Shown: in pieces, positions 1 through 50,603 of the stretch | Layout: each line of letters starts with the position of its first letter | Position numbering within the stretch: the first letter of the stretch is position 1 | From: Lachnospiraceae bacterium | GTDB taxonomy: Bacteria; Bacillota; Clostridia; Lachnospirales; Lachnospiraceae | Reading direction: 5' to 3' | DNA length: 50,603 nucleotides | NCBI GenBank assembly: GCA_045642625.1 | Contig: JAZUJC010000215.1 | Location: 1 to 50,603, forward strand | Notes under the pieces: generated by a model | Database searches by the model: none | The model's input: the letters and a program-made list of their open reading frames with translations, nothing else | What the model was told of the DNA's origin: nothing | Position numbers and translations under genes: made by a program

Positions 1-45
1 ACTTATAGGAACATAAAATCTATCTATAAAAAGGAGAGAATTGTT

Positions 46-504
46 ATGAAAAAGTTTCTTAAGAACAGAAAGTTATTTGCTTTCTTGATGGCACTTATTG
101 TTAGTGTCGCAACATTTGCAACCCCTCTTCAGGCTGCGCATGCTGCAGATCCTACGTCAACACCTGCTAGTTCTTCTACTAGCAAAGATGTTGTTAATGG
201 TGCATTTGACAATGGAGGAACTCTGTTTCAGAGTACCGAGGGTGTAGTTAAGAAGGCTGGTGGTTCATTAAAGAGTCTTATTACTACTATCGCCATTATT
301 GTGTTGGTTATTTCTGTTATTTTTGTTGGTATGCAGTTTACTTCCAAGAATTCTGCCAAGAGACAGGAGGCTAAAGCAAACCTTGGTGCAATCGTAGTTG
401 GTGCGGTTTTGATTTTTGCGGCAGTAGCAGTTATTTCTTTGTCGGGTACAATTGCAGACTCACTTTCAACTTCCGTGGAGGAAGGTATTAATAAAAATCC
501 ATAA
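46..504 (+). CDS. VirB2/TrbC-like conjugative pilin precursor (major candidate)
   Basis: AGGAG RBS; signal peptide (AAHA|AD); two hydrophobic helices flanking a basic loop (SKNSAKRQEAK); first gene of a VirB4-containing operon. Confidence 0.65.
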   Translation: MKKFLKNRKLFAFLMALIVSVATFATPLQAAHAADPTSTPASSSTSKDVVNGAFDNGGTLFQSTEGVVKKAGGSLKSLITTIAIIVLVISVIFVGMQFTSKNSAKRQEAKANLGAIVVGAVLIFAAVAVISLSGTIADSLSTSVEEGINKNP

Positions 505-530
505 CTATGGAATGTGTTTAAATCTAAATT

Positions 531-567
531 ACTTCTACCTGTTCTTTCAAGAGGATAGGTAGAAGTG
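531..567 (+). terminator. Stem-loop after first pilin gene (partial terminator or mRNA stabiliser)
   Basis: ACTTCTACCT...AGGTAGAAGT stem followed by GCTTTTTGTTTTT. Confidence 0.7.
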
Positions 568-647
568 CTTTTTGTTTTTAATTAAGAAACGGAATTGTTT
601 CGTTCATTAGTTAAAAGTAAAAAGACAAAAGAAAGAGAGGTAAAGTT

Positions 648-962
648 ATGAGTCCGGAAGAGATGGGTAGCACATTAAATACTTTTATGAATGGCTCGCA
701 CGCCAATGATCCATTGAAGAATGTAACAAATACTGTGGTTGATGGTGGAAGTTCTTTGGTACACTTAATGACTACTGTGGGTTGCATTGTTGTTACTATT
801 GCTTTAATTATTGCTGGTTTAAAAATAGCGTCCATGAATAAGAATACACGAGAAGAAGGTAAACAAAAGCTTCTTGCGGTTATTGTGGGTGCGATTGTTT
901 TGTTTAGTCTTTCATCCGTTTTATTGCTTGTAAAGGGTATTGCAAACGGATTTATGAAATAA
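648..962 (+). CDS. VirB2/TrbC-like pilin paralog
   Basis: Same TM-loop(NKNTREEGK)-TM layout as 46..504; shares the IVVGA/VIVGA motif. Confidence 0.6.
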   Translation: MSPEEMGSTLNTFMNGSHANDPLKNVTNTVVDGGSSLVHLMTTVGCIVVTIALIIAGLKIASMNKNTREEGKQKLLAVIVGAIVLFSLSSVLLLVKGIANGFMK

Positions 963-975
963 GGAGGAAAATTTT

Positions 976-1284
976 ATGAATGAGCCTAGTGCAAATCCTT
1001 GGGATTATCTTGGAAATATGAAGAATGTTAGCAGGGCATCCCTTGCTAATGAGGCTGATATTGCCAATACGTTTATTGCCAGTGGTTATCGTCTTTTACA
1101 GTGGATAGGTATATTCGGCTGTATTGTAACAATGATTATTGCCATTATTAAATTTACATCATCAAGTGCAAATGTAAGGGCGGAAGCGAAAAGTTTATTT
1201 TCAAAAAAGATCGTACTTGCGTTTTTTATTTTTACTGCTGCCTACTGTTTTGGATATATATGGGGCTTGTTTAACAACTTGTAA
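976..1284 (+). CDS. VirB2/TrbC-like pilin paralog
   Basis: AGGAGG RBS; TM-SSANVRAEAK-TM layout similar to the two upstream genes. Confidence 0.55.
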   Translation: MNEPSANPWDYLGNMKNVSRASLANEADIANTFIASGYRLLQWIGIFGCIVTMIIAIIKFTSSSANVRAEAKSLFSKKIVLAFFIFTAAYCFGYIWGLFNNL

Positions 1285-1301
1285 AAAGGGAGGTAGTATA
1301 A

Positions 1302-1655
1302 ATGTCTTTAAATACATTGTCTCATTCAACAATGGAAGAGATCAGGGAAGATGAAGAAAAGTGGCTTAAATTTTTCACTAAGCGTTCTCTTATAGCATGT
1401 GTTGTTGGTGCCATACCCGGATATCTGATTTTCAGTATCGTGGGTTCCTTTGCTCCTATGTGGGTAGGCGGAATTATATGGGCTATCATTGAAATAGGAA
1501 TGTTTGCTTTAACAACGCTGAGATTGAGCGTTGAAGATAACCGCAATACTGGTGGTGGTCAGTTTGTGTATATGGTGTTTCTGAGAAAGGTTTTTCATAG
1601 GTTTAACAGGGAAGTTTATGTAAAGATGAATAGAGACGAGGAGGACGAGGAGTAA
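1302..1655 (+). CDS. PrgI/VirB3-like small membrane protein
   Basis: E-x-KW-LKFFTKR followed by two TMs and a C-terminal VYVK; position between pilins and virB4. Confidence 0.65.
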   Translation: MSLNTLSHSTMEEIREDEEKWLKFFTKRSLIACVVGAIPGYLIFSIVGSFAPMWVGGIIWAIIEIGMFALTTLRLSVEDNRNTGGGQFVYMVFLRKVFHRFNREVYVKMNRDEEDEE

Positions 1656-2753
1656 ATGCTTAATATTGATTCGATAGTATCAATTCTTCAGGTGGTGCTT
1701 ATTGCTCTTGTAGTTTTTGCGGGAGTGTTTTTCTATTATGTAAAGTTTTTAAGACCAAAGGGCAAAAGCGCTGTTGACAGTAATGATGTAAAAATGTTTT
1801 CGGGCAAGGTATTTCCCATTGAGGAATACATTCCTGTTGAAAAAATAAAAGACGGAATAATCAAGCTTGATGGTGAGGACAGATATATTGCTTCAATCAA
1901 CTGTAAGGGTTTTGATTTCTTCACATCAAGTGAGGAGGAAATTTACAATACACAGAGGGCTTATCTTGGATTCATTAATACAATTCAGAGCCCCATAACA
2001 ATGCGTATTGACTCTACTGCCGTTGATCTTTCAGCTCAGATAAACAATTTCAAAAAAATCAAGCAGCAGAGACTTGAGGAACGTGACTTAAAGTGTTCAC
2101 AGTTCATTGAGTACCGTAATGCGTACAACGAATCTGTTGATGAGGGTGAAAGAAGAAGATATGAAGAAGTTCTGTATTCTTTGCAGCGTCAGATAGAGGT
2201 TTGTACCAAGAAGGTAGCTCATCTTGATTCCTTGATAAATTATGAAATCAAGTTGTCCGGTAGAAATGCCAATCCGTTACAGGAAGAGCGTTATATCATC
2301 GACTGGGAATTTAATCCCCAGGAATTTCCTGAGAATATAACTGATGCAGAAATATATGATAAGGCTAAAAAGACACTTGAAAACAGGCTTGCACAGATGC
2401 GTCATGCTTTGTCTGCTGCCAACGTAAAATGCCACAGAGATGATGATAAGGACCTCTTTGCATTATCATACAGGCATTTCCATCCGTTTGGTGGAGACCT
2501 TTACAAGAACTTTGAGGGTGCTAACTCTGAAAAGCGTATTGTTAGTGGTTTGCGTGATTACGAGACGGCCATGAAGAAGTATCAGAAGATAATTGAGGAA
2601 AAGGAATGGGCTGAGCTTGTAAAGCGAATGGAAAATGAGAAACAGGAAGAAGTTGTTGTTACCGATTATGATGAAGATGATGATGAGGCAAACTTGGGCT
2701 CTGGAAGAACAATTGATGCTGAATATGATACAGAAGGGATGGTGAGCTTGTAA
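1656..2753 (+). CDS. T4SS accessory protein (N-terminal TM, coiled coil), VirB4-associated
   Basis: N-terminal TM; IKDGIIKL..RYIASI..GFDFFTSSEEE motif reminiscent of genes preceding Gram-positive virB4; stop overlaps virB4 start (TAATG). Confidence 0.55.
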   Translation: MLNIDSIVSILQVVLIALVVFAGVFFYYVKFLRPKGKSAVDSNDVKMFSGKVFPIEEYIPVEKIKDGIIKLDGEDRYIASINCKGFDFFTSSEEEIYNTQRAYLGFINTIQSPITMRIDSTAVDLSAQINNFKKIKQQRLEERDLKCSQFIEYRNAYNESVDEGERRRYEEVLYSLQRQIEVCTKKVAHLDSLINYEIKLSGRNANPLQEERYIIDWEFNPQEFPENITDAEIYDKAKKTLENRLAQMRHALSAANVKCHRDDDKDLFALSYRHFHPFGGDLYKNFEGANSEKRIVSGLRDYETAMKKYQKIIEEKEWAELVKRMENEKQEEVVVTDYDEDDDEANLGSGRTIDAEYDTEGMVSL

Positions 2754-4900
2754 TGGGTTTGTTTGGTAATAAAGTAAAAAAGGAAGATGAAATAACGCTT
2801 AGTGCGGGTGGAAATGCCAAAATCAAGAAAACTAGACTTGATGCAGAGAGTATTAAGAAAAGGCTTGCTCCTGATGTGATAAATACTAATTCAATGGATC
2901 ATTTCTTTATATGCGATATGGGTGTGAATGTATACGCAAGGTCATTTTATATTGAAAGACTTCCTCTTAATGTTATTTTCGCCACAACCTTTGCGCCTTT
3001 GTTTAATACAAAGAAGGTTGTCAGCTCAGTTTTTATCCGCCCAATGAGTTCATCAGAATCTCAGCGTCTTATGCAAAATAAAATGCGTTCAGACGAGACT
3101 GCATTGTACGAGGCTGAGAAAACAGGTGTTTCGTATACAATTCGTGACCTTGAGAACAAGGTTGCTGAAAATAATGAAAATGCGGTTAAGCTTTCATCCG
3201 GAAAGACTAAGTGGTATGATGTCGGATTTTTATTCACGCTGACAAGAGAATCGCTTGAATTGCTTGATTTTGCTTCTGCCGAGTTTGTGTCTCAGGCAAA
3301 GGAAGTTGGAATTGAGCTTGCGTCATGTTATGGAATGCAGGCAGAGGCCTATCTTTCAAGTGGTCCTTATAATAAGGTATATAACGGAAAGATGGGTATG
3401 TTTAAGTCAAGCCCTGTTAAGTGCCATGTACTTGATGCTGAAGCTGTTCTTACCATATTTAATCACACAAACTCATTCTTCTCACATCCCGATGGTATTC
3501 CCATTGGTAGAAACATGGGTACTGGCGAGTCTGTTCTTTGGACTCCCTATGCGCAGAGCCATAATGGATATTCTTGTGTATTCGTAGGCAAAACCGGTAC
3601 TGGTAAATCAGCGTCTATTAAGATGTTTGCAGGAAGACTTTCTCACTTTGATTATCGTTTTGCTTGTATTGATACGGAGAAGTCCGGCGGACGAGGCGAG
3701 TATTCAACATTGTGCGAGGAGATGGGTGGCGTTAACTTCCAGCTTAAATCAAATTCGTACAACAGACTTAATATCTTTGAGATTGATGAACAGCTCGAAT
3801 ATGATGCAAGACTTGGACGAGAATTCCGTACATTAAAGATTGCGGACAAGTGCGTTGTTGTTCGTGACATTATTCTTTCTGCCATTATAGGTAACAAGCT
3901 TCAGCCTGATTATGTATTACAGACAGCAATGGAATCTATTCTTAACAGATGTATCGTTGAGCTTTATGCTGCACACGGAATCTTCGATGGTGAACCTGAA
4001 TCATTATATGAAGAGAGCAGTGAGGATATTAAGCTTGGCTCCGGTAGAAGAAAGAAGTCTCTTCCTGTTATGAGTGAGGCATTTCTTTGGGTTTTGCGAG
4101 AACAGACAGTCAATACCATTGACGAACACGTAGTTGCCTACCAGATGCTTATTGATACCCTTGCCGACCTTGTGGATGATCTCTACTATGATGTAGATAC
4201 TTTTGAGATGCTTTCAGTAGAGGAATACAATATGCGTCAGCTTACGGGCAGACGTATCCGTAATATCCGTGGTACCAAAGGTTACTTTGATGGACAGTCT
4301 TCAATGACTGTAGACAGAAGCACTCCCTTTATAAATGTAGATATTTCCGACTTGCCCGATTCAGATAAAATTTTAGGGCAACAGGTAGCTATGAACTACC
4401 TTATGGAGACCTTTATTAAGAAGAATTCAGAAAATGTAAAGAACTCACAGAAGATTTGTCTTATTGTCGATGAGGCGCACAGACTGTTCCCTAACCTCTT
4501 GACACGAAAGTTTATTGCCGACCAGGTAAGAACAGCTCGTAAAAATAATGCGTCTATCTGGATTTGCACTCAGAATCACAAGGACTTTGCAAAGTATGAG
4601 GAAACAGAAACAATGCTTAAGAATGTGGCATCTGTATTTATGTTAAAGCAGGATGCTTCGGATGCGGAATATCTCCGTCAGAATACTATCCTTACTCCGT
4701 CTGCTGTATCCCGTGTGCTTACGCTGGGCGGTGATCCTAACGATTTGGAGGACAAGTCACACAAAGGTGAAATCTGTCTTATTGATACTGATAAGGTTGT
4801 ATTTGTTAAGGTTGACTACCTTCAGGAATCAGAGTTTATGTTTGTTGAGACGGATGTTCAGAAAAAACAGAAGTATATGGAAGAGCATGGAATGGCTTAG
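2753..4900 (+). CDS. virB4: VirB4-like conjugative T4SS ATPase
   Basis: Walker A GKTGTGKS, Walker B LIVDEAH, TARKNN..WICTQ motif; 715 aa. Confidence 0.9.
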   Translation: MGLFGNKVKKEDEITLSAGGNAKIKKTRLDAESIKKRLAPDVINTNSMDHFFICDMGVNVYARSFYIERLPLNVIFATTFAPLFNTKKVVSSVFIRPMSSSESQRLMQNKMRSDETALYEAEKTGVSYTIRDLENKVAENNENAVKLSSGKTKWYDVGFLFTLTRESLELLDFASAEFVSQAKEVGIELASCYGMQAEAYLSSGPYNKVYNGKMGMFKSSPVKCHVLDAEAVLTIFNHTNSFFSHPDGIPIGRNMGTGESVLWTPYAQSHNGYSCVFVGKTGTGKSASIKMFAGRLSHFDYRFACIDTEKSGGRGEYSTLCEEMGGVNFQLKSNSYNRLNIFEIDEQLEYDARLGREFRTLKIADKCVVVRDIILSAIIGNKLQPDYVLQTAMESILNRCIVELYAAHGIFDGEPESLYEESSEDIKLGSGRRKKSLPVMSEAFLWVLREQTVNTIDEHVVAYQMLIDTLADLVDDLYYDVDTFEMLSVEEYNMRQLTGRRIRNIRGTKGYFDGQSSMTVDRSTPFINVDISDLPDSDKILGQQVAMNYLMETFIKKNSENVKNSQKICLIVDEAHRLFPNLLTRKFIADQVRTARKNNASIWICTQNHKDFAKYEETETMLKNVASVFMLKQDASDAEYLRQNTILTPSAVSRVLTLGGDPNDLEDKSHKGEICLIDTDKVVFVKVDYLQESEFMFVETDVQKKQKYMEEHGMA

Positions 4901-4917
4901 AGGGAGGATTTGTCCTT

Positions 4918-7900
4918 ATGATAAGAAAAAGAATAACGGCAGCAGTACTCCTTGTTGTTATGTTGCTTTTTATGTTGCCTGGAAATGAAGCTCATGCCGA
5001 GGGTGGTTTGTTTGGTCAGTCTTGGTTTCAGGAACCGGAAGATCTGTATTTTAAAGAGAAAGGACTTAACGACATTAATGGTAATTACGTGACGAATGTG
5101 AGAGGTGACCTTGACAAATGCGAACCTTATATGAGTGGTTGGGAAAAGGAGTATGCATTTGAAAGATTTATGAGCCTTGCTCATTTTGGTGCGGAACTGA
5201 GGTACCAAGGCACTTCGACGCCGGGGTTGATGCCTGAAAGTCACTGGAGAGGTATAGGTACCATTTCAATATCGGCGCTTGTTGACAGTAACTCGAAGTC
5301 GCTTGATTGGTCTATTTGGGATGAAATGATTGACGCCCGACGTGTTGATGATGAGATAATTAATTATGGCGATATTCTTCCGTATTTTTCGTCTTTCTAT
5401 GAGCTTTATTGTGCTGCTTACCAGTTAAAAAAACGTGTTGATGCGTATAATAATGCTAACGCATCAAATAAAATGATTAGGTTTAAGGAATTACAGATTT
5501 TTTGTAATCAGATTTGCGATAGATACAAAAAATATCCTGGTTATATTCAGACTCATGCAGCCAGTGCTATGAATATATTGAGTACTGAAGCTGCGCAGAA
5601 TGAGATAAAGCGTGTTATTGAAGGTATAGAGAGTGCTAATGCTAATGGCGGTAAATTTGAGGATGTGTATGGAAATAATATTGTTGAAGACGGAGTAACT
5701 AAAATAGATTCCCTGAGACATTTTTATTTCCATATGCGAGAGTACTTTTATTTTGGAAAACCTGATGAAAGAAGAGAGTTAACATCAACAGGTTATAAAA
5801 CCTATACAACGTATGTAAATACTGCAGGACTGAACATAGGTGAAGAAACTCTTGCGTGGATTGAGTCTGCAACTGAAATGGCTGAGTACATTGAGGAAGT
5901 TAATGAAAAGGTTACTGAAATCTACAGACTTAATGCGGGCATTATTGAGAATATTCAGCTTGAAAGTGAGCTTGGGCTTGTGGAAGAGTACCTGTCCGAA
6001 ATGCTTATTGGAGTAGGTGAAAGTTTCTCTTCTCTTTTGGCGACCAATCAGTTGGTTTTGGAACACATTATCTACGGAAGAGTTAAGTCGAATGCCCATC
6101 CAAGCGGAAGTAATGTAAATAACTTTTCTTTTGAGCTTGCTCCCGGCAACGTTTATGGCGTGACGGGTGCGATGATGTATTCAATTCTGAGGGGGGCCCT
6201 TTTTCTTGGCATTCTGCTGTTCTTTATGTATTACCTTGCTAAAGACGCCATGCAGACCAGTGTTAAGGCGAGAAGTAAGTTAAAGGAAAATATCGGTTAT
6301 ATACTTCTTGTTGTTGCCCTTATGTTTGCTATGCCTAATTTGATAGATTTATTGCTTAAAATCAGAGACGTGGTGTTGCAAACCATAGGTAACTCGTTAG
6401 CTGATGGTGGTGCGGCAGATATAAATGGAATGGAAAAGCAGTTTAAAATGCTTGCGACAAATACTAAAAGAGTGGCTGATGCATTGCAGTACTTCGGTGT
6501 TGTTTTCCTTTCGCTGTATTTAGGTTTTATTTATATAGGGATGGCTTGTGCATTTACTATTCTGTTTGCGGGATTCCCTATATTCTTGATGGTTTCAATA
6601 AAGGACCATAAGGTGCTTAATGAGTGGTTTAACAATATTTTAGGAATAGTTGTTACACCTATTATTGATGCGATTTTATTCCTTATACCCGCGATTGCTG
6701 CGTCAGTTGGTGGTGCATCAATGCCGAACTTTGTAAAACTGGTTTTATGTATGTCGATTATTCCGGCACGTTCAAGTATAAAGCGTATTTTAGGTTTTTC
6801 ATCGTCTATGGGTGCGGAATTACTTGGCCTTGGTGCGATGATGGCAGCAGGGCGTGCGGTTGGAAATGTCGCAAGGACAGTTAGGAATACAACTGGCAGA
6901 GTTGTTGAAGGTGTCAAGGGAACTGTTGATGATGTCAGAAATTCTCGTATGAATAGGGAACTTGATGATTTAGGTATAGGAGCTGGTGATTCGTCTGGAA
7001 ATGCAGGTGAATCATTAACAAGAGCGCAAAATACATTTTCTCCTGATGCGGCAGATTCTAATTCACCGCTTAATGGAACTTTGTCGAGCATGGAGAGACA
7101 GGTTGGTTCGGCTGGTGGTGGCGGTAGTCATGGATTTGGTATGTCTGGATTTAGCGCTGGAAATGCCGATCCTGCTGTTGCTCGGGTGTTAAGTAAAAAT
7201 GCGAAGGTTGGCAATTTTGAAAATATTGCAGGTCTTGATCCAGCTACCAAAGCTAAAATGTATCGAAATCGTGCATATCAAAGAGGTGCAAAGACTATCC
7301 TTGGTGCTATAGGTGGTGTCGGTGGTGGTCTTGCCGGTGGTGCTATTGGAATGGGCGCAACTACATTTATGGGACCTGCGGCTATGGCAATGGGCGCTTC
7401 GTCTGGAATGGCACTTGGAAGTGAAGTTGGTTCGGCTGGTGGTGCGGCTCTGTCTGTACCTGTTGGTGCTATGGCTCGTGGAACAACAACTATGGCGAAG
7501 GGAGCTGCGTCAGCTATTAAAAACAAAATTAATTCATCGAGAATGTCGTATGACGGCATTAAAAATTTAAAGAATCAGCTGGGAAAAGATGATATGTCTG
7601 TTGATGATTTCATTTCTTCGGAAATGAGTTCTAATGATGAACCCGTAACCATAAGCAATATGTTTGGAAGTGGTCTTTCAAGAGAACAGATGCTTGATTT
7701 TGCATCAATGAGTGAGGAAGATGCTCAATCATCCGGCTACTTAGATTTCATTGATTCTCAGTTTAATAGTGTTACCAACGAGGAACAGGCATTTGATGTT
7801 ATGAGGGAAGTCGGACTTTTTGCAGGCTCACTTCAGCACAACAATCCTAATGTTGGTTATGAAACGGGCTATTTGCCTGTGGATTCTAAGTCTGCGATAG

Positions 7901-8268
7901 TAAATCGAATTCAGCAGAATGTTGAAAAACTTGGAGCTAAATATGATGGCGTGGGTTATGCATTAAATAGTATTGCTTATGTGGACTCAAAAGGAAAGGG
8001 ACATCTTGGCAAAGAGGGATATTATGGTGTTGGTTTTGATGAATACAGAAATCGTAAGCCTGTTACATTAGGCACACCTACTTCAAAGCCTCAAGTTGGT
8101 GGCAGTGGTTTTGATCCGACGGCAAAAGATAAATTTGTCCTTGCTGCACAAAATTGGCGCCAAAAGCATCCTGAAGCCAATTATGATGATTATATGAAGA
8201 AATTTGGTGCTTATCTGAGTAGTGATGAACAAAGAAATGCCGTTATGAACATTTTTGGCATTGCCTAA
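4918..8268 (+). CDS. Extended VirB6-like polytopic membrane protein
   Basis: Signal peptide, ~350-aa soluble domain, central multi-TM core, Gly/Ala-rich glycine-zipper tail; directly after virB4. Confidence 0.6.
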   Translation: MIRKRITAAVLLVVMLLFMLPGNEAHAEGGLFGQSWFQEPEDLYFKEKGLNDINGNYVTNVRGDLDKCEPYMSGWEKEYAFERFMSLAHFGAELRYQGTSTPGLMPESHWRGIGTISISALVDSNSKSLDWSIWDEMIDARRVDDEIINYGDILPYFSSFYELYCAAYQLKKRVDAYNNANASNKMIRFKELQIFCNQICDRYKKYPGYIQTHAASAMNILSTEAAQNEIKRVIEGIESANANGGKFEDVYGNNIVEDGVTKIDSLRHFYFHMREYFYFGKPDERRELTSTGYKTYTTYVNTAGLNIGEETLAWIESATEMAEYIEEVNEKVTEIYRLNAGIIENIQLESELGLVEEYLSEMLIGVGESFSSLLATNQLVLEHIIYGRVKSNAHPSGSNVNNFSFELAPGNVYGVTGAMMYSILRGALFLGILLFFMYYLAKDAMQTSVKARSKLKENIGYILLVVALMFAMPNLIDLLLKIRDVVLQTIGNSLADGGAADINGMEKQFKMLATNTKRVADALQYFGVVFLSLYLGFIYIGMACAFTILFAGFPIFLMVSIKDHKVLNEWFNNILGIVVTPIIDAILFLIPAIAASVGGASMPNFVKLVLCMSIIPARSSIKRILGFSSSMGAELLGLGAMMAAGRAVGNVARTVRNTTGRVVEGVKGTVDDVRNSRMNRELDDLGIGAGDSSGNAGESLTRAQNTFSPDAADSNSPLNGTLSSMERQVGSAGGGGSHGFGMSGFSAGNADPAVARVLSKNAKVGNFENIAGLDPATKAKMYRNRAYQRGAKTILGAIGGVGGGLAGGAIGMGATTFMGPAAMAMGASSGMALGSEVGSAGGAALSVPVGAMARGTTTMAKGAASAIKNKINSSRMSYDGIKNLKNQLGKDDMSVDDFISSEMSSNDEPVTISNMFGSGLSREQMLDFASMSEEDAQSSGYLDFIDSQFNSVTNEEQAFDVMREVGLFAGSLQHNNPNVGYETGYLPVDSKSAIVNRIQQNVEKLGAKYDGVGYALNSIAYVDSKGKGHLGKEGYYGVGFDEYRNRKPVTLGTPTSKPQVGGSGFDPTAKDKFVLAAQNWRQKHPEANYDDYMKKFGAYLSSDEQRNAVMNIFGIA

Positions 8269-8330
8269 TCATCTGTTTTTTTAAGATTTTTATTTATTTT
8301 TACTATTTTTTATGTGTTTTGAAAAAAATG

Positions 8331-8367
8331 GTGCAACTTTTCCCTATACTACTTATAGAGGATAAAA
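8331..8367 (+). promoter_or_regulatory. Conserved promoter-like motif, copy upstream of Tad operon
   Basis: GTGCAACTTTTCCCTATACTACTTATAGAGGATAAAA is 36/37 identical to 47737-47773; both lie at operon starts. Confidence 0.75.
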
Positions 8368-8382
8368 CATGGAGGTGATTTT

Positions 8383-11300
8383 GTGGCGAAGATACTTCTT
8401 GCAATCCAGGTTGATGATGCGAATGCCTTCGCAGAAAAACTTGAACGAGTATCGCAGAAGAAAAATAGAGAAGATACTTTTGTAAAGGCTACTAACATGG
8501 TCCAGATACTGAACTTGTTGGAAGAAGAAAAGTATGATGCGATTATTACACAGTACCAGTTAGGTGCAGTGCCTTTCACTGCCGAAGAGATTTTCCGTAT
8601 TCAAAGAATGAACGAGAAAATGTCAGTTATTGTTGTTGTACCTGATGAAATCAAGGGCGGTACATTCCTTGCAGCGTTATTGGGTGAAAATATTTTAAAT
8701 GCAACCTTCGGTTCAGAAGCTAAACCTTCTTATTTATTAAGACTGGTTGACGAAAAGAGAACCCGACAGGATGCAAGAGCATATTATGGCATAGTTGATA
8801 ATGTTTCATCAAAGGAAGAAACAAATAATCTTCCTGCGTATGGTAATACTGCCGAGAACACGATGAAGTTAAAGCAGTATTTGTTGACTGGTGATGATAT
8901 GCCATTCAAAGAGCGACTTGACTACATTGTGTCAAAAGTGCAGATCAATGAGCTTGTAATGATGTTTCAGACACTTGAGCCTGATGTGCAGGCTCAGATT
9001 GCCGAGTATCCCGAATATGAACCATATATAAATATGGTGAGTATGAAGAAGGAGCCAAAGAAGGAAAAGAAGAAGGGTGGTCTTTTCGGTGGTCTCTTTG
9101 GTGGTAAGGCTAAGGACGAGACTAAGGACGAGGAAGAGATTAAGGAACCCGAAAAGGAAGTTAAGAAAGAGGCTCCTAAAGAAAAGCCCGTTGAAGAACC
9201 AAAACAGGAGATTAAGGAAAAGCCTGTTGAGGTCAAGGAAGAAAAGTCTAAGCCCGAAAAGAAAGACAGGATTGTTACTGATAGAAACGATTTCATGAGT
9301 GACTTCTTTGGTCTGAATAGTGCTGATACTTCTTTTAATAAGAAAGAAGAGACTAAGCCGGAACCTGTTAAGGTGGAGAAGCCCATTGAAAAGCCAGTTG
9401 AGAAACCAGTCGAATCCGGTATGAGTGATCGTGAAAAACAAAGAGCTGATGAAAAGAAGCGTCTTGAGATGGAGCGTATTGCTAAGGAAGAAAAGATTCG
9501 TGAGGATGCTCAGCGAGCAATTAAAGAGCAGGCACAGAAAAAGCTTGAAGAAGAGCGTAAGCGTGCTGAAGAGGAAAAGCAAAGACTTCTTGAGGAACAG
9601 AACGCAAAGCTTGAAGAAGAGCGTAAAGCGAGGGAAGAAGCAGAGCGTAAAGCTGAAGAAGAAAAGGCCGAGCGTGAAAAGGCTGAACTTGAGCGTAAGG
9701 CTAAGGAAGAGGCGGAGCGTAAAGCACTTGAAGAAGCTCACAAGAAGGAACTTGAAGAAAACCAGAGATTAGCTGAAGAAAAGCGTAAGAAGGTTGAGGC
9801 TGAGCTTAAGGCTATCGAGGAAGAAAAGCAGAGAGTTATTGAGCAGGCGAATAAGGCAGCTGAGGAAGAACGCAGACGTGCCGAAGCGGAAAAGCAAAAA
9901 CTTCTCAGAGAAAAAGAGAAGGAGGCTGAACAGATAAAGAAAGACCTTGAAGCTCGTGAGAGAAATCTTATCAAAGAAATGGATGATAAGGAAAGTGAGC
10001 TTATAAGGGAGCAGGAGCGTATAACAAAAGAGGCTGAAAAGAGAGCAGCCGAGCAGCAGAAGCGTTTTAGTGCCGAGCTTGAAAAAGAGCGTAGGGCAAG
10101 AGAAGAAGCTGAGCGTAGAGCTGAAACACCCGTCACTGTCATTCAGAAACAAATGATGGCAAGACGAGTTATCGGTGTGTTTGGACTTTACAAGGGTGCA
10201 GGAACAACAACTGCTGCCATTGCAGTTGCTAAAACTCTTTCACAGTATGAGCCTGTAACATATATCGAGGTGCCCGGAAACAATCATGGAGTTTTTGGTG
10301 CTTTGAATTTAGGTAAGAACATAGGACCTGATTTCAAGTCTGTTCCGCATATGATAGCTGATGGAAATATGGACTTTTCCACAGTTCAGAATATGTACGA
10401 GGACATTAACTTTTTCGTTGCCAACGATGCGTATGGAAATATAAGACTTGATGCTAATCAGGTTGCCGGAATGATAAATGGTACTTCTGATAATGTGGTG
10501 CTTGATCCTGGCTGTTCGATGGAAGAGGCAAGACGCAGTGGGCTTATGAATTTGTTTACTCAGGTCCTTATCGTGTATGACAAGGAACAGGAGGATAATT
10601 ACTTAAGCAGAATCAAGGATGAGCTTGAAATATCTTCAAACTCAACCCATGAGCCTTATCTTCTTGCATTTTCAGAAAAAGGCGGTGAGACTTCTCCTTT
10701 AGCTTCTGAGGTTCTTTATTCGTCAGCGAGAAAGCCTAAGAACTTAAATGGAATTCAGCCACTTGAATTAAAGGCTTATGATGAGCAGAAATTCCTTGAG
10801 TATTTTGGTCTTGGACAGACTAAGAAGTTAAAGAGAAAGAAGCAGTCACCCATCATCAAATTCATGGGCGTTAAGGATATTGCTGTTCTTGGTGCCGAGC
10901 GAGGTTGCGGTGTAACACATACAGCACTTATGCTTGCTGATTCTGTGAGAAGAAATTATAAGGTTGCAGTGTTAGAGCTTAATCCTACAAAGCATATGGA
11001 AAATCTTGCGAGAGAGCTTGGAAGATATGAGGAAGGCTCACAGATGCTAAAGCTCTATGGTATTGATGTGTATTTCAATATTCCATATCAGGAGTTTGCC
11101 AAGAAGTACAGAGCCAACTATCAAGTGCTTGTAATTGATTTTGGTACATACAAGAATGCAACTGATAAGGGCAAGAACGGAAGTAGTAACAGAGATGTGT
11201 TTATTAACTGCTCAAAGAAGTATGTTGTATTTGATGCTTCGCCCTGGAGACTTGCAGTACTTAATGACCTTGTGCCGAGACTTGACAACGATACTGATCC

Positions 11301-11472
11301 AGAGGGACAGATTGATTTCCTTGCACCTATGACAACCAACAAGGGACTCAAACAGTACAACCTGTATCAGAGGGTTGGCAGAAGAGAGATACACTGTATG
11401 CCTACTTGTGAAATGCCAACACAGTGCGATGCGGACACAGTGGAATTTATGAAGAAATTAGTACTTAAATAA
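8383..11472 (+). CDS. TadZ/CpaE-like protein: atypical receiver domain, long charged helix, two degenerate MinD/ParA domains
   Basis: GGAGGTGA RBS plus GTG; receiver-like N-terminus (KILLAI..YDAIIT); E/K/R-rich helix; deviant P-loops GLYKGAGTTT and GAERGCGVTH. Confidence 0.6.
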   Translation: MAKILLAIQVDDANAFAEKLERVSQKKNREDTFVKATNMVQILNLLEEEKYDAIITQYQLGAVPFTAEEIFRIQRMNEKMSVIVVVPDEIKGGTFLAALLGENILNATFGSEAKPSYLLRLVDEKRTRQDARAYYGIVDNVSSKEETNNLPAYGNTAENTMKLKQYLLTGDDMPFKERLDYIVSKVQINELVMMFQTLEPDVQAQIAEYPEYEPYINMVSMKKEPKKEKKKGGLFGGLFGGKAKDETKDEEEIKEPEKEVKKEAPKEKPVEEPKQEIKEKPVEVKEEKSKPEKKDRIVTDRNDFMSDFFGLNSADTSFNKKEETKPEPVKVEKPIEKPVEKPVESGMSDREKQRADEKKRLEMERIAKEEKIREDAQRAIKEQAQKKLEEERKRAEEEKQRLLEEQNAKLEEERKAREEAERKAEEEKAEREKAELERKAKEEAERKALEEAHKKELEENQRLAEEKRKKVEAELKAIEEEKQRVIEQANKAAEEERRRAEAEKQKLLREKEKEAEQIKKDLEARERNLIKEMDDKESELIREQERITKEAEKRAAEQQKRFSAELEKERRAREEAERRAETPVTVIQKQMMARRVIGVFGLYKGAGTTTAAIAVAKTLSQYEPVTYIEVPGNNHGVFGALNLGKNIGPDFKSVPHMIADGNMDFSTVQNMYEDINFFVANDAYGNIRLDANQVAGMINGTSDNVVLDPGCSMEEARRSGLMNLFTQVLIVYDKEQEDNYLSRIKDELEISSNSTHEPYLLAFSEKGGETSPLASEVLYSSARKPKNLNGIQPLELKAYDEQKFLEYFGLGQTKKLKRKKQSPIIKFMGVKDIAVLGAERGCGVTHTALMLADSVRRNYKVAVLELNPTKHMENLARELGRYEEGSQMLKLYGIDVYFNIPYQEFAKKYRANYQVLVIDFGTYKNATDKGKNGSSNRDVFINCSKKYVVFDASPWRLAVLNDLVPRLDNDTDPEGQIDFLAPMTTNKGLKQYNLYQRVGRREIHCMPTCEMPTQCDADTVEFMKKLVLK

Positions 11473-11588
11473 TGATATTTTAGAGCAGTTTCTACTTATT
11501 ATAAATACTTATAAGTAACTGCCTAACATATATAAATTAAAAATGGGAGAGATTTCCCATAAAAATACAAATTGGAGGATTAATTAAG

Positions 11589-12554
11589 ATGAGTACAAGA
11601 AAAGGCAAGAGTGCATTGGCAACCATCCTTTGTGTAATCATTATCTTGGGTTGTGTAGGTTTCTGTGTATGGTTCTTCTTAACAACAAAGGAGAATCTTA
11701 AGAATGACTACGAGCAGCAGATTAGTGAATTGCAGATGAAGATTGCCGGAAAGACACGAATGGTTTATGTGGCAAAAGAGGGTATCCGTTCAGGTGTTAT
11801 GATTTCAAGAGATTTATTTGATGTCAAGGAAGTTTTAACCGATGCTGCGGACTACATTACTGATGATGATTTTGGAAAGACAATGCTTGTTGATGTATCT
11901 GCCGGAACGGAAATGAAGAAGTCTTTTGTTTCTGGCGAGGTTATTGATACAGAGCTTCGTGAAGTTGAGTACAGCTACATTGAGGTTACTTCAAATGTAA
12001 ATACTGGTGATTATGTTGATGTTCGTATTATGATGCCTGATGGCTCAGACTATATCGTTGCATCCAAGAAGCAGATTAAGGCACTTAATGAGACAAAGCT
12101 TGTGTGTGACCTTTGGATGAGTGAGGAAGAAATTCTTTTGATGGATTCTGCTGCCGTAGATGCATACCTTTATAGAAACATCGAAGAAAGAGTTATGGAT
12201 GCAAGAATCTATGTTACAAAGTACATTATGCCTACTGTTCAGGGTGCCTCAATTCCTAACTACGCACCTTCAGAGGCGGTTGCTGCTTTAATTGCTGAGA
12301 ACCCTAACATTGCACAGATTGCAAGTCAGTACCTTTCAAGTGAGTTAAGACAGCAGAGACACGCACAGCTTAATGATTACTTGCCTAAGAGTAATGAGGG
12401 CCTTACATGGTATGATTCAACAGGACGTTATCTTGGTCATGCTACACAGGCAGAGGTTATGGGTAATGACATCGTTAACCATACCGGCTCAATTGCTGGT
12501 TCAGAACTTCCTTCTGAGTACGGAGTTGGTCTTTGGGATGATTTAGAAAAGTAA
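11589..12554 (+). CDS. cpaB: CpaB/RcpC-like SAF-domain pilus assembly protein
   Basis: N-terminal TM, VYVAKEGIRSGVMIS (SAF), NTGDYVDVRI (RcpC-like); context upstream of TadA. Confidence 0.75.
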   Translation: MSTRKGKSALATILCVIIILGCVGFCVWFFLTTKENLKNDYEQQISELQMKIAGKTRMVYVAKEGIRSGVMISRDLFDVKEVLTDAADYITDDDFGKTMLVDVSAGTEMKKSFVSGEVIDTELREVEYSYIEVTSNVNTGDYVDVRIMMPDGSDYIVASKKQIKALNETKLVCDLWMSEEEILLMDSAAVDAYLYRNIEERVMDARIYVTKYIMPTVQGASIPNYAPSEAVAALIAENPNIAQIASQYLSSELRQQRHAQLNDYLPKSNEGLTWYDSTGRYLGHATQAEVMGNDIVNHTGSIAGSELPSEYGVGLWDDLEK

Positions 12555-12577
12555 TTTACAAAGGAGAGGTAAACAAT

Positions 12578-13234
12578 ATGTTGGATATAAATATTATGGG
12601 CGTACAGATGAATGATACTGTACTTTATCTCTCACGTATTCTTAACAAGCTTTCAAAGGGTTCTGTAATTATTCGTGACTATACACGAAACCACGAACTC
12701 TATTCATGTGTTCCCGCTGTTGCCGGGATTGATCCTGCCGAGGATATAATTGATTATGCAGGTATTGGTTATACTTTCTCAAATGCAACTTCTGAGAAAT
12801 ATGACACCTGTATTCGTCTTTATGATATCGACAGAATGCCCGATTACGAGGATGCGACAACTCTTATTATTGCTGATGAGAGCAAGCGAGTGTCTGATGC
12901 ACTTAATGCAATGGACTGGTCTGATTTTCTCGATGAAGGAACAAAGATAATGCTTCTTGTAAAGCATTATACCGGAGTGGTGCGTAAGCAGTACGATCCG
13001 CTTGTAAAGAATGCAAATATCAAGCATAAGTTTCAGATTCCGATGAATGCTCACGATGTTAAGTGTGGCATTCTTGCGGAGCATAATGAGAAGTATGTAT
13101 TTAATTCAATTTCCACACAGTTTCAGGAGGCTTTAATGGATATAACAAGAGTTATCAGAAGTGATCTTGAAATGACCATTAAGGAGTCCGAGAAACTGTT
13201 TAAAGAAGTATCGAAGGGGGCGTTTAAAAAATGA
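12578..13234 (+). CDS. Tad-locus protein, probable degenerate ParA/MinD fold
   Basis: INIMG..DTVLYLSRIL..SVIIRD resembles an eroded ParA N-terminus; ATGA overlap with next gene. Confidence 0.45.
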   Translation: MLDINIMGVQMNDTVLYLSRILNKLSKGSVIIRDYTRNHELYSCVPAVAGIDPAEDIIDYAGIGYTFSNATSEKYDTCIRLYDIDRMPDYEDATTLIIADESKRVSDALNAMDWSDFLDEGTKIMLLVKHYTGVVRKQYDPLVKNANIKHKFQIPMNAHDVKCGILAEHNEKYVFNSISTQFQEALMDITRVIRSDLEMTIKESEKLFKEVSKGAFKK

Positions 13235-14028
13235 AAATAGGTTTTTGGTCTCCTTATCATGGCACTGGAGCAACAGCTAATATGCTTGCCCTTGCTGTAG
13301 CAATGGCAGAGAAGATGGATAAGCGCATACTGGTTACTCAGACACACTATATGATGAATAACCTCGAAAAGCCTCTTCTTGGAACTATTGAGAATGATGA
13401 GCAGTTTTATCGTGATACAGGTCTTGATGCGATTATGAGGTATTTCAAGTCGGGACAGCTCACCGAGGAACAGATTGATAACTGCTCAATCAAGATTAAC
13501 AGTAATTTATACCTTCTTGCTGGAACAAAAATGTCACAGAAAGAGTCTTATGAGAATAAGATTGTTCAGGAGATGGTAACTCATGTAATTGATATTGTTC
13601 AAAAGTATTATGATATATGTTTCATTGATACAAATGCCGGAACCAATGAACAGACTATGGCGGTAATCAACGAGTGTGACCTTGTGGTTGTTACTGTTCG
13701 TCAGCATAAGGATATGCTTGATTCGGTTTTTGCGAATGATATGCTGAAGAATAAGAAAGTATTTTATCTCTTTGGTAGCTATGATGATAATTCAAAGTAC
13801 AATCTTGCTAACTTGCGTAAGGCATACAGCAAGAACATGAACAAGTTTAATTCAGGCGGTATTCCTCATTCGACAGAATATATGGATGCCATCTGTGATA
13901 ACCGAATCCTCAAATTCATCACATCTAATCTTGAAGCGGATGAAGATTCTGCCAACTTTGAGTTTTTCGAAATGCTTAGAGAGGCAGCAGCGGGAATCTT
14001 AACTCTTGCGGAAAAAAAGAATAAATAA
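13231..14028 (+). CDS. ParA/MinD/CpaE-like protein
   Basis: KIGFWSPYHGTGATAN deviant P-loop; NLYLLAG; YDICFIDTNAG. Confidence 0.75.
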   Translation: MKIGFWSPYHGTGATANMLALAVAMAEKMDKRILVTQTHYMMNNLEKPLLGTIENDEQFYRDTGLDAIMRYFKSGQLTEEQIDNCSIKINSNLYLLAGTKMSQKESYENKIVQEMVTHVIDIVQKYYDICFIDTNAGTNEQTMAVINECDLVVVTVRQHKDMLDSVFANDMLKNKKVFYLFGSYDDNSKYNLANLRKAYSKNMNKFNSGGIPHSTEYMDAICDNRILKFITSNLEADEDSANFEFFEMLREAAAGILTLAEKKNK

Positions 14029-14049
14029 GGAAGGAGAATAAATAAAATT

Positions 14050-16017
14050 ATGATACCTGTTATTATTTTGGCAGTTGTGCTTTTGATAGTGGTACTTATG
14101 CTTGTATTCTCTGACCGTGCTATCCGTAAGAGAAAGGATATGAAGAGCTGGCAGAAGGATCATTTCAAGTTTGATGCACTTTGTAGAACAGCAAAGGAAA
14201 GTATCAATGACGTCCTTAATATGGACTTCGATGAAATGTATAGTCTTAACCAGGAAGAGCGTATTAAGAGAGAAAGGCAGCAGAGCAGACTTAGACGAGC
14301 TACAAGAGAGGCTTGTTCGGGTGACTCTGGTGATAGAGATTTCCTTAAGGACTATATCAAGGACCTGTTACAGAAACAGCTTGGTATTGACAAGGTTACT
14401 ATCAATAATGTTATTCCTTTCTCAAATTCAGATGCAATGACTGCGGTTGAGAAATACGAATATATGTATACCATGTATAAGTCAAGATACCATTTCAGAG
14501 TTTTCTCATACATGGAAAAGGACTTTGGTTGGCTTAATCAGAAGGATCGCGGAAACGGCACATTCATTTATGAAATCAATGAGGACGATATCAATCGTGC
14601 TTATGATGAGTGCCAGTACACAGGCGATTTTGACGATCAGCTTGAAACACTGGTACAGAGAGTATTTGAAACACTTTACGGAAACGATGTTGCCGACCTT
14701 ATGATTATTGATGAATCATTCGATGGTGTATCCGGTGGTGTCGGTGGTGTTACCAGAGCTAATTATAACTATATTGACGAGTTGAGCAAGCTGCACGATA
14801 AGTACTCAATGCCTTCTCGTCCTTATGAGACCATTTATTGTGTTTATCATGGTCGTACAATCCGTCTTAAGTTCCTTTCATTCCGAAGTGAAGAGGTATT
14901 AAGAAGCGTTGTTAAAAAGGTATATTCATACGATGTTAAAACAGTTCTTTCAAAGCTCCATCCTGTACTTCATGGAACAATGAAGAACAATTCTCGTGTA
15001 GTTGTAGCGAGACCTCCTGTGTCAGATTCTTGGGTATTCTATATCCGTAAGTTTGAATCTGCTGACGCAAAGGATATTACAACACTTGTTACACATCAGG
15101 GACGAGGTATTGTTATTGAAATGCTGAGAGCCATTACCCAGGGCGAAGTAAACTTCGTTGTTTCAGGTGAAATGGGTTCAGGTAAGACTACAATGATTAA
15201 GGCATTGGTAGGTTTCATGAATCCTCTTTATACAATCCGTACCGCCGAGACTTCATTCGAGTTATCACTTAACAATATGTACCCTGAGAGAAACGTACAT
15301 GCAATGCAGGAATCAACTGGTGGACAGAATGAAGTATCAATTTATGACATTCTTACTGCCACCAAGAAGATGGACTCTGATATCGTAGTAATCGGTGAGG
15401 TTAATGCTCCTAAGATTGCAGGTGCGTATGTGCAGGTTGCCCAGTCTGGTTCAAAGGCTGCTATTACAACACTGCACCACAGAACAACTGAAGCACTTAT
15501 TGAGTACCTTACAAATGCCCTTGTTGGTGAACTTGGTGTAACTGAAAAGATTGCTGAAAAGGAAATCGTTGGAATTCTTAACTTTGATGTTCATACAAAG
15601 AAAGACCTTGAAGGTAACTTCTATATTGAACGAATCACTGAGGTTATTCCTGCTGAAAAGAGTGATTATCCTATTGATATGAATGAGGCCAGAAGAGAGT
15701 TCTATCGTAGACAGACCGACCGCCATTCATACCAGCTTAATAACATCATCGTATTTAACAGAGATAAGATGGGTTATGATGTTAAGAATAATATCTCTAG
15801 TTACACATACGAGCTTCTTGCAATGAAGCTTGGCTATGAACAGGCTAACCAGATTATTTATGAGCTTGAAGAGGCGAAGAAGGGTGCAAACTTTGACCAC
15901 CTTTATGAGCGAGGTGTTGTTGTGGTTAAGGATGTACTTGAAAGCAGTGACGATAGCTATGATGAGTATGGTGATGAGTACGGGGACGATGATGATGCAC
16001 CTCTGTTTAATAACTAA
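14050..16017 (+). CDS. tadA: TadA/CpaF pilus assembly ATPase
   Basis: Walker A GEMGSGKTT, Asp box ETSFEL, Walker B IVVIGEV, His box TTLH; IRKF motif. Confidence 0.9.
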   Translation: MIPVIILAVVLLIVVLMLVFSDRAIRKRKDMKSWQKDHFKFDALCRTAKESINDVLNMDFDEMYSLNQEERIKRERQQSRLRRATREACSGDSGDRDFLKDYIKDLLQKQLGIDKVTINNVIPFSNSDAMTAVEKYEYMYTMYKSRYHFRVFSYMEKDFGWLNQKDRGNGTFIYEINEDDINRAYDECQYTGDFDDQLETLVQRVFETLYGNDVADLMIIDESFDGVSGGVGGVTRANYNYIDELSKLHDKYSMPSRPYETIYCVYHGRTIRLKFLSFRSEEVLRSVVKKVYSYDVKTVLSKLHPVLHGTMKNNSRVVVARPPVSDSWVFYIRKFESADAKDITTLVTHQGRGIVIEMLRAITQGEVNFVVSGEMGSGKTTMIKALVGFMNPLYTIRTAETSFELSLNNMYPERNVHAMQESTGGQNEVSIYDILTATKKMDSDIVVIGEVNAPKIAGAYVQVAQSGSKAAITTLHHRTTEALIEYLTNALVGELGVTEKIAEKEIVGILNFDVHTKKDLEGNFYIERITEVIPAEKSDYPIDMNEARREFYRRQTDRHSYQLNNIIVFNRDKMGYDVKNNISSYTYELLAMKLGYEQANQIIYELEEAKKGANFDHLYERGVVVVKDVLESSDDSYDEYGDEYGDDDDAPLFNN

Positions 16018-16031
16018 GGAGGTGAGCACTT

Positions 16032-18071
16032 ATGTCTAATGATGTACTGCTTATTATAATGGGTGTTGGCGGTGTCGGTGCCGTAGTGCTTATTATAATG
16101 GCCATTGTGATAAACAATAGTAAGAAGAAGGAATTAAGTGCTCAGGGAGTTTTTGTGAGCAAGAAGTCAAGCAAGCGTGGCTTGTTTGCCGGTGTTTATT
16201 ATGTTCTTGAGGCAATTCCTTTCACAAGACGATTTGTAAGGGCAATGGGAAGAAGATACGAGATAATGTATCCCGGTGATCGTGCGAAGAGCACTGCCGA
16301 TACAATGAAACTTCTCGTAAAAATCTTCATTATGGGTGTTATATGCCTGATTGTTATTTTTGGTCTCAATCCCGGTGTTTACACTTTCCTTACTGCTTTA
16401 TTTATGATTTATGTGTTTGGTATGGAGTTTAGCTGTTCGGCTGCTACCAACATGGAATTAAAATTTTTAGATGCGTTTGACCAGTTTTTATCTCAGGTAA
16501 AGCATAATTTCTTCAAGACACACTCTACAAAGGCGGCTATTGACCTTGCAAGAGAGGACTGTAAAAGAATTATGCGTGGTCATGCGGAACAGATGTATAA
16601 CGTCATGGACGCAGCAGACGGAGACCTTGCGATGCGAGAATATATGTCACAGGGTTACAGCAAGTTTTTGAAGCTTTTCCTTTTGCTTGCCTTCACAGTT
16701 GAGGAAAATGGTGACTCTACTCTTGATGATGGTTCATCGGCATTCCTTAACTCAATTCAGCAGTTGCGTTCTGACATTCAGGCAGAAAAGAGATACATCC
16801 AGAAGAGAGGAGATAAGTTTAAGAGCTTAACTCTTACAGCTTCAATTCCTCTTGTGGCAGTTCCGTACATTGCCTGGTGGGGACAGGACACAATTCCTTC
16901 GCTTGTTAATTTTTACAGCGGACATACAGGCTTTATCTTAAAATGCGCTCTCATGTGCATTTCCATTGTGAGCTTTAATGTTTTAACTCGACTGCGTGAG
17001 GGTGATCGTCTTGATAAAAAGACTTATCCTTTTGTCGAGAGACTTGCAAGCCTTTTCCCTTTTAATAAGATACTTAACGGACTTATTAAGAGAAACTATG
17101 CAAAGAGCTTAAAGGTTGGTGATACCTTAAAGAGACTTTGCGAGAAATATACTGTACGAACATTCTATATGCTCAAGTGCTGCTACTTCGCGGTAGGAAT
17201 CGTAGTAATGGTAGTATTACTGTCATTTGGTCATATTGAAAGCCGTCATATCCTTTTGACTGATATATCAGACCTTTCAAATATCAGCACAAGTGCTGAT
17301 GGAAGACAGATTCAGGCTATGGAGAGGGTTGTTCCCCAGTATACACAGTGGATAATACAAGAAAACTTCCAGCTTGATCCTCAGTTTGAGATGCAGCTTG
17401 AAGCGTTAATCAGAAATGAGCAGGGAATCAGAACGGATGCTGTTGCTCATGTGGCAACTGTTGAAATCCTTACACGAGTAAAGAATTACCGAGGTGAAGT
17501 TTTTGGATGGCTTGATTGCGTGGTTACATTCTTTGGTGCGTTACTTGCGTACTGGTATCCAAGCCTTATGCTTTCATTCAGAAAAGCACTTACGGATAAT
17601 AAGATGGAAGACGAGGTAATGCAGTTCCAGAGCCTTTTGTATATCTTACGTGAGGTTCCCGGAATGAGCCCCATGCGACTTCTTGAGCAGATGGAATCAT
17701 TTGCCGAGATATTCAAGCCTGCGTTGCAGCACTGCCTGAATAACTTCAATGTAAATGATAAGAAAGCCCTTGAAGATATGTATATGGAGGAAAATTATCC
17801 TGCTTTCAGACGAATAGTTGACTGTTTCCTTATGGTTGATGATATGGGTATCATCAATGCCTTTAACGAAATCGCAAGTGAAATCACTTCATTTAAGGAG
17901 AACAGAGAACTTGAGAGAGAATTGCAGCTTAACAAAGAAGGTACTCTTGCAACGATTATTGGTGTAATACCCGGAGGTCTTATTCTTGGTGGATACCTTC
18001 TTGCTCCTTTCCTTATTCGTTCTGTTGCTATTTTCAATTCGTACAACGCAGATGTATCAACCCTCGTATAA
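16032..18071 (+). CDS. Fused TadB/TadC-like membrane platform protein
   Basis: Two T2SSF-like halves with TM clusters (FLDAFDQFLSQV; EDEVMQFQSLL); follows TadA. Confidence 0.7.
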   Translation: MSNDVLLIIMGVGGVGAVVLIIMAIVINNSKKKELSAQGVFVSKKSSKRGLFAGVYYVLEAIPFTRRFVRAMGRRYEIMYPGDRAKSTADTMKLLVKIFIMGVICLIVIFGLNPGVYTFLTALFMIYVFGMEFSCSAATNMELKFLDAFDQFLSQVKHNFFKTHSTKAAIDLAREDCKRIMRGHAEQMYNVMDAADGDLAMREYMSQGYSKFLKLFLLLAFTVEENGDSTLDDGSSAFLNSIQQLRSDIQAEKRYIQKRGDKFKSLTLTASIPLVAVPYIAWWGQDTIPSLVNFYSGHTGFILKCALMCISIVSFNVLTRLREGDRLDKKTYPFVERLASLFPFNKILNGLIKRNYAKSLKVGDTLKRLCEKYTVRTFYMLKCCYFAVGIVVMVVLLSFGHIESRHILLTDISDLSNISTSADGRQIQAMERVVPQYTQWIIQENFQLDPQFEMQLEALIRNEQGIRTDAVAHVATVEILTRVKNYRGEVFGWLDCVVTFFGALLAYWYPSLMLSFRKALTDNKMEDEVMQFQSLLYILREVPGMSPMRLLEQMESFAEIFKPALQHCLNNFNVNDKKALEDMYMEENYPAFRRIVDCFLMVDDMGIINAFNEIASEITSFKENRELERELQLNKEGTLATIIGVIPGGLILGGYLLAPFLIRSVAIFNSYNADVSTLV

Positions 18072-18086
18072 GGAGAGAGTATTATT

Positions 18087-18527
18087 ATGGCTGTTAGTCA
18101 CAGAAATGATGATCCTGAGAAGGATAAATTCCTGTCTCAGACAACCATCCTGCTTTTAGTTGGTATGTGTGTATTGGTGGTTGTCGGTGCGATAATCACC
18201 AATACGATTATGAATCGAAGCAATGAACAGTCCGTTGATTTGTACTGGCGTAATCCAATGCTCACATTTAATGCGAGTGAGATGAATGGCAGCACAGTAA
18301 TTACTGCAATACAGAGCTTGAAAGACTGTAGCGTGGAAATAGTTGTTGAGACAAAAGACGGATTCGTTGCGACATATAATTACTTGGTTTCGGAGTTTGT
18401 ACCTACATACACCTCAAAAGGCATTGATGAGCCGGGCTATATAAACCCTAATGCTTCTTTCAGTGTTGAGGGTGGTATCCCTGATAAAGACGGGAAGGTA
18501 CGAAAAGTAATATTACACCAAAAGTGA
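18087..18527 (+). CDS. Pilin-like protein (minor)
   Basis: N-terminal TM; shares G-S/A-x-V and YINP..F...G.V motifs with downstream pilins. Confidence 0.65.
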   Translation: MAVSHRNDDPEKDKFLSQTTILLLVGMCVLVVVGAIITNTIMNRSNEQSVDLYWRNPMLTFNASEMNGSTVITAIQSLKDCSVEIVVETKDGFVATYNYLVSEFVPTYTSKGIDEPGYINPNASFSVEGGIPDKDGKVRKVILHQK

Positions 18528-18545
18528 TAAGGAAAGGAGGCATAA

Positions 18546-18986
18546 ATGAGGAATCGAAGAAATGCGTTGGAACTTCCTGCTCAGGCACTTTTGCTTGCAG
18601 CAAGTGTTCTTATTACGGTAGTTATTATTTCCATTCTTTTCGTTAACTTCAGGTCAGCCAGCCAGTTGTCAAGTGCAGCCGGTGAGCAGATTGTTGATAT
18701 GACTGATGATATTAAGAATAATGCGGTCATGCAGTATGATGGATTGGAAGTTACGGGAGCTGATGTTGTTAATTTTTACAAGAAGCACTTAGGCGATTAC
18801 AAGGCTGGTCAAACAGGTCCTTTTACTGTTACGATTGGAGGCACTTCCTATACAAATGGTGCGAGCCTTTCATCACTTAGGGATTCATCAAGTGCAAGTT
18901 ATGTCAAGCCTACGGCAAGATATAAATGTACTGTCAACAAAAATGCGAATGGAGTAATTTCAAGCGTAACCTTTACCAAGAAGTAA
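18546..18986 (+). CDS. Pilin-like protein
   Basis: N-terminal TM; YDGLEVTGADV and YVKPTARY..NANGVISSVTF motifs paralogous to 19085 and 19556. Confidence 0.7.
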   Translation: MRNRRNALELPAQALLLAASVLITVVIISILFVNFRSASQLSSAAGEQIVDMTDDIKNNAVMQYDGLEVTGADVVNFYKKHLGDYKAGQTGPFTVTIGGTSYTNGASLSSLRDSSSASYVKPTARYKCTVNKNANGVISSVTFTKK

Positions 18987-19084
18987 AAAAGGTATCTGAC
19001 GCTAATTAAAAAGGTGGCAAGAGGCGTGTGTCTGCCTTTGAAGACACAGAAACTTATATTTTATAAAGGAGAAATTTAAGAATT

Positions 19085-19528
19085 ATGAACAAGCGTAACT
19101 CTATCGAAATTGGTGTTAAAGGTCTTATCCTTGCCGTAACTGTTATTATTGCAGTTATTCTTTCAGCACTTGCACTCTACATGGCTAACACATCAAAGAG
19201 TACCATCAACTCAGGTACAACACAGTATACTCAGTTAACAAGTGAGTATTCAGAAATTAATGCCACAATGTATGATGGTCTTGATGTAAGCGGTGCAAAG
19301 GTTGAGGAACTTATTAAGGATTGCTGCAAGGATGGTGTTATCACTGTTGTTGTTAAGACAAAGCTTAATGCTGGTGGTGCCAACTATGCAGGTAATGCAA
19401 AGACAGCGTACACACTTGGAAGTTCACCTGCTGACAACAATCACATCAATCCTACAGGTACATTTAGGGGAGAAGTTACAAAAAACAACAATGGTATGGT
19501 AACAACTATCACATTTACACAGCACTAA
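19085..19528 (+). CDS. Major Tad-type pilin, copy A
   Basis: AAGGAG RBS; hydrophobic N-helix, YDGLDVSGA, HINPTGTFRG; N-terminal ~72 aa nearly identical to copy B. Confidence 0.75.
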   Translation: MNKRNSIEIGVKGLILAVTVIIAVILSALALYMANTSKSTINSGTTQYTQLTSEYSEINATMYDGLDVSGAKVEELIKDCCKDGVITVVVKTKLNAGGANYAGNAKTAYTLGSSPADNNHINPTGTFRGEVTKNNNGMVTTITFTQH

Positions 19529-19555
19529 TATTTTATTTAAAGGAGATTAAAAATC

Positions 19556-19990
19556 ATGAACAAACGTAACTCAATTGAAATTGGTGTTAAAGGTCTTATC
19601 CTTGCCGTAACTGTTATTATTGCAGTTATTCTTTCAGCACTTGCACTCTACATGGCTAATACATCAAAGAGCACAATTAACTCAGGTACAACACAGTATA
19701 CTCAGCTTACAAGTGAATACTCAGAGATTGATGCCACAATGTACGATGGTCTTGATGTAAGCGGTGCAAAGATTGTTGAACTTATCAAGAAGCTTGCTCA
19801 GACTGGTTCAACTTATACAATCACTGTTGTAACACTTGAGTCAAATACTTCTACATACAGCTCAACAGCTCAGTATTCCGATCCCGGCCCTACTCAGGCA
19901 GCTCACATCAACGAGACAGGTACTTTCAGAGGTGAGGTTACTAAGAACGCTAACGGAATGGTAACAAGTATCAAGTTTACACAGCACTAA
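19556..19990 (+). CDS. Major Tad-type pilin, copy B
   Basis: Tandem paralog of copy A (83-bp exact identity 19106-19188 vs 19577-19659) with a divergent central head region. Confidence 0.75.
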   Translation: MNKRNSIEIGVKGLILAVTVIIAVILSALALYMANTSKSTINSGTTQYTQLTSEYSEIDATMYDGLDVSGAKIVELIKKLAQTGSTYTITVVTLESNTSTYSSTAQYSDPGPTQAAHINETGTFRGEVTKNANGMVTSIKFTQH

Positions 19991-20021
19991 TTTTACCGAT
20001 TACTCATTCGGTTTCCTCTTT

Positions 20022-20045
20022 AGGGGTGGAGTAAAATCCACCCCT
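20022..20045 (+). terminator. GC-rich stem-loop after pilin genes
   Basis: AGGGGTGGA-GTAAAA-TCCACCCCT; weak U-tract. Confidence 0.6.
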
Positions 20046-20056
20046 GTATAAAGGTA

Positions 20057-20159
20057 AAATCGACTAATTATATACGCATGTATATTGTGTTTCATTTGTT
20101 ACGGTAGAAACACGCTCCTCCCTCTATTTTATATACGTGCGTATATAAGTGGTTGATTT
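20057..20159 (+). ncRNA. Candidate structured RNA or paired operator (long inverted repeat with inner hairpin and anti-SD tract)
   Basis: 29-bp stem with 3 G:U pairs and 1 mismatch; inner GTGTTTC/GAAACAC hairpin; unpaired CTCCTCCCT. Confidence 0.4.
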
Positions 20160-20180
20160 AACGATATTTTAGCACAATAG

Positions 20181-20227
20181 GTATTATGATAATACAGTAT
20201 ATACGATAATATTGTAATACAATATTA
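20181..20227. promoter_or_regulatory. Two perfect palindromes upstream of pseudopilin genes (operator candidates)
   Basis: GTATTAT-G-ATAATAC (20181-20195) and TAATATTGTA-A-TACAATATTA (20207-20227). Confidence 0.5.
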
Positions 20228-20239
20228 CAAAACAGGAGA

Positions 20240-20743
20240 ATGAAAATGTATAGAAGAAATGGTGGCCAGATAGGAATATTCGTTACGGGACTTATCGCAA
20301 TAGTCCTTGTAGTGATCCTGCCTTTGCAATACATAGCCAAAACACAAGCCGAGTCGGTTAATTCCAATACTCAGGCAATTCTTGATGATATGGTTGCAAG
20401 AGTGCAGAGCACTCACAAATTTACAGAAAAGGATTACTTGAATCTCATGGAGACCATCAATATTTCCGGTGCGGTATATGACCTTGAAATATCAACGGGT
20501 ACAAGATACTACGGAATTGATGATGCGGATGATACAAGAATAGACACACCGATAATGACTTATACCAATGAGATAATAGATGAAATATCCGCTAACGGAT
20601 ATTATGAGTTTGGACCGGGGGACACAATAACATTCAGACTTGTAAGAAGAACATCGTCTGCTGCCTCACAAATAGCCAACTCATTGCTTGATACAAGTAT
20701 CGAGCCTACGGAGTTTATATCAGGTGGGGTAGTAGGAAGATAG
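20240..20743 (+). CDS. TadE/G-like pseudopilin
   Basis: Single N-terminal TM; paralogous to 22108..22647 (YTNEIIDEI..GYYEFGPGDTI vs YTAQILGAV..GAYLMNKGDTF). Confidence 0.6.
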   Translation: MKMYRRNGGQIGIFVTGLIAIVLVVILPLQYIAKTQAESVNSNTQAILDDMVARVQSTHKFTEKDYLNLMETINISGAVYDLEISTGTRYYGIDDADDTRIDTPIMTYTNEIIDEISANGYYEFGPGDTITFRLVRRTSSAASQIANSLLDTSIEPTEFISGGVVGR

Positions 20744-20759
20744 TAAAGAGGTAATAGTT

Positions 20760-21143
20760 ATGGATAGCGTAAAGGAATTTATGTTTACTGTTGTAGGAGC
20801 CTTGCTTTTTGTAGTTGCGGTCACAATGTTTATGGGACTGTCGAACAGGGTTCATGAGTTGTCTGATGAAGTAGAATCAACTGACAGCATAGATACAAGC
20901 CTTGCTTCAGTATCGAGCATTGAGTATACTGAGCCGGTTATTACATATTCCGATGTTGTGGCGGAACTGTTTGTGGACTCGTTGCAGTATGATGTGGAAA
21001 TAGATGGCGTTTTATATGAAAAGTCAGAGTACAACCTTGCAAGATATAATGTAAATGGAATTTCGGAACATGCCACATACAGACGCTCTTGTGTGTATGA
21101 TGCGGATGGAGTACTGACTAAGGTTATATATTGGAGTAACTAA
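20760..21143 (+). CDS. Pilin-like protein
   Basis: N-terminal TM; C-terminal YDADGVLTKVIY echoes the pilin C-terminal hairpin. Confidence 0.55.
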   Translation: MDSVKEFMFTVVGALLFVVAVTMFMGLSNRVHELSDEVESTDSIDTSLASVSSIEYTEPVITYSDVVAELFVDSLQYDVEIDGVLYEKSEYNLARYNVNGISEHATYRRSCVYDADGVLTKVIYWSN

Positions 21144-22102
21144 TGGATGTATTGGATGTAGTAATTCTTTTATTCGTCTCTATGGCGTGGTTTGCGGTGA
21201 TATTGTTCCTCACTGTAATTCTTCACGAGCTGGGACACTTTATCGGTGGTAAGTTATCAGGATATAAGTTTGCCGGGTTTGCCATTCTGGGATATTTATA
21301 CAACGGAAAAAGAATGAGTAAGTATGACAGAAGAATGCTTAATGTCGGTCAGTGTTATATGTATACTTGCGATTATGGTAAAAATCCTGTACTGCTTATT
21401 CTTGGCGGATGCATTATGAATATGTGTCTTGGTGTATTCTTTGCTTTGATTACTCTGTTTGTTGTGGATTTTGATAATTTCACATTAAGACAGATTTATT
21501 TACTTTTATTTTTGATGATTCCATCATTGATAAATATAATTATGGGAATCGGAAACCTGTTCTTTGGTTCATCTACTTCTGATGGCAAGACTTTCTTTGA
21601 GTGTCGCACAGAGGCTCATCAAGCTGAATATAATCACATAATGGGGATAACAAAATACCTGATTGACGGAGTTTCCTTCGGGCTTATGCCGGAAAGCCTT
21701 TTTAATTATGGGCAAGACTGGAAAAAGAACTCATTAAGTGCCGAAATGCGAATGTATTGTTATTATAGGGAACTGGAGCTTGCGGATACCCTTAAGGAAT
21801 ACATAAGCTCAGCCGTTGAGTATGGATTTAACGGAGAGTCATGGAAGAAGGGAAGATTCTTCATAGAAGAAAATGAACTTGAGCATGTTATATATGAGGT
21901 TCTGGTTGGTAGAAGGGTAGTGAAATACCCTGTATCAGAACTTGATCCGAGAACATACCTGCCTGGTCTGTTCCTTGCCGAAATGGGAAAGATAAAGGAT
22001 AGGAAGGAACCGGATACTACAAAACTTCCATTTATGGGAATTTCAATGTCCTTTGAAAAATTCCTGCGTAATGGAATATCATTCATAAAGGGGGAAGATT
22101 AA
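21143..22102 (+). CDS. M50-family (site-2-protease-like) membrane metallopeptidase
   Basis: HELGH in a TM, GGCIMN and N..SDG motifs; TAATG coupling to upstream gene. Confidence 0.8.
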   Translation: MDVLDVVILLFVSMAWFAVILFLTVILHELGHFIGGKLSGYKFAGFAILGYLYNGKRMSKYDRRMLNVGQCYMYTCDYGKNPVLLILGGCIMNMCLGVFFALITLFVVDFDNFTLRQIYLLLFLMIPSLINIIMGIGNLFFGSSTSDGKTFFECRTEAHQAEYNHIMGITKYLIDGVSFGLMPESLFNYGQDWKKNSLSAEMRMYCYYRELELADTLKEYISSAVEYGFNGESWKKGRFFIEENELEHVIYEVLVGRRVVKYPVSELDPRTYLPGLFLAEMGKIKDRKEPDTTKLPFMGISMSFEKFLRNGISFIKGED

Positions 22103-22107
22103 AAACT

Positions 22108-22647
22108 ATGATTGATTCACCTATGTCAAAACTTGTCAGCGTGGTTATTGTTGTTGCCGTTCTTTTCCTGTTTCCCATTATATGGGCAGCCCAAAAGGGA
22201 GATTATCTTTCACAGAAAAAAGCTGAAAAGGTTGTATATGATTTTGTTACGAATGTATGTGACAGGGGATATATAGATGATACCTTGTACGAGGCTTTTA
22301 TGGCTAACTTATCGTCTACTGGTAATACATACAAAATTGAAATGATGCATCGTCAGAATATATATGAGCCTGAGTACAGTGGTGCTACTTTTACAGGAAA
22401 TGTAATGGAGTACGTCTCTGAAGCATATACGGCTCAGATCCTGGGTGCTGTATATGACGGAAATGGTGCTTATCTCATGAATAAGGGTGATACCTTTGAG
22501 GTGTCAATAATACTTGCAACAGAGGGCCTTGCTCAGTCATTAACTAATAATACGGTCGGAGTTGGAACAACCGGATATTATAAGGCTTCTATGGCTGTGA
22601 CTGGTATATCTCATCAGATTAGAGAAAAATACATTGATAATAAGTAA
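22108..22647 (+). CDS. TadE/G-like pseudopilin
   Basis: N-terminal TM ending LFLFP; FVTNVCDRGYI..YEAF..LSSTGNTY motif. Confidence 0.6.
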   Translation: MIDSPMSKLVSVVIVVAVLFLFPIIWAAQKGDYLSQKKAEKVVYDFVTNVCDRGYIDDTLYEAFMANLSSTGNTYKIEMMHRQNIYEPEYSGATFTGNVMEYVSEAYTAQILGAVYDGNGAYLMNKGDTFEVSIILATEGLAQSLTNNTVGVGTTGYYKASMAVTGISHQIREKYIDNK

Positions 22648-22668
22648 TTATAAGGGAGGAAAACAAAA

Positions 22669-23235
22669 ATGCGTTTTAAAAAATTAGCGGTAACACTTCT
22701 TTCTCTTTCTATGGCTTTTGCTGTGGTTGGATGTGAGGAGGCAAAAGAGTTTTCAGCAGATTCACTTAATACTCTCGGTTCACAGATTAACGATGCTGCG
22801 GATGCGATTGGTAATGCTCTTGGTATCAGCAGTAATGAGGTAGTTGATACTCCTATCCCAACTCAGACTAACAGAGTGTTTGAGTTGGCTGAGCCTAAGC
22901 CTACCATGACTGAGGAAGAGAAGGCAGCAGAACAGGCTAAGCGTGATGAGATACTTAACGGGGTAAATAATTACTTTGGAAGTAAGCCCACTCCTGTACC
23001 TTTAGAGTCTTTAAACGGAGATAAGGATAAGAATAAGGACAAGAACAAAGATAAGAACAAGGATAAGGATAAGACAGCAACCTCAACGCCGACACCTGCT
23101 CCTACAGTGGCGGAGGTTAAGGATGATGAGCCGATTGCAACAGCGACACCTGTGCCTACATTATCACCTACTCCTACTGAAAAGCCAAAGGCAACACCTA
23201 CTCCTGTGCCTAATGACGCATTATTAGATTGGTAA
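22669..23235 (+). CDS. Lipoprotein with KD/KN repeats and a PT-rich tail
   Basis: Lipobox AVVG|C; (DKNK)n; TPTP linkers. Confidence 0.7.
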   Translation: MRFKKLAVTLLSLSMAFAVVGCEEAKEFSADSLNTLGSQINDAADAIGNALGISSNEVVDTPIPTQTNRVFELAEPKPTMTEEEKAAEQAKRDEILNGVNNYFGSKPTPVPLESLNGDKDKNKDKNKDKNKDKDKTATSTPTPAPTVAEVKDDEPIATATPVPTLSPTPTEKPKATPTPVPNDALLDW

Positions 23236-23573
23236 TGCCAGCAAGGGAAAGTTTTTATTAAAAAGGTGTTTTTTTAGGTAAAACAAGGAAAAAGGTGTTT
23301 TATTAAAATGGAACATTATCCAATGTCGAATGATTCATTATTGGTTTGTTATAACCGACAAGATGAAAGTTGCAGTGAGCGTGGATAAGTATTTTTATTT
23401 GAATTTACATATAGTTTTAAACAAGATAAAAGTTGCAGTGAAAATAAATTTGGTAAAAACAAGTGAAAATAGCTTGTTTTTTCACGCGTAATTAACTTTT
23501 TCTTATTACTTATTGCCATTATATTATTGCTTTTAAAGCATAACAAGATGAAAGTTGCAGTGAGATTTGATAT

Positions 23574-23582
23574 TTATCCACA
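23574..23582 (+). promoter_or_regulatory. DnaA box
   Basis: Perfect TTATCCACA overlapping the iteron at 23580. Confidence 0.8.
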
Positions 23583-23840
23583 AGATGAAAGTTGCAGTGA
23601 GATTTGTATAACAAGGCAAACATTTAATTTATAAGGGATTGCTGCTAACTATCAGTTATGGTTATCGGCAAAGAATTGTTAAGTTATCAACACACAACAA
23701 AGCCATTATTTAGCAATAAATGATATGTTTTATTGTTTTATCGTTCGTTTTTCATCATTTTTTGCCTGAATTAGATTGTAAATGCCTGTTTTGAATGATT
23801 TTTTGGTGTGAACAAGATGAAAGTTGCAGTGAAAGCTGAG

Positions 23841-23849
23841 TTATCCACA
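23841..23849 (+). promoter_or_regulatory. DnaA box
   Basis: Perfect TTATCCACA overlapping the first iteron of the tandem array. Confidence 0.85.
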
Positions 23850-23974
23850 AGATGAAAGTTGCAGTGAACCAAGATGAAAGTTGCAATGAACCAAGATAAA
23901 AGTTGCAATGAACCAAGATAAAAGTTGCAGTGAGATTGTTGCAATGCCTTAAATATCCTGGCTTTGCGGATTTG

Positions 23975-24040
23975 CTATTATTAGCTTTTATTAAACTATA
24001 TTATTAGCTTATTTTTATTATAACTATTATTATTATTTGC
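23975..24040. other. AT-rich DNA-unwinding element candidate
   Basis: Almost pure A/T with TATTATTAGCTT twice, between iterons and rep. Confidence 0.6.
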
Positions 24041-24061
24041 ATTCGCACAGAAAGGATTTTT

Positions 24062-24889
24062 ATGAATAACTTGGAATACAAATTGCATCGTACTGTCATC
24101 AAATCTTTTGAAGGGGTTAGAACTCTACAATTATCTTTGGATTTATTTCAGGATAGGGTTCTTGATTATGTGATAACTGAATCTAATTGGGATGGTAATG
24201 AATTTAGCACTGTGGAGATTTCTGCAAAAGATTATTGCAACTTGTCTGGAACGGATGTTAATGGATTTTATACTTATTTTAAAAAACATATTGACGAAAT
24301 TGATAGTGTTAATTTATGGCTTGAAAAAAATGGTATTCTTCATAAGTTGAGATGTTTTAATAAGACTGAATTGGATAAAAATACAGGGGTTGTATATATT
24401 CAACTACATAGCGACATGCATTTTATTACAAGTCGGGAAGGTCAGTTTATTAAGTATGAGCTGTTGATGTCATTTGCTATGAGGGGAAAATATACAAAAA
24501 ACTTGTTCGAAAAGCTGTTGACATATGTTTATCATCAGAAAACTTATGTCAATATTGAGACAGTTAAAGGTTGGCTGAAAATAGACGGAGTTGCGGCATA
24601 TAATAATGCTGCTAATTTGCGTATTAAAGTGCTTGATCCTGCTATAAATGAAATTAATTTAGTTTCGGAGTTAACTGTTTGCTACGAATTTGTGTATGGT
24701 GGAAGAGGCGGAAAGAAAGCGGTGGGAATCAATTTCTTCATTGAGAGAAAAGGGTTTATTGAAGAACAGACTGCAAGAAACATTGCTCAAGATAGGATAT
24801 TTGCTAAAACTGGTCAGTGTGCCGGACAGATGAATGTGTTTCAGTGTTTTGGACCGCCAGATATGGAGATAAAAACGAGGGAGAACTAA
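24062..24889 (+). CDS. repB: Rep_3-family (RepB-type) plasmid replication initiator
   Basis: GKYTKNLFEKL, YNNAANLRIKVLDPAINEIN, GRGGKKAVGINFFI motifs; adjacent iterons. Confidence 0.9.
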   Translation: MNNLEYKLHRTVIKSFEGVRTLQLSLDLFQDRVLDYVITESNWDGNEFSTVEISAKDYCNLSGTDVNGFYTYFKKHIDEIDSVNLWLEKNGILHKLRCFNKTELDKNTGVVYIQLHSDMHFITSREGQFIKYELLMSFAMRGKYTKNLFEKLLTYVYHQKTYVNIETVKGWLKIDGVAAYNNAANLRIKVLDPAINEINLVSELTVCYEFVYGGRGGKKAVGINFFIERKGFIEEQTARNIAQDRIFAKTGQCAGQMNVFQCFGPPDMEIKTREN

Positions 24890-24891
24890 AT

Positions 24892-26004
24892 ATGAAGATA
24901 CATCATTTTGCGCTGATATTTGTTATCTTTGCATTAACCATTGTTGTAGTGACTGATTTAAAGGTTTCCGAGGCAGACTATATGAGCAGGGAAACTGGAC
25001 TTGTTAATACGATATTCGATAGGGCGGTAGTCGCTGCTACGGATAATCTTCTTGATTCTGAGTTTGGTGTCACGGAACTCACAAAGGAGAATGCAGTACA
25101 GGCGTTCTTTGATTCGCTGTATGCCTCATTTGGTATTACTGACAGCCCTTTATCAAGGGAGAATATGGCGCTTTATGTGCCTGTCATATGTGTTACTGAG
25201 CCTGATGGTTTTTATATTTACTATGATGAGGTTGTGTATAATGCCGCAGGAGATACTGAGTTTCAAAGATGCTGGACTGAGAAAAAGACATATACATATC
25301 GTGAGTCAACTGCTCCTGCCGGTTACATTGCCACAGATTTCATTTTGAGATTTCAGGGTGATGGTTCGGTTTATGTATATGACTCACAGGGTATTATAAA
25401 TGGCACGAAAGGCTATTTAAAGAGAGTTTATATTGATGAGTATGAGAAGGAAGTCGCAAAATATCTTTCTGGTCATGTGGCTGGTTTTGCGAGCCCTGCC
25501 ATAGATCCCGATGAGTACGAATACTATGATTTGATTACCTGCCTCAATGGCGCAAAGAAGTATTATTCTCTGCTTGACCACAAAGCTGAATTGCTTGAGA
25601 AGGAGGCTACTGTAAGGGCGGTTACTCTTGAGGATAACCTTAACTATTACTGTAATGCACATAACTATGTTGCACAGCAGCAAGGTGTTATGTATACATT
25701 CTCAATTCCATCGTTTGATGCGGAGACTTATTTGCGTTCAACACAAAACACTTCTTTCCTTGCTTTCTTCCAGGGATATGCAGTGCCCGGTACTGATGAA
25801 ATATTTAACAGATATTCAGTAGCCAATGCAGAAGTTGAGATGGCTCAGTTATTTTACATAGACGATACTCTGACATATCACAGGGATGTTGATTGTAAAT
25901 ACGCAACGGAAATCACTGATTCGTCGGCTTCGCAGTCAGGTTGTGCGAGTAAGGGTGCTTTTGCGTGTGATGCTTGTTTCCCTGGACTTGGTGCGCATCG
26001 TTAA
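24892..26004 (+). CDS. Tad-locus pseudopilin/TadG-like protein
   Basis: Probable start ATG 24892 (GAGGGAG RBS) rather than 24817; N-terminal TM; AVQAFFDSLYASFG..YVPVI..DGFYIY and SFLAFFQGY; C-terminal H/C cluster. Confidence 0.6.
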   Translation: MKIHHFALIFVIFALTIVVVTDLKVSEADYMSRETGLVNTIFDRAVVAATDNLLDSEFGVTELTKENAVQAFFDSLYASFGITDSPLSRENMALYVPVICVTEPDGFYIYYDEVVYNAAGDTEFQRCWTEKKTYTYRESTAPAGYIATDFILRFQGDGSVYVYDSQGIINGTKGYLKRVYIDEYEKEVAKYLSGHVAGFASPAIDPDEYEYYDLITCLNGAKKYYSLLDHKAELLEKEATVRAVTLEDNLNYYCNAHNYVAQQQGVMYTFSIPSFDAETYLRSTQNTSFLAFFQGYAVPGTDEIFNRYSVANAEVEMAQLFYIDDTLTYHRDVDCKYATEITDSSASQSGCASKGAFACDACFPGLGAHR

Positions 26005-26016
26005 ACGGAGGATAGT

Positions 26017-26319
26017 ATGTTGTTTCAATATTTTCACTTTCAACTTTACCTTGCGGTTGCAATATTGATTTCTTCGGTTATTGCTGTTGTCGGAATGTTT
26101 TTGATTAAGATGCGGATTAAAAGGGGGACTGAAGCAAAAGGACCTGGAAATGTAATGTGCATTCTTGGGGTTGCTTTGGATGCTGTTTTGGTAATACTTG
26201 GAATGGTAGTGGATGTTAAGAATATTGGCGAGTTGTCATTCTTTACAACAGTTAATGCGGTTGCTGTGGCAGCAGTAGCCTTTTGTGTAGTTGTTTATGT
26301 GAAAACAGTGCGTAGCTGA
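26017..26319 (+). CDS. Small three-TM membrane protein
   Basis: GGAG RBS; three hydrophobic segments. Confidence 0.6.
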   Translation: MLFQYFHFQLYLAVAILISSVIAVVGMFLIKMRIKRGTEAKGPGNVMCILGVALDAVLVILGMVVDVKNIGELSFFTTVNAVAVAAVAFCVVVYVKTVRS

Positions 26320-26361
26320 TAATCATACTGGATTAGTTTTTTTTGAAAGGAGTATTGCCCG

Positions 26362-28650
26362 ATGGGTAGGATAGGAAATGCTTTGAAACGTGGCCTTACG
26401 GGCGAGAAAAAGAAAAAGAAACCAATAGCCGGAAAGGTTGCTGGTGGTTGCCTTGGTTCTTTTGTAATGCTGGTTGTTATTATTATCTGCTGTGTAAATA
26501 TTTTTGCAAAGACTGTATCTGATTGGGTATCAACTGCCAAAAGTGCTTTTGATAGTGTTGCTGGTGTGGCTAAGAATGAAGCTTCTCAAAATGCATCAAA
26601 TCAGGCTATTGCTGATGCTCAACAGCAGGTCATAGCTAATATGACTATTGAGCAGAAGGTTGTGAACGAAGTGGAATTGCCTCCAATGAGCGAGCAGATG
26701 CGAAAAGATGCTCTTTTGCAGATCACAACGGTTGAAGATTTAGTAAATGGAACGTTGAAGCCTTTTGGTGAGGCTGGTGATGGTGATGAGAGATTTGACA
26801 GCGTTACGATTAAGACAGAGATTATTCAAAAGGTTAAAATACATCCGTCGAAAGAAGAGATAGAAAAGTACAGATCTGACGAGTACAACAGTATGTATGC
26901 TGCCAAGCAACAGGCTATTATTGATGCGATAGCGGCTGCCGCAACTGATGCTCCAAGCACTACGCCTGATGCGAGTGGTACTCCTGCACCTACAGGGGCA
27001 GCAGGAAAGGGGAATGTCTTAAATGAAATGCTTAATGGTGCAAAAGATGTCCTTAATAATATAACCATCGACAACATCAATAAAGGCAACGGTGTTCTTC
27101 ATGATATGGTGGGCAAACAGCTTGAAAATATAAGTGATTCGATTAAGAACAATGTTCAGAGTGAAAACAAGAACACTTCGGGCAAGAAGAATAACAAAAA
27201 CAGTAAAACTAATACTTCTGCTCAGGGTTCGAATCCTGCAAAAAAAGCGGATGCGGGTACTCCTGCACCTACGCCTCAGCCTGTTAATACCCCAAAGCCT
27301 ACGGCTGCGCCAGTGAATACACCAGCTCCTACACCAAAGCCCGGGGCAAGTGGTACTCCTGCACCAAGCGGAACAAAGGCTCCAAGTGGTACGTCAATGC
27401 CAACTGCAACACCAACACCGATACCTACTCCTACATGGGACGCATCGGATCAGGCAGAGCTTGACAGACGAGTACAGAAATACATTGATGATAACACCAG
27501 GATAGAAGAGAGAAAGTCTTTTGTCGGTAGGACCATTGATGGTGAAAATGTAAGAGCGTATCTTAATTCTTTTCATACTCCTTGGCAGTCTAATTATAGC
27601 GAGGCTGCGTTTATAGCAATGTTTGATTATGGTTACGAACAAGGTTCGGTTACGGCTATTCAGCCAGAGGTTGTAACAAGGGTTTTTGAATACGGAAATA
27701 TGCTTGAATACAAGCTTTATCTCGATTACTGGGCTAATAAAGAATACTGGGAAACGGAAGAGTTCCTTTATGATGCAAGAGAGTCTGTATTCGGCGGTGA
27801 GAAAACTGCTTATGAAGAATATGTAAATGATTACAGTGCAGAACCCATAATAATTGATGAACATACAGATTTGATCGAGGAAAAAGGTTTTGTTCCTTTG
27901 CCTTTGTTTAATCATATAAGTGACTGGGTTATTGATACCACCTATGGAAATAAGGCTGGTGGCTATAATGCCTACGGAATACCCATTCAGCTTGAAAAGA
28001 ATTATGAGACGTCGGTATCTTTTAATGCCTTTTCTGAAGGTTTGGAACTCACAAACCTTGATTTAAGGTTGTTTGCGAGTGGATATGAGCGTATGCCTGA
28101 GTGCGAGGATCAGTACAGAAGGCTTTCTATGGTGGTGAGTCTGTACGAACCATCGTTTTATGATTGCAGTATAGTTATTTCTGATTTTGCGCATTTGGCT
28201 GGTGGAGATACGGGTGACAGAGCTGCGTATGCAGCTATGGAAGTTGTTCAAAAGAAACCTACATATAGTAAGGAGAGCCGTGAGTCGGTAACATCGTATG
28301 ACTGTTCTTCATTAGTTAGCCGAGTGTATGATTCAATCGGTATTCATGATTTCCATCCCGGATATTCATTTGATACGGCTGCATTGCTTAAATACTTTGA
28401 ACAGCATAATTTAGGTATTGTAACGGGTGGATGGCCTGAAGATGAATCAATACTTATGCCTGGTGATGTTATTATGTGGGCTAAGCCTTCAAGTGATAAG
28501 TACAAGCATGTATATCATACAGGTTTATGGATAGGTGACGGATATATAGTTGATGCGTCTACATCCCTTAACCACGTAGTCTACAGACAGATGTGGAGTA
28601 AAGACCAGGTAATTATGATAGCGAGACCTTCACTGCTTAATTTGCAGTAG
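26362..28650 (+). CDS. Membrane-anchored NlpC/P60 (C40) peptidoglycan hydrolase, VirB1-like role
   Basis: N-terminal TM, PT-rich linker, C-terminal YDCSSLV..PGDVI..HVYHTGLWIGDG. Confidence 0.85.
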   Translation: MGRIGNALKRGLTGEKKKKKPIAGKVAGGCLGSFVMLVVIIICCVNIFAKTVSDWVSTAKSAFDSVAGVAKNEASQNASNQAIADAQQQVIANMTIEQKVVNEVELPPMSEQMRKDALLQITTVEDLVNGTLKPFGEAGDGDERFDSVTIKTEIIQKVKIHPSKEEIEKYRSDEYNSMYAAKQQAIIDAIAAAATDAPSTTPDASGTPAPTGAAGKGNVLNEMLNGAKDVLNNITIDNINKGNGVLHDMVGKQLENISDSIKNNVQSENKNTSGKKNNKNSKTNTSAQGSNPAKKADAGTPAPTPQPVNTPKPTAAPVNTPAPTPKPGASGTPAPSGTKAPSGTSMPTATPTPIPTPTWDASDQAELDRRVQKYIDDNTRIEERKSFVGRTIDGENVRAYLNSFHTPWQSNYSEAAFIAMFDYGYEQGSVTAIQPEVVTRVFEYGNMLEYKLYLDYWANKEYWETEEFLYDARESVFGGEKTAYEEYVNDYSAEPIIIDEHTDLIEEKGFVPLPLFNHISDWVIDTTYGNKAGGYNAYGIPIQLEKNYETSVSFNAFSEGLELTNLDLRLFASGYERMPECEDQYRRLSMVVSLYEPSFYDCSIVISDFAHLAGGDTGDRAAYAAMEVVQKKPTYSKESRESVTSYDCSSLVSRVYDSIGIHDFHPGYSFDTAALLKYFEQHNLGIVTGGWPEDESILMPGDVIMWAKPSSDKYKHVYHTGLWIGDGYIVDASTSLNHVVYRQMWSKDQVIMIARPSLLNLQ

Positions 28651-28659
28651 AAAGGAAAT

Positions 28660-29637
28660 ATGTTGAAGAAATTATTGTTTACTTTGATCCTCTGTGAAGT
28701 CTTGCTTCTGTCAGCCGGATGTGTGTCCGGCTCAAGGGAGCAGATGCTGGAGGGAATAAAAAACCATTTGAATCAGCCTGAACCAACAAAGCCGTCTGCT
28801 GACTTTTCAAGTGCTGGTGAAAGTTGGGATAAAACAGGAGAGAGTGCAGGAAATTTATTTGATGATTTGACGGAGCTTGCATCAAAGGTAGGCTCCTCAA
28901 TAGGAGACAGTCTTAATGATTTTACTAATGACCTTGGCAGTGCTTTTGGCTCTGATATTTCTAACATAACGGATAAGGATACTGAAAAGTATAAGGGTTC
29001 CGCAAGTGATAAAACGGAAAACAAAAAACCTACTCCTACGCCAGTGGTTATTGATAAGGGTGCAATCGTAGAAGATATTAACAGTATTTTGGACGAAACA
29101 GGAAAAGGTAAAGAAGATAAAAATGAAGTAATATCGGAAGAGGAAAAAACATACTCTATTGAGGGTGTTACTCTGGAAGGACCTTTGCACATCCTTAAGG
29201 TTGTTGACGGAGACACTGTTAAGCTGAAAGAGTTTGGATCGGATGTGCGTTTCCGTCTCATTGGCTGCGATACGCCGGAATCGGTTGCAAGTGATGAGTA
29301 CCTTGCTTCAAGCGGAAAGGAAAATACTGCTGAGGGTAAAGACGCAAGTGCTTTTATGAAAGAGTATTTACCGAAGGATTCTGTTGTTTATATCGAGTAC
29401 GATGTTGAACATCAGGACAGGTATGGCAGGGAGCTTGTATATCTCTATGCCGAAAAGAATGGGGAGCTTGTATTTATAAACGAGATGCTGCTTAAGGAAG
29501 GGCTTGCCAAGATTTTTACTTTGCAGCCCAATGTAAAGTACGCTGATACAGTATTCCTTAAAGCTCAGAAATATGCACGAAAGCATAATAAAGGCTTTTG
29601 GGCTACTGGCTTTTGTCAACTCTCGGCCATTGAATAA
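28660..29637 (+). CDS. Thermonuclease (SNase-like) lipoprotein; last 7 codons supplied by the IS end
   Basis: Lipobox LSAG|C; VVDGDTV, RLIGCDTPES, DRYGRELVY, INEMLLKEGLA. Confidence 0.9.
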   Translation: MLKKLLFTLILCEVLLLSAGCVSGSREQMLEGIKNHLNQPEPTKPSADFSSAGESWDKTGESAGNLFDDLTELASKVGSSIGDSLNDFTNDLGSAFGSDISNITDKDTEKYKGSASDKTENKKPTPTPVVIDKGAIVEDINSILDETGKGKEDKNEVISEEEKTYSIEGVTLEGPLHILKVVDGDTVKLKEFGSDVRFRLIGCDTPESVASDEYLASSGKENTAEGKDASAFMKEYLPKDSVVYIEYDVEHQDRYGRELVYLYAEKNGELVFINEMLLKEGLAKIFTLQPNVKYADTVFLKAQKYARKHNKGFWATGFCQLSAIE

Positions 29638-29790
29638 CCGAGCTTGTAACTGCCCAGTCGTAGTAACGGCTTACGCCTCCGACCTTTAACCCCAATAGGT
29701 ATTGCTACCTAAAGTGGCGTTACATCACAGGGTGGTTGACAGCACCCTTTACAGCAGAGTTTACTCGGCTGTAACTGTATCAGGTACTTG
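29595..29790 (-). ncRNA. TnpB omega/reRNA (scaffold from the right end plus flanking guide)
   Basis: Structured GC-richer tract between tnpB stop and right end (GGGTG..CACCC, TAGGTA..TACCTA stems); TnpB guides are known to derive from the right flank; 5' boundary approximate. Confidence 0.65.
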
Positions 29791-30897
29791 CTTATCTTCA
29801 AGATAGTTTATTCCCATACGATACAGATTCATGGCTCCAATACGGTCGTCGTTAGACTTATAACCACAGTTTTTACAAGTAAACAGATGCAGTTTCTTGT
29901 TACGACTAGCCTTTTCAATGTGTCCACATACAGGGCAACACTGGCTGGTATATTTAGGACTAATCTTAATAACGATAGATTGATTCTGTTTAGCTTTGTA
30001 AATAAGTTTTTGTTCAAGGTCATAGAACGACCATGATACAGATACGTAGCGGTCTTTAGTTTTAACGCGCTCAGTGGCGGATTTAATGCCAGTTAAGTCT
30101 TCCAATACAAAGAGTGTATGCTTTGGGCTGTTTTCAACGAGTGCCTTTGATATCTGATGGTTTATATCCTGCATCCAACGGTTTTCTCGTTGACCAATAG
30201 CTTTAAGTCTTCGTCTTGACGATGGAGTCTGACGCATTTGGAGTTCTTTGCGAAGTTTAGAGTAATTAGCACGTTTCTGTTTAATAGCCTTACCACTTAC
30301 AAAGCCAGACTTATGTTTGCTGTTATAAGTAGCAACAACAAAGTTAATACCTCTGTCTATACCTACCACATTGCAAATGTCGGAGATATTGCTATCTTCT
30401 GCATTGTACTCAATTGAGACATGTAGAAAAAATTTGCCGTACTTATAGACTACCTTAGCGGTACCAAAACGGTAGACTGACTTATCAAAAAACTGTTCCA
30501 TACCAGTCTTTGCATAATCAACTTTAATACGTCCGTTTATAGTACCTACGGAAAACTGGTTTTTGTTAAGGGAATAATCTCTGTTCCACGATAATGTCAT
30601 TTGAGGACTGTTATACTTACATTCAGTCCACTCGTAGCCGTTAGTTATGTTGTTTTTATAAGAACCAATAACGGTACGAACTACATTACATGCCATCTGG
30701 GAAGGGAGTTTATATACTGAACGGCATTCGCTATAAGTATGTTTCTGTACAGAAACCTGCGATAAGTCTTTAGTGGTATAAATGTAGTGGGAAACATAAT
30801 TGCAGGCATCAGAATAAGCTCTCATGCTGTCAAGCAAAAGAGATTTATTGTTATCTGATACATAAATTTGTAATTTAGCTGTTTTTGTTAGCTCCAT
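29761..30897 (-). CDS. tnpB: RNA-guided endonuclease TnpB
   Basis: RuvC I GIDRG, RuvC II VLEDL, Zn finger CPVC..CKNC, RuvC III DDRIGAMN all intact; ATG 30897 preferred over 30912. Confidence 0.93.
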   Translation of the reverse strand: MELTKTAKLQIYVSDNNKSLLLDSMRAYSDACNYVSHYIYTTKDLSQVSVQKHTYSECRSVYKLPSQMACNVVRTVIGSYKNNITNGYEWTECKYNSPQMTLSWNRDYSLNKNQFSVGTINGRIKVDYAKTGMEQFFDKSVYRFGTAKVVYKYGKFFLHVSIEYNAEDSNISDICNVVGIDRGINFVVATYNSKHKSGFVSGKAIKQKRANYSKLRKELQMRQTPSSRRRLKAIGQRENRWMQDINHQISKALVENSPKHTLFVLEDLTGIKSATERVKTKDRYVSVSWSFYDLEQKLIYKAKQNQSIVIKISPKYTSQCCPVCGHIEKASRNKKLHLFTCKNCGYKSNDDRIGAMNLYRMGINYLEDKQVPDTVTAE

Positions 30898-30931
30898 ACA
30901 CGTAAACCCCACTAATTATTTCACTAAATAC

Positions 30932-30960
30932 AGTATAACATATTTATTAGGGAAATTCAA
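30932..30960 (-). promoter_or_regulatory. sigmaA promoter for tnpB
   Basis: Minus strand TTGAAT-17 bp-TATACT with extended -10 TG. Confidence 0.75.
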
Positions 30961-31062
30961 TAAAAAGGCATTCCTCTCGGCACTTAAAGAACCGAGAATC
31001 CTACCTGATTTATCTTGAAAGGTTAAGGAATGCTTTGCTTTAAAAATGATATGGAGGAAGTT

Positions 31063-31404
31063 ATGGAAAAAGAGCATAATTTCAATACAACCAAAACGGC
31101 CAAGAAGTCAGCTCCTAATGAAAAGAAAAAAGGTAGCGTAGGAGTGTTTGGTTCTGGTGGAAATGTGTCAAAGGGAAATGCTCATCATTCGGGGGCAGCA
31201 GGACAGCATAATTATGGAAATGGTGGACATAGCTACAATCATCATGGCAGCAGTCATAATGATTATCATGGTGGGAATCATCATAATGGATACCATCACC
31301 ATAACGGACATCATGGAAATGGCAACAGGGTATCTTTAGGAGAAACAATTGCTATTATAATTATTTGTTTGATAATATTTGTGGTTATTAAATTTTTTAA
31401 GTAA
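31063..31404 (+). CDS. His/Gly/Asn-rich protein with C-terminal TM anchor
   Basis: GGAGG RBS before ATG 31063; 15 His in 44 residues; terminal hydrophobic helix. Confidence 0.7.
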   Translation: MEKEHNFNTTKTAKKSAPNEKKKGSVGVFGSGGNVSKGNAHHSGAAGQHNYGNGGHSYNHHGSSHNDYHGGNHHNGYHHHNGHHGNGNRVSLGETIAIIIICLIIFVVIKFFK

Positions 31405-31419
31405 AGGAAGGAGGGCACC

Positions 31420-32550
31420 TTGCTAAACAGAGAATTGATACTGTATGACGGGGGAAAGATTTATCCGGCATATGTCACGCAGGAAGACCGAAAAAACTTT
31501 GTGAAAAGGTTTGGTGAAAAAAGAGAATATATGTGGTGTGGCTGCCGAGCTGACGCAAAACTGTTTTACAGGTTTTCGTCTGATGGCAGGATATACCCGG
31601 AGCATAAAGACTATGCTCATATGCGTGGATGCATATTTGAAGCGGTGGACAGGAAAGAGAGGGCTTTTATTCAGGATGCCGAGACTGGTGAAACGAGAAT
31701 GTTTCTGGCTTTTAATCCGAGACAGTTTACCGCACCGGTTGAGGTTGAAGCTGAGCCAATAGTTGGCTTTGGTAAAATCCCCATGCCGAGAAGAAATGAC
31801 GGACTAAATTATTATCCTCTTGAGAATTTTGTTAAGCAGATAAACACTGATACGTTTAATGAGCGTATGGCTTTGGGAAAGAGTGCTTTATCAAGGGAAT
31901 ATTTCTTATCTGCCTTATTTGGCAGACTAAAGAATATAGTCATTGATGGGTGCCGTAAACCTGTGCGTGACTATACGTTAACTGATGATAGGTGGCAGTT
32001 TTTCTATAAGGATTTTGTCCGGTATGAGATGAAGGAACGTGGAGATGGTAAACTTTCGTGTTCACTGATTATTAAAGATAAAGATGGTAAGGAATACAGT
32101 TGGTTTATCTATGAGAAAACACTGACTACTGCGGTTGAAAGGTTTAAGGCTTGTTTTGGGAAAGATCCGAATGAAATTGAACAACCGCTTATAATGTCTG
32201 GTTTCAGGTATGTAAAGACAAGAAAGGACAGTACTGATACATACAAGGTTGTTGGCAGACTCTATATTGCTCCTGTTAACAAAAATGGTTTGATAGGACG
32301 CAATATGCACGAGATTGAGAGCCTTGATGCAGTTAATGATGTTCTAAGGAAGGATAAGGAACTTAAGTTTTTTATTGCCGATGTTGGAGAACAGTTTTGG
32401 GGATATTTTGAAAAGAAAGGTAATCCCAAAAAGCTGATAATTGCATATGCTGATTCTGAATATTCTGACAAGGATGTCTATAAGAATAACTTTGAAAAGA
32501 AATCCATTACAACGGATGAGCTAATAGGGTTTCTTAATGGTTCAGGCTAG
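31420..32550 (+). CDS. Hypothetical protein with N-terminal CxC..H..C Zn motif (DUF1173-like, possible nuclease)
   Basis: GGAGG RBS plus TTG; WCGC..YPEH..HMRGC; family resemblance by eye only. Confidence 0.5.
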   Translation: MLNRELILYDGGKIYPAYVTQEDRKNFVKRFGEKREYMWCGCRADAKLFYRFSSDGRIYPEHKDYAHMRGCIFEAVDRKERAFIQDAETGETRMFLAFNPRQFTAPVEVEAEPIVGFGKIPMPRRNDGLNYYPLENFVKQINTDTFNERMALGKSALSREYFLSALFGRLKNIVIDGCRKPVRDYTLTDDRWQFFYKDFVRYEMKERGDGKLSCSLIIKDKDGKEYSWFIYEKTLTTAVERFKACFGKDPNEIEQPLIMSGFRYVKTRKDSTDTYKVVGRLYIAPVNKNGLIGRNMHEIESLDAVNDVLRKDKELKFFIADVGEQFWGYFEKKGNPKKLIIAYADSEYSDKDVYKNNFEKKSITTDELIGFLNGSG

Positions 32551-32613
32551 GGTTTAAGGGTTTAAACCCATGAGTGTTGGGAAATACTCATAAAAAGACG
32601 GAAAGGAACGAAT

Positions 32614-32817
32614 ATGGATAAGACCGATATGTATATGAGTGCAGATGAAGTGGCGGAGTATCTTGGGTGCAAGAAACATTACGCTTACGAAATAATAAAA
32701 AAGGTTAATAAAAAAATGCAGGACGAGTATCCAAGCACAATTATTTCAAAGGGAAAGGTTAACAGGAAATACTTTTTGATGTGTCTTGATCCGTTGGCTG
32801 TAGGAAAGGAGGGCTGA
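32614..32817 (+). CDS. Excisionase-like winged-HTH protein (ICEBs1 Xis-like)
   Basis: YMSADEVAEYLGC..YAYEIIKKVN..GKVNRKYF. Confidence 0.75.
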   Translation: MDKTDMYMSADEVAEYLGCKKHYAYEIIKKVNKKMQDEYPSTIISKGKVNRKYFLMCLDPLAVGKEG

Positions 32818-32937
32818 CTTGATAAAGGCTGTAAAGACGCTTTTACGCTAAAGACAGTTAAATCTTAACCGAGTATTGCAAAGGGGTTATATGGGCTTTG
32901 CGTGATGCGGTAGAGGTATAATTTTGGAATGTTCATA

Positions 32938-32984
32938 AAATAATAAGTTTGTTGCGTGTTTGTTTTTATATTGCGTGGTATATT
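32938..32984 (+). promoter_or_regulatory. Shared promoter motif class 2 (AAATAATAAGTTTGTTGCGTGT plus TGn -10)
   Basis: 22-bp exact match to 45731-45752; TGGTATATT downstream. Confidence 0.65.
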
Positions 32985-33025
32985 CAAGTCAAGATAAGAA
33001 AAACTTTTCACGAGGAGGAAAGAAT

Positions 33026-34786
33026 ATGAGTAAGAAAATCAATGTAACAAAGTTGTTAATGTCTGTATTGTTTTTAGCACTTGTAGTTAGCTTCGTTAGT
33101 GTGACTGGTGCCGTAAATGCCAATGCAGCAGCAAGAATGAAAAAGGCTGATTTCCTTAAGACAGTAGTTAGCCAGATTAAGGGAAAGAAGAACGTGGACG
33201 GAAAGAAGATTTCTGTCACAATCAGCAGCAAGGGCAGTGTTACTGTAATGGGTAAGACCTATTCAAAGACAACTGTAGCTGATTTTAAGAAAAAGTATGG
33301 TGGAACAACCAAACAGGCACAGTATGTTGTTGCAGCTGCAAAGCTTGGACTTATTGATGAGAACACCTTTAAGGGTGCCGGTAAGTATATCACTTATGGC
33401 GAGGCTATGGCCATCATGGAGAGAGCGTACGAGCTTCTCAATAAGGATAAGATTACTGCCGATGAAGTTGAGTTTGTAAAGGGTAACAGACTTTCAGGAA
33501 TTACAGATGTCAGTGATGCGGAACAGGCTTTGGTTATCAAGGCATATATGCGTGGTTTCTATGCAGGAAAGAGTGACGGAAGCTTTACAAAGACCAGAAC
33601 TATCAAGTATTCAAGTAATGCGGCAAAGACAGAGCTTTCAGCTATGGCAAAGAGACTTACTTCAAGCAAGGACAGATATAAGTTCTCTGAGGACTGGCAG
33701 ATGCTCCGTATCTCAACAAAGAACATGCCTAAGCAGGCTAAGTACTTCCCTTATATCCTTGATGATTTCACAAACGAGTATTACGATACAGAGTTTGAGT
33801 TCATGCAGAAGACAAGTATGATTTATGCCAATACAGAATTAAGCAAGGATTTTGGTGGTGGAACAATCAGTATCCAGCGTGCCACATGGGATAACGCATT
33901 TAAGTATGCTTCTTTCGAGAACAGAAGCAAGTGGATTATCGGATATCTTAAGGCAGCAGAAGATGGGGACATGATTAAGTATGCATCTGCTACTGAGGAC
34001 TTCTGGATGAAGCTGTTCAGCCAGTATATTTTACCTTCTGAAATGTCAAAGTTCACATCCGTTATGAAGAAGAATGAAAAGGACATCCCTACACAGGGTT
34101 ACACTCTTCAGGATGGTGATGCAAAAAAGATTGCGGAAAGAGCAGAGGCTTATACAAGAACAGTATTTAATGTAAACTATAAGACTATTGAGAATCTTGC
34201 GCAGATTGGATGTAATGTTGATTTTAGTGATGCGTATATCCGTGACTGTGTGCTTAACGAAACCATTATCGAATGCGATAAGGTAGCAGCTGATCCTGGT
34301 TCAATCTCATATCAGGTTAACTATAACGGCAACCGTATGGATGGTTATTCTATCAGGGTTTATGTTCATTACCGTATTGTAAATGACAACGGCAGGGGAA
34401 GTAATGCTATTGTATATAACAGTCAGATACCCGGGGATGAATATCCCACATCACTCAGAGAGGTAAAGGCATCAAAGGATGGTCTTACTTTTGAGTGGGC
34501 TGGAAATGATGGCAAGTGGAGAGATGGATACTTTGATGTATTTTTCCGTACCGGATATACAGGATTTACGACAGAATATGACCTCACCCGTTCAAGAAAT
34601 AACTACACCGAACTTCTTGGCGGTCCCAAGCAGTGTGCTTATGGTGGTCCCGGTAGATTAACAGCTGAGGGTGTGTTTATAAGTGACAACATGATTGGTG
34701 TTGGCGAGTGGACTCAGGTAATGATTGATAAAACACGTAACTGGTGGAATAAAGCTTATGGCAAGTACGTTCCCCGCTCTTATTGA
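33026..34786 (+). CDS. Secreted S-layer-homology-like surface protein
   Basis: GAGGAGG RBS before ATG 33026; signal peptide ANA|AA; SLH-like segments (YVVAAAKLGLI..ITYGEA; KAYMRGFYAGKSDG). Confidence 0.65.
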   Translation: MSKKINVTKLLMSVLFLALVVSFVSVTGAVNANAAARMKKADFLKTVVSQIKGKKNVDGKKISVTISSKGSVTVMGKTYSKTTVADFKKKYGGTTKQAQYVVAAAKLGLIDENTFKGAGKYITYGEAMAIMERAYELLNKDKITADEVEFVKGNRLSGITDVSDAEQALVIKAYMRGFYAGKSDGSFTKTRTIKYSSNAAKTELSAMAKRLTSSKDRYKFSEDWQMLRISTKNMPKQAKYFPYILDDFTNEYYDTEFEFMQKTSMIYANTELSKDFGGGTISIQRATWDNAFKYASFENRSKWIIGYLKAAEDGDMIKYASATEDFWMKLFSQYILPSEMSKFTSVMKKNEKDIPTQGYTLQDGDAKKIAERAEAYTRTVFNVNYKTIENLAQIGCNVDFSDAYIRDCVLNETIIECDKVAADPGSISYQVNYNGNRMDGYSIRVYVHYRIVNDNGRGSNAIVYNSQIPGDEYPTSLREVKASKDGLTFEWAGNDGKWRDGYFDVFFRTGYTGFTTEYDLTRSRNNYTELLGGPKQCAYGGPGRLTAEGVFISDNMIGVGEWTQVMIDKTRNWWNKAYGKYVPRSY

Positions 34787-34828
34787 TTGGATAATTAAGT
34801 AGTGTAACACAGAAAGGAAAGAAGTTTT

Positions 34829-37800
34829 ATGAAACGAACCTTAAAACAGAGGATGCTGAGCATCCTCCTTTCTGCGTGTATGATGCTGGGGCTGTTTGTC
34901 TCGCTTCAGGGCACAAAGAAGGTAGAGGCTGCCAGTGAGGATATGTATGAATATACCCTTCCTGGCAATGTAACGGTAAAGATAAGTAAAACGGGAGATT
35001 ATACTTATAATAAGTCTCCTTTTGGATACGATACCCGTGGTGGATATGTATTTGCAAAGATTGATGTAACTGGTAGTGGTCACTATGAAAATTTTTGGCT
35101 TTCTCCGGGTGGCCCCTGTGGAGACGGAACATCGTATAATTCATGGGATGATTATGTGGCAAGTGGAAAGTTAAAAGGCACCATACAGGATGGCGAGGAA
35201 AAACCAAATGTAGCCTACGGAAACTACGAACAGTCAATGTTCTGGTTTTCGGAGAAGGATTTCGATTTTAATGGATCGGATTCAGTAGCGGGAAATCTGA
35301 TAGAGGAATATCTTCTGGCATATATGGAAGAGTATTTCAACTATGTGTACGCAGTGAACTTCGACAAAGAAGAAGGGGTACACTGTGATGTCGTGTGGGG
35401 TAATGCGGTTCAGGTGCCATCAGGTATTATTGTGGACGAACTTATACCTCCAGTAATAGTTGATCCTTTCGATCCTTCCACATGGACGCCGCCTAAGACT
35501 AAATTTATTGATTATCCATTGTCATTAAATAAAGCTGGAACGGATATGCTCCGTACAAGTACATGGACTGTTCATGCTGATGGAACAGGAGTTGAGAAGG
35601 ACGGAACTGACTCCATTGGTACGCGAGTATCGAGTACCTTTAAATCTCATTGTGGCGGTTCAACTGCTGAGGAACTTATCTGTTACAGTTCAAGTGAAAT
35701 GGATAATGCCACAAAGAGAATATGTGGAGCCGATGGTAAGTCGGGAGCAGTTAATAAGGGAAATTGGGGAAAGGGATTAAAGTCTGATACACCCACGGGA
35801 CTTGCGACACCTAAAACTAGTAAATATATAACGGAACACTGGAATGCGGCCGTTATTGTTAAAATCCCTGATGTTAAAAAATATACAAAGGTAAAGCTTG
35901 CTTTTTATGATATTGATACATTGACGCAGGTTGGAAGTGTGTCTGCAAATGCAGTTGCTTCAGGTGCTTTGTTATATAATTCAGAAACAACAGTTACAAA
36001 CTGGTCTTCTGATATCCCCAAAGGGTATGCTCTTTCTACGGGTAATTTAGATAAATACCCTGCTTTCCATGTGGGAAGTAATACCAGTGGTGTTAATTTT
36101 GTTAAGTATGCCTCAATAAGTGGAAAGGGAACGAAGAAAAAAATAGGTTCTCTTAATGATGAAGCTCCTTCATACTATATAGATAATCTTTTTGCAAAGA
36201 GTCATCATGTGGTTTGGATTCCGGTTGAGAAAAAAAGTGACCTTTACGTTCAGTATTACGATGTAAGTAATGATACTGAATTGGGAAATAAGAAAATTCG
36301 TGTTGGACAGATTCCTTATAACTCTATGCCTGGAGATGTAGAAGTTGTTACACTTTTAAAAAATAATTATGGTGATAAATGGAATGTAGACTGGGATAAG
36401 GCAACCTCAATCAATGGTTTCTTTGCCGTAAGAGGTGATAGTGAGAATCTTTATAAGAAACTTGCTACTGCAAAAGACACAACTGTTGCTGATAAGTATG
36501 CTAATACATATGTAACGAAGAATAATCCTTATGTGAATTTGACCTTTACTATGTCTAAAAAGCCTTATACTGTTCTTTGGGTTCCCGTAACCGGAGAGCA
36601 GCAGCAGGTTGAGATTGTTTATATTGATTCTGAGGATGGAACAGTTATCGGAGATCCTATTATTGATGATACTGTCACAAGAAATCAGACCTATACACCT
36701 GTTATTCCTTCAGGATATGAGGTTGATGAAAGCGGTAAGTATAAGTCAAAGGGTGCAAAGTTAGAGAGTGCAACAGCCTTTATTAAGACTGCGACAAATG
36801 ATTATGCAACATTGCTTGACAGCCCTAATACAAAACTTACATACAATGCAACAACTTATGCATTTAGAGTGCCAAGTAGCACAATGAAATATGTATCATG
36901 TAAGCTGTATATTCCTTTAAAGAAGATTGCCGGTGCTTTGCCTTTATATATTCATTACTATGATGCGGATACCGACAAGCGTATTGATACAAATGGAACA
37001 AAGACACCCATTTCAGTTTATGAAGGTAAGGCTGTCCCTGAATTCTGTATTACTGATGTAAAGGCTATTCCTGCCGGGTATGAATACAGGGGCGATGCTC
37101 CTATGACTGTTTGTGGTACAAACCTCACAAATGTCGCTCATAACCTTGCCAATGCGAAGGGACAGACTCAGTTAAATGGTACAATTACTGTTGATGGGGT
37201 TAAGCTTAATGGTAAGACAACCAAGAGGATATCTTCTGGTTCGAAATATGTATGTATGTGGGTACCAGTAAGAAAAATCCCTGGTAGTTCAGCTCAGGTA
37301 ACTGTAGAATTTATTAATTCAAATACAGGAGTGGTTATTCCTGATTCAAAGACTCAGTTAAGCGCCAAGAAGGGAAGTACTTTTGTTACGCTTGAGGAAG
37401 TTGATGTGCCTGATGGTTACACAGTGGACAATACGGGAACGTACAAGGCCCTTGCTGCGTATTCCAAGACTATAATGCCTCTTGACTGCACTTATAGTCA
37501 GATGGGTAGTTATACTTCTATAAGCTTCCTTGAGTATAACGATTTCTCTGTGGTTGTGCCTAATGATGCCAGTGATAAGCTTGGTGTTAAGATATTTATT
37601 CCTGTAAAGCAGGAAACTACAACCGGTAATGAAAAGAAGGTTAATATCATCTACTACAATGTTAATTCGGGTGAAATTATTGAGAAAGGCCCTTCTGTAA
37701 AAATTTCCGGAGATAAGAATACGTACACACCCGCAAGCGTTAAGGATACGATTGTGGACGGATACAGGGTTTTCAAGAGAGTTGTAGCAAGTACATATAT

Positions 37801-40800
37801 GTACTACACTGTCAAGAAAGAAGATATATCAGGTGTCGCTTATAAAGATGTTGGTTCAAAGGGACTTATAAGGGGAACTGTTGTGGCTAATGAGAGCGCC
37901 ACAGTTAATGTTCCTGCTACTGCTACTGAATTAACTATTTATGTCGGCATGAATGTATCTGGCGATTACACTGTATCATTATACTATGTTGATGCTGATA
38001 CAGGTGTCACCATTGATAAAGAAGAGAGGATTGCTCAGTTTACCGGTGGTACAATGTTCCTTGAGTTTGATAATAAGAGGGAAATTGTATATGACGAAAA
38101 GAGATACAGTCCTGTAAGTGCAGAAAAAGATGATGTGTGCAAATATCCATCAAGGGCATATTATATGGTGACATATAATTACTCTGGAGTGATGGATGTA
38201 TCATATGATTACTGTAAGAATAGCAACTGGTTTACAAACATTGCGAATTCTGCGATGGGTGGAAAGGTTCGTTTTAATGATAATTCGCTTGTGTTTGGAC
38301 CTATCCCTTATGGCACTAAGCCTAATGGCGAGCCTTATGATGGTAATGTGATCAATGTTTATGTTCCTTGCGTTGCCGCAAAGAGAGTTGAAATTCACTG
38401 CGTAGCAAGTGATAAGAAGGATTCTACCGACTTTATTGCAAGTTATGATTTGTGGGTAGGTGAGGGCGAGACTGTTAAGCAGAAGCTTGAAACTTATGTT
38501 ATTGATGGTGTGGTTTACAGACCTGATTTAACAGATGTGGAATCACCTTATGCTATTATTCAGCCCGATAATATTACCACGCTTTCATTTAATGCTGCTC
38601 GTTCATCAAAGCATACTCAGATTACATCCTATGTATCAAGTAATGGTGTGGAAGATTACGAAGCACAGGTTAATGAGGCTAAGACTCTTGATAAGCATAC
38701 AGTAATGTATGTTGTTTATAGTCCCGATGATCCAAAGGTTATTGTTAAGTATGTAACCATTAAGGACGGAGATATTGATAAAGAATTATTAACAAAGAAT
38801 GGTGGTACTGCAAAGTACAACAAGACATACAGCTATACCGGAGACAAGGAAATTACTGTCGATGGTAAGAAGTACGTTGTAACTGGTGAGGATGAGGTTC
38901 TCGCTTATGGCGATTACGATTATACCTCTGCCATTGTTGATACAAAGAACAAGAAGGGCGTTCAGGTAACATACGATGGTGACAAGAAGTGGACTACTGA
39001 AAAGGTTTACAAGTCGCATGATGATGGTGTCCTCTATATCCCTGTGGAAGAGGACGGATACCCCGTAACTGTTGTTTATATCACCTTAAAGGCTGATGGA
39101 ACAAAGGATAAGGAAGTCCTCACTCTTGATGGCGGAAAGGCTGTTGTTGACAAGAAGTATTCATATAATGGTGATATGACCATTATTGGTACTGATGGCA
39201 AGAAGTACACTGTCCTTGGAGAGAAAGAATCCTTTGCGTATAATTCAAATACTTATAAGGCTGCTTTGAATGATACAGGTAATACAAAGGGTATGCCGGT
39301 TACATATTCTGCCGGAATTTCTACTGGTACATGGACAACAAGCAAGAAGGTTAAGAAGGCTACGAAGGCTACACTTTATATTCCTGTAAAGACAGGTATT
39401 CCCGTAACAATCATTTATATTGATAGTGAGGATGGAACACCTATTCAGGAAACACCTGGTAAGCCTGCCGAGCCTGGCAAGAAATATGAAACTCCTTATC
39501 TGCCTGCAATTCCTGTGGATGAGGAAACAACCTACATTCCCGATCCTTCAAATCCTCCTACTGTGACATGGAAAGAGGAGCCTTATCCTGGACCTGTAGT
39601 ACCTGTAAATGATCCGGATGAGCCTAGTGTAACAACACCAAAGGTTCCTTCTGGAACACCTTCTATCATTATTTATATTCCTATGAAGAAGGATGAAGTG
39701 CCTGAAGAGCCAGAGGGTGCAGACGTAAGCATTGAGAAGGTTCCCGATGTAAAGGCAAAGATTAAGTCTAAGCTTTTTGATGTTGAGGTTGCTATTCCTT
39801 CAACCGAGTATGAGTATGCCGAGATTAAGGCTGATGCTTATACAATTAAGGTTAAGATGCACGCTGAGACCGGCTCAAAGCAGTATACAATAAATGGTAC
39901 TCAGCAAATTGTTTCTGCGTGGGATGTGTACGGACCTGATCCTAATGATCCGACAAAGCAGATATTTTTAAGAACCGACTATAGTACAAGTTCAACCACT
40001 GCTACATCGACAGTAACAAGAACATATAAGTACTGGGTTATTGATGAAATCGGATATTATACACTTAATAATATCAAGATTGACAATGGCTCTATTGACG
40101 AAACATTGAAATATATTGTTACTGCAAAGGATATTGTTTTCCCTGAGTTAACATATACTCATAGTGATGATATTAAGGCACATATCACAGAGCCACAGAC
40201 ACCAGCTGTAAAAAATATTACGGTGCCCACAAAGTATTATTATAATGGTTCTTATTCTTCTGGTCCTGAGTGTGGTACTTATGTAGCACAGGAAGCGCAG
40301 AAGATTAAGAAGATTAAGTGTAAGAATGATTCACTTATTTTCGATGGCGAGACAGTATTGGATAATAAGGCTGTTGATGAAGCAGCTCCCGATCCCGACC
40401 TTGCGCCTGTCGAGAAGAATCCTCCCAGGCTTGATTTAGAGTCACCAGAGGTTCAGATTCCTGATGAGAGAAAGAATATTGACTATGATGATTCAAAGGG
40501 ATTTGCTTTCTATCAGCCCAAGGTAGTATTTAATAGTCCAAACAAGGAGCAGAAGATAGAAATTCCCGATATTAACAAGGTTAAGGTGCATACTCCCGTA
40601 TATAACGAGACCAAAGTTAAAGAGGATAATTTACAGTATGTGCAGGATGTAAATGCCGATAAGAAGAAATATCATGTAGTTGTTGGACGTTCTGAAAGTT
40701 ATGGTTCAACTGGCAATGAGAATATTACTTCTGATTTCTCTATTGAGGTTAAGCTGAATGGTCAGCATATCTCAGCTAAGGGTTATGGCAATAGAAATTA

Positions 40801-42259
40801 TGACAAGTATATTTTAGGTCATGGAGGTACAGTAAATAATACTTCATATCCAAAGGGAGTACAGGTTAAATTCCCTATAGATGTGGTTGCTGATGTTGGA
40901 AATGATAAGAATGAGGCTAACGATGTAGTTCTTGAAGCTGATAAGTGGTACTCTATTTATGCAAGATATTATGTGCCTGAATGGGTAGCCGAGGGTACAT
41001 ATACTTGTGAGGTTCGTGTTCTTGCTTGTAACGCAAAGGGTGACTACGATGCAATGGAAAATAAGGCTAACCTTTCAGATTCCAATTATGCAGCATCTCA
41101 GACATTTGAGTTGGAGGTATCAGGAAAGATGTATGGTCTTACACTTACATCTAACAATTCGGTAGCTCCAGACTGGAAGGATGTATTTACTCTTAATGGT
41201 AAGATAAAGAATGCTTATCCTGGCAAGTATGCCGATGGTACATTCGGTGCTGGTTTTGATAAGGATTGGCGTTACTACTACATGGCAGGACTTAAGAACG
41301 AAATCGGTCTTGATATGTGGGCGGTAGCAAATAAGAAAACTGTATTTAAGGATTCAAAGTACATTTATCCTCTGTTGGCTGGCTCAAGCCCTGCATTAAA
41401 GGGTAGCGGTATGCTTAAGAGTGGTTATACCTGGAACTTTAAGCTTGAAACAGTAGGAAGAAAAACTGCTAATGAGGCATCAAACCTCGTAGTTGTTCCT
41501 TCATTCTATTGGGTAAGCAAGGACGGAACAAAGCATGAGCCTGTCGATATGTGGTATGCCGATAAGGTTGATGGAAAGACTTATAACTATATTAAGGCTG
41601 GCTCTGATCTTGATAAGAAGAATGTATTTATTGATTACGCTGCAAGCGAGACAATGGGTATTCCTGCAAAGGAAATCGAGTTTGTTGATGCGATTAGAAA
41701 GCAGAAGAATCCTGATGATGATTCAACAATATCAAATACACCTATTTATACTTATGGTAGTATTGTTCTTTCAAAGAATACAAAGACTTATACCAATGAT
41801 ACATATGCAAAGCTCTTTGCCGCAAAGCAGTCTACATTTAATGAGACTCAGTTGAAGCAGTTGAAGCAGACATGGTATTTCAAGTATGGTCTCCCTGACA
41901 TCTATCATTTATGTCCAAAGGATTATGACCTTGAGACTTATATCAAGAAGAATGGTGGATGTACATATAAGGAGGACTTCTGGAAGAAGGACGGATATCT
42001 TGTTGTTCACTTTGATATTGGTGCTTATGATAAGGACGGAAATCTTGTACTTATGTATACAAACACTGAACAGAATGTAATTGACGGAATGTGTGACATG
42101 TGGAAGATGGAAGGTTATCAGAATATCAGAACTGATAGCACAGGCAAGAAGTTTGACTTTGTTGATGGTGATGTAATCATCGTTGCACTGCCTGGCAGCA
42201 CTGGTAAGAATCCTCCTGCTAATAAGTCTGAGGATAAAGAGACAAACAGATTGAACTAA
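34829..42259 (+). CDS. Giant secreted repeat protein (adhesin-like; ~11 MucBP-like repeats; DUF5704-like C-terminal region)
   Basis: Signal peptide VEA|AS; repeats from V-x-I-x-Y-x-D to L-Y-I-P-V; FDVEVAIPSTE and VKVHTPV motifs. Confidence 0.7.
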   Translation: MKRTLKQRMLSILLSACMMLGLFVSLQGTKKVEAASEDMYEYTLPGNVTVKISKTGDYTYNKSPFGYDTRGGYVFAKIDVTGSGHYENFWLSPGGPCGDGTSYNSWDDYVASGKLKGTIQDGEEKPNVAYGNYEQSMFWFSEKDFDFNGSDSVAGNLIEEYLLAYMEEYFNYVYAVNFDKEEGVHCDVVWGNAVQVPSGIIVDELIPPVIVDPFDPSTWTPPKTKFIDYPLSLNKAGTDMLRTSTWTVHADGTGVEKDGTDSIGTRVSSTFKSHCGGSTAEELICYSSSEMDNATKRICGADGKSGAVNKGNWGKGLKSDTPTGLATPKTSKYITEHWNAAVIVKIPDVKKYTKVKLAFYDIDTLTQVGSVSANAVASGALLYNSETTVTNWSSDIPKGYALSTGNLDKYPAFHVGSNTSGVNFVKYASISGKGTKKKIGSLNDEAPSYYIDNLFAKSHHVVWIPVEKKSDLYVQYYDVSNDTELGNKKIRVGQIPYNSMPGDVEVVTLLKNNYGDKWNVDWDKATSINGFFAVRGDSENLYKKLATAKDTTVADKYANTYVTKNNPYVNLTFTMSKKPYTVLWVPVTGEQQQVEIVYIDSEDGTVIGDPIIDDTVTRNQTYTPVIPSGYEVDESGKYKSKGAKLESATAFIKTATNDYATLLDSPNTKLTYNATTYAFRVPSSTMKYVSCKLYIPLKKIAGALPLYIHYYDADTDKRIDTNGTKTPISVYEGKAVPEFCITDVKAIPAGYEYRGDAPMTVCGTNLTNVAHNLANAKGQTQLNGTITVDGVKLNGKTTKRISSGSKYVCMWVPVRKIPGSSAQVTVEFINSNTGVVIPDSKTQLSAKKGSTFVTLEEVDVPDGYTVDNTGTYKALAAYSKTIMPLDCTYSQMGSYTSISFLEYNDFSVVVPNDASDKLGVKIFIPVKQETTTGNEKKVNIIYYNVNSGEIIEKGPSVKISGDKNTYTPASVKDTIVDGYRVFKRVVASTYMYYTVKKEDISGVAYKDVGSKGLIRGTVVANESATVNVPATATELTIYVGMNVSGDYTVSLYYVDADTGVTIDKEERIAQFTGGTMFLEFDNKREIVYDEKRYSPVSAEKDDVCKYPSRAYYMVTYNYSGVMDVSYDYCKNSNWFTNIANSAMGGKVRFNDNSLVFGPIPYGTKPNGEPYDGNVINVYVPCVAAKRVEIHCVASDKKDSTDFIASYDLWVGEGETVKQKLETYVIDGVVYRPDLTDVESPYAIIQPDNITTLSFNAARSSKHTQITSYVSSNGVEDYEAQVNEAKTLDKHTVMYVVYSPDDPKVIVKYVTIKDGDIDKELLTKNGGTAKYNKTYSYTGDKEITVDGKKYVVTGEDEVLAYGDYDYTSAIVDTKNKKGVQVTYDGDKKWTTEKVYKSHDDGVLYIPVEEDGYPVTVVYITLKADGTKDKEVLTLDGGKAVVDKKYSYNGDMTIIGTDGKKYTVLGEKESFAYNSNTYKAALNDTGNTKGMPVTYSAGISTGTWTTSKKVKKATKATLYIPVKTGIPVTIIYIDSEDGTPIQETPGKPAEPGKKYETPYLPAIPVDEETTYIPDPSNPPTVTWKEEPYPGPVVPVNDPDEPSVTTPKVPSGTPSIIIYIPMKKDEVPEEPEGADVSIEKVPDVKAKIKSKLFDVEVAIPSTEYEYAEIKADAYTIKVKMHAETGSKQYTINGTQQIVSAWDVYGPDPNDPTKQIFLRTDYSTSSTTATSTVTRTYKYWVIDEIGYYTLNNIKIDNGSIDETLKYIVTAKDIVFPELTYTHSDDIKAHITEPQTPAVKNITVPTKYYYNGSYSSGPECGTYVAQEAQKIKKIKCKNDSLIFDGETVLDNKAVDEAAPDPDLAPVEKNPPRLDLESPEVQIPDERKNIDYDDSKGFAFYQPKVVFNSPNKEQKIEIPDINKVKVHTPVYNETKVKEDNLQYVQDVNADKKKYHVVVGRSESYGSTGNENITSDFSIEVKLNGQHISAKGYGNRNYDKYILGHGGTVNNTSYPKGVQVKFPIDVVADVGNDKNEANDVVLEADKWYSIYARYYVPEWVAEGTYTCEVRVLACNAKGDYDAMENKANLSDSNYAASQTFELEVSGKMYGLTLTSNNSVAPDWKDVFTLNGKIKNAYPGKYADGTFGAGFDKDWRYYYMAGLKNEIGLDMWAVANKKTVFKDSKYIYPLLAGSSPALKGSGMLKSGYTWNFKLETVGRKTANEASNLVVVPSFYWVSKDGTKHEPVDMWYADKVDGKTYNYIKAGSDLDKKNVFIDYAASETMGIPAKEIEFVDAIRKQKNPDDDSTISNTPIYTYGSIVLSKNTKTYTNDTYAKLFAAKQSTFNETQLKQLKQTWYFKYGLPDIYHLCPKDYDLETYIKKNGGCTYKEDFWKKDGYLVVHFDIGAYDKDGNLVLMYTNTEQNVIDGMCDMWKMEGYQNIRTDSTGKKFDFVDGDVIIVALPGSTGKNPPANKSEDKETNRLN

Positions 42260-42286
42260 TCTGAAATATAATATAGGTAAAATGTG

Positions 42287-42315
42287 CATAGCCCTCGTAA
42301 ATGAGGGCTATGTTT
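42287..42315 (+). terminator. Intrinsic terminator after giant adhesin gene
   Basis: CATAGCCCTC-GTAAAT-GAGGGCTATG then TTT. Confidence 0.7.
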
Positions 42316-42329
42316 GTATGGAGGCGTTT

Positions 42330-43232
42330 ATGGTGGAGAAAATGAAGAACTGCATGAGGGGAAATGTACGAGGGCGTTTTTTAAGGATGTTGCTGATTAT
42401 TGGAACTGTTTTTATGATCAGCAGTTTCTGTCTGCCTTTGTGCCAAATAGCGAGCGCTCCGCTCCAAGGTGGATGTTACCAAAGTCAAATGTTTTTTGAA
42501 TCTTTTTTTGGTTTTGGCCTTTGGGATAATTACAATGAGTCTTTTTTTAGTGTGATGTGCGACTTAGCATCGAAACATGTTTTGGGAAGCATAAGTCTTT
42601 TGCTGGGTGGCGCAATTATTCTATTAATGGTGTTTGTTTGCATTCGGCCTCAGAAGCGTATTCTGTTTCCCGTGTTGTGCTGTTACAGTGTATTGGAGCT
42701 GGGATGTGTTGTGTTTGCAATTTTCGCAAGTTTATCTTACATTAGCCAGAGTTTGTTTTGTGTCGGTGCTTTTAATGGTATTGTGGCGTGCGTGATTTTT
42801 TGGTCGATTCTGGTAAAAAGTAATCGTGGTGATGATACTGAGGGAAAATATTTAAGCATTCTTGCTGTGGCGATTATTGTGTTGGAAATTTTGTTGTCGC
42901 TGTGGAGTTGGTTCTATGATTATAGAGAGATGCATCGGTTAGGGTTAACAAGTGAGTATTTACAAGAAATTAATGCCACAATGTATGATGGTCTTGATGT
43001 AAGCGGTGCTAAGATTGTTGAGCTTATCAAGAAGCTTGCTCAGACAGGCGAAGCATATACAATTACTGTTACAACTCTTGAGTCAAGTACTATTACTTAC
43101 AGCTCAACAGCTCAGTATTCCGATCCCGGCCCTACTATGCCAGCTCATATCAATGAAACGGGTATTTTCAGAGGTGGAGTTACTAAGGGTGAAAGTGGAG
43201 AAGTGACGGATATTGCGTTCGTACAACAATAA
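42330..43232 (+). CDS. Multi-pass membrane protein fused to a chimeric Tad-pilin head domain
   Basis: GGAGG RBS before ATG 42330; about five TMs; last ~95 aa match pilins 19085 and 19556 at protein and DNA level. Confidence 0.75.
   Translation: MVEKMKNCMRGNVRGRFLRMLLIIGTVFMISSFCLPLCQIASAPLQGGCYQSQMFFESFFGFGLWDNYNESFFSVMCDLASKHVLGSISLLLGGAIILLMVFVCIRPQKRILFPVLCCYSVLELGCVVFAIFASLSYISQSLFCVGAFNGIVACVIFWSILVKSNRGDDTEGKYLSILAVAIIVLEILLSLWSWFYDYREMHRLGLTSEYLQEINATMYDGLDVSGAKIVELIKKLAQTGEAYTITVTTLESSTITYSSTAQYSDPGPTMPAHINETGIFRGGVTKGESGEVTDIAFVQQ
42944..43187 (+). repeat. Dispersed partial copy of the major pilin genes (A/B mosaic)
   Basis: 42944-42960=19234-19250; 42965-43009=19252-19296 (copy A); 43098-43136=19856-19894 (copy B). 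Confidence 0.92.
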
Positions 43233-43279
43233 TAATAGGCAACACTGTCGATAGACGGTTTGCCCGGGAAAAAGCATTT

Positions 43280-43321
43280 AATGACCGCCTAGAGTTCGCA
43301 GCTCGTAAGGCGGTCATTTTT
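43280..43321 (+). terminator. Intrinsic terminator, possibly bidirectional
   Basis: AATGACCGCCT...AGGCGGTCATT then TTT. Confidence 0.75.
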
Positions 43322-43412
43322 ATAATTATAAATTCACATCATTTTTACAAAAATTCTTATTTCAGCTTTGATTTTGATAATCTTAAATTATATTATTGCA
43401 TGGGAGGTGTTT

Positions 43413-44015
43413 TTGTTGATTTATGGCTATGCAAGGGTTTCCTCGAAGGAGCAGAGGCTTGACCGACAAATCGAAGCTCTTAAGAAGATTAAGCCGGATG
43501 TAATATATCATGACAAGGCAAGTGGCAAGGACTTCGAAAGGAAGAATTTTTTGCGATTAGTGAAACGATTAAAGTTTGGTGATGTTGTCTATGTTGAATC
43601 GCTGGATCGCTTCGGACGAAATTACCGGGAAATTATCGAATGGTGGAAGTTTATTACCGGGAAGGGTGCGGATATTGTGGTTCTTGATATGCCGCTACTG
43701 GATACAAGAAAGAGTGATGAGAATAATCTTTTGGGCAGCGTAATTACAGATATTGTTTTGTCACTCCTAAGCTATGTTGCGGAAACAGAAAGGAGGATGA
43801 TAAAAGAAAGGCAGAAAGAGGGTATTGAGTGTGCCATGAAACGAGGCGTGAAATTTGGTGCCCCCAAAAGGGTTACAGTAGGTGAACAAGAAACAAAAGT
43901 GTTAGAGTTAGTGAATGAAGGGGTGGTGACGAGGAGAGAGGCAGCAGAGAAACTTAAGCTTACGTACAGCCAAGTAGTTTATAGAGAGAAACTTGTTCGA
44001 CAATTAAAACAATAA
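43413..44015 (+). CDS. Small serine recombinase (resolvase/invertase family)
   Basis: YGYARVSSKEQRLDRQ, DKASG, SLDRFGR, ERQKEGI, C-terminal HTH; GGAGG RBS before TTG 43413/43416. Confidence 0.93.
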   Translation: MLIYGYARVSSKEQRLDRQIEALKKIKPDVIYHDKASGKDFERKNFLRLVKRLKFGDVVYVESLDRFGRNYREIIEWWKFITGKGADIVVLDMPLLDTRKSDENNLLGSVITDIVLSLLSYVAETERRMIKERQKEGIECAMKRGVKFGAPKRVTVGEQETKVLELVNEGVVTRREAAEKLKLTYSQVVYREKLVRQLKQ

Positions 44016-44023
44016 TTTTAAAG

Positions 44024-44200
44024 TGTACTTTATTATAGCACAATTTATTATTTTTTCAATATTTTAATATTTTTCATTATTTTTTACTATTATTTCTTAC
44101 TTTCCCACAATATACGCACACAAAACGCAAAAACATGTACTTTTAACACTATATATAGACTTCCAAATCATCATCCCAACCATCCCTATAATAAAGTACA
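44024..44200. promoter_or_regulatory. Candidate invertible promoter segment bounded by perfect 15-bp inverted repeats
   Basis: TGTACTTTATTATAG (44024-44038) and CTATAATAAAGTACA (44186-44200); internal minus-strand TTGAAA-16-TATAAT promoter. Confidence 0.7.
44032..44059 (-). promoter_or_regulatory. Consensus sigmaA promoter inside the invertible segment, currently facing the recombinase gene
   Basis: Minus strand TTGAAA-aaataataaattgtgc-TATAAT with TGTG extended -10 and an A-rich UP-like region. Confidence 0.75.
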
Positions 44201-44217
44201 GAATATTGTAATGGGGG

Positions 44218-44598
44218 GTGGGCTTTGTGAATATGTCAAGCGTTATCAGATGTCAGTTGCCGTCTGAAACTGTGAAAAACGAAATAGACAGAATAATTAG
44301 ATATATGTCGGCCTATCCTGATGAACATCTTTATGTTGTAGATAATCGTTATGGTACAGTCCCGTACTGGTCATTAACAGGTGTTAAGACCATTCGGGAG
44401 TATTATGATTGTGTGATAGAAAAAGATGGGGGTAATGCACAGTTTTCTACCTGCCGAGAGTCAGGTGCTCCCGTATGGATGTGTGTCGATGAAGTTATTA
44501 CTTATATGGAAGAAGCGGGGCTTGTCAAGGTAGATGGGGGAATGGCGTATGCTACACCTTGGCTTTATGAATATGGTTCAAGAGTGATTGGGGTGTGA
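44218..44598 (+). CDS. Hypothetical protein, first gene of sigma-factor operon
   Basis: Open 126-aa frame; G-rich RBS; start may be ATG 44233. Confidence 0.6.
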   Translation: MGFVNMSSVIRCQLPSETVKNEIDRIIRYMSAYPDEHLYVVDNRYGTVPYWSLTGVKTIREYYDCVIEKDGGNAQFSTCRESGAPVWMCVDEVITYMEEAGLVKVDGGMAYATPWLYEYGSRVIGV

Positions 44599-44602
44599 GT
44601 AT

Positions 44603-45406
44603 ATGGCGCGTTTTACGAATGCGATAGATGGGGACAGAGTTCAGGAGCTTGTCCGCATTATTATCGAGGGCAGGAGAGCCAAGAGAAAGGTCGATGTATT
44701 GACATGGGGACTACTTGCTGCGGAAAAGGTAAGTGATGTTTTAAAGGATCTTGCCGAGATTAACCTAAAAGTGAGCCGGATGGAACAGGCTGAACTAGAG
44801 TTTTGTACCCATGCATATAGAATTGTAGATAATGTAATTGTCAGCTTTTATAAGTTTTTCGTTGATAATTCAGAGTTTTATAATGTCAAAGAGGATTTGA
44901 GACAGTCTCTCATAGTGGAGCTGTTTAAGCTCCTGAAGACCTATAACGAGGATATAAATTCCTCTTTTGCAAAATATACCTTCTCTGCTTTACGATATAT
45001 TCTGGTGAGTATGTTGTTTGGTGATTATGACGGAGATTTCAGCTCTGCGAATGAGAAGAAATTTAAGACTGTTGGAAAGTCTAATGTTGTGCCATATGAA
45101 GATGTTCGGGAAAACATAGAAACATCTCGTGGATATGTACTTGATATTGAGAGAAATTTGCTTAAGGAAGAAGTGCGTAAGAAGGTACGGGAGGCTATCG
45201 AAAGTTTGCCGAATGGAAAAGAAAGGGAGCTTCTTAAATTATATTTCTTTGAGGAGAAATCACGCAGGGAAATATGCGAGATTTTAACTTTAGGAGTAGA
45301 AAAGGAATTTAATAGGCTATACCAAAGCGCATTGAAACGTGTCGAGAAGGCTCTTGATAATGCGGAGTTTAAGGATGCTTATACTGAGTACAGGGGAATT
45401 ATGTAA
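44603..45406 (+). CDS. Alternative sigma-70-family RNA polymerase sigma factor
   Basis: Region 2-like EDLRQSLIVELFKLLKTYN..SSFAKY; region 4 AIESLP..ERELLKLYFFEEKSRREICEIL..SALKRV. Confidence 0.8.
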   Translation: MARFTNAIDGDRVQELVRIIIEGRRAKRKVDVLTWGLLAAEKVSDVLKDLAEINLKVSRMEQAELEFCTHAYRIVDNVIVSFYKFFVDNSEFYNVKEDLRQSLIVELFKLLKTYNEDINSSFAKYTFSALRYILVSMLFGDYDGDFSSANEKKFKTVGKSNVVPYEDVRENIETSRGYVLDIERNLLKEEVRKKVREAIESLPNGKERELLKLYFFEEKSRREICEILTLGVEKEFNRLYQSALKRVEKALDNAEFKDAYTEYRGIM

Positions 45407-45688
45407 ATGGTAAAAGAGCTTGAAATAGGTAAATCTTATCTGATATTTATTGTAAAAATTGCAGAAGGGAACCGGAATCGGTACAAAAAGAATGTTGGAA
45501 CAAATAAAGGAAAATATCTTGTAGTAAGCAAGAATAACTACGAGTATACTGTTAAATTTTGCGGGGTTCCTGCTGAGAATGTGGAAGTCCTAACTTCGAT
45601 AAGTGTTGCCGATCTTATATGTGGTTATGTGTGTGCGTTTCCAACCGATGAGGAAGGTGTTGGCTCTGCTGAAATACCACATCAATAG
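45407..45688 (+). CDS. Hypothetical protein
   Basis: Abuts sigma gene stop; followed by terminator. Confidence 0.55.
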   Translation: MVKELEIGKSYLIFIVKIAEGNRNRYKKNVGTNKGKYLVVSKNNYEYTVKFCGVPAENVEVLTSISVADLICGYVCAFPTDEEGVGSAEIPHQ

Positions 45689-45698
45689 TTTAATGATT

Positions 45699-45725
45699 AT
45701 TGCCGACGTTTTTGTCGGCAATTTT
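45699..45725 (+). terminator. Intrinsic terminator closing the sigma operon
   Basis: ATTGCCGAC-GTTTTT-GTCGGCAAT then TTT. Confidence 0.75.
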
Positions 45726-45730
45726 GTTAT

Positions 45731-45778
45731 AAATAATAAGTTTGTTGCGTGTACTGTTTTTTAATTTCATGGTACATA
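45731..45778 (+). promoter_or_regulatory. Shared promoter motif class 2, second copy
   Basis: 22-bp exact match to 32938-32959; TGGTACAT downstream. Confidence 0.65.
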
Positions 45779-45817
45779 TAGTTATAATTCCATTAATAAA
45801 TTTAAGGAGGTAGAACT

Positions 45818-46642
45818 ATGGGATTTGAGATTAAAACAGGCTCTATGAAGGAGCGTCTTAGAAGTATCGAGGAGATTGGAACCGTAATGGGACTTAACGG
45901 GGTTGTGATTCCTGTTGATATAAAGTCTGTTATAGGTAAGGCTTTGTATGGTACAGAGGACAGAACTGCAACTGACAGATATTTTGTTGCGAGGTTCCGT
46001 GAAACATGGTATATGGGTGCTCAGCAGCGTATTAAGGACAGTGGCGGTGTGGTATCTATCGAAGAAACAAAGAAAATGAAAGAGTGCTTTGATGATATGA
46101 AGTTTATAAACGAGGCATTCCGACTTGGTGAGGACTTTAGATACAACGGCAAAAGTGCTGTATGGATAGCGGATGATAAGCTCTTTGAGCTGATGGATGG
46201 AAAAACCGAGGACTTTGGGCAGTTATGTGTGGATTCATGGATCGCTGGATGGCGTTTTATGGATGAAGAGATTAGTCTTGGAACTGTGCAGGGCAAACCG
46301 AAAAAGGTTTTATATCGAGTTAATGCGGATAAGCTTAGTGATTTTATTCAGTACCGAGAGAATGAGAGTGGTCCTGAAGCTGATGATGAAGAGGGCAATA
46401 AATATTATGATATATACTGTCACGCTGTTGAGCGTCTGCGCCATCGTGGTGAGGATGATCTGGTTGACTGTATTACCTGTCCTTATATGTATCGAGGTCT
46501 TGGTGTTACGATAGATAAGAATGGTAAGGCTGACTGGTGCGATGCGGATTGTGCCTATGTTTCCGGAATTGTTAATGACTGCTGCGGAAATGACATTTCT
46601 CTGCTTTCGGCATACTTTGTAGAAAAGGTAGAGGAGGAGTAG
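45818..46642 (+). CDS. Hypothetical protein with Cys-rich C-terminus
   Basis: AAGGAGG RBS; CITCP, WCDADC motifs. Confidence 0.65.
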   Translation: MGFEIKTGSMKERLRSIEEIGTVMGLNGVVIPVDIKSVIGKALYGTEDRTATDRYFVARFRETWYMGAQQRIKDSGGVVSIEETKKMKECFDDMKFINEAFRLGEDFRYNGKSAVWIADDKLFELMDGKTEDFGQLCVDSWIAGWRFMDEEISLGTVQGKPKKVLYRVNADKLSDFIQYRENESGPEADDEEGNKYYDIYCHAVERLRHRGEDDLVDCITCPYMYRGLGVTIDKNGKADWCDADCAYVSGIVNDCCGNDISLLSAYFVEKVEEE

Positions 46643-46645
46643 GAA

Positions 46646-47698
46646 ATGTTTGGTGTTAAGGATTATGGTTTATACAAGGCAGCAGTAAAGAGTATTTCAT
46701 CCGAGTGCAAAGGGGAGCGTATTGATGTATCAAGAATGCTTTTTAAGGTTGCTGCTCTGCTTGAAAAAACTTTTTCTGATATGAAAGTATACTCTTGGCT
46801 TGTACTTGGAAAGGTTCCGTCTGCGGCATACCCTGAAAATAATAATGATGATATTTATGTGAATGAGGTAATGACCAATCCTGATATTTCATGTTTTAAT
46901 GGAAGTAAGGGGTTTTTTGGAAACAAGAGACTTGTCCACTATTCGGTCTACGGCCCCAGTGCTGACAAATGTTTTGTGAATGTAATTGAATTCAAGGAAA
47001 ATGTATCGGAAAAAAACAAGGACGATATTATTGCGGTGGCTGATTTGCTTTGGCTTTGTGTTTTGCCGAGCATCCATGCAGTACTCAGAGATGAGCGTGT
47101 AAGCAATGTTAAATCTTCATATGACTGGTCTGCCGTACCTTATGCGTTAAATAATTCGTCGGTCGGGCTTGTGGCATATCTTAAGCTGAAAGGTTTTGAT
47201 ACTATCATCAGAAGGGGATATGAGAGTATTAGTGAGCTGTATTCGGGATGGATCACTCTTGCTAAAAAGGTGTTTGGTGAGGATGTTGTATGTTCCCTGG
47301 ACGCAGATTCCGTTGTGATAGTACAGCCGGGAAAGGGTAATCTTGAATTGCTTGGAGCCTTGCAGGATAAGATTGATGCACTCGCGAATGGAAACGAGGA
47401 TATGATGTCACTTGCAGCGTATATTGTAAGGGAACGATGCAGTTATGCCGATGTGGTCCTGTGCAGAAATAGAATTGTCTGTGGAAAACATGGCAATGCC
47501 GAGGTGAAAACAACGGAGAATGTATCCGTTCAGCAAGTTTCTGAAGCAGTGGTGGAGCCTGAACCGGTTTCGACTCAGGAACGGGAATCGGTAGATATGG
47601 ATATTCCGATGGAAAATAATGATGCCAGTGATGCTCAGGAAGCGCATGAACGGATGATGGCAATGGATTCACTTAATTCACTTTTTCAAAAAGAATAA
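46646..47698 (+). CDS. Hypothetical protein with possible degenerate GGDEF-like domain
   Basis: VAYLKLKGFDTI..GYE..KKVFGEDVVCSLDADSVVIV aligns by eye to the GGDEF fold but lacks catalytic residues. Confidence 0.45.
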   Translation: MFGVKDYGLYKAAVKSISSECKGERIDVSRMLFKVAALLEKTFSDMKVYSWLVLGKVPSAAYPENNNDDIYVNEVMTNPDISCFNGSKGFFGNKRLVHYSVYGPSADKCFVNVIEFKENVSEKNKDDIIAVADLLWLCVLPSIHAVLRDERVSNVKSSYDWSAVPYALNNSSVGLVAYLKLKGFDTIIRRGYESISELYSGWITLAKKVFGEDVVCSLDADSVVIVQPGKGNLELLGALQDKIDALANGNEDMMSLAAYIVRERCSYADVVLCRNRIVCGKHGNAEVKTTENVSVQQVSEAVVEPEPVSTQERESVDMDIPMENNDASDAQEAHERMMAMDSLNSLFQKE

Positions 47699-47736
47699 TA
47701 AAAAAATAAAAATTTTTCTGTTTTTGTACGAAAAAC

Positions 47737-47773
47737 GTGCAACTTTTCCTTATACTACTTATAGAGGATAAAA
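47737..47773 (+). promoter_or_regulatory. Conserved promoter-like motif, copy upstream of S1/relaxation operon
   Basis: 36/37 identical to 8331-8367. Confidence 0.75.
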
Positions 47774-47806
47774 AATTATATGGTTTTTTGATATAAAAAT
47801 ACGAAA

Positions 47807-48259
47807 ATGGTGAAGAAAATGAAGAAAATTATTGTCATTCTGGCTGTAATGATTGGATTGTTGTCTTTGGGTGGATTTTCTGTTAGGGCAGCAGATGTTG
47901 TTGATGATATCAAAACAGAAAAAGACATTGAGGACAAGAAGAATTACGATGAGTTGGAAGATAAGATATGGAATGATACAGGGGAGACACTGGGGCAGCT
48001 TGTAGATACGGGAGCTGAATTTGGAAAAAGTGCGGTTAAAACCGTATGGGTTTATGTCTTTTATATGTATGATGTCATAAGCGGTGTATACCCTGCTTTA
48101 TTTATCTTGTCTTTAACTATAGGTTTTTTGGTGGCTATACTGTCTACCAAAAATAAAAAAAGGAGGAGGTATGCTATCATCGTCGGTTGTATAACGATAC
48201 CGCTGATAACTACCTTAATAGTATACGTACTGCCGTATGTATACATAAGATTATCATAA
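47807..48259 (+). CDS. Signal peptide plus two-TM membrane protein (possibly VirB2-like)
   Basis: VRA|AD signal peptide; TM-STKNKKRRR-TM layout resembling 46..504. Confidence 0.55.
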   Translation: MVKKMKKIIVILAVMIGLLSLGGFSVRAADVVDDIKTEKDIEDKKNYDELEDKIWNDTGETLGQLVDTGAEFGKSAVKTVWVYVFYMYDVISGVYPALFILSLTIGFLVAILSTKNKKRRRYAIIVGCITIPLITTLIVYVLPYVYIRLS

Positions 48260-48290
48260 TGTAAGCCCTTGTGGGCGAAGGAGGAAAACA

Positions 48291-49388
48291 ATGAAAAATT
48301 ATTCTTACACAAATTTTAGAGGATTAACCTCTCCACTTGCAGGAAAGCCTTCCGTAGACAGTATTAAGGAAAGTGCCGTTGACAGTGATATCAAGAAGTA
48401 TATCGAGCTGAAGGAAAAGAAAAGAACTTTTGTTATGAATTTTCAGCGTGCAAATGAAAACGGCGATCTTGACACATACGAGAATGGCGTACATATTGTA
48501 TTGCCTAATAGTGAGGCTGTCAGAGGAGACACACCGAGATATGATTCAAGAAAGAGACTTACATATCTTTTGTATCAGTATTCAGTAGAGGTTGTATCTG
48601 TCGATGTAGAGAAAAAAGAAGTAATTGTGTCATGGAGGAATGTTAAGGAACGTGAAAGAAATCGTGTTGCCGGTATTCTTCGTTTTATGGTTAGTGGATT
48701 ACAGCCCGAGAGAAAGGCTGCTGAAAATATCGTTAAAGATGAGGTTGTTAGACTTCTGAGAGAGGATTTAAAGGAAGTTGTAGAAAGAATGAAGCCCAAG
48801 ACTTTGAGCACATTCAAGAGAAGACTTTCAAATGAGCTTACTTATAAGGAGATGGAGGCGCTTGGAGTTGAAATGATTATCGTTCCTGCTCAGGTGGTTT
48901 CTGTTGAAAGACAGCGTGTTATCCTTAATCTTTTAGGTTTTGATATTCCCGGATACATAACCGCAGAGGATTATTCGTATGGTTACATTGATGATATGAA
49001 TAATATTATAAAGAAAGATGATATTATTGATGTTTCAGTTGTTGCGTTTGCAAGTTATAAGAAGAATCCTCAGTTAAAGGTTGCTTCAACTGGTGAGGGT
49101 ATGTATGTTTGCACACGCATTCCTTTAGTTGAAAATCCCTGGGATAATTTGACTTATAGCGTTGGTGATCTGGTTAGGGTGAGATGTGCTCACATTAAAA
49201 ATGATAAATGGTTTGGATTTATTGATGGTCTGGAGATTGAGCTTTATTGCCAGTTCCCTAACGAGGATAAGGATTTTCGTGTTATTATTGGTGAAGAGTA
49301 CGAATGTAACATTTACAAAATTGATGCTAAGGCGAGATTGATGATGGCAAGGACTTTGAAACATGTACGTCCTCGTGTTACAAAATAA
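48291..49388 (+). CDS. Multi-S1 (OB-fold) domain protein
   Basis: VEVVSVDVEKKEVIVS; AQVVSV..GYITAEDYSYGYI..DDIIDVSV; NPWD..YSVGDLVRV. Confidence 0.7.
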   Translation: MKNYSYTNFRGLTSPLAGKPSVDSIKESAVDSDIKKYIELKEKKRTFVMNFQRANENGDLDTYENGVHIVLPNSEAVRGDTPRYDSRKRLTYLLYQYSVEVVSVDVEKKEVIVSWRNVKERERNRVAGILRFMVSGLQPERKAAENIVKDEVVRLLREDLKEVVERMKPKTLSTFKRRLSNELTYKEMEALGVEMIIVPAQVVSVERQRVILNLLGFDIPGYITAEDYSYGYIDDMNNIIKKDDIIDVSVVAFASYKKNPQLKVASTGEGMYVCTRIPLVENPWDNLTYSVGDLVRVRCAHIKNDKWFGFIDGLEIELYCQFPNEDKDFRVIIGEEYECNIYKIDAKARLMMARTLKHVRPRVTK

Positions 49389-49406
49389 ATTGGAGGTAGT
49401 TAGGAA

Positions 49407-50405
49407 ATGGATCAGGATTTAACAAAGCTTTATCTTGATAGCATGGTCGGTGGTGGACTGGCAAAGTATTTATGCAACCCCGGTTTTATCTTTTCAAATT
49501 CACCGGCTCCCGCGCGAGGAGAATTTGAAAGACGTTACAGTATGTCTGAGATAAGGGATGCTGCCACTCAGGTGCTTAGATATTTGGCTACGGCAACATA
49601 CCTCGATGAAGAGGAAATTTTCGATGCTGCCATTCTTTTCAAAAAGAAAAAGCTTCTTGCGAATGTTATTACTGATCACGAATTTCTTAAAAAGTGTATT
49701 AAAAAGCTTGTCTTTTTGGGTGCGATTGATGAGAGAAGATACGTGGGGTATCATGACGGACTACCTGCCAATGATCATGCCAGAGCTTACTGCATTACGG
49801 AGAGAGGTGCCGGAATGTATAAGGCGGCTACTGACTTTGAGGGGTATATTGAGGAAATGCTTATTTGTCAGAATCCTACCGAGGTAATGCGTAGACTTGC
49901 GACAAATTATATCCTTCAGCAGATGGAGTATAGAACAGATGCTAAGGTTGGTTATTGTTATGCTGAACATGTTGAGGCTAAAAAAGGCAGAAGAATGGTG
50001 TATGGCCGCATTGAATCAGATAAGGAATGCGTGATATTTGAGCCTGTCTTCTACAGACTCAATCCTAATATTCAGATTGAGTCCGAACTTGAACAGCACA
50101 TTGATGATAGAATTATTTTCTTGCCGAAAATGTTCAAGAAGATGGTTGGAAACAGTGATAAGAGACGAGTGCTCGTTCTTGTGGTTGAGGATAGGGATTG
50201 CATTAAGAAGGCTTATCAGCGATATGAACAGGTTATAAAGGACTGTGACCTTGTTTATATTACAAGCGAAGCTATGGTGCGAGCAAGTATTAAAATGAAC
50301 TTGAAAGTAGCTCCGTTCCTGAAGATATTTAAAGATCCTAATCGAGAAGGAAATGTTAAGCTTACAGCAGCGACACCACCTTTTATGTATAGGAATAAGC
50401 AATAA
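49407..50405 (+). CDS. Winged-helix plus nuclease-like protein (replication-relaxation-like)
   Basis: wHTH (LRYLATATYL..IKKLVFLGAI..AYCITERG) followed by a PD-(D/E)xK-like segment (VYGRI..VIFEPV). Confidence 0.45.
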   Translation: MDQDLTKLYLDSMVGGGLAKYLCNPGFIFSNSPAPARGEFERRYSMSEIRDAATQVLRYLATATYLDEEEIFDAAILFKKKKLLANVITDHEFLKKCIKKLVFLGAIDERRYVGYHDGLPANDHARAYCITERGAGMYKAATDFEGYIEEMLICQNPTEVMRRLATNYILQQMEYRTDAKVGYCYAEHVEAKKGRRMVYGRIESDKECVIFEPVFYRLNPNIQIESELEQHIDDRIIFLPKMFKKMVGNSDKRRVLVLVVEDRDCIKKAYQRYEQVIKDCDLVYITSEAMVRASIKMNLKVAPFLKIFKDPNREGNVKLTAATPPFMYRNKQ

Positions 50406-50444
50406 GAAGATTGCGTGTTTTATGTAAAAATCATCTGCTATAAT
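50401..50444 (+). promoter_or_regulatory. Shared promoter motif class 2, degenerate third copy
   Basis: AATAAG..TTGCGTGT followed 25 bp later by TGCTATAAT. Confidence 0.55.
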
Positions 50445-50477
50445 TCACTTATCATAATTTACAGCGGAGGAATCTTT

Positions 50478-50603
50478 ATGAATATTGGTAAGTTTTTTGA
50501 GTGGTTTATGCAGCCCAACATTATGTTTACTTTTTTGGTTGTGTCGTTTGTTGTTGTGGCATGGGCTGTATATGCCTGTGACTTCTTTAAAAGCAGAAAG
50601 ATT
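50478..50603 (+). CDS. Membrane protein, truncated by window end
   Basis: GGAGG RBS, ATG 50478, hydrophobic N-terminus, frame open to the end. Confidence 0.6.
   Translation, partial: MNIGKFFEWFMQPNIMFTFLVVSFVVVAWAVYACDFFKSRKI

What the first reader, a model, noticed from the sequence alone, without database searches (positions are those of the whole stretch)
43413..45688. Invertase-driven promoter switch controlling a plasmid-encoded sigma factor (candidate master ON/OFF switch)
Seen: 8 bp after the serine recombinase stop is TGTACTTTATTATAG, and its perfect reverse complement ends at 44200, 17 bp before the operon containing the sigma factor. Each site reads GT core plus an identical 12-bp inner arm containing TATAAT; the left site is pseudo-palindromic around GT (TAAAGT-GT-ACTTTA). 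Only the left end has a -35 and TG extension (TTGAAA-16-TATAAT), and it faces away from the operon; the right TATAAT has neither. Inversion would place the full promoter in front of 44218-45688. Established: Hin/Gin-type serine invertases act on ~26-bp sites with a 2-bp core and flip promoters. Inference: this assembly captures the OFF state.
Basis: partly seen in the sequence, partly recalled or inferred. Interest (0 to 1): 0.92.

Follow-up and report, generated by a model that had tools for sequence, protein, structure and literature searches.

The report
Invertible promoter gates plasmid sigma factor

Summary
Perfect 15-bp inverted repeats (44024-44038, 44186-44200) are the middle of two 26-bp 12-2-12 sites with a GT core, 8 bp behind an intact small serine recombinase. 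Public run X3 holds both junctions of the flipped form, probably from one DNA fragment; run X1 and the assembly hold the window's form. The sigma-A-type promoter now faces away from the operon (likely OFF); flipped, it sits 26 bp before it. The 267-aa protein passes the sigma-70 cut-off. The cassette itself is not unique: 14 of 32 related recombinase loci also carry an inverted repeat behind the gene, none with a sigma gene in the 1.5 kb held. New here: a private motif, found 5 times in this genome, lies only on the two plasmid contigs; four copies head the pilus, relaxase, coupling-protein and a conserved backbone operon. It is the likely target of the sigma factor, untested. Against: a complete related plasmid has its own motif and no detectable sigma. 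Verdict: known parts (invertible promoter; element-encoded sigma as in Tn916) in a combination my searches did not find. New variant of a known kind; interest 0.68.

The parts
43413..44015 (+). Small serine recombinase (200 aa; Resolvase domain plus C-terminal HTH), likely the invertase
   Evidence: Pfam PF00239 E 8.6e-31; YARVSS, DKASG and SLDRFGR motifs align with Sin and gamma-delta resolvase
43368..43396 (+). Candidate sigma-A promoter of the recombinase gene
   Evidence: 9 of 12 consensus match; not above chance alone
44013..44038 (+). Left recombination site: outer arm 44013-44024, GT core 44025-44026, inner arm 44027-44038 (the inner arm carries the -10 box on the minus strand)
   Evidence: joint at 44023
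44039..44185 (.). Invertible segment, 147 bp between the repeats; top strand 33 C versus 4 G
   Evidence: joints 44023>44200 and 44039>44186 on opposite strands in run X3; skew
44032..44059 (-). Sigma-A-type promoter TTGAAA-16-TATAAT with TG extension; faces the recombinase gene in this assembly (likely OFF). After inversion it would lie at 44165-44192 on +
44186..44211 (-). Right recombination site: inner arm 44186-44197, core 44198-44199, outer arm 44200-44211
   Evidence: joint
44218..44598 (+). orfA, 121-126 aa, no family; first gene of the switched operon
   Evidence: no Pfam, NCBIfam or PHROG hit; one homologue at 63%
44603..45406 (+). Divergent sigma-70-family factor, 267 aa
   Evidence: TIGR02937 53.9 bits against cut-off 42.9; fold matches are sigma chains but the model is weak
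45407..45688 (+). orfC, 93 aa, no family above cut-off; last gene of the operon
45699..45722 (+). Intrinsic-terminator-like hairpin closing the operon
   Evidence: only terminator-like site in 43000-46200
8339..8357 (+). Motif A, candidate promoter for the plasmid sigma, before the Tad-type pilus operon (8383 onward)
47745..47763 (+). Motif A before the 47807-50405 operon, which is conserved in related plasmids
1..8 (+). Probable cut-off end of a further motif A copy before the pilin/VirB4 operon (46-8268); only 8 letters are held
   Evidence: inference
46..8268 (+). Type IV secretion (mating) genes: VirB2-like pilins, PrgI, VirB4-like ATPase, large membrane protein
8383..22647 (+). Tad-type pilus operon (secretion ATPase, pilin-like genes)
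   Evidence: same block in G061:C50
23358..24889 (+). Iteron-like repeats and Rep3 initiator: plasmid replicon

Best explanation
The 177-bp segment 44024-44200 is an invertible promoter, seen in both orientations, that is likely flipped by the adjacent serine recombinase and likely switches transcription of a three-gene operon whose sigma factor is predicted to activate the plasmid's conjugation genes. Steps: (1) shown: the segment inverts between the two repeats. (2) Inferred, about 0.85: the recombinase binds the two 26-bp sites and exchanges strands at the GT core; the two inner arms are identical, so both sites are rebuilt unchanged and the flip is reversible. (3) Inferred, about 0.8: the -10 box lies in that shared arm, so the flip only brings or removes the -35 box, the TG extension and the A-rich upstream DNA. 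In the window's form the promoter fires into the end of the recombinase gene and the operon is silent; the C-rich top strand may also stop read-through via Rho. (4) Inferred, about 0.8: the 267-aa protein works as a sigma factor. (5) Inferred, about 0.6 given the rest: it reads motif A and so turns on pilus, mating-channel, relaxase and coupling-protein operons together in the ON subpopulation.
For: Both inversion joints in run X3 fall on the repeats with 15 ambiguous letters. Run X1 reads straight through the left site (43493-44125) and shares three changes with X3 (43986, 43989, 44004), so close kin show both forms. GT is the best dyad at both sites. Catalytic motifs are intact. 15 of 33 recombinase loci (this one included) have an inverted repeat of 11 bp or more just behind the stop, against 0 of 33 upstream controls; many share the GT core, and promoter-like matches face either way. 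Sigma-70 cut-off passed; 31 columns are invariant over 5 homologues, and the region-2-like stretch is well kept in the four close ones. The 12-letter core of motif A occurs 5 times in G000, all on C215 and C86; the 19-letter pattern occurs 4 times in G000 and once in 400 other family genomes, against 6 for the reversed control. C86 carries the relaxase-like and coupling-protein genes, and one contig of G061 joins the C86 and C215 gene blocks. A related plasmid with its own sigma gene (G061:C17) has 15 copies of a motif with the same two-box spacing. Precedent: Tn916 Sig7-8 drives conjugation genes (10.64898/2026.10.01.756105, passages); SigN reads only pBS32 promoters (PMC6751061, passages). 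The host has Rho.
Against: The flipped form rests on two 151-letter records at depth about 2 that overlap by one base, probably one fragment; no single run shows both forms. No transcription data. The complete related plasmid pNP144 has 12 copies of its own motif before transfer genes and no sigma-70 hit; G061:C154/C50 has another motif that reads like a sigma-A promoter with an operator, and no sigma was found on those two contigs. The C17 sigma is not detectably orthologous (hhalign 1%), has no invertase beside it, and its motif also reads as a sigma-A promoter. Only 2 of the 5 motif A copies keep the upstream box, and that two-box pattern was drawn after seeing the sites. The sigma's region-4 helix is poorly conserved and the model is weak (pLDDT 58). 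The recombinase lies on a long branch away from the clade that holds the other 10 loci with repeats of 14 bp or more. Linkage of recombinase and sigma in relatives could not be seen.
Confidence: 0.55

Rival explanations
1. The switch is real and controls the sigma operon, but the sigma does not run conjugation. Motif A is a host sigma-A promoter (its TATACT read as the -10 box) with a site for another plasmid regulator, and the sigma serves other plasmid or host genes.
For: pNP144 and G061:C154/C50 have private motifs before transfer operons with no detectable sigma. C86 encodes a double-HTH regulator. The upstream box of motif A varies.
Against: Motif A has neither a -35 box at 17 bp nor a TG extension for sigma-A (read by eye). 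In the register shared with C17 its -10 box lacks the last T that sigma-A needs (established knowledge). The two-box pattern is seen in the two sigma-carrying plasmids (15 and 2 copies) and hardly in the others (1, 0, 0).
Confidence: 0.27
2. The switch is real, but the 267-aa protein is not a working sigma (a decayed sigma acting as DNA-binding regulator or competitor for polymerase), or the true cargo is orfA or orfC.
For: Pfam finds only a sub-threshold region 4; no subfamily cut-off is met; the tryptophan pair of region 2.3 is replaced and the region-4 helix varies; orfA travels with the sigma in at least one relative, judged by equal contig length 7490.
Against: TIGR02937 covers residues 81-250 above cut-off; reading frame and length are kept over homologues at 41-64% identity; fold matches are sigma chains.
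Confidence: 0.1
3. No working switch: the repeats are binding sites of a Sin-like plasmid resolvase or of a repressor, and the flipped reads are a library artefact (template switch at the repeats).
For: Nearest solved relative is Sin. The flipped form may be one fragment.
Against: Both joints are exact and reciprocal, and X3 shows no record of the window's form across either site among the pieces listed (4 pieces were not shown). Resolution needs direct, not inverted, sites (established knowledge). No further half-sites lie near. Relatives carry the same cassette with promoter-like matches facing either way.
Confidence: 0.05

Closest known systems
Hin/hix of Salmonella and Gin, Cin, Pin (site geometry recalled; PMC11868660 passages seen)
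   Same: Small serine recombinase, two inverted 26-bp sites with a 2-bp core, promoter flipped to switch an operon.
   Different: Enzyme is closer to Sin than to the PDB 'DNA-invertase' chains (E 1.7e-27 against 7e-15); gene lies outside the segment; segment is only 177 bp; no enhancer identified; cargo is a sigma factor.
Mpi and other invertible promoters of Bacteroidales, including those on ICEs and on plasmid pMMCAT (PMC12632263, PMC8748976, 10.1101/2024.04.29.590671; passages)
   Same: Short promoter segment directly behind a recombinase gene; found on conjugative elements.
   Different: Mpi model score 46 against cut-off 272. In the passages seen the cargo is glycan, surface or resistance genes, not a sigma factor or transfer regulator; the pMMCAT enzyme is a tyrosine recombinase.
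Flagellar switch of Clostridioides difficile (PMC7446863, passages)
   Same: A DNA inversion upstream of an operon that encodes a sigma factor (SigD) and so gates a whole regulon; Rho acts in the OFF form.
   Different: There the switch lies in the 5' leader and holds no promoter, is chromosomal, and is flipped by RecV (a tyrosine recombinase, recalled) in trans.
Tn916 Sig7-8 (10.64898/2026.10.01.756105, passages) and pBS32 SigN (PMC6751061, passages)
   Same: Element-encoded sigma factor with element-private promoters; Sig7-8 drives conjugation genes in a subpopulation.
   Different: Those are controlled by read-through, LexA and auto-activation. Here the control is a DNA inversion, the sigma is one chain, and no copy of motif A lies before its own gene.
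Butyrivibrio hungatei plasmid pNP144 (NZ_CP017832.1)
   Same: Best complete-plasmid match to the VirB4 (35.6%); shares pilus-region, ParA, DUF3854 and coupling-protein homologues; has a private motif before transfer operons.
   Different: No sigma-70 hit, no match to the recombinase or sigma operon, different motif.

Membership tests
Hin/Gin-type serine invertase system | Small serine recombinase with catalytic Ser motif and C-terminal HTH | tested here: met
Hin/Gin-type serine invertase system | Two inverted 26-bp 12-2-12 sites with an asymmetric core | tested here: met
   GT core, outer arms 8 and 7 of 12
Hin/Gin-type serine invertase system | Both orientations exist | tested here: met
   thin (probably one fragment for the flipped form)
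Hin/Gin-type serine invertase system | Sequence closest to Hin/Gin invertases | tested here: not met
   Sin and gamma-delta/Tn3 resolvases score higher than the 'DNA-invertase' chains 4m6f and 3uj3
Hin/Gin-type serine invertase system | Fis-bound enhancer needed | not testable with these tools
   needs in vitro work; feature recalled
Mpi family (NF009949) | Score above the family cut-off | tested here: not met
   46.1 against 272 bits
Serine-recombinase invertible-promoter cassettes of related Clostridia (no published name found) | Inverted GT-core sites starting just behind the recombinase stop, 100-200 bp apart, promoter between | tested here: met
   15 of 33 loci with repeats of 11 bp or more, 0 of 33 controls
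Serine-recombinase invertible-promoter cassettes of related Clostridia (no published name found) | Recombinase inside the clade rich in such repeats | tested here: inconclusive
   long branch with P0006, outside the 19-row clade; tree unrooted, all 37 rows kept
Sin/beta-type plasmid resolvase with res site | Several binding subsites around one crossover site | tested here: inconclusive
   no further half-site within 2 mismatches near the gene; degenerate subsites not excluded
Sigma-70 family | Score above TIGR02937 cut-off, regions 2 and 4 covered | tested here: met
   53.9 against 42.9 bits, residues 81-250
Sigma-70 family | Sigma fold | tested here: inconclusive
   top matches are mostly sigma chains, TM 0.2-0.37, model pLDDT 58
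Sigma-70 family | Binds core polymerase and directs initiation | not testable with these tools
   needs experiment
Named sigma subfamilies (FliA/WhiG, SigB/F/G, ECF groups) | Score above a subfamily cut-off | tested here: not met
   best FliA 44.5 against 201
Element-encoded sigma regulon (Sig7-8, SigN type) | Element-private promoter motif before element operons | tested here: met
Element-encoded sigma regulon (Sig7-8, SigN type) | The sigma is what reads that motif | not testable with these tools
   comparison of 4 plasmids gives mixed support
Element-encoded sigma regulon (Sig7-8, SigN type) | Auto-activating promoter before the sigma gene | tested here: not met
   no motif A hit near 44016-44603 in the weight-matrix scan

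The most novel reading that the evidence does not exclude
Conjugation of this plasmid is phase-variable by DNA inversion: a flip of one 177-bp promoter turns on a private sigma factor and with it every transfer operon. Because the state is written in the plasmid DNA, only ON plasmids transfer and recipients receive the ON form, giving a self-propagating burst of mating that ends when the recombinase flips it back; the OFF form damps its own reversal by antisense transcription into the recombinase gene.
Probability: 0.35. Interest if true: 0.85.

Novelty: new variant of a known kind. Interest (0 to 1): 0.68.

Why it matters
Conjugative elements usually restrict mating to a few cells through protein or RNA circuits that reset on transfer; in Tn916 the new host is silent. 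A switch written in the plasmid's own DNA would travel with it, so the transfer state would be inherited by both daughters and recipients. It would also let the fraction of donor-competent cells be read straight from metagenomic reads as an orientation ratio. The work also points to a common, apparently unnamed family of serine-recombinase promoter cassettes in gut-type Clostridia and shows that each member of a little-studied large-plasmid family marks its transfer operons with its own motif.

Tried and rejected
No RNA holder listed; this says nothing on expression. X2 and X4 do not bridge either site. Close relatives with DNA context were not found: sigma query in metagenome contigs 0 of 156 candidates, plasmids no match, 60 related genomes only weak general sigma hits; motif A 0 in metagenome contigs and 1 chance hit in a T4-like phage contig; the single family hit (G414) is not in plasmid context. 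Homologues P0002, P0003, P0124, P0127, P0006 and P0274 come from collections whose DNA I could not open, so conservation of the switch beside the sigma is untested. GC skew as a sign of orientation was rejected: -0.78 is the lowest of 5016 windows, but +0.78 would also exceed the highest (0.64). The right-site columns were wrong through a coordinate error and were redone. G407:C11 (13 kb) was too short to test for a sigma. Atlas look-ups for orfA and orfC returned nothing usable. No complex prediction was run. Papers: Jiang 2019 (PMC6543533) and a serine-invertase review were not held, and the supplement of PMC11892184 could not be read; either may list this cassette family or an inverton before a sigma gene.

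Full report
Setting. The window is the whole contig C215 of a 72%-complete, 324-contig genome. It encodes VirB2-like pilins, PrgI, a VirB4-like ATPase, a Tad-type secretion ATPase, a cell-wall hydrolase, a nuclease and a Rep3 initiator behind iteron-like repeats: a conjugative plasmid. Contig C86 of the same genome carries ParA, a DUF3854 protein, a coupling protein and a relaxase-like protein (the relaxase hit is below the Pfam cut-off). In genome G061 one contig (C50) holds homologues of both the C215 pilus block and the C86 block, so C86 is likely part of the same plasmid. The nearest named relatives are a Lachnospiraceae contig and Butyrivibrio hungatei pNP144; the host family is inferred from that.

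Observation. The repeats, distances and promoter are as described. A 15-bp perfect repeat was not reached in any of 500 shuffles, and the 15-mer has no other copy within 1 mismatch in the genome. Testing 20 positions for a dyad, GT at 44025-44026 (mirrored at 44198-44199) is best at both sites: outer arms match the inner arm at 8 and 7 of 12. The chance of that sum at one position is about 0.002, about 0.03 allowing for the 14 positions inside the repeat. Each site is thus 12-2-12, with the perfect repeat made of one outer base, the core and the inner arm.

Does it flip? Four of five listed runs were laid. Run X3 has two records with joints 44023>44200 and 44039>44186 on opposite strands, 15 letters fitting either side: exactly the inverted form. 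Run X1 has a 693-letter record running straight through the left site, the window's form, and shares three changes with X3. Limits: the X3 records are 151 letters at depth about 2 and meet at one base, so they are probably the two mates of one fragment; no run shows both forms; 4 pieces were not displayed. I judge real inversion at about 0.93, since an artefact would have to give both exact joints in the only molecule seen there.

The enzyme and its kin. The recombinase keeps the catalytic motifs and is closest to Sin among solved structures; it fails the Mpi cut-off. Of 36 loci of related recombinases (35 relatives at 44-58% identity plus this one), 33 had 500 bp or more downstream; 3 were dropped. 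15 of 33, this one included, have a perfect inverted repeat of at least 11 bp starting within 160 bp of the stop, against 0 of 33 in the upstream control; 11 have 14 bp or more, and two of the 11-bp cases look like chance. Many sites have the same GT core between AGT- and ACT-like flanks, and loose promoter matches point toward the cargo in 3 relatives and away in 7. A sigma profile hit only this locus among the 36, within the 1.5-kb flanks held. In a tree of 37 proteins the window's enzyme is on a long branch with P0006, outside the clade that holds the other 10 loci with long repeats. So it works like that family and is a divergent member at best.

What the flip does. Computed inversion puts the -35 box at 44165 and the -10 box at 44187-44192, 26 bp before 44218; the start would fall on the crossover core, so bound recombinase and polymerase would compete (inference). 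In the window's form the promoter fires into the last codons of the recombinase, which could damp flipping (inference). The top strand of the segment has 33 C and 4 G, the lowest skew of 5016 windows, and the host has Rho, so read-through may be cut in OFF (inference; Rho acts so in the C. difficile switch, PMC7446863, passages). A terminator-like hairpin closes the operon at 45699-45722.

The sigma. It passes TIGR02937 and no subfamily. It is rare: 3 proteins at E up to 0.001 in the word search and 2 at E up to 1e-10 among 1.84 billion representatives, plus a distant P0127. Region 2 is well kept and the region-4 helix is not. The model is weak and matches sigma chains. orfA's one homologue lies on a contig of the same length as one sigma homologue, 7490, which suggests linkage.

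A candidate regulon. Self-comparison showed a repeat before two operons. Its 12-letter core occurs 5 times in the genome, twice on C215 (before the pilus operon and the 47807 operon) and three times on C86 (before the relaxase-like and coupling-protein genes, and once facing off the contig end); the window also begins with the motif's last 8 letters, before the mating-channel operon. In 400 other family genomes the 19-letter pattern occurs once, the reversed control 6 times, so it is not a host promoter class. Related plasmids each have a private motif before the same kinds of operon: pNP144 12 copies, G061:C154 6 and C50 2, G061:C17. C17 encodes an RpoD-like sigma behind a fixed sigma-A-type promoter with no invertase near. 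A two-box pattern with a 15-bp spacer occurs 15 times in C17, 2 in the window, 0 in C86, 1 in pNP144, 0 in C154 and C50, and 5 in the other 1.93 Mb of G000; I drew that pattern after seeing the sites. Against: pNP144 is complete and has no sigma-70 hit (59 of its 150 proteins were also scanned in Pfam without a sigma domain); the two sigmas are not detectably orthologous; C17's motif also reads as a sigma-A promoter. The link from sigma to motif A is therefore likely but open.

Comparison with print. Seven full-text searches listed no paper whose title or abstract start describes an invertible promoter controlling a plasmid sigma factor or conjugation, and none held all of 'invertible, Lachnospiraceae, serine recombinase, inverted repeats, promoter'. 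I saw passages of PMC11892184 (also sections 7 and 8; its Clostridia group is tied to a tyrosine recombinase), PMC11602134, PMC11868660, PMC13114119, PMC12632263, PMC6751061, PMC8748976, PMC7446863, PMC8941779, 10.1101/2024.04.29.590671 and 10.64898/2026.10.01.756105; no whole text. Jiang 2019 was not available and the supplement of PMC11892184 could not be read; either may bear on novelty. Hix geometry and sigma-A rules are recalled. Earlier AI notes of this scan describe the same cassette family with other cargo and plasmid sigmas with private promoters; none held all words of the combination. They are leads only, but they show both parts recur.

Verdict. A real invertible promoter, likely OFF here, likely flipped by its neighbour, in front of a divergent sigma factor that probably drives conjugation (0.55 for the whole chain). 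New variant of a known kind; interest 0.68.

Noticed in passing
window 32938-32983 and 45731-45777; weaker at 50411-50438: A second shared upstream motif (85% over 47 bp) before three other operons, with a TTGCGTG element about 21-22 bp ahead of a -10-like box; possibly a regulator site.
   Followed up: partly
window 20054-20085 and 20131-20162: 32-bp imperfect inverted repeat in the 249-bp gap inside the pilus operon; it shares a 10-mer with the invertible segment (44110-44119). Could be an oriT, a regulator site or a second inverton.
   Followed up: no
window 42944-43187 versus 19234-19318 and 19709-19945: The 3' part of gene 42282-43232 is an 85-89% copy of the tandem pilin-like genes at 19085-19990: a chimeric or duplicated pilin tail directly upstream of the recombinase.
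   Followed up: no
window 23358-23937: About ten copies of a 21-22-bp iteron-like repeat before the Rep3 gene.
   Followed up: partly
window 29761-30912: Opposite-strand 383-aa ORF that looks like an IS200/IS605 TnpB (by eye, not scanned).
   Followed up: no
window 34829-42259: 2476-aa secreted-looking protein with DUF5704 and repeated domains; homologue in G061:C154.
   Followed up: partly
window 32614-32814: Small 67-aa ORF with PHROG hits, one to a transcriptional regulator family; a candidate plasmid regulator.
   Followed up: partly
L041-L043 (pNP144), 12 sites such as 42339, 139904, 10481: pNP144 has a private 16-bp motif before its transfer, relaxase and coupling-protein operons, with no detectable sigma; one site precedes a 538-aa MerR-family gene, a candidate reader.
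   Followed up: partly
L046 18038-18919 (G061:C17:75038-75919): RpoD-like sigma on a related 111-kb plasmid contig with 15 copies of a two-box motif; followed by direct repeats before a parAB pair.
   Followed up: partly
L064 and L081 (G105), L026 and L027 (G061): Single genomes carry more than one cassette of the recombinase-plus-repeat family with near-identical sites, so cross-flipping in trans is possible; several relatives have one site only.
   Followed up: no
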